NCBI GenBank assembly: GCA_964509615.1
Contig: CAZDXZ010000005.1
Span: 1-44,399 of the forward strand
Length of the DNA stretch: 44,399 nucleotides
Direction: 5' to 3'
Origin: an uncultured Dehalococcoidales bacterium
GTDB lineage: Bacteria; Chloroflexota; Dehalococcoidia; GIF9; UBA5629
Numbering within the stretch: the first letter of the stretch is position 1; each line of letters starts with the position of its first letter. Positions 1 through 44,399 of the stretch are shown piece by piece. The notes beneath the pieces are model-generated. The model did not search any database. It worked only from the letters and a program-made list of their open reading frames with translations, and had not been told where the DNA came from. Made by a program: the position numbers and the translations under genes.

Positions 1-1885
<1,885 letters not shown>

Positions 1886-1910
1886 ACCGTAATCAGCCTC
1901 CTGTTATTTC

Positions 1911-1977
1911 TTTTAATGCGCAGTAAAAATTTGCGCAAATTACCACTCATTCTATAGATTGGCAGCCTGCCGCGCAA
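1911..1977 (-). promoter_or_regulatory. Sigma70-type promoter of acs with overlapping palindromic operator(s)
   Basis: Minus strand TTGCGC (1977-1972)-N17-TAGAAT (1954-1949). Perfect palindrome AATTTGCGCAAATT at 1928-1941 and imperfect TTTTAATGCGCAGTAAAA at 1911-1928. Confidence 0.5.
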
Positions 1978-2149
1978 GTGTCACATAGTCGACGTGTTCG
2001 CCCACATGTTTATTACCTGATACTGATATTTGATATCCCGTCGACCGGCGATGGTTTGAACTTTCCCGAGAAAACAATTATATTGGTTGAACCACTCTGT
2101 GGAGCAGGTTGCCGGCATGTAACAAAAAGATGCAGGGGGATGTTAGAAA

Positions 2150-3901
2150 ATGGTATGGAAAACTCAGTTGAAATCGCTTGTAATTCTGCTTACCGTTCTT
2201 CTTATGGCTTCGGCTTGCTCACCCGGCCCCAAATATCCCGATTTCAGCAGTGTGAGCGCTGATTCTATACGCTCTCATCACCAGGCGCTCTACGATATCT
2301 CCACCAAGGCCGGCGGGCTCGACTCCGGAATACGCTTGAACGATGCCGGCGCCAGGGCGGCCGACTATATCACGTCTGTCTACAAGAGCGCAGGACTGCA
2401 AAATGTCCGTCAGGAGGAATTCCTTCCGCTCCGCTGGTGGCCGGAAAATTACGGGGTCACGGCTTTCACACCGGGACAACCATCTGGAAAGCAGCTTGTC
2501 GCCTTTCCCCTCTGGTACTGCGAGGGGATTGACAACGAGGAACTCGATCTTGTCTACGTGGGTTATGGAACACCGGGGGAATGGGCCGGGGTGAATGTCC
2601 AGGATAAAGCTGTTTTAATGGACATGAAACGCATTATGCACTTTATCCCGTCCTGGCAGAACACCATGGGCAAACAGATAGCCAGGGACATCGGGGCCAA
2701 GGCTATTATCCTGGCCGATACCCTGGTAGATTCGCCCAGCGGGATTTCAGCCGGAAACGGGGGGAGCATCAAGGACCAGAAAGGACAGAACGCCGAGCTT
2801 TACTCAATTCCCGGCTTCAGCATCGGCAAAAGCGATGGAGATTTTCTGAGAAACGCCCTCAAATCCGGCCCGGTTAAGGTAAAACTGAACCTGAAATACA
2901 GCATGAACCCGACCAAGGCTGTCAACGTAGTGGGTGAACTCCCGGGCAACGGCAAGGTGGATGAATATATTGTCATCGGCGGCCACTACGACACGTGGTT
3001 CAACGGCGCACTCGACAACCTGGGTTCCCAGGCCAGCATGATAGAGATGGCCAAGTACCTTTCGAGTATCCCGCAGTCTCAGAGGGATCGCAATATAATC
3101 TTCGTATCGCTTTTCGGCCACGAATACGGCGGTGAAACATCTAAACCGAACGCCGCCATGGGCCATGCGGCATTTGTTGAAAAACACCCTGAGCTGAAAA
3201 ACAAGGTGACCTGTTTCCTGGATATTGACGGCTCCGGGTCCTGGGGATATGAGGAGGTCAAGAACACAGGGGTGATTGCACCAACCAATAAAGACGATAA
3301 GTCAGGCATTTTTGCTACAAGCTGGGCACTCACTGAGATGGCGGAAGAAGGCATACAGAAATACGGCAAAGGTCCCTGGGGCATGTATCCCGTCAGCACT
3401 TTCGTTGCCGACTTAGCCGGACCGATCGGTGATGCCGGCTGGCCCTGCCTGATGATTATTTCAAAGCATATCTATTACCACAGCTTGCTGGATACCATGG
3501 AGAAGATTACCCCTGATCAGGTTTACCGCCGTACCCTTATGAACCTGGATATCGTGAAGAAGCTGCTGGACTCACCAGCAGGGTTTATCCTGGCTATAGA
3601 CGGCAACCCCAGCAAAGCCAGGGATGTCAAGGATATTAATAACGTCTCTGTACAGGTAATACCTTTAACCATCAAGGCCGGCAGTTTAGCCATAGCCTGG
3701 CCCGGTTATTGGGACGATGACCTGGTGGTAAGGCCCGATGGGTTCGCTTTCGATTTCGGCGACGGTACGACCCCCGTGACGGGTAAGGTGGCCACGGGCC
3801 ATGTTTACGAGAAACCCGGCACCTACACCGTCACCATGACGATCAATGACATAGCCGGTCGCCGCGGTGTGGCCAGCCAGGATGTAATAGTGATTCCATG
3901 A
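2150..3901 (+). CDS. M28-family metallopeptidase-like lipoprotein with PA and C-terminal PKD domains
   Basis: Lipobox MASA-C23; PA insert (LVYVGYG...DKAVL); NVVGELPG, GGHYDT, GALDNLGS, YYHS; PKD signature FDFGDG...HVYEKPGTYTVTMT. Confidence 0.8.
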   Translation: MVWKTQLKSLVILLTVLLMASACSPGPKYPDFSSVSADSIRSHHQALYDISTKAGGLDSGIRLNDAGARAADYITSVYKSAGLQNVRQEEFLPLRWWPENYGVTAFTPGQPSGKQLVAFPLWYCEGIDNEELDLVYVGYGTPGEWAGVNVQDKAVLMDMKRIMHFIPSWQNTMGKQIARDIGAKAIILADTLVDSPSGISAGNGGSIKDQKGQNAELYSIPGFSIGKSDGDFLRNALKSGPVKVKLNLKYSMNPTKAVNVVGELPGNGKVDEYIVIGGHYDTWFNGALDNLGSQASMIEMAKYLSSIPQSQRDRNIIFVSLFGHEYGGETSKPNAAMGHAAFVEKHPELKNKVTCFLDIDGSGSWGYEEVKNTGVIAPTNKDDKSGIFATSWALTEMAEEGIQKYGKGPWGMYPVSTFVADLAGPIGDAGWPCLMIISKHIYYHSLLDTMEKITPDQVYRRTLMNLDIVKKLLDSPAGFILAIDGNPSKARDVKDINNVSVQVIPLTIKAGSLAIAWPGYWDDDLVVRPDGFAFDFGDGTTPVTGKVATGHVYEKPGTYTVTMTINDIAGRRGVASQDVIVIP

Positions 3902-3923
3902 ATAAAAAATGGCGTCGCGGCTC

Positions 3924-3957
3924 GGGCAGGCAACGCCCTGAGTAACGTTGCCTGCTC
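3924..3957 (+). other. Intergenic stem-loop (12-bp stem, 10-nt loop, no U-tract)
   Basis: GGGCAGGCAACG-ccctgagtaa-CGTTGCCTGCTC between the peptidase and enolase-family genes. Confidence 0.45.
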
Positions 3958-3977
3958 TCAAACTAAGATAGACAGCT

Positions 3978-5153
3978 ATGAATATTAATTCGCCCCGCGT
4001 TGTCCGCATCGAGCTCACGCCCGTCGTCATACCCTTCCAGCCGATAGTCCGCGAGGCCATGAGCAAATCGGGCGGCCTGGGCATGGCCATACCCGCCGAG
4101 GAAGAGTGGAACGGCATCGATTGCGCCATCTGCGTTATGACCGACGAGGCGGGCAATACCGGCCTGGGAGAGTCTTATGTCTGGTGGCCGGAGACCGGCA
4201 CCTCGCCCAACCAGATCATCGAGGTCATCCGCCAGGCCCTGGCCAAATATGTGCTGGGACAGAGCCCCTTCGACGCGGAGAAGATCTGTCGCCGCATGGA
4301 TAACAACGTGGCCCGCTCCGAGGCGGCCAAAGGACTTCTGGATATGGCGCTCTACGACCTGATGGGCATGGTCAGGGGCGTGCCCGCCTGCGAAATAATG
4401 GGAGGGAAAGCATCTGATATACAGCTGGCGGCGCTGATTCCTCTGATGGACCCCGACGGTATGGTCTTCCTGTCAAAGCTGTTTTTCGATGACGGGTACA
4501 GGACGCTGCGCCTGAAGCTGGGGCACGGGAAAGATAAGGACGTAGCCATTCTGCAGGCCGTGAGAAAGGAATTCGGCAAACAGGTGCGCATCCGGGTGGA
4601 CTACAACCAGGCATACTCGCCGCAGGAAGCCGTTAAGGCCATTAAGGCCATTGAACCTTTTAATATCGATGTTGCCGAGCAGCCCGTGGCCGCCGCCGAT
4701 TACGTGGGAATGGCTTATGTGCAAAAGCGCGTTAAAACTCCGCTCATGTCGCATGAAGGCTGCTTCTCTCTGGGCGACATAGTCACCCTGACAGAGCTGG
4801 GCGCCATACGTGCGGTCGGCGTCAATACGGAGCGGCCGGGCGGCATCACCTCTGCGCTCCAAGCCATGGACTTTGCAACCGAACACAAAATGGGTATTGT
4901 AATCCACAACCAGTCTGCCGGCATATCATCGGCCGCCCTGATTCATCTGGCGGCGGCGCGCCTGCCTTCGCTGGGACACGCCGTCGAGCTTTTCGGTTAT
5001 GTCATGATCGAGGACGATCTCATCACAACGCCCATTGATTACAGCCGCGGCATCGCCAGGGTACCGGCCGGGCCGGGCTGGGGCGTTACGCTGGATAAGG
5101 CCGCACTGGATAAATACGCAACAGGCCCGACAGTGAAGCTCACTCTACCCTGA
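3978..5153 (+). CDS. Enolase-superfamily (mandelate racemase/muconate lactonizing, dipeptide-epimerase-like) protein with atypical active site
   Basis: GLGE, AKGLLDMALYDLMG, RLKLG, RVDYNQ, EQP, GPGWGV. Confidence 0.85.
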   Translation: MNINSPRVVRIELTPVVIPFQPIVREAMSKSGGLGMAIPAEEEWNGIDCAICVMTDEAGNTGLGESYVWWPETGTSPNQIIEVIRQALAKYVLGQSPFDAEKICRRMDNNVARSEAAKGLLDMALYDLMGMVRGVPACEIMGGKASDIQLAALIPLMDPDGMVFLSKLFFDDGYRTLRLKLGHGKDKDVAILQAVRKEFGKQVRIRVDYNQAYSPQEAVKAIKAIEPFNIDVAEQPVAAADYVGMAYVQKRVKTPLMSHEGCFSLGDIVTLTELGAIRAVGVNTERPGGITSALQAMDFATEHKMGIVIHNQSAGISSAALIHLAAARLPSLGHAVELFGYVMIEDDLITTPIDYSRGIARVPAGPGWGVTLDKAALDKYATGPTVKLTLP

Positions 5154-5193
5154 AGATAACGGCTGAAGAAAAAATAAAGGAGCAAGCGCTATC

Positions 5194-6639
5194 ATGGATT
5201 CTGCAAGCCTGGTGGATATCGGCATTATCCTGGTTTACCTGGCCGGCATGGTGGCCGTGGGCATCTGGACCTCCCGCAAGATCAAAAATCTGACGGACTA
5301 CTCACTGGCGGGAAAATCGCTGGGCTTCCTGGTGATGATCGGGACGCTGGTGGGGGCCGCCATCGGCGCCGCCTCCACCATGGGAAAAGCAGGGAAGGCT
5401 TACGAGCTGGGGGCCATCTTCGTCACGGCCGGTTTCGGCTATATCGCCGGTCTGGTCGTCTTCGGACTGCTCTCGGGCAGGCTGCGCCGCCTGGGAATCT
5501 GGACCATCCCAGAGGCGCTCTATAAAAGATACGGGAACGGCATCAACCAGGCCTGCGGCGCTGCCATGTTCATCACGGTCATCGCCCTGTTCGGCGGCCA
5601 GATCATAGGGATCGGCCTTATATTTACGGCGGTGGGCCAATCGCTGGGGCTGACCTATACCACATCGGTCATACTGGCCGGCGTGGTTATGATCTTATAT
5701 ACCGTGCTGGGCGGCCTCTTCGCAGTGGCCTACACCGACCTGATTCAAACCGTCATCATGGTGGCCAGCATCGGAATCATCCTGCCGATTTTCATACTGG
5801 TCAACGATTCCGGCTCGATGCTGGCAAACGCCTGGCAGTCCGCCGCAACGGGCACAGGCCCGGGCATATCCCCCATCTACCTGGTATCCATCTGGATCAT
5901 AGATTTCTGCTTCTGCCTGGTTGATCCCGGGCTGTGGCAGAGGGCCAACGCCGCGACCAGCGGAAAGGTCATCAAGAATTCCATGTTCGTCACGGCCGGC
6001 GTTTACGTGTACTGGTCCATCGTGGTCGTGATGCTGGGCATTCTCGGCATCTTCCTGCTGCCCAATATCGTGCAGAATTACGGCTCCACAGATGCGGTCA
6101 TACCCGTGATGATCGTGAAATACCTGCCCGTGGGCCTGGTCGGCCTCTGCCTGGCCGGCCTGATGGCGGTGATGATGAGCACCGCCTCGGTGGCGCTGCT
6201 TATATCCGGCACTACCATAGCCAACGACCTGATCAAGGCGGCCCGGCCCCAGACCAGCGAAACCAAACTGCTGCTGTGGGCCAAGCTGGTGATCGTTATC
6301 GTGGGTGCCCTGGGCATCGTTTTCGCCATGTTTATGCGCGGCATCTTCGACATACTGCTGCTGGCCTTCGCCGTATATGTATCTGCCGTATTCATACCGG
6401 CCATGGCGGCCTTCTTCTGGAAAAAGGCCACCCGCCAGGGCGCTATCGTCAGCAGCATCGTATCGACCATAGTCTGTGTGGGCCTCTATGCTATCAAGCA
6501 GTTTATTGAGATACCCTGGCTCGAGCCCATCGTGATCAGCCTGGCGGTAAGCCTGGTCCTGATGTGGGCTGTTTCCAGGGCGACCTACAAACCGGAAAGC
6601 GCGACTCCGAAATTAATCTTATCGGGAGGTGACCAATGA
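5194..6639 (+). CDS. Sodium:solute symporter (SSS family)
   Basis: About 13 hydrophobic segments; DYSLAGKSLG, TIPEAL, YTVLGGLFAVAYTDLIQ, WQR, MAVMMST. Confidence 0.88.
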   Translation: MDSASLVDIGIILVYLAGMVAVGIWTSRKIKNLTDYSLAGKSLGFLVMIGTLVGAAIGAASTMGKAGKAYELGAIFVTAGFGYIAGLVVFGLLSGRLRRLGIWTIPEALYKRYGNGINQACGAAMFITVIALFGGQIIGIGLIFTAVGQSLGLTYTTSVILAGVVMILYTVLGGLFAVAYTDLIQTVIMVASIGIILPIFILVNDSGSMLANAWQSAATGTGPGISPIYLVSIWIIDFCFCLVDPGLWQRANAATSGKVIKNSMFVTAGVYVYWSIVVVMLGILGIFLLPNIVQNYGSTDAVIPVMIVKYLPVGLVGLCLAGLMAVMMSTASVALLISGTTIANDLIKAARPQTSETKLLLWAKLVIVIVGALGIVFAMFMRGIFDILLLAFAVYVSAVFIPAMAAFFWKKATRQGAIVSSIVSTIVCVGLYAIKQFIEIPWLEPIVISLAVSLVLMWAVSRATYKPESATPKLILSGGDQ

Positions 6640-7802
6640 ATGAGCAGCACAGGCGATTAACCTTATTCGAAGCTGCTGCAGTGGTGGCCGGGCTGGGGTT
6701 CGGCGGAGGGGTAATGGCTGTGCCTTACCTGGCCTCGCTGAACGGGATTATGGAGTTGATCATTACCGCGCTGGTGGCCTATGCTGTCAGCCTGTTGCTG
6801 CACCTGATGGTGGTGGAGGTTGTGCTGCGCGAAGACAAGCCCCAGCAGCTGGTGGAGCTTTTCGGGAAATACGTTTTCAAGCAGACCTGGTGGGGAAAGG
6901 CGCTGACCTGGATTATCTTCATACTGGTGCTGGTCACCTTCTACGCGCTGCTGGCCGGGTACATCGTCGGCTGCGCCGAGCTCCTGCGCAACATCTTCCC
7001 GGCGCTGCCGCTGTGGGCCGGGGAGGTCATAACTTATGTTGTGGCAGCGGGAATCGTACTCATCGGGCTGAAAGCTGTGGGAGTCAGCGAGAAATGGTCC
7101 ATTACCAGCATCGCCGTCGTGCTGCTTATACTGTCCGTCATATCTTTTGCATATCCATTTAATACACTACCCCTCTGGAGCGGAGACGGAGCGAAAATAC
7201 TGGCTCTATACGGTATGATCATGTTCTGCCTGACCTGCCTTTTCTCAGTTCCCCAGGCGGCGGAGGGGCTTTCCTGGAACAGGAAGCTGGTCCCGGGCGC
7301 CGTGGTGCTGGGCATCACGATAAACCTGGTCTTCACGCTGGTCATCTCCTTCATGGCATCCCTGGTCTCCAAACCGGTGACCGAGGTGGCCATCATCGGC
7401 TGGGGCAACGCCGTGGGAATGTGGGCGGTGATACTGGGATCGGTCTTCGCTTTCCTGGGGCTGCTGACCAGCTACTGGAGCATCGGCTATGCGCTGGCCG
7501 TGGTGATCGTTGAGAGGCTTAAATGGGGCTACCGCCTGTCATGGCTGCTGGCCACCGTCCCCAGCATTATCATGGCCCTATTCGGGCTGGCCGGTTTCCT
7601 GGATTACATGCGCTACGCGGGAGGGGCCATGGCGGTCCTCATGGCATTGCTCATACCGCCAGCGCTTTTGATCAGCCGCAAGGAGAACGCCAATATAATG
7701 CCCGCTTTCAGTCTGGGCAAATGGGGCAACGTCTTCATCTGTATATTGGTGTTCATCGCCTATCTGCTGATGGCGGTGGGCTCTCTGATACCCGTTAACT
7801 GA
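6636..7802 (+). CDS. Aromatic/hydroxy amino-acid permease (HAAAP/Trp-Tyr permease-like)
   Basis: N-terminal VVAGLGFGGGVMAVPY motif; about 11 TM segments; LLTSY; ATGA overlap with the SSS gene. Confidence 0.75.
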   Translation: MNEQHRRLTLFEAAAVVAGLGFGGGVMAVPYLASLNGIMELIITALVAYAVSLLLHLMVVEVVLREDKPQQLVELFGKYVFKQTWWGKALTWIIFILVLVTFYALLAGYIVGCAELLRNIFPALPLWAGEVITYVVAAGIVLIGLKAVGVSEKWSITSIAVVLLILSVISFAYPFNTLPLWSGDGAKILALYGMIMFCLTCLFSVPQAAEGLSWNRKLVPGAVVLGITINLVFTLVISFMASLVSKPVTEVAIIGWGNAVGMWAVILGSVFAFLGLLTSYWSIGYALAVVIVERLKWGYRLSWLLATVPSIIMALFGLAGFLDYMRYAGGAMAVLMALLIPPALLISRKENANIMPAFSLGKWGNVFICILVFIAYLLMAVGSLIPVN

Positions 7803-7814
7803 GGATATTGCCGT

Positions 7815-9398
7815 ATGCCGGATAACGGTCAGCTTTACTTCAACGGCACAGTCCGCACAATCGACCCGGCCTGCCCGGTCGCCGGGGCAGCCGCCCTTCG
7901 GAAAGGGAAGATAGTCGCTGTGGGAACAAAGGACGCCTGCATAAAAGCGCTGGGAAAAGGATATGAGCCGGTGGATATGCGGGGCGGCGCCCTGGTGCCC
8001 GGCTTTATCGACACCCATATGCACCCGGTCCTGCTTATCTTCTTCGCTATGAATTGCGACCTGGGCGGCGTGGCTTCCATGTCGGAGCTGCAGCAGAAGC
8101 TGCGCGAGTCCCTGCTGAGGAAGAACGACGACTCCTGGCTGATCGGCCTCAACTTCGACGAGCAGAGCCTGCGCGAGAAACGGGTGCCGGACAGGCATGA
8201 CCTGGATGCCGTCAGTTCCGAAAGACCGCTGGCTGTGATCAAACACGACGGCCATTCGGTCTTCGCCAACACCCGCGCTATCGAAGCCGCCGGGATAACG
8301 GCCTCCACACCGGACCCGGAGGCGGGAGCGATAGAGAGGGAGGAGGACGGGTTCCCCTCAGGTGTCTTCCGTGAGACCGCACTGCAACTGGTTATGAACA
8401 GTATGCCCATGCCCGAGATGAATGTGCTGATGGAAAGCGCGCGCAGCACGTTCAATCGGCTGGTCTCCCTGGGCATAACCTCCGTCGGCATAGTGCTGCA
8501 GACAAGCGCCGAAGGTCCGGCCGGATCGGCCGGCGCCTTCGATGTCCCGGCCATGCAGCTCTTCAGCGAGCTGTGCCCTCTCAGCCTGTACTCGCTGTTG
8601 ATAACACCCGATATTTCAGGCCTGGAAGGGCTGAGGAACAGCTCCCTTAACAGCGGCTCGAACCACCTGGGGGGCGTCAAGCTCTTCGCGGACGGCACAT
8701 TCGGGTCCTCGACCGCCTACATGCAGGAGCCGTTCTCAGACAATCCGCAAAAGCGCGGCCTGCTGATGCATCCGCCGGAGGAGCTGTACGAGTTGATGGC
8801 CGCGGCTCACAACGCGGGCTGGCAGGTGTGTATTCACGCCATCGGTGATGCCGCCAACAGGCTGTGCGTGGAGCTTTACACACGGCTGTTCAGGCAGTCC
8901 CCGCGCAGCGGGTGCCGCCACCGCATTGAGCACGCGTCCATCATGGATGCCGAAGTGATGCGTGAGATGGCCGGGCTGGGTGTTTTAGTTTCCACGCAGC
9001 CCATGTTCATACATTCCGAGAAAGGTTGGCTGCCCCCGAGACTGGGGACGGAGCGCTGCAGAAGCGTCTACCCCCTGAGGTCCTTCCTGGAGGCCGGCAT
9101 CAGAGTGGGCGGCGCCTCCGACGCGCCCATTGAATCGCAGGACGTGCTTCACGCCATCCAGTGCTGCGTCACGCGGGAAGGCTTCGAGCCGCACCAGTGC
9201 ATATCGATCGAGCAAGCGCTGCGCATGTATACGCTGGACGCCGCTTATCTGCAGTTCGAAGAAGATATCAAGGGCAGCATCACGCCGGGCAAGCGGGCGG
9301 ACCTGGTTCTTCTGGGCGAAGACCCCTTTAAGGTAAAGCCGGACAGGATAAAGGACATAGAAGTGATGCGGACGGTGGTTGGCGGGAAAGTGTTGTAA
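7815..9398 (+). CDS. Amidohydrolase, YtcJ/Amidohydro_3 family
   Basis: PGFIDTHMH (HxH), DGHS, KLFADG, HAIGD, RIEHAS, ASDAP, GSITPGKRADLV. Confidence 0.88.
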   Translation: MPDNGQLYFNGTVRTIDPACPVAGAAALRKGKIVAVGTKDACIKALGKGYEPVDMRGGALVPGFIDTHMHPVLLIFFAMNCDLGGVASMSELQQKLRESLLRKNDDSWLIGLNFDEQSLREKRVPDRHDLDAVSSERPLAVIKHDGHSVFANTRAIEAAGITASTPDPEAGAIEREEDGFPSGVFRETALQLVMNSMPMPEMNVLMESARSTFNRLVSLGITSVGIVLQTSAEGPAGSAGAFDVPAMQLFSELCPLSLYSLLITPDISGLEGLRNSSLNSGSNHLGGVKLFADGTFGSSTAYMQEPFSDNPQKRGLLMHPPEELYELMAAAHNAGWQVCIHAIGDAANRLCVELYTRLFRQSPRSGCRHRIEHASIMDAEVMREMAGLGVLVSTQPMFIHSEKGWLPPRLGTERCRSVYPLRSFLEAGIRVGGASDAPIESQDVLHAIQCCVTREGFEPHQCISIEQALRMYTLDAAYLQFEEDIKGSITPGKRADLVLLGEDPFKVKPDRIKDIEVMRTVVGGKVL

Positions 9399-9407
9399 AA
9401 TTAACTC

Positions 9408-11036
9408 ATGCCCATCAAGGTACTACCTCCCGAGGTTACTTCCAAGATCGCAGCCGGTGAGGTCATTGAGCGCCCCGCCTCTGTGGCCAAGGAGCTTATC
9501 GAGAACTCCCTGGACGCGGGCGCTACAGAGATTATCATCGAGGCCAACAACGGCGGAGTCAGCTACCTGCGCGTCTCCGATAACGGGTGCGGGCTCTCGG
9601 CAGTCGAGGCCGAGATAGCGATCAAGCGGCATGCCACCAGCAAGATCACCGGGCTGCAAGACCTGGAGCATATAAATACACTCGGTTTCAGGGGAGAAGC
9701 CCTGCCCAGCATCGCCTCCGTGGCCGAGGTTGAAATACTAACGCGAGATGCTGACGGTAGCGCCGCCAGCTACCTGCGCCTGGATAACGGCACAGTCGTG
9801 GCCAGGGAAAAAAAGAGCCGCCCCCGGGGCACAACGGTGATCGTACGGCGCCTTTTCCAAAACTTCCCGGCCAGGCTCAAATTCCTCAAGTCCGCTACTA
9901 CCGAGTCGGGCCATATAACCACGCTGGTGAGCCAGTTCGCCCTGGCCTATCCCGAGGTCCGGTTCGAGCTCATCACCGACGGCCGCACCACGCTGCGCTC
10001 CAGCGGGGACACCGAGCTCAGATCGGCAGTGTCCGTGATCTACGGCCTGGACATCGCGAAAAAAATGCTGGACGTCGAGGGCACGGACGGCTTTCTTTAT
10101 ATACAGGGCCTTGCCAGCCCTCCTTCCGTTCAGCGCTCCAGCCGCAGCTATCTCAGCTTCTTCGTCAACCGCCGCTATGTGCGCAACTCCCTGCTGGCCA
10201 AGGCGGTTGAGACCGCCTACGAAGAACTGCTGATGACCGGCAGGCACCCCCTGGCGGTAATCAATATAGCCATCCCACCGGAGGAGGTGGATGTCAACGT
10301 CCACCCGACCAAGCTGGAGGTCAAGTTCCGCAATAACAGCAACGTCTTCACAGCCATTGTGAAAACGCTGAGGGATACGCTGGCAAAGTCACCCCTGCCG
10401 TCGGCGCGTCCGGAGCTCGATGATGCATCCTCGCGGCCCCTGTGGGAGCCGCACGCAACGGAAATGCCCGCCCTGAGGACATTGGGGCAGCTTTCCGCCA
10501 GCTACATACTGGCGGAGGGAGAGGAGGGCCTTTACCTGATTGACCAGCATGCGGCGCACGAACGCATTCTATTTGAGAAGATAATCGCCCAGAGGAAGGA
10601 AGGCCGGCCCGATGTCCAGGGTATGCTGGAGCCCCTGACAGTGGAGCTTTCGGCCATGCATATGCAGGCGCTGGAAGGCTGCTCTGCCCTGCTGAGCGCG
10701 CTCGGATTCACCATCGAGCCGTTCGGCGGCAACTCCTGCCTGGTTCGCGCGGTGCCGTCCGTATTAAGCGGCGCGCCAATTACAGATGCTGTCATGGAGA
10801 TCCTGGACGAGCTGGGACCTGAGAAGGACGCGGATACGCGCGGCATGAAGGCCGCCCGCCTGGTCGCCTGCCACGGCGCCATCAAGGCAGGCCAGAAGCT
10901 GGAGACGGGAGAACAGGCCGAGCTGATCAAACAGCTTTCCTCAACTTCCCGGCCGCGGACCTGTCCCCATGGAAGGCCCACCATGCTGCACCTCAGCTCG
11001 CAACAGCTCAAAAGGGAGTTCGGAAGGACCCAGTAG
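9408..11036 (+). CDS. mutL: DNA mismatch repair endonuclease MutL (short linker)
   Basis: KIAAGEVIERPAS, KELIENSLDAGA, GFRGEAL, DVNVHP, endonuclease motif DQHAAHERILFE, ACH, CPHGRP. Confidence 0.97.
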   Translation: MPIKVLPPEVTSKIAAGEVIERPASVAKELIENSLDAGATEIIIEANNGGVSYLRVSDNGCGLSAVEAEIAIKRHATSKITGLQDLEHINTLGFRGEALPSIASVAEVEILTRDADGSAASYLRLDNGTVVAREKKSRPRGTTVIVRRLFQNFPARLKFLKSATTESGHITTLVSQFALAYPEVRFELITDGRTTLRSSGDTELRSAVSVIYGLDIAKKMLDVEGTDGFLYIQGLASPPSVQRSSRSYLSFFVNRRYVRNSLLAKAVETAYEELLMTGRHPLAVINIAIPPEEVDVNVHPTKLEVKFRNNSNVFTAIVKTLRDTLAKSPLPSARPELDDASSRPLWEPHATEMPALRTLGQLSASYILAEGEEGLYLIDQHAAHERILFEKIIAQRKEGRPDVQGMLEPLTVELSAMHMQALEGCSALLSALGFTIEPFGGNSCLVRAVPSVLSGAPITDAVMEILDELGPEKDADTRGMKAARLVACHGAIKAGQKLETGEQAELIKQLSSTSRPRTCPHGRPTMLHLSSQQLKREFGRTQ

Positions 11037-11054
11037 GCCTTGCGGCAGATCTCT

Positions 11055-12824
11055 TCAGACCTTTGTGTAGAAACCGTGGGGATCGAATAGTCTGACCATC
11101 ATCTTTTCCTCATACGATGGAAGTTCGATCTTCTCCAGACGCGGCGCCACCTCCAGCTCCCAGCCCACCATGCGTTTTATGCCCCTGATAGCCTCGTCCT
11201 CCCTGATGGCCGTCCCGTAGGGTATATAAGAGGTCAGCACCAGCGTATCCTTGCCTTCGGGCTTCTCGAAGATGCCCACATCCGTGACCAGCGTCCTGAC
11301 ATTTTTACCCGGATAGGTTATATATGAAACATCCTTGATCAGCCTCTCCCTGCCGGCGGGGGCAAATGCTATGGTTTCGCGGCAGGAGCTGACCACGTCG
11401 TTGGCGCCGCCCGACCCGACGATGTAATAAACGTGGGGTATCTTGGTGGAGTTGCCGTTGCCGTGCCGGTCGATCTGGGCCGCGCCGAGGACCCCCAGGC
11501 AGTTGTTGCCCGCGCCTCCGGCCAGGACGCCCAGGGCTGTCTCAATATTGGAGAGCATCTTACAGGAATACAGGTTGTGCATGCTGAAGCCCGTGGGGTC
11601 CGAGGGCACCGGCATATAGCCGTACATGCCATTCTCCGCCACCAGCTCTGCATCGTACTTCATGCCTTTCAGCCGGTAGACCGCCATCCAGGCGGCGAGC
11701 TGCGCAAGCCCCACTCCGGCCAGCAAGGTCCTGTAGCCCTTTGTCTGACAGAGTCTGGCTATATGCCTGCTGCCCGCTATGACCATCCTTTCAAGCTGGT
11801 TTGATTCCTTCTGGAACTCTATGCCGGGCACGGCCGCCAGGGTCTCCACGACCCACGAGTGAGGCTTGGCCTTGTCCTTGAGGTAACGCAGCCTATCTTT
11901 GCCGATCTTGTCAAGATATTGCTTGTGGTCCTTACAGTTGAGTATCCACTCCCGGATAAATCCCATGAAGCGCGTTTCATCCATGGAGGCATCCCGGATA
12001 ATGGTGGCGAATTCGTAGTCATCGAAATAGCCTTCGTATTGCGGTATACCGCAGTTGGGCAGGCCTCCGGGATGGGCCCCGTAAGGCACCTCGCAAACGG
12101 CTTTCACCATATAGGCCGGTATGCGGACGAGGTGAGCATGGCTGCGAATATAATCGGTAGGGACAATATGTTCCGCGCTGACGATCACAGCGTGCCTGGC
12201 TGCCCAGGCGCCGAAGGCGTCTATTCCCAGCGGGTAGGGCAATATGGTGTTCCCTGAGCGGTCCGCAGCCAGGCCGTGCACAAACGTGACATCCGGCCTC
12301 AGCGCCCTGAGCAGGCCGGTCTGGCCGCCGCCGAAGGGGGAATCGATGACGCTGAAATCGTTCTTGTTCTCCTCCGCCATGGTGCTGCCGATGAGGGAGC
12401 GTGTGGGTATAAATTCCCAGCCCATGGCGCCCGCCAGCAGGCGCTGCGTGATAGTCAGCATGGTCCAGTTCTCAAACTCCACCGCGCCCGATATGTAGGC
12501 TTTCTGAACCAGCGGATTGGGCCCGGGAGTGGGGTAGGTGTTCCCGGCAAAGCTGGTGACGGCCTTCTTCATCAGTCCCCCGCGGATAAGCGCCAGCAGC
12601 AGGGCTGATACGTAGGGGCTGATAATGGTGAAATCTCCCTTTTTGCCCCAGAACTCACGCACCAGCTGATAAAAAAGAGCACCGCTCCTGCCTGCGAAAT
12701 GTATGGACATGCCGGGACTGACATGATCTCTGACAGCCGCCTCCAGCGAGCAGGTCTTATCTTCCCCTTCGATGGGCGGCAGCTGAAATTTCGTATCGAT
12801 AAAGGCTTTTAATTCATCGTCCAT
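11055..12824 (-). CDS. Family I CoA-transferase, fused alpha+beta (glutaconate CoA-transferase-like)
   Basis: Alpha part: LAGAMG..F.PTRSLIGS, LRPDV, ADRSGN, GAHP. Beta part: AENG (catalytic Glu position), LGAAQIDRHGNGNS, GSGGAND, VTDVG. Confidence 0.82.
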   Translation of the reverse strand: MDDELKAFIDTKFQLPPIEGEDKTCSLEAAVRDHVSPGMSIHFAGRSGALFYQLVREFWGKKGDFTIISPYVSALLLALIRGGLMKKAVTSFAGNTYPTPGPNPLVQKAYISGAVEFENWTMLTITQRLLAGAMGWEFIPTRSLIGSTMAEENKNDFSVIDSPFGGGQTGLLRALRPDVTFVHGLAADRSGNTILPYPLGIDAFGAWAARHAVIVSAEHIVPTDYIRSHAHLVRIPAYMVKAVCEVPYGAHPGGLPNCGIPQYEGYFDDYEFATIIRDASMDETRFMGFIREWILNCKDHKQYLDKIGKDRLRYLKDKAKPHSWVVETLAAVPGIEFQKESNQLERMVIAGSRHIARLCQTKGYRTLLAGVGLAQLAAWMAVYRLKGMKYDAELVAENGMYGYMPVPSDPTGFSMHNLYSCKMLSNIETALGVLAGGAGNNCLGVLGAAQIDRHGNGNSTKIPHVYYIVGSGGANDVVSSCRETIAFAPAGRERLIKDVSYITYPGKNVRTLVTDVGIFEKPEGKDTLVLTSYIPYGTAIREDEAIRGIKRMVGWELEVAPRLEKIELPSYEEKMMVRLFDPHGFYTKV

Positions 12825-12842
12825 GCTTAATAACCGGTGAGC

Positions 12843-13256
12843 CTATACCCTGTAGCATATGTCGGGCAGCTTCACACCCGGGTTGGCTTCTCTGACATAG
12901 CGCAATAGCTGGTTGGCCAGGGATACAGTGATGGTGGCGAGCTCATCACCCCTGACCATCCTAATCTTATCACCGCTGTAAAGCGCTCTCAGCCTGGCGG
13001 GGAATTCGTCATCCGATCTGTTAAATACTAAATGAATTTTTACACCCGGGAATACCTCTTTGCACACCGCCCAATCCTCGCCAATACCGGGCTTCACAAC
13101 ATGCCCTCCCAGATAAGCTGCCAGCGCCTCAACGTCCTTGACGTATTCAAGGGGCGCAGCCCGCAGCTTCAGAGCTCCTTTCACCTGCAGCTGGTGGGGG
13201 CTGGTCTTGCCCTCAATGTCCGCCAGGCCGAGCAGCCGGCCGTTCTTATCTTCCAT
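12843..13256 (-). CDS. DUF3786-like protein
   Basis: FPGVKIHLVF..SDDEFPA resembles the FPxVP...DEEFPA pattern of DUF3786, a family often found near acetyl-CoA synthase/corrinoid genes. Confidence 0.6.
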   Translation of the reverse strand: MEDKNGRLLGLADIEGKTSPHQLQVKGALKLRAAPLEYVKDVEALAAYLGGHVVKPGIGEDWAVCKEVFPGVKIHLVFNRSDDEFPARLRALYSGDKIRMVRGDELATITVSLANQLLRYVREANPGVKLPDICYRV

Positions 13257-13333
13257 GCCCTTTATATGCTGTTTCAGATTTAATACAGTATCACAGAAGG
13301 ACGACTCATCTGCAATAAGCCTGATGCGAAGCT

Positions 13334-14095
13334 CTAACGAACCTTCAGCCGGAAGAGTATTTCCTGCACTGCCCGGCGAAAACCTGAATCCAGCGGCAGC
13401 GCCGTAAGCGGCTTGCCTTTCACATCCAGGTCGGAGATATTGGGGTCCTCCGGAATGGTGGCAAAGAGCATCAGCCCCGATTTGTCCACGGCCTGTTTGA
13501 ATTCCTCCGGCAGCCCGTTGCGCAGGCGGTTGACAACCAACAGGACGCCACCCTTGATATTGGTGCGTATCTCTTTGCTCAGCTCCTGCAGCCGTATGCA
13601 GGTGTTGAGTCCGCGCATGGTCGGATCGGTCACCGCCAGCAGAAAATCTATATCCTGGGTCGTCTGCCGGCTGATATGCTCGAGTCCCGCCTCGCAGTCC
13701 ATGACCACGTAGTCGTAACTTTTAGCCAGCTTGTCGATGGAGAAGCGTATCATGTGGTTGGCTGCGCAGTAGCAGCCCGGCCCCTCCGGGCGCCCCATGG
13801 CCAGCAGGTCGAACCGGTCCGTCTCAACCAGGGACTCGTGTATGCGGGCGTCCAGAATCTCCTGTTTAGATACGGCCATGGTCAGGCGGCCGGCCTTGAC
13901 CTCGTCGGTCATCTTCTCGCGCGTCCTGCCCACCGTCCCGCTCACATCCACGCCCAGGGCGTCGTTGAGGTTAGTGCTGGGATCAGCGTCAACCGCCAGC
14001 ACCGCACCCTTGCTGGAAAGGAAATCGACCAGTATGGCCGAGATGGCGGTCTTGCCCACGCCGCCCTTTCCGGCGACAGCGATCGTTACGGTCAT
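13334..14095 (-). CDS. cooC: CooC/AcsF nickel-insertion ATPase
   Basis: IAVAGKGGVGKT, VDADP, GPGCYC (Ni-binding CxC), DCEAGLEH. Confidence 0.92.
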   Translation of the reverse strand: MTVTIAVAGKGGVGKTAISAILVDFLSSKGAVLAVDADPSTNLNDALGVDVSGTVGRTREKMTDEVKAGRLTMAVSKQEILDARIHESLVETDRFDLLAMGRPEGPGCYCAANHMIRFSIDKLAKSYDYVVMDCEAGLEHISRQTTQDIDFLLAVTDPTMRGLNTCIRLQELSKEIRTNIKGGVLLVVNRLRNGLPEEFKQAVDKSGLMLFATIPEDPNISDLDVKGKPLTALPLDSGFRRAVQEILFRLKVR

Positions 14096-14098
14096 GCT

Positions 14099-16009
14099 TC
14101 AGATCTCCTTTGTATCCGGCCTGGTACGCCGGTCGGCAGGCACGAGGCTGATCGGCGAAAGCCTTATCACCGCATTATACTCCGCGGGACAGACCAGCTC
14201 ACAACTGCCGCACTTGGTGCACTTGAGCTGGTCAACGACTTTAAGGCCTTTCTCATCGCTGAAGACGGCCTCGGCCGGACAGGCCAGCACGCAGTGATCG
14301 CAGCCCCTGTAACACTTCTCGGGCAGGATGTAATAAGCCGTGAGCTCCTTGCAGACGCGGGCCGGGCAGCGCTTTTCAAGGACATGGGCCTCATATTCCG
14401 CCCGGAAGTACCGTATCGTGGTCAGCACGGGGTTGGGCGACATCCTGCCCAGCCCGCACAGTGCGCCTTCCTTCAGGTCTGCGGCCAGCTCGACCAGCGC
14501 CCCGATCGATTCAGCCGACCCCTTGCCCCGCGTGACATCTTCCAGCACCGAGTGCATATGATAAGTGCCGATGCGGCAGAACGTGCACTTCCCGCAGGAC
14601 TCCTGACGGCTGAAATCCACAAAATATTTAGCCGTATCCACCATGCAGTTGTCCTCATCCATGACGATCACTCCGCCCGAGCCCATGATAGCGCCGGCTT
14701 CCCTCAGGGAATCGAAATCTATCTGCGTGTCCAGCAGACTTTCCGGCAGGCAGCCCCCCGACGGTCCCCCGATCTGCACGGCCTTGAATTGCCTGCCGCG
14801 TTTAATGCCGCCTCCTATATCGTAAACCAGCGTGCGCAGCGAGGTCCCCATGGGCACCTCGGCCAGGCCCGTGTTCTCGAGTTTGCCGGCCAGCGCAAAG
14901 AGCGCCGTGCCGGGGCTGCCGGCCGTGCCCGTATCCCGGAACCGGCGCCATCCCTTTTGCAGAATGGCGGAAACATTGGCCAGTGTCTTAACATTGTTCA
15001 CCAGCGTCGGCCTGCCGTACAGTCCGGCCTGCGCCGGATAGGGTGGGCGGTGCTCGGGCCAGGAACGTCCTCCCTGCATGGCTGCTATCATAGCCGTCTC
15101 CTCCCCGGAGACAAACGCCCCCGCGCCCCTGACCATCTCGATCGTAAAGCTGAACTCCGAATCCAGTATGCGCCTGCCCAGCAGGCCTGCGGCCCGCGCC
15201 TGTTTGAGTGCGATCCTGATCCTCTCTATGGCCAGCGGATACTCCTCTCTGATATAGATATACCCTTTCTTTGCACCCACCGCGCGGCTGGCAATAATCA
15301 TCCCCTCCAGCACCGCGTGCGGATCGCTCTCCAGCAGGACACGGTCCATGAAGGCTCCGGGGTCGCCCTCGTCAGCGTTGCAGATCACGTATTTAGTGTT
15401 GCCCTCCGCCCGGGCGCAGGCTGACCACTTGGCCGCCGTGGGATAACCTGCCCCGCCCAGGCCGCGCAGCCCGGATTTCTCAATCTCCTTTATTACCTGC
15501 CCGGGCTGCATCTCCAGCGCATTGGCCAGGCCCCGGTACCCTCCCGACGCGAGATAGTGTTCAATCTCAAGAGGGGATATGTAGCCGCAGCTGCGCAGCA
15601 GCACACGCGACTGATATTTAAAAATGTCGAGCTCCGGTATGTAAACCGCTTCACCGTTGCCCCCGGCCACCGTCCCCAGCGCCAGTTCAAGGCAGGGGTC
15701 GTCGCCCCGGACGTATCCCTCGACAAGCCGGGGCACGATGGCGGGAGTGGCGTGATGATAGCAGACGGAGAAATCACCCGGTTTGATAATTACCACGAGT
15801 GGCTCCTGGGAACACAGCCCCATACAGCCGACTTCCCATAACCGCACCCTGTCACCCAACCCCTCTATTTCGCGCCGGATAGCCTCCAGGACGGCCATTG
15901 AGCCGGCGGCGCGGCCGCAGGTAGCCGTCCCCACCAGAATGTGCGTGATTTTATCTGAATACGGCGGACCTGTCTTATTTTGAGAGAGAGTGCGGATGCT
16001 GCGTTTCAT
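14099..16009 (-). CDS. NuoF/HydB-like NADH- and FMN-binding Fe-S subunit (bifurcating-type architecture)
   Basis: N-terminal thioredoxin-like Fe-S domain (GTATCG...GCMGLC), GLRGLGGAGYPT, CNADEGDPGAFMDR, GAGAFVSGEETA, SCGKCTFCRIG, LCGLG, H..KRCPARVC, C-terminal 2x[4Fe-4S] ferredoxin. Confidence 0.92.
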   Translation of the reverse strand: MKRSIRTLSQNKTGPPYSDKITHILVGTATCGRAAGSMAVLEAIRREIEGLGDRVRLWEVGCMGLCSQEPLVVIIKPGDFSVCYHHATPAIVPRLVEGYVRGDDPCLELALGTVAGGNGEAVYIPELDIFKYQSRVLLRSCGYISPLEIEHYLASGGYRGLANALEMQPGQVIKEIEKSGLRGLGGAGYPTAAKWSACARAEGNTKYVICNADEGDPGAFMDRVLLESDPHAVLEGMIIASRAVGAKKGYIYIREEYPLAIERIRIALKQARAAGLLGRRILDSEFSFTIEMVRGAGAFVSGEETAMIAAMQGGRSWPEHRPPYPAQAGLYGRPTLVNNVKTLANVSAILQKGWRRFRDTGTAGSPGTALFALAGKLENTGLAEVPMGTSLRTLVYDIGGGIKRGRQFKAVQIGGPSGGCLPESLLDTQIDFDSLREAGAIMGSGGVIVMDEDNCMVDTAKYFVDFSRQESCGKCTFCRIGTYHMHSVLEDVTRGKGSAESIGALVELAADLKEGALCGLGRMSPNPVLTTIRYFRAEYEAHVLEKRCPARVCKELTAYYILPEKCYRGCDHCVLACPAEAVFSDEKGLKVVDQLKCTKCGSCELVCPAEYNAVIRLSPISLVPADRRTRPDTKEI

Positions 16010-16021
16010 CGGTGATCCGTA

Positions 16022-16471
16022 TTACCCTTCCGCTTCCGGCTCCGCCTTGATCTCCACCAGGGCCTGCTCCACTCCGGGCGGTGTCATTCTCGGGTAAACC
16101 TTGTTCTCAATTGTCACGACCGGCGCCAGCGCGCAGCAGCCGATACAGGCAACCCTTTCCAGGCTGAATTCGCGGCCCTCGCTGGTTTCTCCCACTTCGA
16201 TCTTCAGCTCGCGCGCCATGGCCTCCAGCACGAGCTGTCCGCCCGCCAGGTGGCAGGCCGTTCCCATGCACACCCTGACCGGCTTCCTGGCCGGTGGTGT
16301 GAAGCGGAACTGGTTATAGAAGGTGGCCACCCCCCACACGGTAGCCGAAGATATATTGAGCGATTTCGCGGCCTCGAGCATGGCTTGACTGGAGAGATAC
16401 CCTTCCCTGGACTGTATCTGCTGGAGGATATCTATGAGGTGGCGCGGTTGGCGGCGCGAATGGTAACCCAT
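16022..16471 (-). CDS. NuoE/HydC-like [2Fe-2S] subunit
   Basis: VATFYNQF, VCMGTACHL, ACIGCCALAPV; ATG at 16471 overlaps the acsC stop (TGATG). Confidence 0.9.
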   Translation of the reverse strand: MGYHSRRQPRHLIDILQQIQSREGYLSSQAMLEAAKSLNISSATVWGVATFYNQFRFTPPARKPVRVCMGTACHLAGGQLVLEAMARELKIEVGETSEGREFSLERVACIGCCALAPVVTIENKVYPRMTPPGVEQALVEIKAEPEAEG

Positions 16472-17838
16472 CACCCTTTCCAGCTTTTGACCAGTCCGGG
16501 CAGATATGCGGGTATTTCATTGGCATCGCCCGGCCCTACGATTATCTCCCAGTCGGGCAGGGCCTCGGTGAGCTCGTTGCGGATGCGGGCCACTTTGCCG
16601 GGAATAACCAGGCGGCGGTGTTTGACCATCCCTTCCACGCCGCATTTCCTGATGAATGGGGCTATGCTGTCGCCGCCGAACTTGCCGGCAGCCCAGGCCG
16701 TGAGCACACCCAGCCCACCCGTCTCCTTGACGCACAGCCAGGAAGGCACCTTGCTGGCCTCGATCTCCGATGCCACTATGAAGTACGTCAGCGCCCAGTT
16801 GGTCGTTACCAACACGGGCGAGGCAGAGTCAGGATCGTTAATGGGATAAACTTTTTCCTCCATGGACATGGGCATGCGGGGATCGGTATATATGTTCAGC
16901 CTCTGCACCAGCAGGGGCAGCAGTGTATGCTCGTCGATATCCGAGAGAACGATGATTCCCGCGTACTTGGGTATGTACATGGCCGCCAGCATCATTTCAC
17001 GACTTTTATCCGCAGTCATGAAGCAGGGAAAGGCAACCGTTGGATATCCCAGCAGCCGGAAGCCCTGCTTGAGCGCCGCCCTGCGGATAAGAGTCTGATC
17101 TCGTAAGGCGGACTGCATGTCCTTCGAGCCGGGGTCCAGCACGACGTCCTCTATGCCTGCATCCCGCAGGCGCGTGGCGATCGGCACCAGCGATTCAACG
17201 CCGGCAGCCCTGACGGCTATGGGCGCGGGCCTTGCTTTAACTGCGTTGATTATTTTGTCCAGGTTGTGCACAGTAACCGGATAGAGCAGCGGCCGCCTGT
17301 CCGCACACATTTCATGCGCGGCCAGCAGGGCATCGCTGTCTTCGTTGATCAATATCAGCGGGCAGTCCACTGCGGAAAGAGCCTTCTTTACCAGGCCGGC
17401 GAACCTGTTGCGGTCGCCCGATTTGCACTGCAGCGCCAGCAGGTCCGCCCTGAGAGTTTTGCCCACCCAGCTGTACTGAAGGTCTTTCAGCTTTTTGATC
17501 TTCTCGTCAACAACTTTGTCGGGAAGGTCATCCGAGACCAGCACGGCGATGCCCGGCTGATGAACGAAGGTCTTCTCATGACGATAGAGGACGGTCTCAT
17601 CGCCGATTACCAGGGCGCCGGCTCCGGTGCCTATGGTAACCGGCCGGATGGGCGGCGCCAGCGCGTCCTCTAGCTCGCTCCTGACCTCCGCGGCAAGATA
17701 GGAGCACTTATCGATGGCAATGCCGCCGGAAGCCAGCTTCATGGCGAAAGCGAAGCATGTGGGCAGGCCGCATTCCTTGCAGTTCTTCTTGCCGCCCTCA
17801 GGCAGGCGCTTGACTATATCCGTACCTTTGATCGCCAA
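16471..17838 (-). CDS. acsC: Corrinoid iron-sulfur protein large subunit (AcsC/CdhE)
   Basis: NCKECGLPTCFAFA...KC [4Fe-4S] motif, RHEKTF, NIYTDP, VLVTTNWALTYF, VLTAWAAGKF; TTG start. Confidence 0.95.
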   Translation of the reverse strand: MAIKGTDIVKRLPEGGKKNCKECGLPTCFAFAMKLASGGIAIDKCSYLAAEVRSELEDALAPPIRPVTIGTGAGALVIGDETVLYRHEKTFVHQPGIAVLVSDDLPDKVVDEKIKKLKDLQYSWVGKTLRADLLALQCKSGDRNRFAGLVKKALSAVDCPLILINEDSDALLAAHEMCADRRPLLYPVTVHNLDKIINAVKARPAPIAVRAAGVESLVPIATRLRDAGIEDVVLDPGSKDMQSALRDQTLIRRAALKQGFRLLGYPTVAFPCFMTADKSREMMLAAMYIPKYAGIIVLSDIDEHTLLPLLVQRLNIYTDPRMPMSMEEKVYPINDPDSASPVLVTTNWALTYFIVASEIEASKVPSWLCVKETGGLGVLTAWAAGKFGGDSIAPFIRKCGVEGMVKHRRLVIPGKVARIRNELTEALPDWEIIVGPGDANEIPAYLPGLVKSWKG

Positions 17839-17849
17839 AGTATTCTCCT

Positions 17850-19079
17850 TTAATCAGGTAGTTTAACCTCGCCCCTGACCCAGGGATGCCCTGCGCGGTC
17901 GAGGAAGGCCGCCAGCTCTTCAACGCCGGCAACATCGTTCTCCGTAGCTATTTTGCCCTGAAGGTCCATGGGGCAGGCGTCCCGGTACATCTCCTGTATG
18001 ACGCGCGGCATCCAGACGATGCGGTACCATCCGCCATCAGCCTTGAGAAAGCTGGGGGAGCGCAGGTACTCCAGGGCAATGCCCAGAAAGCCCTCTACCT
18101 GCCTTCCTCCGCTGGTGTCTCCGGCCATGGTGGTGAATGATGCGCCCGACACGGTATCCCCCTCGAAATCGCGGTTAACGATACCGAAGGCATCAACCTC
18201 AGGTATGTAAAAGCAGATCGCCTGGAAACACCCGCATGAAGTATGCGGATAGCCGAAGGCGCTGTGTAAAAAGACCCTGTCGTAGGCGCCCATGGACTTC
18301 TCCAGCGCCAGCTTATCGGCGCCGCTGTATTCGCCCCGCACCGCATCGATGATGTCACCCTTGACCACGGCCTGTATCGGCCCCTCCGGGTCCATCTGGT
18401 AGGCTGCCTTGCCGTCGAACCAGTTGATGGCGCCGCAGTTGGCGATGCGCTCCGGCGTTATGCAGCAGATATGGGTGGGGGCGAAGCTCTGGCAGAGGGC
18501 GCAGCTGTAGAATTCCTGCACATCGGCCTCGCGCAGGCCCCTGATTTTCTCATCGCGCGCACGGTAAACGCTTACGGCCCCGGGTAGAAGCGCCTCAACC
18601 TTCTTGGGATCGGTGACAAAGGTGACCTGTATCTTCTCGATGATCTCTATCTCCGATGTATAAAGGAATATCAGTATCTCTCCCAGTATCCTGAGCGACT
18701 TCAGCCCTTTGTTATAGGAGGCCTTATTGAGCCGCATCCAGACGTCCTGGCGCTGGTTCATATGATAAAAGCCTTCGATGTAGTTCAGGTAAAGGTGCAG
18801 CCGCCGTTCCAGGACAGCCTCTATGTCCTTTTCCAGGCGGGCGCCGGCGACGTCCACCAGCACGGCCACCGGCTGGCTGCTGCCCTCTTCCATATCGGGG
18901 AGGTCCGGGCCGATTACCTCCACCTTCTCATGTGTTATCTCTTCGGGTTTCCTGATGGAGACCAGCTCGAACTTGTTTTTTACATTGGGCCCACCCAGCT
19001 CCACGCGTATATCCGCCTTGCGGATAACCTCTCCCTCATACTGGGGACCGATATCGACCGGGAATGTTCCGTCAGCCAT
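17850..19079 (-). CDS. cdhC: Acetyl-CoA synthase, archaeal-type short beta subunit (CdhC/AcsB)
   Basis: FPVDIGPQYEGEVIRK N-terminus; A-cluster ligands SCALCQSFAPTHIC...NCG and PHTSCGCF intact; 409 aa with no bacterial N-terminal domain. Confidence 0.93.
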   Translation of the reverse strand: MADGTFPVDIGPQYEGEVIRKADIRVELGGPNVKNKFELVSIRKPEEITHEKVEVIGPDLPDMEEGSSQPVAVLVDVAGARLEKDIEAVLERRLHLYLNYIEGFYHMNQRQDVWMRLNKASYNKGLKSLRILGEILIFLYTSEIEIIEKIQVTFVTDPKKVEALLPGAVSVYRARDEKIRGLREADVQEFYSCALCQSFAPTHICCITPERIANCGAINWFDGKAAYQMDPEGPIQAVVKGDIIDAVRGEYSGADKLALEKSMGAYDRVFLHSAFGYPHTSCGCFQAICFYIPEVDAFGIVNRDFEGDTVSGASFTTMAGDTSGGRQVEGFLGIALEYLRSPSFLKADGGWYRIVWMPRVIQEMYRDACPMDLQGKIATENDVAGVEELAAFLDRAGHPWVRGEVKLPD

Positions 19080-19172
19080 AGAATCTCCGCCTTCGCTTAT
19101 TAATCATCGCCGCCGTTTGGTTTAATATTATAGCCGCACACACCCGGCTTATCCTAATATACCCGGCCGGTG

Positions 19173-21260
19173 TTAATGTACGACTTCTTCCAGCGTGACC
19201 TGAGAGGGATAGGTGCCGACCAGGGTGGGCAGAGACAGCACGGGTTTCTCGCTCCAGCCGACCCCGTTCAAATAGGCCTGCAATTCCTTTTTGAAGAAAA
19301 TGGGTATATCAGAGCTCTTCCTGACAAACAGGTGGACATCGTCCGGCAGCTTTCCGAAATACTGCTTGTGCAGGCCGATATAGTGTGTAAGCTTGGTAGC
19401 CCTGCCCTGGGGTGTATCGTTCCTGCGCATGCACAGCTTGGCCAGCGCCACGACAGCCGAACCCCTGTCGGGCAAAAGGTTGATCAGATGCTGGGGTGAA
19501 GGCTCCCCTGTATCCACGAGCTTCTTTTCGCGGCCGTCCATCACGCTCCAGTCTGTCTCACCTTCCCTGCTCAAATAGAGCCGGCCATACCGGATGCAGC
19601 GTGGGCCGACCACGACGGGTATGCCCAGGCGGTTACAACCGGTGGCCAGGGCCAGCTCATCGGCGCCGTTGGCGCCCCAGGCCAGCGCGCAGGCCCCCAC
19701 CCGGTTGAGTATGTAATCAGCCACAACCTCGTAGTTGGCTCTCAACGGCAGGGCGGCAAAGATGTTGGCTATTTTTATGGCCGCGCCGCTGATATGCGAC
19801 GCCGAGACGCCGGAGCCTATATTGATCACACCTCCGGCATCGAAATCGGCGGGATACCTTTCATAGATGGACTTCCCCTCGGCGTCTGTTTTAAGGGCCG
19901 CAGCAATAGCGGAATCCCCGGCCAGCGCGACCACGTACTTGCGCTTTGCGAATTCCTCGGCCACATCCGCTATATCATCGGGCGAACCGGGATAGTTCGA
20001 TCCCCCAACGATGGCGATGACACCCGGTATAGTCCCCAGCACCAGCGGCGCCCCCACCTTCCTTATCTCGGTATCCATGACCGGCCCGCGGCCTACCCTC
20101 ATCCTGCCCTTTCCCCGGTAAAAATCATCTCCCGCCGGCAGGGCCTTCTTGCGGCCGGCCGAAAGCTTCAGGGCCGCCTCCACAGCCACTGCGGCGGCCT
20201 TCACGGGGTCGGGCAGCAGAATGCCCCGTCCCCGCTGCAGCTCCACCAGGACCTGCTCGGTATCTCTGGCTGATTGGTCGTCCAGTCCGTAAGAGGCCAG
20301 CTCATCGGTGGCAATGAAGGCGGCGCCCCCGGCTATGGCCAGATCTGCTACGTCGGAAAGCAGGTTGTTGCCGCCGCACATTACCACATCCACCAGCCCC
20401 GCCCTTAAAATGGCCGGCAGCATAGCCTGAGTCCCGGCTATCCCGGCGGCGGGGTAATAGCGCACCAGGTCATGGGCCACCGCTCCGATGCCCAGTACCG
20501 CCACTTTCCCCTCCATCCCGCTGTCCCTGAGGTAGTCGGCCAGGCAGACGGCTGCCAGCGTATCGTTACCCGTAATCAATATGACAGGTCCGTTTAAATC
20601 CACCTCCGCCCAACCTACCTTTACCAGGGCGGTGTCGCCGGTGGAGCAGGGAAAGCCGAATCCCGAAATAGCGGCCAGCTCTGTCGCCTCCATAGCAACC
20701 TGGGCCAGCATCGAGGCGTGCATGGACCTGGACTCCAGGTCTATTGACGCCGTTTCCAATCCGGGAGCGGAAGAAGCCAGCAGCAGGGCAAGCTGTTCCT
20801 CGACATAACATAAAATGCTTTCCAGGTCGCCTAACAGAGTTGGTTTGAAGCCCAATACCGTGCGCATGTGGGGCGCTTCGATGCCGACCCTTTCGCCAAG
20901 GTCGAGCGGCATATCCCTGCCCTTGCGGTCCACCAGATAATCAATGGTCCGGCGCGCCTGCGCCAGGGACTGGGCCAGGCCTTCGCAGCAGGCGCCCAGG
21001 GTGAGGCAGGCCCGCATAGCCGCAGTGTCAGCGCCGCAGGCGCCTTTTCTGCCCTCAGTGAGGTCGCATTCCCCGTAGGTGCAGAGGCCGCATTTGTCGG
21101 CTACCGGCACGTGAAAGGGCTTCCATGTCCTGAAAAGCCTGTGGTCCCAGTTTCTCAGCTCCGCGATCCCGGGCAGAGGCGTATGCCCGACTGGCTCCCA
21201 GCCGTCCTCGGCCCTGATGAACTCATCCGCCTCCCGTTTCTGCCTCTCGTTTCTCACCAC
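19173..21260 (-). CDS. cdhA: Archaeal-type CO dehydrogenase alpha subunit homolog (CdhA), predicted catalytically inactive
   Basis: WEPVGHTPLPGIAELRNWD, CxxCTYGxCDL...GACG, GRGPV.D.EIR.VGAPLVLGTIPG, YILNRVGAC..AWGA, AKLCMR.NDT..GR..KLTHY. The C-cluster ligands are substituted (see findings). Confidence 0.88.
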   Translation of the reverse strand: MVRNERQKREADEFIRAEDGWEPVGHTPLPGIAELRNWDHRLFRTWKPFHVPVADKCGLCTYGECDLTEGRKGACGADTAAMRACLTLGACCEGLAQSLAQARRTIDYLVDRKGRDMPLDLGERVGIEAPHMRTVLGFKPTLLGDLESILCYVEEQLALLLASSAPGLETASIDLESRSMHASMLAQVAMEATELAAISGFGFPCSTGDTALVKVGWAEVDLNGPVILITGNDTLAAVCLADYLRDSGMEGKVAVLGIGAVAHDLVRYYPAAGIAGTQAMLPAILRAGLVDVVMCGGNNLLSDVADLAIAGGAAFIATDELASYGLDDQSARDTEQVLVELQRGRGILLPDPVKAAAVAVEAALKLSAGRKKALPAGDDFYRGKGRMRVGRGPVMDTEIRKVGAPLVLGTIPGVIAIVGGSNYPGSPDDIADVAEEFAKRKYVVALAGDSAIAAALKTDAEGKSIYERYPADFDAGGVINIGSGVSASHISGAAIKIANIFAALPLRANYEVVADYILNRVGACALAWGANGADELALATGCNRLGIPVVVGPRCIRYGRLYLSREGETDWSVMDGREKKLVDTGEPSPQHLINLLPDRGSAVVALAKLCMRRNDTPQGRATKLTHYIGLHKQYFGKLPDDVHLFVRKSSDIPIFFKKELQAYLNGVGWSEKPVLSLPTLVGTYPSQVTLEEVVH

Positions 21261-21269
21261 GCGAGCCTC

Positions 21270-22175
21270 CTATATCTTGCCCTCGATCGCTTCCTTAAGT
21301 AACCGGCAGTTTTCCGGATGCCTGAGCACCAGTATATCCGCGCCGGCCATAAGCAGGCTCAGGGCGGTAATGCTCTCCCAGAGCAAGCCCTGCTCGCCAT
21401 TTGAGCGGGCCTGGTTGGTCTTCCAGCACTCGCGGCCCAGGTCGGCAATAACAGGCATCTGCATGGCCACGTCACCATATACAACACCTACCTGCCTGGT
21501 TCGCTCCATGATGGTGAAGCTGTACTCCATCCCGTAACCCAGCGCCGAGCTGAGCGGGTCGATGACTATTCGTTCCGGAGGGAGCTGCTTGAGCAATTTC
21601 ACATTGAGTTCCTTCTCAAGATTGATATCTATGGGGGTCTGGGCAATGATGCAGTGCCCGTTGTCGGCCACCGCCTTCAGTATAGCCTCGTAATTCTCCT
21701 TGACGGCCGGGCCCAACAGCAGATTATTTTCTTTGCAGGCCTCCGCAACGGCCGTCAGCACCTCGACATCCTTCTTATCATCCCCGCAGCCGTATACTAT
21801 CAAAGGCGCATCCAGTTCCCGGGACATCCGTTTGACCAGCGCAGCCGCCTCCGCCGGTGCTTTGTTCGCGCCGTTGGGATCGGTGCCCTCCAGGTGCAGG
21901 CAAACCAGGTCCGCGCCCAGCTTCAAACAGAGAGCGCCCCACTTGACCGGGTCATCGACCACATGCCTGAAAGGTTCCACGGCGGCCCCGGCCCAACCGG
22001 CGGCCCCATTATCGTCCACCTCGAGCGCCACCACCGGCCTGTTGGCGGCGCTGCCTTCGAAATGGTGCAGGGGCAGTATATTGCTGCCCCCGATCTTTAC
22101 GCTTTTCCCGCCACTGCCAAGGGTGATCTCTTTGACCCTGCCCGTATACTTTTCCAGAGGCGCTTTATATTCCAT
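21270..22175 (-). CDS. acsD: Corrinoid iron-sulfur protein small subunit (AcsD/CdhD)
   Basis: YTGRVKEITLG, KIGG..ILP, TPIDINL.KELN, IDP...ALGYGMEYS, GADILVLRHP. Confidence 0.93.
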   Translation of the reverse strand: MEYKAPLEKYTGRVKEITLGSGGKSVKIGGSNILPLHHFEGSAANRPVVALEVDDNGAAGWAGAAVEPFRHVVDDPVKWGALCLKLGADLVCLHLEGTDPNGANKAPAEAAALVKRMSRELDAPLIVYGCGDDKKDVEVLTAVAEACKENNLLLGPAVKENYEAILKAVADNGHCIIAQTPIDINLEKELNVKLLKQLPPERIVIDPLSSALGYGMEYSFTIMERTRQVGVVYGDVAMQMPVIADLGRECWKTNQARSNGEQGLLWESITALSLLMAGADILVLRHPENCRLLKEAIEGKI

Positions 22176-22189
22176 AAGGATTTCCTCGA

Positions 22190-23068
22190 CTAACTCTCCA
22201 GCCAGGCGTGCGAATAAAGCGCATCCCCCATCAATACCCTGGCTGTTTTCACATAATTCTTTTCACTCTCGGGCAGCACATCGGCGTCGACCGGTTCTCC
22301 ATCCATTACCCTGTGGATAAGCACCCTTATATCGTTCAGCGAGCCCCGGTTGAGGTCAATCAATTCCTGATCGAGGACGTCTGCAATAGCGGAGTAAAGT
22401 CCGTTTCTTTCCAGCATAACCATATAAGTGCGGTTAAGTATGCCGCGCAGAGGAGCGGGTGTGCCGTTGGATACATTTGAAAGGCCGACCACCGATTTCA
22501 CGCCCGGCAGCAGGTCGGGCAAGATGCGGATGAATTCCAGCGCCTCGCGCACTTGTTTCTGGTCGGCGCTGACGGGCAGTACTATCGGGTCCACCCAGAT
22601 ATCCTCGTTATCGATGCCCAGGCCGTTAGCATAGGCCACCGTCTCCATGATGCTCTCGACCCTGGAATCGACATCGGGCGGGCAGCCCTGGTCAGTGATA
22701 ACCGAGATAACCACCTGGGTGTGGTATTTTACCGCCTGCGGCATCATCCTTTCCCTGCTTTCAGTTTTGCCCGACGCCGAGTTCAGCAGGGCGCGCCTCC
22801 GGCACAGCTTCAATCCCGCCTCCATGGCCAGGGGATTCATCGTATCCAGGGATATAGGCAGGTCGCTTACCGCCTGTACGGCATTTACCAGCCACGAGGC
22901 CACCTCTTCGGGATCTTTACGCGCCGGGCCCAGGTTCAGGTCGAGATAGTCGGCGCCGGCCCGCGCCTGCGCCCTGGCCAGCTCCTGTATGGGCACAATA
23001 TCCCTGTTCCTGACAGCCTCGCTGATTACCTTGGCTATGATATGGATGTTTTCGCCTATTAAGATCAT
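22190..23068 (-). CDS. acsE: Methyltetrahydrofolate:corrinoid Fe-S protein methyltransferase (AcsE, pterin-binding)
   Basis: MILIGENI, GADYLDLNLG, SLDT, LLNS, IWVDP, GLSNVS; first gene of the ACS cluster. Confidence 0.88.
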   Translation of the reverse strand: MILIGENIHIIAKVISEAVRNRDIVPIQELARAQARAGADYLDLNLGPARKDPEEVASWLVNAVQAVSDLPISLDTMNPLAMEAGLKLCRRRALLNSASGKTESRERMMPQAVKYHTQVVISVITDQGCPPDVDSRVESIMETVAYANGLGIDNEDIWVDPIVLPVSADQKQVREALEFIRILPDLLPGVKSVVGLSNVSNGTPAPLRGILNRTYMVMLERNGLYSAIADVLDQELIDLNRGSLNDIRVLIHRVMDGEPVDADVLPESEKNYVKTARVLMGDALYSHAWLES

Positions 23069-23098
23069 GATCTATGCGATGGAAATGAAATTACGTGA

Positions 23099-23128
23099 AT
23101 TCTAACATCGATTATATTGGGTCGGCAA
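23099..23128 (-). promoter_or_regulatory. Putative sigma70 promoter of the acsE-acsD-cdhA operon
   Basis: Minus strand TTGCCG-N18-TAGAAT with an extended -10 TG (TGtTAGAAT). Confidence 0.45.
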
Positions 23129-23176
23129 GGCAATGCCGGCCGCCCGTACAGGTTCAAAATAACGTATAATTGTTGC

Positions 23177-23635
23177 ATGTCTGCTATAGACAAGATCCTC
23201 ATCCATTGCGACGGCGCCTGCTCGGGCAACCAGTACCGCTGCAATGTAGGCGGGTGGGGCGCCGTGCTGCAGCAGGACAGCCGAACAAAAGAGATATACG
23301 GCGGAGAGAAGAACACCACCAACCAGCGCATGGAGCTGACCGCCTGCATCAAGGCGTTGGAACAGATCAAGTCGAAGAAGTATACGGTGGAGGTCTACAC
23401 GGACAGCGCCTACCTGGCCAATTGCATGCAAAGAAAATGGTACGCGACCTGGCAAAAGAACGGCTGGCACAACGCCGCCAGGAAACCTGTGGAGAACCGC
23501 GACCTGTGGAAACGGCTCCTTTCCCTGACCTCTTTATATAAGGTTAAATTCATTAAGGTGGCGGGACATTCCGGAAACAAACTGAACGAGCGGGCGGATG
23601 AGCTCGCCCGCCAGGGTATCCGCGATGCCGGATAA
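23177..23635 (+). CDS. rnhA: Ribonuclease HI
   Basis: CDGACSGN, GGWG, TTNQRMEL, YTDSAY, PVENRDLW, KVAGHSG...NERADELA; ATG 23177 preferred over the ORF-track start 23117. Confidence 0.95.
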   Translation: MSAIDKILIHCDGACSGNQYRCNVGGWGAVLQQDSRTKEIYGGEKNTTNQRMELTACIKALEQIKSKKYTVEVYTDSAYLANCMQRKWYATWQKNGWHNAARKPVENRDLWKRLLSLTSLYKVKFIKVAGHSGNKLNERADELARQGIRDAG

Positions 23636-23669
23636 GCTATCGCAGCCTGATGCATTTCAAATCAGGATA

Positions 23670-23736
23670 TGCTATACTATTCTCTGAAATTGCAACTCCT
23701 TGTGTGCCTAGCTTGAGCAAACACAATATATTGTGA
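23670..23736 (+). promoter_or_regulatory. gyrB promoter (extended -10) followed by tandem NrdR-like boxes
   Basis: TGcTATACT at 23670-23678; ACACAATATATTGTGA at 23721-23736; weaker TTGCAACTCCTTGTGT at 23690-23705, 31 bp upstream. Confidence 0.65.
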
Positions 23737-23803
23737 TGCTTATCTTAATGCCTCGCTTGCCGGGGGATTTTGGACGGGCGATATTCAGTGTGAGAGATAA
23801 ACC

Positions 23804-25723
<1,920 letters not shown>

Positions 25724-25734
25724 CCTTCCCTGGA

Positions 25735-26337
25735 TCAGGCCGTATACAGTTTGTGCTCGATTATGTATTGGCCGACGGCATCAGGTACCAGATAGCGCAC
25801 CGATTTCCCCTCTTTAATCCTCTGCCTGATACACGTGGAGCTTATGCTCAGATAGGGCTCGTCCATATAGATGATCCTCTCGGCACTGCCCGGCATAGCC
25901 TTTTCAAGCTCCGCCGGATCAGGCCTGTCGGCTCCGGGACGCGGGAAAGCCACAAATCTGACCATCTTCGATAGCCGGTAGGGCGCCTTCCAGGAGGTCA
26001 GTTCGGCCATGCTGTCCCACCCCAGCAGCAAGAATATGTCTGCATTGTGCCCCATTTCCACTGTCAGCTGCTCCACCGTATCGACTGTATAAGAAGGACC
26101 CGGCCTGTCTACCTCTATCAAAGACAGGCTGAATGACGGATTTAAATTGATGGCCAGGCCGACCATCTCTGCTCTTTTGCCAGCAGGAGTAACCGTTTGC
26201 GTGGATTTCATCCAGGGATCGCCGGCAGGTATGAAGACCACCCTGTCGAGCTGCAGCCCCGCCCTTGCCATCTCGGCGATGACCAGGTGTGCCAGATGAG
26301 GCGGATCGAATGTGCCGCCCATTATCCCCAGTCTCAT
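25735..26337 (-). CDS. nadD: Nicotinate-nucleotide adenylyltransferase
   Basis: GGTFDPPHLAH, SYTVDT, ISSTCIR. Confidence 0.95.
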   Translation of the reverse strand: MRLGIMGGTFDPPHLAHLVIAEMARAGLQLDRVVFIPAGDPWMKSTQTVTPAGKRAEMVGLAINLNPSFSLSLIEVDRPGPSYTVDTVEQLTVEMGHNADIFLLLGWDSMAELTSWKAPYRLSKMVRFVAFPRPGADRPDPAELEKAMPGSAERIIYMDEPYLSISSTCIRQRIKEGKSVRYLVPDAVGQYIIEHKLYTA

Positions 26338-27401
26338 TTTCTCTCTCGCTGGTCCACAGGCTCTGGCCTGAAGACCACCTCCGCCGCCGGCTCGTCGGTC
26401 GGTCTGCTCCTCGTTTCCTTCACCGCGCGGTGCACCTGTGTGACCAGTGTATCCAGACCCTCTTTATCCAGCGAAGATACTATTATACAGGGCAATCCCG
26501 TTGCAGCCAGCTTCTTATTAACATAATCTTCCAGCGATAGCCTATTAGTGCTGTCCACTTTATTGATTACGATGACTGACGCTTTTTGCCCCAGATTTTC
26601 ATCAAAGGCTGAAACCTCATCCCTTAATGTGTCAAAGTCGTCTTTAAGATCGCTGGATCCTGCGTCAAGCAGGTATACAATAACGGAGGCGCGTACGGCC
26701 TGGTTGAGAAAAGTGTTACCCAGCCCTTTGCCCAATCTGGAATCCTTTGTGAGCGCGGGCAGCTCGACCCATATCAGCTTATTCACGCCATCATCAACCA
26801 CACCCAGGACAGGTGTCCTCGTTGTGAACCGGTAATCGGCGATTTCCGGACGGGCTGACGACAGCGCTGACAGCAATGTGGACTTGCCGCTATTTGTAAA
26901 TCCCACTATACAGGCGTCGACCACCAGGCTCATCCGCAGCATTATGTCAAACTGCTGGCCTTCCTCACCCTGTTGGAACATTCTCGGCGCCTTCCTAGTA
27001 GATGTCGCAAAATGCACATTGCCTCTCCCACCTCTCCCGCCTTTAGCCAGCAGGGCCTTTTGACCGTCCCTGACCATGTCCGCCACAAGCAGCTCCCGCC
27101 CGCTGTCAACAATGTAAGCGACTGTGCCCACCGGCACCCTTATAATCAGGCTGGCGGCATTTGTGCCGTGCATACGGTTCTTGCCCCCATCTCCACCGTT
27201 GTCCGCTTTAAACAGACGTTTATGTTTGAAAGACACAAGGCTCTCCAGATTGCTGTCGGCACATATATAAATATCCCCGCCTTTTCCTCCATCCCCACCA
27301 TCAGGACCTCCGAAAGGAAGAAACTTCTCCCTTCTAAAACTGGCAAGCCCGTTGCCGCCCTGACCGGCCCTGACCTGAATTTCTACATTATCAACAAACA
27401 T
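26334..27401 (-). CDS. obgE: Obg-family GTPase ObgE/CgtA (divergent G3, no C-terminal domain)
   Basis: MFVD...AGQGGNG..SFRREKF.PFGGPDGGDGGKGG Obg fold; G1 GFTNSGKST, G2 FTT, G4 NKVD. Confidence 0.93.
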   Translation of the reverse strand: MFVDNVEIQVRAGQGGNGLASFRREKFLPFGGPDGGDGGKGGDIYICADSNLESLVSFKHKRLFKADNGGDGGKNRMHGTNAASLIIRVPVGTVAYIVDSGRELLVADMVRDGQKALLAKGGRGGRGNVHFATSTRKAPRMFQQGEEGQQFDIMLRMSLVVDACIVGFTNSGKSTLLSALSSARPEIADYRFTTRTPVLGVVDDGVNKLIWVELPALTKDSRLGKGLGNTFLNQAVRASVIVYLLDAGSSDLKDDFDTLRDEVSAFDENLGQKASVIVINKVDSTNRLSLEDYVNKKLAATGLPCIIVSSLDKEGLDTLVTQVHRAVKETRSRPTDEPAAEVVFRPEPVDQRERK

Positions 27402-27591
27402 ATATTTTATTGTATTTTATTCTATCTGTAGGTTATATGTAAGTATAATCATAGTCATTATAAGAGGGTTAATGGTGTGGATGGGAACGCAAGATAGAGA
27501 GACGAGCGGTCCGATAGTGAAAACGAGTGTTTAAAGAAGGACGCAAGTTATCAACAAAACAGGGAGAATTTTCCACAACCTGCCAACAGGT
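27388..27591. other. Putative replication origin (oriC) downstream of dnaA
   Basis: DnaA-box-like TTTTCCACA 27569-27577, TTATCAACA 27548-27556 and 27388-27396, TGTGGATGG 27476-27484; AT-rich tract 27402-27464. Gene orientation is mostly minus to the left and plus to the right. Confidence 0.65.
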
Positions 27592-28953
27592 CTAGGAAGA
27601 ACGGCGGGATTTCAACATCAGGCGGATGTCTTCGATGGACTTGCTGAGCTGGGAATCGGAGCCTATGTTCGTGGCAATCCTGTCATAGCCGTGTATAACG
27701 GTTGAATGGTCACGATTGCCGAGAACCCTGCCGATCTCGGCAAGGTTGTTGTGATTCTGCTGGCGTAAAAGGTACATAACTATATGGCGTGCGCGGGAGG
27801 TCTTAAGGTCTCTCTTTTTGCCCGTTATGTCATCCGGCGCGATTGCGAAATAGTCGGCGACCGCGTTGATAATATCGGCGGCGGTATAATGGCCGCTGCT
27901 CTGCCTGGAAGCAGCTATCATGTCGTTGAGAAACGTCTTGACGGCGCTGACGTCGAGCGTCGTATCGTTCATGCGGGAATAGGTGGAAAGACGGATGAGC
28001 GCACCTTCCAGGACCCTGACGCTTCCATGGAAGTTGGTCGCCAGGAAATTGAGCACATCGGCATCGAACCTTATTTGCAGCAGTGACGATTTAAGATCGA
28101 GTATAGCCAGGCGCGTTTTATGGTCGGGAGGATAGATATCGGCCACCAGACCCCCTTCCATGCGGGAGCGCAGCCGTACATTAAGTGATTCGATCTCTTT
28201 GGGAGGTCGATCGCAAGAAATTACGACCTGGCGGTTATCTGCTAAGAAGTCGTTAATAATGTGAAAAATGCATTCCTGTGTTTGATTTTTCCCGCTGAGG
28301 AACTGTATATCATCCAGCAGGAAAACCTCGACCCTGCTGAACTTACCCCGGAATTCCTCGGCCTTTTTATTGCGAATGGCGATAATGAACTCATTGGTGA
28401 ATTGCTCGGCGCTCATATACAGGACATTTAACCCTCTGGACCTGGCTGCCTGTCCTATCGCATGCAGAAGATGGGTTTTGCCGGTGCCGGTGCCGCCGTA
28501 TATATAAAGGGGATTGAAAACCCCTCCGGGATTCTCAGCTATCTCAAGCGAGGCGGTATAAGGTAACAGGTTACACTCTCCCGAAACATATGTATCGAAG
28601 GTGAACTTAGTATTGAATCCGGTTGTCCTGGTTGAAGCTGGACGTTCTTTAACGCTGGTTCCACCGTCGGGCTGTAACCTGTTTCTAGCGGGAGCAGGTT
28701 CCCGGTTGACAGCCTGGACCTGGAAAACAACTTCGGTAATCCTGCCAGTGATGCTGGAAAGTATTCTGCAGACGACAGAATAGAGCCGCCCTTTAAGCCA
28801 TTCGGCGATAAAGACAGAGGGAACAGCTACGGTAAAAACGCCGTTGTCGTAGTCGATTCCCCTCGAATCCTTGAGCCACGTATTATAATTTGCTTTGCTG
28901 ACCTGGATCTGAAGTTCACCCAGGGCCGCCTGCCACATTTTATCAGCTTGCAT
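27592..28953 (-). CDS. dnaA: Chromosomal replication initiator DnaA
   Basis: Start ATG 28953 (AAGAGG upstream); NPLYIYGGTGTGKTHLL, LLDDIQFL, RLRSR..GGL, ARHIVMYL, RDHSTVIH. Confidence 0.97.
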   Translation of the reverse strand: MQADKMWQAALGELQIQVSKANYNTWLKDSRGIDYDNGVFTVAVPSVFIAEWLKGRLYSVVCRILSSITGRITEVVFQVQAVNREPAPARNRLQPDGGTSVKERPASTRTTGFNTKFTFDTYVSGECNLLPYTASLEIAENPGGVFNPLYIYGGTGTGKTHLLHAIGQAARSRGLNVLYMSAEQFTNEFIIAIRNKKAEEFRGKFSRVEVFLLDDIQFLSGKNQTQECIFHIINDFLADNRQVVISCDRPPKEIESLNVRLRSRMEGGLVADIYPPDHKTRLAILDLKSSLLQIRFDADVLNFLATNFHGSVRVLEGALIRLSTYSRMNDTTLDVSAVKTFLNDMIAASRQSSGHYTAADIINAVADYFAIAPDDITGKKRDLKTSRARHIVMYLLRQQNHNNLAEIGRVLGNRDHSTVIHGYDRIATNIGSDSQLSKSIEDIRLMLKSRRSS

Positions 28954-29117
28954 TTGCCTCTTAACCGTACTATATTTTTGCTCGGGTTTCCCGTAAAAAA
29001 GAAAAAAAAGTCCCACTATGAAACGATAAATGCAGACTTTTTGTTTAGTTAGTGTATAAGCCGTTGAAACTTTAATGTCTGCCGGATATGCCGCGGTCCT
29101 CTTCCCAAACCGTAGAT

Positions 29118-29185
29118 AGATTACCACAGGGGTCTTCGGCAGTGTCAATGGTTATTTTGACATAACGACAAAAAACTTTTAATTT
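29118..29185. promoter_or_regulatory. Back-to-back -35 hexamers for divergent dnaA and fmt promoters
   Basis: TGTCAA (29143-29148)-N8-TTGACA (29157-29162). Plus-strand TAATTT at 29180-29185 (N17); minus-strand TGgTAATCT at 29126-29118. Confidence 0.4.
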
Positions 29186-29196
29186 TTTATTAGATT

Positions 29197-30132
29197 ATGA
29201 AAGTTGTATTTATGGGGTCACCTGCTTTTGCCCTGCCGCCGTTGCAGTCGTTAATGCTGAACAAATATGACATAAAGGCGGTATATACCCAGCCGGACAG
29301 GAAGAAAGGGCGGGGACAGCGGCTTGCCCCCTGCCCGGTCAAACAGTTTGCCGCCGGCGCCGGGTTGAACATAATACAGCCCCAGTCGTTCAAAGATCCC
29401 TCGGAGGTTGAGCTCCTGGCTGCCCTCAAACCTGACATAATAGTCGTAGCGGCATACGGCCAGATATTGCCCGACCAAGTATTGAAGATACCGCCGCACA
29501 AATGTATTAATATCCACCCGTCTCTGCTGCCTAAATACCGGGGTCCTTCGCCTGTGGCGGCAGCCATCCTCAATGGGGACACGCAGACCGGCGTCACAAT
29601 TATGTTAATAGAAAGGAAGGTCGACAGCGGGCCGGTCATTGCTCAGGTGACTGCAGATATAAGGGACAATGATACCACCGGATCGTTGACCGGCCGGTTG
29701 GCTGAAATCGGCGGCGGATTGCTGATGGATACGCTGCCGGGCTGGGTATCGGGGACGATACGGCCAATCGCACAGGATGAAAGCCAGGCCAGCTATACGC
29801 GCATGGAAAGGAAGGAGGATGGTGAGCTGGACTGGAATTGGACGGCTGTCCGGTTGTGGCACAAGGTGAGGGCCTGCAACCCCTGGCCGGGAAGCTATAT
29901 CAATTGGATGGACACGAGAATCAAGGTTATGGAAACCATCCCGCTGCCAGCCGTGGAAGAAGGCGCCGCGGGCCAGGTTGTCGAATTGCCTCGGGGAAGT
30001 GCCACGCGGGTGGCTGTCAGGACAGGTGACGGCCTGCTCGGGCTGGTCCGGATTCAACCCGAGGGTAAGCGCGAGATGACGGCAGCCGATTTTGCGGTGG
30101 GACACCGAAATTTCATCGGCAGCATCCTTTGA
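29197..30132 (+). CDS. fmt: Methionyl-tRNA formyltransferase
   Basis: FMGSPAFA, YTQPDR..GRG, VAAYGQIL, INIHPSLLPKYRG, PWPG. Confidence 0.96.
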   Translation: MKVVFMGSPAFALPPLQSLMLNKYDIKAVYTQPDRKKGRGQRLAPCPVKQFAAGAGLNIIQPQSFKDPSEVELLAALKPDIIVVAAYGQILPDQVLKIPPHKCINIHPSLLPKYRGPSPVAAAILNGDTQTGVTIMLIERKVDSGPVIAQVTADIRDNDTTGSLTGRLAEIGGGLLMDTLPGWVSGTIRPIAQDESQASYTRMERKEDGELDWNWTAVRLWHKVRACNPWPGSYINWMDTRIKVMETIPLPAVEEGAAGQVVELPRGSATRVAVRTGDGLLGLVRIQPEGKREMTAADFAVGHRNFIGSIL

Positions 30133-30195
30133 CTTAACCGCCATCGCGAAATAAACTAATAAAGTATTAATGTAATCTATGGAGAATCAGCAAGA

Positions 30196-30891
30196 ATGGT
30201 ACTTTACCTTATATTAATGGCGCCTGCCCTGATATTCATGATATATGCCCAGATCAAGGTCAAGTCCACCTACTCAAAATATTCCAAGGTCTACAACCAG
30301 AAAGGAATAACCGGCGCACAGGCTGCTATGCAGGTGCTGAGGGCCAACGGCATGTCTGATATACCGATCGAGACCATCAAAGGTAAGTTAACCGATCATT
30401 ACGATCCTTCCAAAAGGGTGCTGAGGCTATCGCCCGAAGTGGCCGGAACACCCTCTGTAGCCGCGGTTGGAATTGCACTTCATGAGGTCGGCCATGCCAT
30501 GCAGCATAAAACCAAGTATGCCATGATGGGCCTGAGGTCGGCCCTGGTGCCCGCCGCCAATATCGGCAGCACGCTCGGGTGGATTCTTGTATTCGGCGGG
30601 CTGCTGCTGATGGGACTATCGCAGGTATTCGGCGAGATGGTGGCCATAGCAGGTATACTGCTTTTTTCGGCCGCAGTGCTGTTCACGCTCATTACTTTGC
30701 CCGTCGAGTTCAATGCCAGCAGCCGGGCAAGGCAGATGATCAAGGACACCGGACTGCTGGTGGGGCCGGAATACGAAGGGGCCAGCGCGGTGCTCTCCGC
30801 CGCGGCCCTGACCTATGTGGCAGCCATGCTGCAGGCCGTAGCACAGCTTCTTTACTTTGTCTTTATGGTATTCGGCGGCAGGCGGGATTAG
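30196..30891 (+). CDS. Membrane neutral zinc metallopeptidase (YugP family)
   Basis: LTDHYDP, HEVGHA (HExxH), TLPVEFNAS.RA, VLSAAALTYVA. Confidence 0.9.
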   Translation: MVLYLILMAPALIFMIYAQIKVKSTYSKYSKVYNQKGITGAQAAMQVLRANGMSDIPIETIKGKLTDHYDPSKRVLRLSPEVAGTPSVAAVGIALHEVGHAMQHKTKYAMMGLRSALVPAANIGSTLGWILVFGGLLLMGLSQVFGEMVAIAGILLFSAAVLFTLITLPVEFNASSRARQMIKDTGLLVGPEYEGASAVLSAAALTYVAAMLQAVAQLLYFVFMVFGGRRD

Positions 30892-30899
30892 GCCGGAGC

Positions 30900-31697
30900 A
30901 TGGCCAGCGAGATATCAGGATTCAACGAGGCAGAGCTCGATAAGTTCGAGACCTTCAGGACCATCGTTGAGCGTTTACGGGGTGAGGACGGCTGTCCCTG
31001 GGACCGGCGGCAAACGCATGAATCTCTCAAGAAATACCTGATAGAGGAAAGCTATGAGGTGCTGGAGGCGATCGATAATAACAACCCGGCGGCCCTCAGT
31101 GAAGAGCTGGGAGACCTCTGGCTGCAGATAATGCTTCATTCCCAGATCGCCGGCGAAGCGGGGGAGTTTTCTCTCGAGGACGTTTTGCGCAGTATCAACA
31201 GAAAAATGATCAAGCGGCACCCGCATGTCTTCGGCGGCGAGAAGGTAGCCGACGCAGAGGAAGCGTCACTCAGCTGGCAGGAGCTTAAAGAACGTGAGAA
31301 GAACGGCAGTCAATCTCTGCTGGGGGGCATACCGGGCAGCTTACCGGCGCTGGCGTACAGCCAGACCGCTGGCCGGCGGGTGGCTGCCGTGGGTTTCGAT
31401 TGGGAGAATGAGGACGACATCATAGATAAGCTGGTAGAGGAGGTGGAGGAGCTGAAGAAAGCCGCCACGCAGGAGGAGAGGAATCACGAGTTCGGCGATG
31501 TGCTGCTGGTGCTGGCCAGCGTTGCACGCCGCATGGACGTGGACCTCGAATCTGCGCTGCGCCTGGCTAATGCTCGCTTTACACGGCGATTTCAGTACAT
31601 CGAGCAGATATGCCGCGACCGGGGTCTGGACCTGAGGGGCATGAAGCTCAGCGAGATGGATGCCATCTGGGACGAAGCCAAGAGGGAAGTGGGGTAG
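30900..31697 (+). CDS. mazG: Nucleoside triphosphate pyrophosphohydrolase MazG
   Basis: [39 protein letters not shown]; ATG 30900 with GGAG upstream. Confidence 0.94.
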
Positions 31698-31707
31698 GGG
31701 GCTTGTC

Positions 31708-31784
31708 TGGTCGGGGAGAGAGGACTCGAACCTCCGACCTCAGCGTCCCGAACGCTGCGCGCTAACCAACTGCGCTACTCCCCG
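31708..31784 (-). tRNA. tRNA-Pro (CGG), CCA encoded
   Basis: Minus strand CGGGGAGTAGCGCAGTTGGTTAGCGCGCAGCGTTCGGGACGCTGAGGTCGGAGGTTCGAGTCCTCTCTCCCCGACCA; anticodon stem CAGCG/CGCTG; TTCGA T-loop. Confidence 0.97.
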
Positions 31785-31845
31785 CACGGGTTAAATATTA
31801 TAGTCGGCTTTAACTTTTAGAGCAACAATTGTAAACTTATTGGCT

Positions 31846-33036
31846 ATGAAATTTTGCATCGTCATAGCGGACGGCGCCTCCGGCTGGCCCCTTGAAGAAA
31901 GGGGAAATAAGACATGCCTCGAGCTTGCGCATACTCCCAACCTTGACCGGATGGCCCGGCAGGCGTATAGCGGCAGGGCATTGACCATACCGGCCGGTAT
32001 GGAGCCGGGCAGCGCGCCCGCGTGCATGTCTGTGCTGGGCTATGACCCCACGGTCTACTACAGGGGAAGGAGCGCCATAGAGGCGCGCAGCGTGGGTGTT
32101 CCGATTGGTCCAGCCGATGTCACATTCCGCTGCAACCTGGTTACGATTGCAGAGGGCCGGATGGTCAGCCACAGCGCCGGTCATATCTCCACCGAAGAGG
32201 CCGCCGCCATCATCGATACGCTGAACGAAAAGCTGGGCTCCGACGAGGTAAAATTCTTTCCCGGTATCAGCTACAGGCATATCCTCAGGATAAGCGGCCA
32301 TGAGGATACCCTGTCGGCTGTCTGCACGCCGCCGCACGACATAACCGATCAACAGGTGCGGGAATACCTCCCGCATGGACGTGGCAGCGAGCTTCTGTGC
32401 CAGTTGATGAAAAAATCCGAAGCCATACTGGAAGGACATCCGGTTAACCGGGAGCGGAAGAGGCAGGGCAAGCTGCCCGTGACCTCGATATGGCTATTCT
32501 GGCCCAGCGGCCGGGTGCCTGAGATGCCTTCCTTTGCGGAATTGCGCGGCCTGAGGGCATCTCTCACATCAGGCGTCGATTTGCTGCGCGGGTTGGCTAT
32601 CATGGCCGGCATTGAGGTACTGCATATCGATGGCGTCACCGACAACCTCGATAACAATTTCGCAGCCCAGGCTGACGGGGCGCTGGGAGCTCTTACAGCC
32701 GGCGACCTGACGGTCATGCACATCGAGGCGCCGGACGAGATGGGACACAGGGGATCAACAGACGACAAGATAAGGGCTATCGAATTGATCGACAGGGAGG
32801 TCATTGGCAGGCTGCTGGACTGGAAAGACGGGCAGATAAAAGCGCTCGTGATGCCGGACCACCCCACACCGATCAAGATTAAGACGCATTGCGCCGAGCC
32901 GGTTCCCTTTCTCATCTGGGGCGCAGGCGTAAAACATAATGGGGCCTCCCGCTTTACGGAAGAGGAGACCGCCCGCACCAGTATCCTGGTCGACCCGGGC
33001 TACAGACTAATGGATATATTCTTGAAGAAGAAATAA
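31846..33036 (+). CDS. apgM: Cofactor-independent phosphoglycerate mutase, ApgM family (also proposed as a homoserine kinase when adjacent to aspartate-pathway genes)
   Basis: IADGASG, TPNLD, PGS...LGYDP, FRCNLVT, TPPHDI, HIEAPDEMGH, PDHPTP. Confidence 0.85.
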   Translation: MKFCIVIADGASGWPLEERGNKTCLELAHTPNLDRMARQAYSGRALTIPAGMEPGSAPACMSVLGYDPTVYYRGRSAIEARSVGVPIGPADVTFRCNLVTIAEGRMVSHSAGHISTEEAAAIIDTLNEKLGSDEVKFFPGISYRHILRISGHEDTLSAVCTPPHDITDQQVREYLPHGRGSELLCQLMKKSEAILEGHPVNRERKRQGKLPVTSIWLFWPSGRVPEMPSFAELRGLRASLTSGVDLLRGLAIMAGIEVLHIDGVTDNLDNNFAAQADGALGALTAGDLTVMHIEAPDEMGHRGSTDDKIRAIELIDREVIGRLLDWKDGQIKALVMPDHPTPIKIKTHCAEPVPFLIWGAGVKHNGASRFTEEETARTSILVDPGYRLMDIFLKKK

Positions 33037-33057
33037 GAAAGGCAGGCAATAACAGAG

Positions 33058-34275
33058 ATGGCGATAGTAGTGCAGAAATACGGCGGCAGCTCGGTGGCCG
33101 ATGCCGACAGGATCCGCAATGTGGCGCGCAGGGTCGCGGCGTCGTTTAAGAAGGGCAACAAAGTGGTCGTAGTGGTATCTGCCATGGGTGATACTACGGA
33201 CGACCTTATCGAGCTGGCCAACAAGATTAACCCGAATCCCGAACCCCGGGAGATGGACCTGCTGCTTTCCACGGGCGAGATAGTTTCCAGCACGCTGCTA
33301 GCCATGGCGCTGCACGCCATGGGCCGCAACGCGATAGCCCTCAGCGGACAGCAGGCCGGGATTTCAACCGACTCGGCCTTCAGCCGTGCCAGGATAACCG
33401 GTGTGGCGCCTGAGCGGATTATAAAGGAGCTGGATAAGGGCAATATCGTTATCGTTGCCGGTTTTCAGGGGATCACTCCCGACAATGATATCGCAACGCT
33501 GGGCAGGGGAGGCTCGGACACAACTGCAGTAGCCCTGGCAGCCAGCCTGAAAGCCAGGGTGTGTGAGATTTACACTGACGTGGAAGGGGTTTACACGGCG
33601 GACCCGCGGGTGGTGCCGGAGGCGCGCAAACTGGACGAGATAGGTTATGAGGAGATGCTGGAGATGGCTACCTCAGGCGCCAAGGTGATGCACCACAGGT
33701 CGGTGGAGCTGGGCCAGGTATTCAACATACCCATACTGGTGGCCTCCAGTATGGTGGAGAAGCCCGGCACGATTATTCACGGAGGAAAAAACATGGAACA
33801 GAAGAATAAGGTAAGGGGCATTGCCCACGATATGGATGTGGCCAAGATCACCATAACCGGCGTGCCCGACCGGCCCGGTGTGGCGGCTGCCATATTTATG
33901 CCTCTGGCCAAAGCCGGCGTAAGCGTGGACACCATAGTTCAGAACGCCAGCGCCAATAATATCACGGACCTCACCTTCACCATTATTAAAAAGGACATCC
34001 CCAAGGCCATGAAGATAATTGCCCCTGTTGCCAGGAAAATAGGCGCCAAAGAATGCCTCAGCGACAAAAAACTGGGCAAGGTCTCGATAATCGGCACCGG
34101 TATGCAGAATACGCCCGGCTACGCAGCCAAAATGTTCCGGACGCTATTTGAAAGGGATATCAACATACAGCTGATAACGACTTCCGAGATACGTATCACC
34201 TGCATTATAGCCGAGGATAAGGTCAAGGACGCCGTTAAAGCGCTGCACAAAGCCTTCGATCTGGATAAGGGGTAG
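33058..34275 (+). CDS. lysC: Aspartate kinase (alpha subunit, two ACT domains)
   Basis: VQKYGGSSV, VVVVSAMG, TLGRGGSDTTA, YTDVEGVYTADPR, TSEIRI. Confidence 0.96.
   Translation: MAIVVQKYGGSSVADADRIRNVARRVAASFKKGNKVVVVVSAMGDTTDDLIELANKINPNPEPREMDLLLSTGEIVSSTLLAMALHAMGRNAIALSGQQAGISTDSAFSRARITGVAPERIIKELDKGNIVIVAGFQGITPDNDIATLGRGGSDTTAVALAASLKARVCEIYTDVEGVYTADPRVVPEARKLDEIGYEEMLEMATSGAKVMHHRSVELGQVFNIPILVASSMVEKPGTIIHGGKNMEQKNKVRGIAHDMDVAKITITGVPDRPGVAAAIFMPLAKAGVSVDTIVQNASANNITDLTFTIIKKDIPKAMKIIAPVARKIGAKECLSDKKLGKVSIIGTGMQNTPGYAAKMFRTLFERDINIQLITTSEIRITCIIAEDKVKDAVKALHKAFDLDKG
33793..34275 (+). CDS. Probable in-frame aspartate kinase beta (regulatory) subunit
   Basis: GGAGG at 33781-33785 followed by in-frame ATG 33793 (Met246, MEQKNKVRG), just before the ACT domains. 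Confidence 0.7.
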   Translation: MEQKNKVRGIAHDMDVAKITITGVPDRPGVAAAIFMPLAKAGVSVDTIVQNASANNITDLTFTIIKKDIPKAMKIIAPVARKIGAKECLSDKKLGKVSIIGTGMQNTPGYAAKMFRTLFERDINIQLITTSEIRITCIIAEDKVKDAVKALHKAFDLDKG

Positions 34276-34280
34276 GGTGG

Positions 34281-34499
34281 CTATACACCCACGACTTCTT
34301 TAACTGCGGGGATCTTTTCTTTAAGGAATCGCTCGATACCCTTTTTCAGTGTCATAGTAGACATCGGGCAGCCGGAGCAGGCGCCCTTTAGCTTCACGCT
34401 GACTACCCCGTCCTTAACATCCACCAGTTCAACGTCGCCGCCGTCTGCCTGAAGGCTGGGGCGGATAACATTTAACACTTCCTGAACCTGATCTTTCAT
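34281..34499 (-). CDS. NifU/NfuA C-terminal-domain Fe-S carrier
   Basis: [31 protein letters not shown]. Confidence 0.92.
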
Positions 34500-34749
34500 G
34501 AATGCACCTTCTTATTGACTTAATTTAATTTACGTGGTAATTTAGCACCGCTTGAAAAGCCGTGTCAAATTCACGGATGACCTCAAGTATATGCGTGAGA
34601 GCGGGTCTGTGAAATGACTAAAATCACACGGGGCCCGCAGCGAGCGATATTGAAGACTGACGGATTTGCCTTTGATCAGGATTTGGTATTAAATAAAATG
34701 ATTGCAAAAGGCGTAAAAGGACATACGTTTCAAGAAGAGGATATTGCCA

Positions 34750-35595
34750 ATGCCCGAACGTGAAGAAGAGAAAGCCAGGATATGGCGTGGGCGCATCCAG
34801 GAGGCCATAAAGATGGCTACCGAGAACCGCTGGCAGGAGGCTGTCGCCGCCAACCAGGGTATTATCGAGGTCTTCCCTGCGGATGTGGACGCCTACAATC
34901 GCCTGGGACGCGCCTATATGGAGCTGGGCGAGTACAAGAAAGCCAAGGATGCCTACAGCAAATCCATCGAGCTGTCCCCCGGCAATATCATAGCCAGAAA
35001 GAACCTCGACCGGCTGGCCCTGCTTAAAGGCACCAAGATAGCAGGAGTAAAAAGAGAGAAAGCCAAGCCCAGCGATTTCATCGCCGACGTCGGCAAATAC
35101 GGCATTGTCAGCCTGCTTGATCCGGCTCCCCAGTCTGTGCTGCTTAAGCTGACACCGGGGGAGAAGGTCTTTCTGGATACCAGGAACCAGGATACCATTG
35201 TTAAGAACGACCGGGGTGAATACCTGGGAGTGATAGAGCCGGAACACGGGCTGCGCCTGGCCAAGCTGCTAAACGGCGGGAATAAATACATTGCAGCTAT
35301 TGTCAGCCTTGACCATGATCACGGCAAGGTCAAGGTTATAATACGTGAGACATTCCAGCATCCCAGCCAGGCCGGCCGACTATCTTTTCCCATCCGTGTC
35401 ACGGAGGCCTATCCTGCGCATGTTAAAGATAATCTGCTCAGGCACAGCACGGGAGAGGAAGAAGGGCTGGAGGAGGCCGAATACAGCGAGTCGGAAGATA
35501 CCGAGTCAGTCCCCGAGGGGTTCTCGATTTATGAAGGGTACACGGCTACAGAAGACCTGCAGCGTCTCGACAACAGCTTCGGCGACGAGGAGTAG
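34750..35595 (+). CDS. TPR protein with HIRAN-like C-terminal region and acidic tail
   Basis: TPR-like [23 protein letters not shown]; ATG 34750 (or TTG 34744) with AGAGG upstream; stop 2 nt before gyrA. Confidence 0.7.
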
Positions 35596-35597
35596 AA

Positions 35598-38174
35598 ATG
35601 GAATTAGGATTATCTATCAAGCCCATCGGTATTGAAGACGAGATGAAACGCTCGTACCTGGATTACGCAATGAGCGTTATAGTGTCTCGTGCCCTGCCCG
35701 ATGTGCGCGACGGACTCAAGCCGGTTCACCGGCGCATACTGTTCGCCATGCACGAGCTGAACATGCGCTACAACGCCCCCTACAAGAAGAGTGCGCGCAT
35801 CGTCGGCGAGGTGCTGGGTAAATACCATCCGCACGGTGATTCCTCGGTTTATGACGCTATGGTGAGGATGGCCCAGGACTTCTCCATGCGTTACCGCCTG
35901 GTGGACGGCCAGGGAAACTTCGGCAGCATCGATGACGACCCCCCGGCAGCCATGCGTTACACGGAGGCAAGGCTGACCCGGATCGCTGATGAGATGCTGC
36001 TGGATATAGACAAGGAAACGATCGACTTCATCCCGAACTTCGACGACAGCCTTAAAGAGCCGTCGGTGCTGCCTGCTCGGATGCCGAACCTGCTGGTCAA
36101 CGGTTCCTCCGGCATAGCAGTGGGTATGGCCACCAATATCCCACCGCACAATCTTTCGGAGATTTGCGACGCCATTAGTTATTTAATCGAAAACCCCGAA
36201 GCCTCGGTTGAAGAATTGATGAAGTTTGTAAAAGGGCCCGATTTCCCCACGGCCGGTATTATCTGTGGCGTGGAGGGCATTAAAAACGCCTACGCAGCCG
36301 GTCAGGGCAAGGTAGTGCTGAGGGCCCGAGTCGTGGAAGAGTCGACCAAGGCCGGCAAGATGCAGCTGATCGTCACCGAGCTGCCCTACCAGACCAACAA
36401 GGCCGAACTGGTCAAAAAGATCGCCGAGCTGGCCCGCGATAAGAAAATAGAGGGCATCAGCGACGTACGCGACGAGTCGGACCGGCAGGGCATGCGCCTG
36501 GTGATAGGCCTGCGCAAGGATGCTCACCCGGCCAAGGTACAGAACAATCTGTTTAAGTTCACATCCATGCAGACAGCCTTCTTCATCAATATGATCGCTC
36601 TGGTGGAAGGGCAGCCGCGTGTAATCAACCTTAAGGACGCACTGCAGTGCTACGTGGCATTCCGAACGGAAGTAATCACGCGAAGGACCCAGTACGACCT
36701 GCAGAAGGCTAAAGAGCGGGCGCATATCCTGGAGGGCTTTAAGATCGCCCTTGACCATCTGGATGCCGTGATCAAGACCATCCGTGAATCTGAAACAGCC
36801 GATACGGCGCGTACCAACCTGATGACCGAGTTTTCCCTCAGCCAGCTGCAGGCGCAGGCAATCCTGGAGATGCAGCTGCGCCGCCTGGCCAACCTTGAAC
36901 GTAAAAAGATACTGGATGAATATAAGGACGTCCTGAAGACCATACACTACCTCGAGGACCTGCTGGCCAATCCCGACAAAATACTGAAGCTGATCCAGCA
37001 GGATGTGATGGAGCTCAAGACGAAACACGGGGACAAGCGCCGCACAGTTATCACCAAAGACGAGGCCGGACAATTCCAGGTGGAAGACCTCATTCCACAT
37101 ATGGATGTGATCGTGACGCTGAGCGAGCAGGGTTATATCAAACGCATCCCGGCCGACGTGTTTCGCAAGCAGCTGCGCGGCGGGCGCGGCGTGAAGGGCA
37201 TGGTAACGCGTGACAGCGACGACGTCATGAGTTCAATGTCCGCCGATACGCATGATAACCTGCTGTTCTTCACCAACCGCGGCAGGGTTTTCAAGATGAA
37301 ATGCCACGAGATACCGCAGGACGTCTCCCGAACCACCAAGGGTATCAACATTATAAATTTGATACCCATCGAGGCCAAGGAGAAGGTCACAGCCATGTTC
37401 GTGCCGGAGAAGACCGACCCCGGCCTGTTTATGCTGCTGGCCACTTCCAAGGGCATTGTGAAGAAGACAGGATTGAGCAGTTTTATCGACGTGCGCCGCA
37501 GCGGCCTGATTGCCATGAAGCTGAAGAACGACGAAGAGCTGATCGGTGTGGACGTTGTGTCTGATTCCGACAAGATAATGCTGGTCAGTCGCAACGGTCA
37601 GGCTGTGAAATTCGCCGTGGCGCCTCTGCGTAACGCCTCGCGCACCAGCGGTGGCGTGCGGGGGATAAAGCTGAATAAGGGCGATATTGCAGTCAGCATG
37701 GGCACTGTCCAGGCGAGCGCCGACCTGATCACGGTCACCGAAAACGGCTATGGTAAAAAGACCAGGGTGGAGAAGTTCCCCCTGCACGGCCGGGGTGGGA
37801 AAGGCGTGCTGGCCCATAAAGTTAATACCAAGACAGGCAAGGTCATCGCAGCCAAGTTTGTGCCGCCCGGTTACGAGCTGTTTATAACAACGGCCAATGG
37901 CGTGCAGCTCCGGATTAACGTGGATGTCGCTAAGGAGACCAAGGTATCGGTAGAGGGTGAAAAGAAGAAGAGGCGCGAGGGTGTGCCGGTCAAGGGCCGC
38001 ATCACGCAGGGCGTAATGCTGTCCCGGCTGGATGAAGGCGACCGCGTGGTGTCCATCGCCTTGGTGGAGAAAGAGAATCCGGAGGAACAGGCCGCCAGAG
38101 AGACGCGCGCCATCACTACCTCACCTCCCAAGCCTATGGTCGCAGGCCAGCAGGAACTGCCGTTCGCCTCGTAA
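35598..38174 (+). CDS. gyrA: DNA gyrase subunit A
   Basis: [37 protein letters not shown] (catalytic Tyr), GyrA box QLRGGRG. Confidence 0.97.
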
Positions 38175-38239
38175 ACTCCCGCCGGCTGCCATGTTGCCTG
38201 TAAGCCCGCAGTGATCCTGCAGTATTTAGGAGGTTTGTT

Positions 38240-38935
38240 ATGAAGCTGGTCTTTATACATGGGTCCGGCGCCTGCGGTGATGTATGGATGCTGCAGAAGC
38301 AGCATTTTACCGATGCCGATACGCCCGACCTACCCGGTCATCCCCGCGGCGAGATTTGCACCAGTATCGAAGCCTATACCGATTGGCTGCACGGCTATTT
38401 CCAGGAAAAGGAGTATAGCGATGTAGTGCTGGCCGGACACTCGCTGGGAGGAGGTATTGCGCTTATGCACGCGCTCAAGTACCCGGGTGACCTGAAAGGG
38501 ATCATCCTGATCGGTTCCGGCGCACGCCTGAGGGTATTGCCGTTGATCCTGGAGCTCGTGGGGGGCAAGCTGAATGATACGCAGGGCTGGATTAAAGAGA
38601 TCATTGAGCCGCTTCACGGCACGATTGATGAAAAGGTACGCCAGACACTCATGCCGAGATTAACCGAAGTGGGACCTGCTGCCCAGCTCACCGATTTTCG
38701 CTGCTGCGATAAGTTCGACATAATGGGTAAGGTGGGGGAGATTAAACTGCCGGTGCTCTGCATCGTGGGCGACCAGGACAACATGACGCCGCCCAAGTAT
38801 TCCCAATATCTTGCCGGTAAAATGCCGGACTGCCGTGTGAGCATAATCGAGGGCGGCACGCACCTGGCTTTCCTGGAGAAGCCGGCGGAAGTTAACCGCG
38901 CCATCGAGAGTTTCATTAAACAGATAGCTACATAG
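38240..38935 (+). CDS. Alpha/beta-fold hydrolase
   Basis: FIHGSG, DLPGH, nucleophile elbow GHSLGG, GDQD, GTH; GGAGG RBS. Confidence 0.88.
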   Translation: MKLVFIHGSGACGDVWMLQKQHFTDADTPDLPGHPRGEICTSIEAYTDWLHGYFQEKEYSDVVLAGHSLGGGIALMHALKYPGDLKGIILIGSGARLRVLPLILELVGGKLNDTQGWIKEIIEPLHGTIDEKVRQTLMPRLTEVGPAAQLTDFRCCDKFDIMGKVGEIKLPVLCIVGDQDNMTPPKYSQYLAGKMPDCRVSIIEGGTHLAFLEKPAEVNRAIESFIKQIAT

Positions 38936-38947
38936 GTCGACGGATCA

Positions 38948-40069
38948 ATGATGAAAGGGTCGCTGCGCATCGCCCGCATCGCCGGCATAGATATCGGCAT
39001 ACACTACACGTGGATTATTATCTTCATCCTGATCTGCTGGTCACTGGCGGTGGGCTATTTCCCGGTCGAGTATCCGGGCTGGGAAGGGTGGATATACTGG
39101 ACGACGGCCGCGGTAGCGGCGCTGCTGCTCTTTGTCTCGGTTCTTGTGCATGAGCTGGCGCACTCCCTGGTAGCCATATCCCGGGGGGTGCCGGTCAAGA
39201 GCATAACGCTCTTTTTACTGGGCGGCCTCAGCAACCTGGAAGCTGAGCCGGAGAAGCCGGGGATAGAGTTCGCCATCGCCATTGTCGGCCCCATCACCAG
39301 CGTAGCGCTGGCCGGCCTGTTCTGGGCGCTGGATTTCACCGGACTGGCGGTTGAAGGGCCTGTCAGGGCCACGGTAGTCTACATGATGGAAATCAATGTA
39401 CTGCTGGCCGCGTTCAACATACTGCCCGGTTTTCCCCTTGATGGCGGCCGTGTCCTGCGGGCGATTATCTGGGGCGCAACCAGCGACCTGAGAAAGGCTA
39501 CTAATATCGCCACTGCCATCGGCCAGGTATTCGGATGGGCCATGATAGCCTGGGGGATATTCTGGGCGCTGACCGATAATATCATGGGCGGTGTGTGGCT
39601 GGTCTTTATCGGCTGGTTTCTCAACAGCGCTGCCGAAGCTTCCAGGCGGGAGATGGAGCTGCGGGCGATCTGGTTGAATGTGAAGGTGGTCAGCGTAATG
39701 AATGACCGGCCCGAGACGGTGGAGAGCGGCTCAAACGTCGAAGTGCTGGTCAACGACGTTTACGTTAAAAAGGGCATCAGATCAGCGGCCGTGGTTGACG
39801 ATGGCAGGCTGCTGGGCATCGTCACATTTGCCGATATCAAGAAATTGGCGCCCGCGGCATGGCGGACTACGACGGTATCCAGAATTATGACGCCTCAGCC
39901 GCTGAAGACGGTAGGTCCCGGCGATAACATGAAAACAGCTGTGCGCCTCATGGCGGAGAATGGACTGAACCAGTTGCCGGTGGTGATAGAGGAGCGCCTG
40001 GTGGGTATGCTGAACCGCGCCGATATCATCCGGTATGTGCAGATTCACCACGAACTGGGCAAGACATGA
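38948..40069 (+). CDS. Site-2 (M50) membrane metalloprotease with two CBS domains
   Basis: HELAH, GPITS, FNILPGFPLDGGR, C-terminal CBS pair. Confidence 0.92.
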   Translation: MMKGSLRIARIAGIDIGIHYTWIIIFILICWSLAVGYFPVEYPGWEGWIYWTTAAVAALLLFVSVLVHELAHSLVAISRGVPVKSITLFLLGGLSNLEAEPEKPGIEFAIAIVGPITSVALAGLFWALDFTGLAVEGPVRATVVYMMEINVLLAAFNILPGFPLDGGRVLRAIIWGATSDLRKATNIATAIGQVFGWAMIAWGIFWALTDNIMGGVWLVFIGWFLNSAAEASRREMELRAIWLNVKVVSVMNDRPETVESGSNVEVLVNDVYVKKGIRSAAVVDDGRLLGIVTFADIKKLAPAAWRTTTVSRIMTPQPLKTVGPGDNMKTAVRLMAENGLNQLPVVIEERLVGMLNRADIIRYVQIHHELGKT

Positions 40070-40125
40070 CCGTCATCCGGCAATGAGGCGTGGATTTTCG
40101 AAGCCCGCCGCGACCGGTTGCAGAT

Positions 40126-40587
40126 TTATTTGGCGCCCGGTTTGCGTATGGTCAGGACAGGGCACGAAGACTGGCGGACGATCTGCTCGGTGGTGGACCC
40201 CGAGATAAACCTGCGCCACCCCGAGAGGCCGTGCGTGGCTATCACTATCAAATCGACCGCCTTCTCTCCCCCATAGCGCATTATCTCGCCGGCGGCATTG
40301 CCGATGAGTACTTCGGTCACAATGTTGACGCCCTTGCTTATCTTTTGCTCCGTGAGGCTCTTAAGCGACTTCTGAGCCTGTCCCTCGAGCTCCTGCTGGT
40401 ACGACGCCACGTTGAAGCTGGCTGATTCCACGCCTATCGGCGCCTCCACGATGGGCACCAGGGGCACAACATTCACGACGTGAAGTGTGGCCCCGAAATG
40501 TGCTGCCAGCTCGTCGGCAACCTTTAACGCTTCGTAAGATGGATCGCTGAAATCTGTCGGGCAGAGTATATTCTTGATCGGCAACAT
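40126..40587 (-). CDS. Universal stress protein (UspA family)
   Basis: ILCPTDFSD, DLIVIATHG, GSTTEQIVR..CPVL. Confidence 0.93.
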   Translation of the reverse strand: MLPIKNILCPTDFSDPSYEALKVADELAAHFGATLHVVNVVPLVPIVEAPIGVESASFNVASYQQELEGQAQKSLKSLTEQKISKGVNIVTEVLIGNAAGEIMRYGGEKAVDLIVIATHGLSGWRRFISGSTTEQIVRQSSCPVLTIRKPGAK

Positions 40588-40627
40588 CTCTAAATTCCAC
40601 CTCCGGTGATAATTATATACGTTTTGC

Positions 40628-41194
40628 TTACAGAAGCTTATTTGCCTGTACAGATCCGTCCGGGTTGAAGTGGATCAAAGGCACAAAGTCGTACCCGTCG
40701 GCTATCAGCTTATCTCCGCCGCCTTCATGGCGGTCGACTATGGCCACGACCTTTACCACTTTGCAACCGAAGTTTTCGACGGCTTCAATGGCCTTGAAAA
40801 CCGACCCGCCGCGCGTGACAACATCATCCACGATAGCTACCTTCATGCCTGGCTCCAGCGGACCCTCGATCAATTTTTTAGTGCCGTGTTCCTTGGGGGA
40901 CTCTCGTACCATGAAAGCCAGCATGGGCTTGCCTTTTTCACGGCTTATGATGGAGACGGCGGTGGCGATGGGGATAGCGCCCAGGATGAGACCGCCCACC
41001 GCCTGCGCCCCGCTGCCCTCCAGTACATTGAAGACGGCTTCGCCGACGCGGCAAGCGCCCTCAGGGTGAAGTGTCAGCAGTTTGCCTTCGAAATAGCGGT
41101 TGCTTTTGGCGCCGGACGCGAGGATAAACTCGCCGAACTTGATGGCCCCGGTTTTCTTAGCCAGCTCGATAAGAGAATCAGCGACGTTATTCAT
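40628..41194 (-). CDS. pyrE: Orotate phosphoribosyltransferase
   Basis: FGEFILASG..S, VRESPKEHG, PRPP motif VAIVDDVVTRGGS. Confidence 0.93.
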   Translation of the reverse strand: MNNVADSLIELAKKTGAIKFGEFILASGAKSNRYFEGKLLTLHPEGACRVGEAVFNVLEGSGAQAVGGLILGAIPIATAVSIISREKGKPMLAFMVRESPKEHGTKKLIEGPLEPGMKVAIVDDVVTRGGSVFKAIEAVENFGCKVVKVVAIVDRHEGGGDKLIADGYDFVPLIHFNPDGSVQANKLL

Positions 41195-41327
41195 AGCTTC
41201 AATCTATATCCAGCGATCGAAAGAGATTATACGTCCCTGCATCGGTATAATCAACCGCCCTCAGGCAGACATGTACTTTTTCTGCTTCCGTGGGGTATAA
41301 TCGGGTAAACAGCAGTTTAAAGTAAAA

Positions 41328-42311
41328 ATGCAACAGAGTTTCCTCTGTCCGCGGTGTGGTAACGTAGCCTTTCTGGGGCAGCGTTTCTGTGGATTCTGTG
41401 ATCTGATATTCGTATATTCTTGTGTTCAATGCGGTTCCCCCGTTGAGACCGGGAACACTTACTGCGGCAACTGCGGTGCAGTGATCGAATGGGGTATTAC
41501 GGAAAGGCCGGTTTCAACGCCGCCCGCCCCCGCTCCGGAGCCGGCTAATATCGAGCAGCCGGTAAACATCGGCCAGCCGGGCTCCGCTCCCCCCAAAGAA
41601 CCGGGCAAGCAGCCGGCGCTGGCGGATTACCAGGAAAGCCCTTCGTCCTATCCTATTCCCGCGCCGCCTGTACCTAAATCGACGCCCCCGCCCCCTTCTC
41701 CCAAATCCGAACCGATTCCTGAGGTATCAGCCGAGCACAAGGCCAAGGCCGAAGCGCATCAGGAGAAAAGTTTCGAACTGCTCAAGGACGGCCACTACTC
41801 CCTGGCAATCGACGAGCTGAGCAAGGCTATTCAGTTCGACCCGACCACAGCAATCGTTTATCTGCTGCGGGGAGGGGCTTTCTATAAAAAGGGCGACCTG
41901 GATCTTGCGCTGGCAGACCTCAACCGCGCGATTGAGCTTGATCCCAACCTGGCGGCGGCCTTCTATAACCGGGGCAGCGTATACTATTACAGGAAGGACT
42001 TCGACAGCGCCATTGAAGACTTCTCGCGCTCCATCGCGATCGACGATACGGACCCCGGCGCATTTCATAACCGCGGCTGCGCCTTCATGATGAAAGGCCA
42101 GTACTACCAGGCCATCGAGGATATCAGCCGGTCCATCGTGCTCGACCCGCGGGACCCCAGGGTTTATTGCAGCCGGGGCAACGCATACATGCAAACAGGC
42201 CAGTTGCTCAAGGCGGCTGAGGATTACCGCAGGGCCAAAGGAATGACCTCCGACCAGGCCATCATACACAAAGCCGACCAGGCGCTCAAAGAGATGGGGC
42301 AGGGGCTGTAG
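41328..42311 (+). CDS. Double zinc-ribbon / Pro-rich linker / TPR-repeat protein
   Basis: CPRCG..FCGFC..CVQCG..YCGNCG; PPAPAPEP...PPPPSP linker; about five TPR repeats. Confidence 0.85.
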   Translation: MQQSFLCPRCGNVAFLGQRFCGFCDLIFVYSCVQCGSPVETGNTYCGNCGAVIEWGITERPVSTPPAPAPEPANIEQPVNIGQPGSAPPKEPGKQPALADYQESPSSYPIPAPPVPKSTPPPPSPKSEPIPEVSAEHKAKAEAHQEKSFELLKDGHYSLAIDELSKAIQFDPTTAIVYLLRGGAFYKKGDLDLALADLNRAIELDPNLAAAFYNRGSVYYYRKDFDSAIEDFSRSIAIDDTDPGAFHNRGCAFMMKGQYYQAIEDISRSIVLDPRDPRVYCSRGNAYMQTGQLLKAAEDYRRAKGMTSDQAIIHKADQALKEMGQGL

Positions 42312-42324
42312 GCAACTGCGCCAA

Positions 42325-43512
42325 CTATTCCAGCAATTGCGTTTCGGAGGGTGAAGGCCCCGCTTCGATTGTCTCCAGTTCCTTTATATCGCTGTCGTGC
42401 CTGATCTGTTCTATTTTGAGCAGGGGTCGTTCCAGCATGTTTTTACGGGTCGTTGTAAGGGCATCGTATTCCTTTTGAGCATCCTGTAACCTTTTGCCCA
42501 TTTTATCCATGCTTTCCAGGAATTTCTGCCATTGCCCGGTGAACACTTTGATCTGGGCGATGATTTCGGCCAGTCCCCTCTCCATCTTGAAGTTCTTGAC
42601 GGCCTGGTTTATCAGCGCCAGCACAGCGTACAGCGTAACGGGGGAGCAGAGCACCACCTTCGACTGCAGCGCGAAATCAAGCAGGGAGGGATCGTTCTCG
42701 TTGATGAACCGGTAGACCTGCTCATTGGGTATCAGCACCAGCACGTAATCGACTGTATTCTGCTCGGGGTTAATATAGTCGCGGGTGGTAACCTCCTTTA
42801 TGCGCTGGCGCGCGTCTTTGAGGAAGGCGGCCTTGAAGCCCTCACGGTCGGCCTCCGAATCCGTATTGATGAATTTTAAATAGTTGTCCAGGGGAAACTT
42901 GACGTCCATATTAAGCACCAGGCTGTTAGGGAGGAGAAAGGTATAATCAGGCCTGGAGCCTACCGTGGGGTCCACCTGCTGCTTGCGGAAGTTGGCCCCC
43001 TCAAGGAAACCGATGCTGGCCAGGATGTCGTCGGCCATGCGTTCGCCCCACTGGCCCCTTACTCTTGTGTTGCCGAGGGCGGCCTGGAGTTTGCCGGTGG
43101 TCTCCGACAACTTAATAGTCTGCTCCGAAGTGCTCTTCAACTGCGTTAGGAGCTCGCCGTATGCCTTGGCGCGGTCCTTTTCCAGGCCGTTTATCAGCGT
43201 TTCAACGCCCTTGAGATTGTCTCTCACCTCTTTGATTGACTGCTCTATCAGGGCCTTCTTGCCCTCCAGGTTCTGCTCGCTGAGCTGTGACTGCGCAGTC
43301 ACCAGCTGGCCAGACATCTGCACAAGGCGTTCCATGGCCGTCTGCGTGGTACTCTCGTTGATTGCCGCAATGTTCTTCTGTATCTCTCCGCTGATAGTCA
43401 GCATATCCTGCTTATAATACGGCTTGTAAACTCGCGTAATGATTATCGTTACCAGCACTCCGATGGCAAGCCCGCCGGCGAAGACCAGTGCATAAATCAG
43501 CAGATCGTTCAT
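42325..43512 (-). CDS. rmuC: DNA recombination protein RmuC
   Basis: N-terminal TM helix and coiled coil; RGQWGE, RPD, DVKFP, IPNE, CSP.TL. Confidence 0.9.
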   Translation of the reverse strand: MNDLLIYALVFAGGLAIGVLVTIIITRVYKPYYKQDMLTISGEIQKNIAAINESTTQTAMERLVQMSGQLVTAQSQLSEQNLEGKKALIEQSIKEVRDNLKGVETLINGLEKDRAKAYGELLTQLKSTSEQTIKLSETTGKLQAALGNTRVRGQWGERMADDILASIGFLEGANFRKQQVDPTVGSRPDYTFLLPNSLVLNMDVKFPLDNYLKFINTDSEADREGFKAAFLKDARQRIKEVTTRDYINPEQNTVDYVLVLIPNEQVYRFINENDPSLLDFALQSKVVLCSPVTLYAVLALINQAVKNFKMERGLAEIIAQIKVFTGQWQKFLESMDKMGKRLQDAQKEYDALTTTRKNMLERPLLKIEQIRHDSDIKELETIEAGPSPSETQLLE

Positions 43513-43535
43513 AATTTATATACGGAATCGTATTC

Positions 43536-44117
43536 TTACATCGAGGGAAAGATTCTTTGCCAGTCGAAATTGCGGTCGATGCCTGCGGTGGCGGCGATCA
43601 TGATCAGGGATATAATGAGCACGGTCACTGCTATGATCAGTGCTATCTGCAGCAGAAACACGCCGAGACCCCACCACATCCATTTGCGCTGCGTTATCTG
43701 GAAGTGCTCGATGCTATCCCAGCGCTTACTCTGCCAGGCCCATTCGTTGCCCCGCACACCTAAAACGATGGCCATCACCAAGCTGATGATCCAGCCGATG
43801 TAGGGCAGGATGCCGCACAGCGTGACGAAGGCGATCCAGACATTATTGCCGATGCCCCAGATCCACGTGAGGAAGAAAGCGCCCCAGTTCCAGCCGCTTA
43901 TCTCGGGGGGCGCTTTGGAAAGGACGCCCAGGCCCGAAGTGTTGGAAGCGCCGGATGAGACGGAGCCGGGCCATGTGCCCGATTTTAATTTAAGCTCGAG
44001 GCACTGGTTGCAGTAGATTTGCCCGGCGATCTCAACTTTGCACTCGGGACAAACAAATCTGCCGCAACTGCAGCAGCCGCCGACCGCTTCACGGTCAGTG
44101 TGTACGGCGCACTTCAT
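43536..44117 (-). CDS. B-box-like zinc finger plus membrane domain (WNWGAF motif) protein
   Basis: CAVH...CCSCGRFVCPEC...YCNQC; GWNWGAFFLTWIWGIGN; GNEWAW; ATG 44117 follows GGAGG. Confidence 0.75.
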   Translation of the reverse strand: MKCAVHTDREAVGGCCSCGRFVCPECKVEIAGQIYCNQCLELKLKSGTWPGSVSSGASNTSGLGVLSKAPPEISGWNWGAFFLTWIWGIGNNVWIAFVTLCGILPYIGWIISLVMAIVLGVRGNEWAWQSKRWDSIEHFQITQRKWMWWGLGVFLLQIALIIAVTVLIISLIMIAATAGIDRNFDWQRIFPSM

Positions 44118-44160
44118 TTCAATATCCTCCACTTAATACATCGATAACGGTTTTATAAGC

Positions 44161-44399
44161 CTAGACACCTGACTTCTGCACACTCCAGACAACAAGCCCG
44201 AGGAGGAGAAGCAGTATGAGTGTCAGCAGGACCGTAACGGCTATAGTGATACCGAGGCCCCACATGGTCCAGATGTGCTGAACGCGCTTGAAATGCTCCA
44301 CGCTTTCCCAGCGCTTGCTCTGCCAGGCCCACTGATTGCCCTTAAAGGCCAGCACCCAGGGCATGACCATGAATCCAAGGTAAGGGACGAATACCAGAA
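44161..44399 (-). CDS. C-terminal part of a paralogous membrane protein (5' end outside the window)
   Basis: Open to the window edge: LVFVPYLGFMVMPWVLAFKGNQWAWQSKRWESVEHF, closely matching GNEWAWQSKRWDSIEHF of the downstream gene. Confidence 0.75.
   Translation of the reverse strand, partial: LVFVPYLGFMVMPWVLAFKGNQWAWQSKRWESVEHFKRVQHIWTMWGLGITIAVTVLLTLILLLLLGLVVWSVQKSGV

Follow-up and report, generated by a model that had tools for sequence, protein, structure and literature searches.

Does an acetyl-CoA synthase (ACS) gene cluster that still includes a carbon monoxide dehydrogenase (CODH) subunit attest to a carbonyl branch of the Wood-Ljungdahl pathway if the catalytic metal ligands of that subunit are gone? 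The question is raised by a locus at positions 11055-23068 of the window, namely the whole stretch of 44,399 nucleotides analysed here.

Gene content of the locus

Ten tightly packed genes, delimited by ORF coordinates and identified with Pfam and NCBIfam, lie on the minus strand; the run of co-directional, closely spaced genes listed in the initial annotation was recovered whole and with the same limits. In gene order, the gaps calculated from the coordinates are 14, 9, 93, 11, -4, 12, 3, 77 and 18 bp, and the cluster is bordered by two plus-strand genes, mutL (9408-11036) and gyrB (23804-25723). It is headed, as are related clusters, by acsE (22190..23068, 292 aa; NF005719, 223.9 bits; Pterin_bind, 72 bits), the methyl-THF:corrinoid/Fe-S protein methyltransferase gene, whose orthologues are 58-93% identical. 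There follow cdhD/acsD for the corrinoid Fe-S protein small subunit (21270..22175, 301 aa; NF003376, 331.2 bits against a cut-off of 280; PF03599), the CODH alpha subunit gene cdhA, cdhC, cdhE, a nuoE/nuoF-like pair, cooC, a DUF3786 gene and a CoA-transferase gene. The short DUF3786 protein (12843..13256, 137 aa) yields a PF12654 match of 31.7 bits only, confined to the final 72 positions of the 176-position profile; its orthologues occur alike in clusters with a ligand-less CdhA (hereafter dead-type) and in canonical ones, with a full-length 220-aa form in locus L082. The acetyl-CoA synthetase expected some 9 kb away proved to be an AMP-forming enzyme (2..1885, minus strand; ACAS_N, AMP-binding and AMP-binding_C domains), possibly linked, the gene of which lies 9.2 kb from the cluster and runs off the window. 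The order acs-mutL-CoA-transferase recurs in a related locus (L155).

A CODH alpha subunit without C-cluster ligands

The cdhA product (19173..21260, minus strand, 695 aa) was characterised by alignment to PDB 8riu and 9c0q, ligand columns, a tree, dN/dS and Foldseek, the top matches of the latter being CdhA structures (TM 0.69). Its TIGR00314 score of 695.5 is under the cut-off of 781.3. The His and Cys columns of the C-cluster, filled by Cys or His in 70/70 canonical relatives, now read N232, G259, A260, N299, G420, D449 and G484; two of the six B/D-cluster Cys, again Cys in 70/70 canonical relatives, are replaced by A54 and G58; and the E/F ferredoxin insert of ~70 residues is deleted. Departure from the 70 canonical sequences at every C-cluster column is common to 34 short and 12 mid-length homologues, and the ligand-loss pattern recurs in 22/80 fetched loci. 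The motif C57, C60, C65, C75 is invariant (46/46 homologues, 22/22 loci), and one [4Fe-4S] cluster may persist on it. A column comparison of dead with canonical sequences found no Cys gained specifically in the dead clade; residues fixed solely there, beside former ligand positions, are D233, H263 and D449, and also E535, W46, Y423 and D429. The initial description of this cdhA as dead is thus borne out: judged by its residues, a CODH alpha subunit has turned pseudo-enzyme, from which the C-cluster ligands, the D cluster and the E/F insert are all missing.

Dead it may be, yet by its sequence it is not a pseudogene, because the dead-type proteins form a single clade (22 rows, SH-aLRT 100), nested inside canonical Dehalococcoidia CdhA, because the median dN/dS is 0.113 (11 pairs) versus 0.032 in canonical CdhA (10 pairs), and because the C-terminal half is the best conserved (dN/dS 0.061 and 70% identity to canonical CdhA, against 0.128 and 43% for the N-terminal half), in particular residues 383-695. 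The dead form was found in six genera, that is, in 24/151 sampled genomes. In archaeal complexes, CdhA is described as contacting CdhC through Rossmann domain 2, which replaces the bacterial A1, and through its C-terminal domain (preprint 10.64898/2026.07.07.736967, as far as its account of the interface goes); the half of dead-type CdhA under the strongest constraint is therefore the half that docks ACS in those complexes. From this docking role and this constraint, dead-type CdhA may be regarded as a cluster-poor partner that docks and gates ACS in trans; its retention would be explained by the lack of an A1 domain in the two-domain CdhC. Binding between dead-type CdhA and CdhC is accordingly a prediction, drawn from conservation and from archaeal structures.

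Search for a working CODH

No Prismane-family protein with the canonical CC motif was found in the 22/22 Dehalococcoidia genomes that encode dead-type CdhA, which are for the most part fragmented MAGs (the window's own being 86% complete) but include one closed chromosome (G003); in a control bin, two real CODHs do show CC. Dead-type CdhA is the sole Prismane-family protein in 10/22 of these genomes, the closed chromosome included, while the remaining 12/22 additionally carry an unlinked CooS-V-type gene with the motif NIE[TA]GQ, in all 12 of which Glu stands for Cys295. The window's own genome belongs here, with a cooS on another contig (C57) that reads NIETGQ, Glu occupying the place where true CODHs have CC, and whose best PDB match is 7b7q. 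According to PMC13240472, which cites Jeoung 2022 on this point, the CooS-V type catalyses neither CO oxidation nor CO2 reduction. Form-I CoxL was not found either, the best match giving 275 bits versus a cut-off of 991. An intact CODH elsewhere in the genome, named at the outset as the finding that would overturn the idea of an ACS without working CODH partner, has therefore not turned up in any of the 22 genomes.

Intact partner subunits

The two-domain ACS encoded by cdhC (17850..19079, minus strand, 409 aa; TIGR00316, 554.8 bits, cut-off 356) keeps the A-cluster Cys C193, C196, C205, C215, C282 and C284 in 18/18 dead-type and 34/34 canonical clusters, in agreement with its having been called intact. 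The corrinoid Fe-S protein large subunit, encoded by cdhE/acsC (16471..17838, minus strand, 455 aa; NF003195, 552.8 bits; PF04060 Fe-S domain), has 6/6 conserved Cys columns. The cooC/acsF-like P-loop nickel-insertion ATPase (13334..14095, minus strand, 253 aa; CbiA and AAA_31 matches) retains the C108-x-C110 columns, as in canonical clusters, with a dN/dS of 0.067. All ten genes are intact, and dN/dS across 7-11 pairs is 0.05-0.13.

The flavin module is made up of a nuoE/HydC-like [2Fe-2S] protein (16022..16474, minus strand, 150 aa; PF01257, 147 bits), with 5/5 Cys columns kept and a 4-bp overlap with cdhE, and a nuoF/HydB-like flavoprotein (14099..16009, minus strand, 636 aa), with 22/23. 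The latter comprises an N-terminal domain and a C-terminal 2x[4Fe-4S] domain and is matched over its full length by 9bov_B, 9n5u_B (NfnB), 7q4v_B and 8a6t_B (HydB), at E about 1e-170 to 1e-203; its identity as a complex-I NuoF was rejected on these PDB matches in favour of a HydB/Bfu-type B subunit. The co-occurrence check did not uphold the earlier proposal that an NADH flavin module marks the CODH-less state: nuoE and nuoF follow cdhE in 31/44 canonical bacterial loci as well, so that NuoEF does not set the dead form apart. The pair is under purifying selection (dN/dS 0.12-0.13), maintained though nothing in the model favoured below requires it, which is a point against that model.

Accompanying losses, gains and the methyl branch

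The loss of ligands goes along with other losses. The epsilon subunit gene cdhB is found in 0/22 dead-type versus 56/58 canonical loci, and genome-wide none was found in G000-G003; the DUF166 accessory gene is gone from dead-type clusters; and Fdh-alpha exceeds the cut-off in 0/12 dead-type against 12/12 canonical same-family genomes, hand-picked for completeness. All these losses map to one stem branch and hence count as one evolutionary event rather than as independent replicates.

Conversely, the fused alpha/beta family-I CoA-transferase (11055..12824, minus strand, 589 aa; PF01144 in two stretches) adjoins 14/22 dead-type but 0/44 canonical bacterial loci. Its best PDB match is glutaconate CoA-transferase 1poi, and Glu is at position 397 (AENG), in a column kept in 12/13 orthologues. 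The association with the dead state is close but not strict, since two genomes with canonical CdhA (G041 and G049) have an orthologue, at 76-83%.

As to the methyl branch, G000-G003 all encode FTHFS and MTHFR, and FolD adjoins Fhs in G001-G004. The window's own genus encodes 2-6 small MtaC-like corrinoid proteins per genome (5/5 genomes), together with a stand-alone MetH-type homocysteine domain; such corrinoid proteins were found in 0/7 genomes of other dead-type genera. Those of the window's genus could supply methyl groups for synthesis, a point against cleavage as discussed next.

A probable truncated pathway and its possible direction

The locus is probably a truncated Wood-Ljungdahl module and not a CODH/ACS, with dead-type CdhA as docking partner and with interconversion of free CO. 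The reaction would be acetyl-CoA + THF <-> methyl-THF + CoA + free CO, the CO not undergoing intracellular oxidation; as Fhs, FolD and MetF are encoded but Fdh is not, both the formate end and the CO end of the pathway would be left open. Read from their genes, a group of uncultured Dehalococcoidia most likely exchanges free CO. Net cleavage of acetyl-CoA is the direction predicted here, at evenly balanced confidence: with the linked CoA-transferase or Acs as the putative activator of acetate, splitting of acetyl-CoA would supply C1 units to the folate pool, and CO would escape to neighbouring cells, as in D. mccartyi. The presence of MetF and AcsE weakens the cleavage reading, for cleavage is then not needed to obtain methyl-THF, unlike in D. 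mccartyi; the Dehalococcoides logic of the initial annotation (no MetF, no AcsE) is likewise inapplicable, given that the cluster encodes AcsE and the genome MTHFR and FTHFS.

It is conceivable, at a tentative level, that the same anatomy works in the synthetic direction, methyl groups from formate (via Fhs/FolD/MetF) or from methylated substrates (via corrinoid methyltransferases) being carbonylated with external CO from the environment or from neighbours, and acetyl-CoA going to biomass or its thioester being passed on by the CoA-transferase. This would amount to a way of scavenging C1 units or of disposing of electrons for which neither CODH nor Fdh is required. All of AcsE, MetF, Fhs and FolD are retained, the window's genus has its corrinoid proteins and MetH-type domain, and synthesis of acetyl-CoA is exergonic at standard conditions (an estimate from textbook values), all of which count in its favour; yet the other dead-type genera are without such corrinoid proteins, environmental CO is scarce, the cluster contains no CO-uptake or CO-sensing gene, and the linked CoA-transferase and nearby Acs suit acetate activation at least equally.

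An unlikely reading gives dead-type CdhA a new job beyond that of a scaffold, either as an electron relay, from the Bfu-type NuoEF to ACS or CoFeSP for reductive activation via the retained four-Cys cluster, or as the carrier of a new small-molecule or metal site, remodelled from the former C-cluster pocket. The invariance of the four Cys, the dead-clade-only residues beside former ligands, an intact NuoEF though CO oxidation is gone, and a search that found no RACo in the closed genome G003 would fit; but the short form is without any of the E/F insert through which electrons usually leave, RACo does occur in G000-G002, and polar replacements may merely fill an empty pocket. That the carbonyl branch is normal, with CO fed to ACS by a CODH missed in incomplete MAGs or by a working CooS-V type, is very improbable: the cooS-family genes and the fragmentation of most genomes leave room for it, but Glu at the Cys295 position is that of a class reported inactive with CO and CO2, ten genomes, one of them closed, have no second Prismane-family gene, and the docking site of CooS-type enzymes is the A1 domain of AcsB, a domain that CdhC does not have. 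Strongly disfavoured is the view of the cluster as a now functionless remnant, decaying after loss of the Wood-Ljungdahl pathway; CODH, cdhB, DUF166 and Fdh are indeed lost, as is the whole cluster in some relatives (in one genus, g4, 2/3 genomes are without cdhA and cdhC), but the ten genes are intact at low dN/dS, the dead form persists in six genera, and all other subunits retain their metal ligands.

Comparison with known systems

The incomplete Wood-Ljungdahl pathway of Dehalococcoides mccartyi was reportedly described by Zhuang and colleagues in 2014. It belongs to the same class as the dead-type group and, like it, has ACS, the corrinoid Fe-S protein and CooC but no CODH, has Fhs and FolD but no formate dehydrogenase, and has free CO as expected co-product; AcsE and MetF are present in the dead-type group only. 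As summarised by Deobald et al. 2020 (PMC7005905), D. mccartyi is without acsE, metF and metE/metH, its methyl group being thought to pass to core-MetE. In the order of the window's bacterium, one genus (g31) has a D. mccartyi-like cluster (cooC, acsB, acsD, acsC), in which no acsE, cdhA remnant, NuoEF, DUF3786 or CoA-transferase was found; its three-domain AcsB (733-736 aa) is only 39-41% identical to the window's ACS. The suggestion of an independent route is supported: by sequence, the D. mccartyi-like and dead-type states arose independently.

The canonical bacterial Cdh-type ('hybrid') CODH/ACS clusters of Chloroflexota and Thermodesulfobacteriota are said to have been treated by Adam and colleagues in 2018. 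They share the order acsE-cdhD-cdhA-...-cdhC-cdhE-nuoE-nuoF-cooC-DUF3786, with proteins 47-73% identical, but in them CdhA has its full ligand set and the E/F insert, cdhB is present, and cdhA and cdhC are often separated by DUF166; their genomes have a selenocysteine Fdh and their clusters no adjoining CoA-transferase. The bacterial CdhC clade is a subject of preprint 10.64898/2026.07.07.736967. Also comparable are the bacterial clade-A CdhA variants of Ni-CODH groups A-4 and A-6 (Inoue et al. 2019, PMC6344411), which likewise have incomplete active-site motifs, no D cluster and a place in ACS gene clusters; as listed there, only His and the first Cys are changed, Cys2-5 and the E/F clusters being kept. 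Set against these descriptions, dead-type CdhA differs in that all C-cluster ligands are replaced and in that its short form is without the insert. From their NCBI accession prefixes, the dead-clade sequences are taken to be recent deposits, which would post-date the Inoue et al. 2019 survey.

The F420-reducing CODH of Ca. Ethanoperedens (PDB 8riu, the best structural match) is a CdhA-type enzyme encoded beside a dedicated flavin module gene, as here, and the NuoF-like protein of the window is a full-length B subunit of the Bfu/HydABC family (PDB 7q4v, 8a6t, 9n5u). No BfuA/NuoG-like subunit was found in Dehalococcoidia clusters, a 213-aa NuoG N-terminal-like gene occurring only in those of Thermodesulfobacteriota; and, unlike in such CODH wiring, the flavin module here persists without any CO-oxidising site. 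The A1 (prismane-like) domain of bacterial AcsB is cluster-less, CODH-related and supports ACS, and dead-type CdhA would represent the same solution in trans; A1, however, forms part of the ACS polypeptide and binds an active CODH, whereas dead-type CdhA is a full-length subunit in its own right and has no active CODH to bind.

Finally, CooS-V of Carboxydothermus hydrogenoformans (PDB 7b7q; Jeoung 2022, as reported in PMC13240472) is likewise a CODH scaffold without CO/CO2 chemistry, though with one ligand changed and a hybrid Fe/S/O cluster held, while dead-type CdhA has lost every C-cluster ligand. CooS-V is a precedent for wrong CODH annotation, a pitfall foreseen for the present locus and encountered, as dead-type proteins are called ACDS/CODH alpha subunit in their sources; a complete ACS cluster with a conserved but ligand-less CODH subunit thus leads to bacteria being wrongly scored as CO2 fixers.

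Organisation of the cluster

The ten genes occupy 11055-23068 on the minus strand and, by Pfam and NCBIfam matches, run in the order acsE, cdhD, cdhA-like, cdhC, cdhE, nuoE-like, nuoF-like, cooC, a short DUF3786 gene and a fused CoA-transferase. The co-directional and tightly spaced arrangement described in the initial annotation is confirmed, successive spacings being 14, 9, 93, 11, -4, 12, 3, 77 and 18 bp, and the acetyl-CoA synthetase that it placed about 9 kb away is an AMP-forming acs at 9.2 kb from the cluster. The flanks are mutL and gyrB. The window forms contig C5 of a metagenome-assembled genome of 2.04 Mb (G000; 255 contigs, 86% complete, 2.9% contamination), its closest relatives belonging to Dehalococcoidia, Dehalococcoidales or Chloroflexota. 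A consensus scan of 10800-24000 found 7 promoter-like and 10 terminator-like sites; as 6.3 and 9.6 are expected, this is not above chance. One -35/-10-like site from that scan, whose total is at chance level, lies at 23128-23099 (minus strand), immediately upstream of acsE.

The acetyl-CoA synthase (ACS, here CdhC), the corrinoid Fe-S protein (CoFeSP, here CdhD and CdhE) and AcsE are intact. CdhE (NF003195, 552.8 bits) and CdhD (NF003376, 331.2 bits) both exceed their cut-offs, the large subunit bearing the N-terminal Fe-S domain PF04060, and AcsE scores 223.9 bits, under the NF005719 cut-off of 259. Conserved Cys are retained at 6/6 columns in CdhE, 22/23 in the NuoF-like and 5/5 in the NuoE-like protein, and CooC keeps its CxC. 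CdhC had been read as intact, and so it is: it matches TIGR00316 at 554.8 bits (cut-off 356) and carries six A-cluster Cys (Cx2Cx8Cx9C plus CGC), which are conserved in 18/18 dead-type clusters, that is, those with a ligand-less CdhA, and in 34/34 canonical clusters, in which the ligands are kept. In the dead clade, CdhC carries three additional conserved Cys (C206 and C289 in 18/18, C369 in 17/18) at positions that in canonical CdhC are mostly aliphatic (C206, C369) or mostly Trp (C289); C206 and C289 adjoin A-cluster ligands, which suggests a possible remodelling around the A-cluster.

A CODH alpha subunit without its metal ligands

The product of the third gene (19173-21260, 695 aa) is homologous over its whole length to CdhA, the alpha subunit of CO dehydrogenase (CODH), its matches including the archaeal chains 8riu_A (E=2.9e-165), 9c0q and 3cf4. 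It had been called dead from the sequence, and alignment of the ligand columns agrees, the C-cluster, two of the six B/D Cys and the E/F insert all being missing. The window's CdhA was aligned with 120 database homologues, and a column counted as a ligand column where 90% or more of 70 canonical proteins (about 768 aa) have Cys or His. The assignment of columns to clusters relies on the motif order of Carboxydothermus hydrogenoformans CODH-II (ChCODH-II). A second basis for it is the table of motifs (Table 2) given by Inoue et al. 2019 (PMC6344411).

At the His/Cys columns of the C-cluster, where one His and five Cys are expected and where 70/70 canonical relatives have His or Cys, the window's protein carries N232, G259, A260, N299, G420, D449 and G484. 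It keeps C57, C60, C65 and C75 of the six B/D-cluster Cys, the other two being replaced by A54 and G58, and its E/F columns are empty, the ferredoxin insert of about 85 residues that bears the E and F clusters in solved archaeal chains being deleted. The same losses are found in 34 short (about 695 aa) and 12 mid-length (about 764 aa) homologues; the four remaining Cys are invariant in all 46, and the mid form retains about half of the E/F cysteines. No newly gained Cys specific to the dead clade was found in CdhA. Six other residues (W46, D233, H263, Y423, D429 and E535) are fixed in the dead clade only (65-67 of 67), and D449, in the column equivalent to Cys476, occurs in 43/46; the polar residues D233, H263 and D449 border former C-cluster ligand positions.

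The AlphaFold model of the protein has a pLDDT of 66.7 and a pTM of 0.66, being poor in the invariant C-terminal half and low in residues 492-597. In a Foldseek search with this model, whose pTM is only 0.66, CdhA structures rank first at a TM of 0.69 (8riu, 9c0s, 3cf4).

Descent, selection and distribution

A scan of one genome per species yielded 80 loci, which the ligand columns divide into 22 dead-type and 58 canonical, 14 of the latter archaeal. A maximum-likelihood tree was computed for 75 rows, with those shorter than 650 aa omitted and the archaeal rows as root; in it the dead type forms one clade (22/22 rows, SH-aLRT 100), on a long stem of 0.67 changes per column, nested inside canonical Dehalococcoidia CdhA. 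The short forms, without the E/F insert, are split in this tree, L013 and L015 standing apart from a 12-row short clade with mid forms branching in between, which means either two deletions of the insert or an error at that node, whose support is 89-90. The closest match to the window's cdhD-cdhA-cdhC (93-95% identity) lies on L004, a 3.8-kb contig in a bin labelled Desulfobaccales (G005), and since the contig is so short, a binning error is the most likely explanation.

CdhA of the dead type is conserved and under purifying selection, and is not a pseudogene. The median pairwise dN/dS over the whole protein is 0.113 in the dead type (11 pairs, range 0.064-0.159) and 0.032 in the canonical type (10 pairs); in the N-terminal half (residues 17-372) the values are 0.128 and 0.035, and in the C-terminal half (residues 383-695) 0.061 and 0.019. 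Identity between the window's protein and canonical CdhA is 43% in the N-terminal and 70% in the C-terminal half, the corresponding figures between two canonical loci, L017 and L082, being 71% and 81%. The other nine genes of dead-type clusters have dN/dS values of 0.05-0.13.

A sample of 151 genomes from the window's order contains 24 with the dead pattern, judged here by identity pattern and frame length rather than by ligand columns: 13 in the window's own genus (g1), six in g3, two in g13 and the remainder in g4, g6 and g33. One genome of the window's genus, with 8% contamination, has a canonical-like pattern. Carbon-cycle surveys in which cdhA, or 'CODH/ACS alpha', in Dehalococcoidia is counted as evidence of CO2 fixation or CO oxidation are wrong for at least six genera (24/151 genomes).

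Bacterial clade-A groups with partly incomplete motifs in ACS clusters, A-4 and A-6, are described in Inoue et al. 2019 (PMC6344411), and a 2026 survey states that all ligand mutants were dropped prior to analysis (PMC13240472). Surveys that filter on ligands in the manner set out in that text silently discard these proteins, so that none describes them (PMC13240472). A search of a limited set of papers turned up no account of a CdhA clade that is conserved yet fully ligand-less, members of which might be listed in the supplementary tables of Inoue 2019, nor of the co-loss of CdhA ligands with cdhB and formate dehydrogenase (Fdh). An ACS without CODH and a pseudo-enzyme subunit are both already known in kind.

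No recognisable CODH elsewhere in the genomes

An intact CODH encoded elsewhere would have undone the claim of an ACS without a working CODH. Prismane-family searches covered the 23 genomes with dead-type loci, including G005, which served as control through CODH-like genes of its own that show the canonical 'CC' motif. None of the 22 Dehalococcoidia genomes has a canonical CC-motif CODH, and the claim stands. In ten of them the dead-type CdhA is the sole family member, as on the closed 2.46-Mb chromosome of G003 (L037). The other 12 encode an additional CooS of 634-640 aa, of the CooS-V type with Glu replacing the canonical Cys, which reads NIE[TA]GQ in 12/12 cases, against CC[TS] in the control proteins. 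The copy of the window's genome (634 aa, 'NIETGQ'; L001:1345-3249, contig C57:1796-3700) matches PDB 7b7q at E=1.2e-202, and a gene for a 258-aa ferredoxin-like protein lies ahead of it. Enzymes of the CODH-V type, with Glu at position 295, are described as having an iron-oxo hybrid cluster and as neither oxidizing CO nor reducing CO2 (PMC13240472, citing Jeoung et al. 2022). A form-I CoxL, or Mo-type CODH, was also sought as a CO sink, and no match came near the TIGR02416 cut-off.

Genes lost and kept along with the ligands

The gene cdhB (PF02552, epsilon subunit) adjoins cdhA in 56/58 canonical loci and in 0/22 dead-type loci; it is absent genome-wide from the window's genome and three other dead-type genomes (G000-G003) and present in the canonical genome G004. 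DUF166, which lies between cdhA and cdhB in many canonical Dehalococcoidia loci, is missing from every dead-type locus. Canonical extras of the DUF166 and class II aldolase-like kind are seen at L017:12311-13009 and 18720-19379, the aldolase-like gene following nuoF.

Within the same family, an Fdh (TIGR01591) above the cut-off, in most cases with a TGA in frame, is encoded by 12/12 canonical and 0/12 dead-type genomes, the best match among the latter being 273 bits; the 24 genomes of this survey were hand-chosen for high completeness from the 151-genome sample. The methyl branch is retained: formyl-THF synthetase (FTHFS, Fhs) and methylene-THF reductase (MTHFR, MetF) are present in G000-G003, the latter at 286.7 bits in G000, and FolD adjoins Fhs in G001-G004. 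In G000, Fhs begins at base 10 of its contig, so that FolD was probably lost from the assembly. With CODH and Fdh absent and the methyl branch kept, the pathway is cut at both of its CO2-facing ends and its middle is retained. All the co-occurring changes fall on one stem branch and therefore represent one historical event, not independent replicates.

The main MetF (287 bits) stands beside a family III CoA-transferase in genomes of g3 and of the window's genus (L163:6050-8507, L164:5644-7770); neither metV nor hdr was found next to MetF, its only neighbours being that transferase and a two-component system. PFL-like glycyl-radical enzymes, with one to seven matches per dead-type genome and matches in most canonical relatives too, were considered as a discriminating source of formate and rejected, as they occur in both groups. 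PF01717, a methionine-synthase link as in Dehalococcoides mccartyi, was found in 0/5 genomes, and a stand-alone MetH Hcy domain (about 303 aa) only in G000-G002 among five. Small MtaC-like corrinoid proteins number 2-6 per genome in the window's genus and are missing from seven genomes of the other dead-type genera; in G000 the corrinoid proteins and the MetH-type domain are at C22:1688-1906, C3:28084-28293 and C114:3841-4698.

The NuoEF pair and the CoA-transferase

The NuoF-like protein has full-length matches to HydB and NfnB chains, and the NuoE-like protein (PF01257) is HydC-like; the cluster thus encodes two subunits of Bfu, the HydABC-type flavin-based electron-bifurcating family, namely a HydB-like B subunit bearing additional Fe-S domains at its N- and C-termini and a HydC-like C subunit. 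The NuoG-like A subunit, which in this family carries the catalytic site, was not found in the window's cluster or in the Dehalococcoidia loci. A 213-aa Fe-S protein resembling the NuoG N-terminus follows nuoF in Thermodesulfobacteriota clusters (L082:17896-18537).

The pairing of nuoEF with a ligand-less cdhA, proposed in the initial annotation, did not survive a check of co-occurrence: nuoE and nuoF follow cdhE in 18/22 dead-type loci and also in 31/44 canonical bacterial loci (Dehalococcoidia and Thermodesulfobacteriota), the loci without them mostly ending too early. Being common to dead-type and canonical clusters alike, the pair dates from the ancestral bacterial Cdh-type cluster and does not mark a CODH-less state. 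Notably, it is still intact where CO oxidation has been lost, and a Bfu-type flavoprotein that outlasts CO oxidation narrows the role of this widespread, unstudied module in canonical bacterial CODH/ACS clusters. On the closed chromosome the nuoF-like gene is in two frames (268 + 370 aa; L037:16952-18870), owing to a frameshift or to an error of long-read sequencing, and L036 has a partial match. That NuoEF replaces the ATP-dependent activator RACo is not supported as a general rule, since PF14574 occurs in G000-G002 and G004 and is missing from G003 alone.

The CoA-transferase has two CoA_trans domains (PF01144 twice) and a Glu, E397 in AENG, that is kept in 12/13 orthologues as AE[NI]G; in family I CoA-transferases the (S)ENG motif holds the catalytic Glu of the beta part. 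The gene is adjacent in 14/22 dead-type loci; among the other eight, six end too early and two, L008 and L014, are truly without it. It is adjacent in 0/44 canonical bacterial loci, 21 of which extend at least 9.9 kb downstream. Of 35 genomes with canonical CdhA, 19 yield no match at E<=1e-20. In about nine there is a paralogue of 58-60% identity, next to thiolase-like genes, and one of two such loci checked also has a DUF35-type gene; the remaining finds are orthologues of 76-83% in two genomes, G041 and G049. In G041, whose CdhA is sister to the dead clade, acs-mutL-CoA-transferase stand in the window's order at a contig end (L155, C72:1-7515), from which it follows that the transferase may have joined the cluster shortly before the death of CODH; L155 may represent such an intermediate stage or else a chimeric bin.

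Why a dead CdhA may be kept

According to a 2026 preprint on the Methanosarcina complex, CdhC attaches to CODH mainly by way of two parts of CdhA, its Rossmann domain 2 and its C-terminal domain. Rossmann domain 2 is said to occupy the place of A1 in bacterial AcsB and to perform its function, and bacterial CdhC of Chloroflexota and Thermodesulfobacteriota is described in the same source as having neither an A1 domain nor a C-terminal extension (10.64898/2026.07.07.736967). By alignment, residues 383-695 of the window's CdhA are the portion past the E/F insert, and from that position they probably comprise Rossmann domain 2 and the C-terminal domain. If residues 383-695 are the docking domains, the half with the lowest dN/dS, and so the most constrained, would be the one that docks ACS. 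The protein would then dock ACS, and would owe its survival to doing in trans what A1 does, as a partner that docks or gates ACS. A complex prediction of CdhC with residues 383-695 scored 0.00, with the fold of the partner uncertain and no controls, and weighs neither way. The clade offers a natural experiment on the service of CdhA to ACS other than CO production, and a hint as to why a two-domain CdhC cannot simply drop CODH, whereas the three-domain AcsB of Dehalococcoides could.

Direction of flux and comparison with Dehalococcoides

The module would interconvert acetyl-CoA with methyl-THF, CoA and free CO, and the direction is a matter of probabilities. Net cleavage of acetyl-CoA, with release of CO, I hold to be an even prospect: D. 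mccartyi provides the sole experimental precedent, the linked transferase of the acetate/3-ketoacid type and the nearby Acs fit an activation of acetate, and the loss of Fdh takes away CO2 as a source of C1 units. Low ambient CO, by an estimate from standard values, also favours this direction. Synthesis from methyl groups and CO is a possibility of somewhat lower standing, to which the complete methyl branch from formate and the MtaC-like corrinoid proteins of the window's genus lend weight. What probability remains falls to flux in both directions or in neither.

The absence of CODH and Fdh, with the middle of the pathway kept, points to a metabolism that trades in free CO and formate. A more elaborate joint reading, which I consider unlikely as a whole, would make the module a two-ended exchanger linking acetyl-CoA to imported or excreted formate and CO, with CO (together with formate) as an interspecies currency in peat, soil and lake sediment; the pocket of the dead CdhA (D233, H263, D449, E535) and its 4-Cys cluster would gate CO at the A-cluster and relay electrons from NuoEF, keeping A-cluster and corrinoid reduced. 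Such a relay would be needed in the exchanger because no internal oxidation of CO can reduce the A-cluster or the corrinoid.

In D. mccartyi, AcsB and AcsCD are reported to cleave acetyl-CoA with release of CO in an organism described as lacking acsE, metF, metE/metH and CODH (PMC7005905). The window resembles it in having ACS and CoFeSP without CODH, and differs in the AcsE of its cluster, in the MTHFR of its genome and in a CdhC of 409 aa. The rationale offered for D. mccartyi, in which ACS is the sole methyl route, is not applicable here, AcsE and MetF being present. A closer likeness to D. mccartyi is found in another genus of the same order, g31 (L168, L169), with two genomes of 1.2-1.4 Mb, 99-100% complete, whose compact cluster of cooC, a 733-736-aa ACS, acsD and acsC matches the published description; queries with the window's proteins found in g31 no acsE, cdhA, nuoEF, DUF3786 or CoA-transferase, and the ACS of g31 shares 39-41% identity with CdhC of the window. 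The suggestion of an independent route to the CODH-less state is upheld by this comparison, since the two clusters differ in ACS type and in the fate of CdhA: g31 has a three-domain AcsB and has shed the CODH gene entirely, whereas the window's lineage has a two-domain CdhC and has kept a dead CdhA, and the two CODH-less states are therefore independent.

Follow-up and report, generated by a model that had tools for sequence, protein, structure and literature searches.

The window, a stretch of 44,399 nucleotides from an uncultured Dehalococcoidales bacterium, carries in an acetyl-CoA synthase (ACS) operon a full-length homolog of the CO dehydrogenase (CODH) subunit CdhA that is devoid of the C-cluster and D-cluster residues and of the acid-base residues. 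This protein of 695 amino acids, referred to here as CdhA*, is encoded at 19173..21260 on the minus strand. Since every residue that holds the C-cluster has been replaced while the gene is kept under selection, CdhA* must serve some other purpose. With a probability of about one half, it is a docking and gas-path subunit without CODH function, comparable to domain A1 of bacterial AcsB and belonging to a CODH-less ACS. Domain A1 is metal-free, and CODH/ACS is among the oldest carbon-fixing machines.

Intact gene and predicted fold

The frame of CdhA* starts with GTG and is preceded, 6 nt upstream, by the ribosome-binding site AGGAGG. Homology to CdhA extends over the full length, in agreement with the sequence-only reading, which had described an intact CdhA-like frame with neither frameshift nor stop. 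The score against the cdhA profile TIGR00314 is 695.5 bits and lies below the cut-off of this equivalog model (781.3); Pfam Prismane (PF03063) is matched with 96.6 bits. Among the solved CdhA chains phmmer found 8riu_A (E 2.9e-165) as well as 9c0q_A and 3cf4_A. The AF2 model of CdhA* (pTM 0.88) predicts the CdhA fold: its best Foldseek matches are the CdhA chains 8riu, 9c0q-9c0t and 3cf4, with TM 0.87-0.90.

Contigs of four other public runs, belonging to four studies, cover the gene and have zero differing letters at the codons named below. Residues G259 and G420 are encoded by GGA, and D449 and D534 by GAT, exactly as had been put forward earlier against a sequencing error. As four independent runs agree in sequence, a sequencing or assembly artefact is ruled out. 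Among the runs listed as containing the sequence no RNA run was found, a result that is neutral as to expression.

Loss of the cluster ligands and acid-base residues

In the MAFFT alignment of 121 proteins, 69 rows show one canonical pattern, CCCCCC/HHH/H/CC/C/C/C/C/K, at the 17 positions named in the sequence-only reading. At the same positions CdhA* of the window reads ACGCCC/SQR/N/GA/N/G/D/G/D. The C-cluster ligands (one His and five Cys) are missing, their places being taken by N232, G259, A260, N299, G420, D449 and G484. The acid-base residues are gone as well: the histidines of HxxHxxH are replaced by S98, Q101 and R104, and the catalytic Lys by D534. The codons of the former C-cluster ligands together with that of D534 span 19659..20567 (minus strand). 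The Cys pair of the D-cluster (type I, Cys-X-X-Cys) is reduced to C57 alone, because Ala54 replaces the first Cys. Each of these replacements, as listed earlier, is seen both in the MAFFT alignment and in the phmmer alignments to 8riu_A, 9c0q_A and 3cf4_A. These replacements leave CdhA* unable to hold a D-cluster or a C-cluster of the canonical NiFe4S4 kind.

It is very improbable that CdhA* is still a CO dehydrogenase whose C-cluster is held by non-canonical ligands. Asp and Glu can in general ligate Fe-S clusters, and new Cys and His residues (described below) are close by. Table 2 of PMC6344411 also contains Clade B CODHs with Asp or Glu at one C-cluster Cys position. Against this, none of the six canonical ligands is left, both acid-base residues are lost, and so are the epsilon subunit and the D-cluster. 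Moreover, according to PMC13240472 (citing Jeoung et al. 2022), the single Cys295-to-Glu change in CODH-V abolishes CO/CO2 chemistry.

Phylogeny and selection

The altered CdhA forms belong to one clade, comprising 23 species genomes and 51 protein clusters. In the tree this degenerate clade accounts for 23 of the 73 rows (SH-aLRT 100, stem length 0.58) and is nested within canonical Dehalococcoidia CdhA, with canonical Dehalococcoidia genes as its nearest relatives. The comparison with other CdhA proteins proposed earlier has thus given a fixed pattern in 69 canonical rows and a single clade of altered forms, and the host group had been correctly guessed as Dehalococcoidia. Six fragmentary rows (L012, L033, L042, L047, L056 and L063) were left out of the tree, and both the locus set and the tree are without L064 and L069, in which the gene is broken into two frames. 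P0048 represents a transitional form.

The frames are open in 23 of 23 degenerate loci. The median pairwise dN/dS of the degenerate clade is 0.12 (100 pairs with dS<1.5; range 0.06-0.19) versus 0.049 for canonical CdhA (57 pairs); the values are pairwise NG86 estimates, and many canonical pairs have dS >1, which makes the canonical ratios rough. For the N- and C-terminal halves, dN/dS is 0.133 and 0.068 in the degenerate clade versus 0.037 and 0.026 in the canonical proteins, of which 9 of the 12 chosen pairs gave a domain-wise value. Selection on the degenerate clade is thus 2.5- to 3.6-fold weaker than on canonical CdhA. As judged from these comparisons, the CdhA* clade is under purifying selection and is not decaying, which agrees with the earlier proposal that selection keeps the fold (median 0.12 over 100 pairs, no disrupted frame among 23 loci).

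The most conserved part of CdhA* is its C-terminal half (residues 383-695; 19176..20114, minus strand), which contains Rossmann-like domain 2 and the C-terminal domain. The mean majority fraction in this half is 0.91 in the degenerate clade versus 0.86 in the canonical proteins, while in the N-terminal half it is 0.77 versus 0.81. Consensus identity between degenerate and canonical proteins is 0.73 in the C-terminal and 0.54 in the N-terminal half.

The loss of ligands, and nothing else, would be in keeping with a pseudogene in decay or with an error of sequencing or assembly. The open frames in all 23 loci and dN/dS of 0.06-0.19 rule out the pseudogene; together with the same sequence in four runs and the ribosome-binding site they reduce the probability of either origin to almost nil. 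It is also improbable, though less so, that CdhA* is a purely structural relic, needed only for the folding, stoichiometry or assembly of CdhC-CdhD-CdhE, with no gas path, gating or functional pocket. The retained predicted fold (pTM 0.88, TM 0.87-0.90 to CdhA structures), the 2.5- to 3.6-fold weaker selection and the stepwise loss of accessory parts (epsilon subunit, D-cluster and insert) would be compatible with such a relic. However, dN/dS of 0.07-0.13 across 695 amino acids is a strong constraint for a mere spacer, the C-terminal half is more uniform than in the catalytic relatives, and conserved residues have been gained, not just lost.

Newly conserved residues in the former active-site crevice

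The gained residues of the degenerate clade are C239 (47 of 51 rows), H263 (49/51), C295 (45/51), C531 (40/51) and C555 (48/51). In canonical CdhA, Cys occurs at positions 239, 263, 295, 531 and 555 in none of the 70 rows. Acidic residues have appeared too: position 449 is occupied exclusively by Asp or Glu within the clade, and position 534 by Asp or Glu in nearly all rows. Residues D233, E535 and R104 are fixed clade-specific switches. Altogether 20 positions are conserved within both clades yet differ between them, and many of these adjoin former ligands. According to DSSP of the model, C239, H263, C295, C531 and C555 are predicted at the C-terminal ends of strands or in the first turn of helices in both Rossmann-like domains, and the crevice with these five residues would be the crevice of the former ligands. 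Seven rows (L012, L033, L042, L044, L047, L056 and L063) were left out of the conservation counts. The gain of C239, H263, C295, C531 and C555 had not been mentioned in the sequence-only reading.

The presence of new Cys and His together with acidic residues at former ligand sites means that a rebuilt metal site is possible, so that the designation of CdhA* as catalytically dead is unproven. Likewise, the earlier statement that only one cluster is left has not been established in view of the residues gained at crevice positions. The new set also touches on Cys/His ligands at shifted positions, an observation that had been named in advance as speaking against a dead enzyme.

One may tentatively suppose that CdhA* is a rewired redox or metal module in which the old crevice has been rebuilt around a new, probably Ni-free, metal centre. 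Its candidate ligands would be C239, H263, C295, C531 and C555 together with D233, D/E449, D/E534 and E535. The centre would be connected to the NuoEF-like flavoprotein of the operon through the retained cubane and, in the 764-residue forms, through one cluster of the insert. The module would deliver electrons (e.g. to activate the A-cluster or the corrinoid protein by reduction) or carry out a new reaction, and docking to ACS may persist alongside. The clade-specific gain of four Cys and one His, their predicted placement in one crevice, the acidic residues at positions 449 and 534 and the clade-distinguishing positions near former ligands argue for such a module. In hybrid-cluster proteins, as described in PMC6344411, the loop preceding the catalytic Lys bears a cluster ligand, which points in the same direction. 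On the other hand, position 531 is Asn in the window protein itself and 11 of 51 rows are without Cys there; position 295 is Gly, Phe or Ala in 6 of 51 rows; and no partner reaction is known. The more specific proposal, a rebuilt pocket with a Ni-free centre that the retained cubane links to the NuoEF-like NAD(P)H flavoprotein, appears rather unlikely.

Retained cysteine motif, ferredoxin insert and epsilon subunit

The motif C57-x2-C60-x4-C65-x9-C75 (21036..21092, minus strand) is a putative, B-cluster-like [4Fe-4S] site. Its four Cys are invariant in 23 of 23 degenerate and 49 of 49 canonical rows. In the canonical rows Cys is also invariant at position 54 and nearly invariant at position 58 (two otherwise canonical loci, L033 and L040, have Ala at 58), and CdhA* has A54 and G58. 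The type I D-cluster motif is given in PMC6344411 as Cys-X-X-Cys-Cys; when this motif is applied, C57 aligns with the second D-cluster Cys and the lost position 58 with the first B-cluster Cys. Since C57 corresponds to a D-cluster position, three of the four canonical B-cluster ligands and an adjacent Cys remain, not four B-cluster ligands. The earlier statement that C57, C60, C65 and C75 persist as the B-cluster ligands is therefore right as to the four residues and has to be modified as to C57.

CdhA* is without the ferredoxin-like insert of ~70 residues that harbors the E and F clusters. Where canonical CdhA has 84 residues, a linker of 15 residues with no Cys is found; this short linker is at about residues 372-383 (20112..20147, minus strand). 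Judging by linker length (12 versus 15 residues), the insert was deleted at least twice in the 695-residue forms, which argues against an essential long electron wire and hence against the rewired module. The 764-residue relatives speak for it: in L041, one cluster of the insert has kept its four Cys and no other insert Cys is left.

The epsilon subunit gene cdhB is present in 53 of 57 canonical loci, whereas 0 of 23 degenerate loci have it. It does not follow the CdhA* gene, and a search of the genome to which the window belongs (86% complete) found no copy.

Organization of the operon

ACS and corrinoid Fe-S protein genes lie around the intact CdhA* gene, so that its assignment to an acetyl-CoA synthase operon is upheld. 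All genes named here are on the minus strand. CdhC, the ACS beta subunit (409 amino acids; 17850..19079), has intact A-cluster Cys and an intact Cys-Gly-Cys motif. It is encoded separately from CdhA*, with a gap of 93 nt, and the two are not fused in one polypeptide. The large (CdhE, gamma; 16471..17838) and small (CdhD, delta; 21270..22175) subunits of the corrinoid Fe-S protein and an AcsE-like methyl-tetrahydrofolate:corrinoid methyltransferase (22190..23068) are also encoded. Further genes encode a NuoE-like thioredoxin-like [2Fe-2S] ferredoxin (16022..16474; syntenic in degenerate and canonical loci), a NuoF-like FMN/NAD(P)H flavoprotein with a tail for two [4Fe-4S] clusters (14099..16009) and a CooC/AcsF-like P-loop ATPase of the MinD/ParA family (13334..14095), putatively a Ni insertase. 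The genes of CdhD, CdhE, AcsE and the NuoEF-like and CooC-like proteins are syntenic across the degenerate clade. Identity across the clade is 73-96% for the CooC-like ATPase and 65-92% for the NuoE/F-like proteins; the latter value is in line with a redox connection of CdhA*.

Other CODH genes and the methyl branch

Ten distinct CdhA*-bearing genomes, including one closed chromosome and the window's own genome, were searched with PF03063; four of them occur under two labels (G001=G393, G003=G018, G004=G102 and G005=G357). No other protein with a full set of C-cluster ligands was found in these ten genomes. CdhA* is the only Prismane protein in six of them, and the other four also encode a CODH-V-type CooS, in which Glu occupies the Cys295 position. 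P0122, the second Prismane protein of its genome, fits this type. In none of the 5 genomes searched did a protein pass the cut-off of the Mo-CODH family TIGR02416. The question of another catalytic cooS or cdhA, raised in the sequence-only reading, has thus yielded no candidate in either search. As the window's genome is 86% complete, the absence of another CODH from that particular genome is not proven. All 5 genomes searched for MetF and Fhs have both, which rules out a lack of MetF as in Dehalococcoides mccartyi. ACS, corrinoid protein, methyltransferase, MetF and Fhs are all found in the CdhA*-bearing set.

Proposed role of CdhA*

According to the docking and gas-path reading, CdhA* would have descended from the CODH subunit of archaeal-type acetyl-CoA decarbonylase/synthase (ACDS) and would have lost CO/CO2 interconversion. 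One Dehalococcoidia lineage has lost the ligands of the C-cluster, the His and Lys of acid-base catalysis, the D-cluster and the epsilon subunit, and the window's branch has additionally lost the E/F ferredoxin insert. That the polypeptide is under purifying selection all the same would reflect a continuing need of the synthase for it. Rossmann-like domain 2 and the C-terminal domain would dock CdhC, and CdhA* would act in the role of A1, positioning and gating the A-cluster domain and supplying a hydrophobic gas path. This path would end in an emptied or remodelled pocket instead of the C-cluster, so CO would be a free substrate or product of the complex in the reaction acetyl-CoA <-> methyl-THF + CO + CoA, the direction of which is presumed.

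The CdhC of archaeal ACDS touches CdhA at two parts, the C-terminal domain and Rossmann domain 2, and in the ACDS models discussed in the same preprint (10.64898/2026.07.07.736967) the latter domain "takes over" the function and place of A1. The conservation of the C-terminal half of CdhA* lends indirect support to a contact with the A2/A3 domains of ACS. Residues 388-551 of CdhA* match the A1 region of AcsB weakly but significantly (NF040764 positions 105-254, E 6.9e-13). Weak matches were also found to the AcsB structures 6yua_A (9.3e-6) and 6ytt_A, and BLASTP against AcsB of a Dehalococcoidia genome gave E 1e-4 at 23% identity. The analogy to the N-terminal domain of AcsB, proposed earlier, thus receives weak sequence support and fits those ACDS models in the form in which the preprint presents them.

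Several observations do not follow from docking. A pure scaffold predicts neither the gain of new Cys and His nor the fixation of D/E449, D/E534, D233, E535 and R104. The N-terminal half is also constrained (dN/dS 0.13) and does not drift freely. The preservation of the Cys motif at 57-75, of insert Cys in the 764-residue relatives and of the NuoEF-like genes hints at a redox role.

Comparison with known systems

Canonical CdhA (8riu, 9c0q-9c0t, 3cf4 and those of other Dehalococcoidia) resembles CdhA* in full-length homology, in predicted fold and in its place in the operon between cdhD and cdhC. CdhA* differs from it in the absence of the C-cluster ligands, the catalytic His and Lys, the D-cluster Cys pair and the epsilon partner, in its new Cys and His, and in its score below the TIGR00314 cut-off; the 695-residue forms, in addition, are without the E/F insert. 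Domain A1 of AcsB is likewise related to the Rossmann-like domain of CODH, has no cluster and remains joined to ACS, the attachment of CdhA* being supposed by analogy. In contrast to A1, CdhA* is a separate polypeptide of 695 residues with all CODH domains and keeps the four-Cys cubane motif. It is also recent, within one bacterial family-level lineage, whereas A1 is ancient. The AcsB type of ACS is the usual one in the other Dehalococcoidia searched: among the matches listed, it occurs in about 100 of 149 ACS-positive genomes (frames of ~730-750 amino acids, 37-44% identity).

A precedent is D. mccartyi, a member of the Dehalococcoidia with ACS and no CO dehydrogenase, with CO released from acetyl-CoA cleavage, as reported in PMC6113397 (citing Zhuang et al. 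2014). Unlike it, the CdhA* genomes keep MetF and Fhs, have an ACS of the CdhC and not the AcsB type, and retain the CODH polypeptide. The result is a physiological puzzle, namely freshwater and sediment Dehalococcoidia with a complete methyl branch and ACS in which no CO/CO2-interconverting enzyme was found here. To what extent ACS depends on its CODH partner beyond the supply of CO is an open mechanistic question. CdhA* offers a natural experiment on it, as selection still holds the polypeptide beside an intact ACS after the loss of the catalytic centre, of the epsilon subunit and of the electron-exit clusters. What the CODH subunit contributes by structure or gating therefore becomes separable from its chemistry and testable. 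If the pocket is instead rebuilt, it would provide the CODH-less ACS with a new built-in activity, e.g. activation of the A-cluster or corrinoid by reduction at the expense of pyridine nucleotides, or else a different route for making or consuming the carbonyl group.

The literature searched, the supplements of which could list such sequences, was not found to describe any CdhA from which every C-cluster ligand is missing. Under the survey criteria as given in PMC8776680 and PMC13240472, a sequence must have the four B-cluster Cys and the last three Cys of the C-cluster, so CdhA*-like sequences are absent from CODH surveys because they are filtered out by design. In metagenomic surveys, on the other hand, a cdhA scored by homology would credit these organisms with a complete Wood-Ljungdahl pathway; the clade is thus missed by both approaches.

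Incomplete active-site signatures within the CODH family are not limited to CdhA*. Groups A-4 and A-6 of Ni-CODH (Inoue et al. 2019, PMC6344411) are described as bacterial, clade A and located in ACS gene clusters. These groups and ChCODH-V (7b7q) have each lost only one or two ligands and keep four Cys of the cluster, whereas CdhA* has lost all ligands. Nor does CdhA* correspond to the hybrid-cluster/CODH-V type, in which the C-terminal Cys are kept and Glu is at the Cys295 position. An A-6-like pattern, with Asn and Ser at the His and Cys1 positions, is seen for P0103 in the MAFFT alignment.

Ligand positions of the altered CdhA

The 695-residue ORF at 19173-21260 (minus strand) begins with a GTG codon, and AGGAGG lies 6 nt ahead of it. 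It matches TIGR00314 (cdhA) with 695.5 bits, which is under the cut-off of 781.3 bits of this model, and Pfam Prismane with 96.6 bits. A phmmer comparison with PDB sequences matched it to CdhA chains (8riu_A, E 2.9e-165; 9c0q_A; 3cf4_A), and every replacement of ligand and catalytic residues listed in the sequence-only reading is visible in these alignments; a gap opposite reference residues ~385–470 corresponds to the ferredoxin-like insert. The query was further aligned with the best 120 matches of a search of 5.8 billion proteins. The 17 positions named in that reading are CCCCCC/HHH/H/CC/C/C/C/C/K in 69 rows (canonical type), partly altered in one row (protein cluster P0103) and altered throughout in 51 rows, the query counted, one of which (P0048) retains three of the five C-cluster cysteines. 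The codons are as previously stated, GGA at 259 and 420 and GAT at 449 and 534, and contigs of four other public runs from four studies cover the gene with no differing letter at these codons. A sequencing or assembly artefact is thereby ruled out, and the observation is confirmed. The sole variants over the gene come from one run and fall at 19203–19344, the C-terminal end.

It had also been claimed that the B-cluster ligands C57, C60, C65 and C75 remain. All four cysteines are indeed kept and are invariant in the altered and canonical clades, but C57 aligns with a D-cluster cysteine (the type I D-cluster motif is given as Cys-X-X-Cys-Cys in PMC6344411), and the first B-cluster cysteine, position 58, is lost. 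Two otherwise canonical CdhA proteins, from loci L033 and L040, have Ala at position 58 and keep C57, which suggests that the neighbouring cysteine is able to serve the cubane. A cubane with C57 as ligand is thus plausible in the altered CdhA.

Gene cluster and lost components

The altered cdhA lies in one minus-strand cluster with the genes of an AcsE-like methyltransferase (22190–23068), CdhD (21270–22175), CdhC (17850–19079), CdhE (16471–17838), NuoE-like (16022–16474) and NuoF-like (14099–16009) proteins and a CooC-like ATPase (13334–14095). CdhC keeps all four cysteines of the A-cluster cubane together with the Cys-Gly-Cys motif. The cdhD, cdhE, acsE, nuoE/F-like and cooC-like genes are syntenic across the altered loci, with 65–97% identity. 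The CooC-like gene is followed, on the same strand, by genes of a DUF3786 protein (12843–13256) and a 589-residue two-domain CoA-transferase (11055–12824). Within the limited flanks, the latter gene holds this position in 11 of the 23 altered loci and in none of the 57 canonical ones; it may tie the operon to acyl-CoA or acetate metabolism. Directly upstream of the operon are gyrB and dnaA (23804–25723, plus strand, and 27592–29148, minus strand), so that the cluster is near the likely replication origin region. The cdhC of one altered-type locus (L035:11398-12621) contains one internal stop codon on translation; a recoded codon, a frameshift or an error of assembly might explain it.

In canonical Dehalococcoidia loci, cdhB (TIGR00315, 131–139 bits) is located between cdhA and cdhC. 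It is present in 53 of 57 canonical loci vs 0 of 23 altered loci, and was not found in the genome of the window (86% complete). A DUF166 gene, weakly matching the DfsP (seleno)protein family, is located between cdhA and cdhB in 22 of the 57 canonical loci (e.g. L017:11311-12009) and is absent from all 23 altered ones. The ferredoxin insert decays in steps: canonical forms have 7–8 cysteines in it, 764-residue altered forms have 4–6, and in 695-residue forms it is replaced by a linker of 12 or 15 residues. Among the 764-residue altered forms, the insert of locus L041 keeps exactly the three cysteines of the second motif and the Cys-Pro cysteine of the first, the set that would be expected for one cluster. 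In the protein-cluster tree P0023 (764 residues, insert with six cysteines) is placed inside the 695-residue clade beside P0004, and the two insert-less groups differ in linker length; this implies either repeated deletion of the insert or recombination.

Distribution and phylogeny

The genome scan, with one genome per species, yielded 80 loci, almost all of them from records with Dehalococcoidia or Chloroflexota MAG titles; the altered type accounts for 23 of 78 classifiable single-frame CdhA ORFs. In the maximum-likelihood tree (73 rows, six fragments excluded) these 23 form one group (SH-aLRT 100) on a long stem of 0.58, nested among canonical Dehalococcoidia CdhA. P0048 (693 residues) branches on this stem in the second tree, built from protein clusters. 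It has the D/B pattern of the altered clade, G259 and G420 and no insert, while C299, C449, C484 and two of the three histidines are retained. It looks transitional between canonical and altered CdhA and may record the order of ligand loss. A CdhA match was found in 54 of 401 sampled genomes of the class. Nine of the 54 are of the altered type by identity, eight in the family-level group of the window (the window counted) and one in a sister family; the former group also contains four canonical genomes. The closest relative (L004, 93% identity) is on a 3.8-kb contig binned as Desulfobaccales. The other close relatives are all Dehalococcoidia, and for L004 an error in binning is more likely than gene transfer.

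Groups A-4 and A-6 of Inoue et al. 2019 (PMC6344411), both bacterial members of clade A located in ACS clusters, have one or two of the ligands changed; unlike the present protein, none of them lacks all ligands. By their own account, the successor survey (PMC8776680) and a 2026 marine survey (PMC13240472) removed sequences with changed C-cluster or B-cluster cysteines. No description of a CdhA lacking all C-cluster ligands was found in the full-text literature searched; a mention may exist elsewhere.

Selection

The dN/dS check proposed in the sequence-only reading reveals constraint: pairwise NG86 values in the altered clade are 0.057–0.189 with a median of 0.12 (100 pairs, dS<1.5), the canonical median being 0.049 (57 pairs). 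In the altered clade the value is 0.133 for the N-half (residues 1–372) and 0.068 for the C-half (383–695); the corresponding canonical values, obtained from 9 of 12 chosen pairs, are 0.037 and 0.026. Consensus identity between the clades is 0.73 in the C-half and 0.54 in the N-half, and C-half uniformity is 0.91 within the altered vs 0.86 within the canonical clade. The encoded protein is thus constrained, most tightly in Rossmann-like domain 2 and the C-terminal domain, with selection relaxed ~2.5- to 3.6-fold.

Fold and proposed role

The AlphaFold2 model (75-row alignment; pTM 0.88, mean pLDDT 80) has CdhA chains as its best structural matches (TM 0.87–0.90). Residues 556–600 have the lowest model confidence, yet are highly conserved in both clades, as would be expected for a surface that becomes ordered on complex formation. 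In the archaeal complex the C-terminal domain and Rossmann domain 2 of CdhA bind CdhC, and domain 2 “takes over” from the prismane domain A1 of bacterial AcsB in both position and function, as stated in a preprint (10.64898/2026.07.07.736967). The best-kept half of the altered CdhA is exactly this CdhC-binding half, and its residues 388–551 are weakly similar in sequence to the A1 region. Other ACS-positive Dehalococcoidia searched mostly have an enzyme of the AcsB type, in which the N-terminal domain is part of the ACS itself. By analogy, with a probability of about one half, the altered CdhA would be a separate-polypeptide equivalent of A1, docking onto and gating ACS and supplying a gas path, with free CO as a substrate or product of the ACS partner. 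The reaction could run either way, as acetyl-CoA cleavage with CO release or with use of external CO; D. mccartyi, which has no CO dehydrogenase, is reported to release CO on acetyl-CoA cleavage (PMC6113397).

Some conserved residues poorly fit a plain scaffold. In the 51 altered rows these are Cys239 (47 rows), His263 (49), Cys295 (45), Cys531 (40; Asn in the window) and Cys555 (48). The 70 canonical rows have no cysteine at any of the five positions, but Pro or Arg at 239, Leu, Ile or Gln at 263 (His in three), Thr, Ile, Val or Ala at 295, Tyr or Met at 531 and Ser, Gly or Ala at 555. In the secondary structure of the model all five, like the former ligands, are located where a strand ends or in the first turn of a helix, within the two Rossmann-like domains. 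The same misfit applies to position 449, Asp/Glu in all altered rows examined, to 534, Asp/Glu in nearly all, and to D233, E535 and R104, fixed switches among 20 such positions. Together with the retained cubane motif and NuoEF-like genes, these residues would be compatible with a metal or redox site that has been rebuilt, which we regard as a tentative alternative, less probable than the docking role.

Other CO dehydrogenases and pathway genes

The genome of the window has a second Prismane-family gene (contig C57, L001:1345-3249, plus strand; 634 residues), with 713 bits to TIGR01702, 677 bits to PDB 7b7q and Ile-Glu at the CODH-II Cys-Cys site. Judged by sequence it is of the CODH-V type, for which an iron-oxo hybrid cluster and no CO or CO2 conversion are reported in PMC13240472. 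Ten distinct genomes with the altered CdhA were searched, one of them a closed 2.46-Mb chromosome: six have it only, and four, i.e. three of the nine other than that of the window, have the CODH-V type as well. Mo-CODH gave no match at the family cut-off in five genomes, and MetF and Fhs are present in 5/5. This inventory indicates organisms with a methyl branch, a corrinoid protein and ACS, and with no CO/CO2 interconverter found in the genomes searched. On contig C57 a ferredoxin-like gene is located ahead of the CODH-V-type gene.
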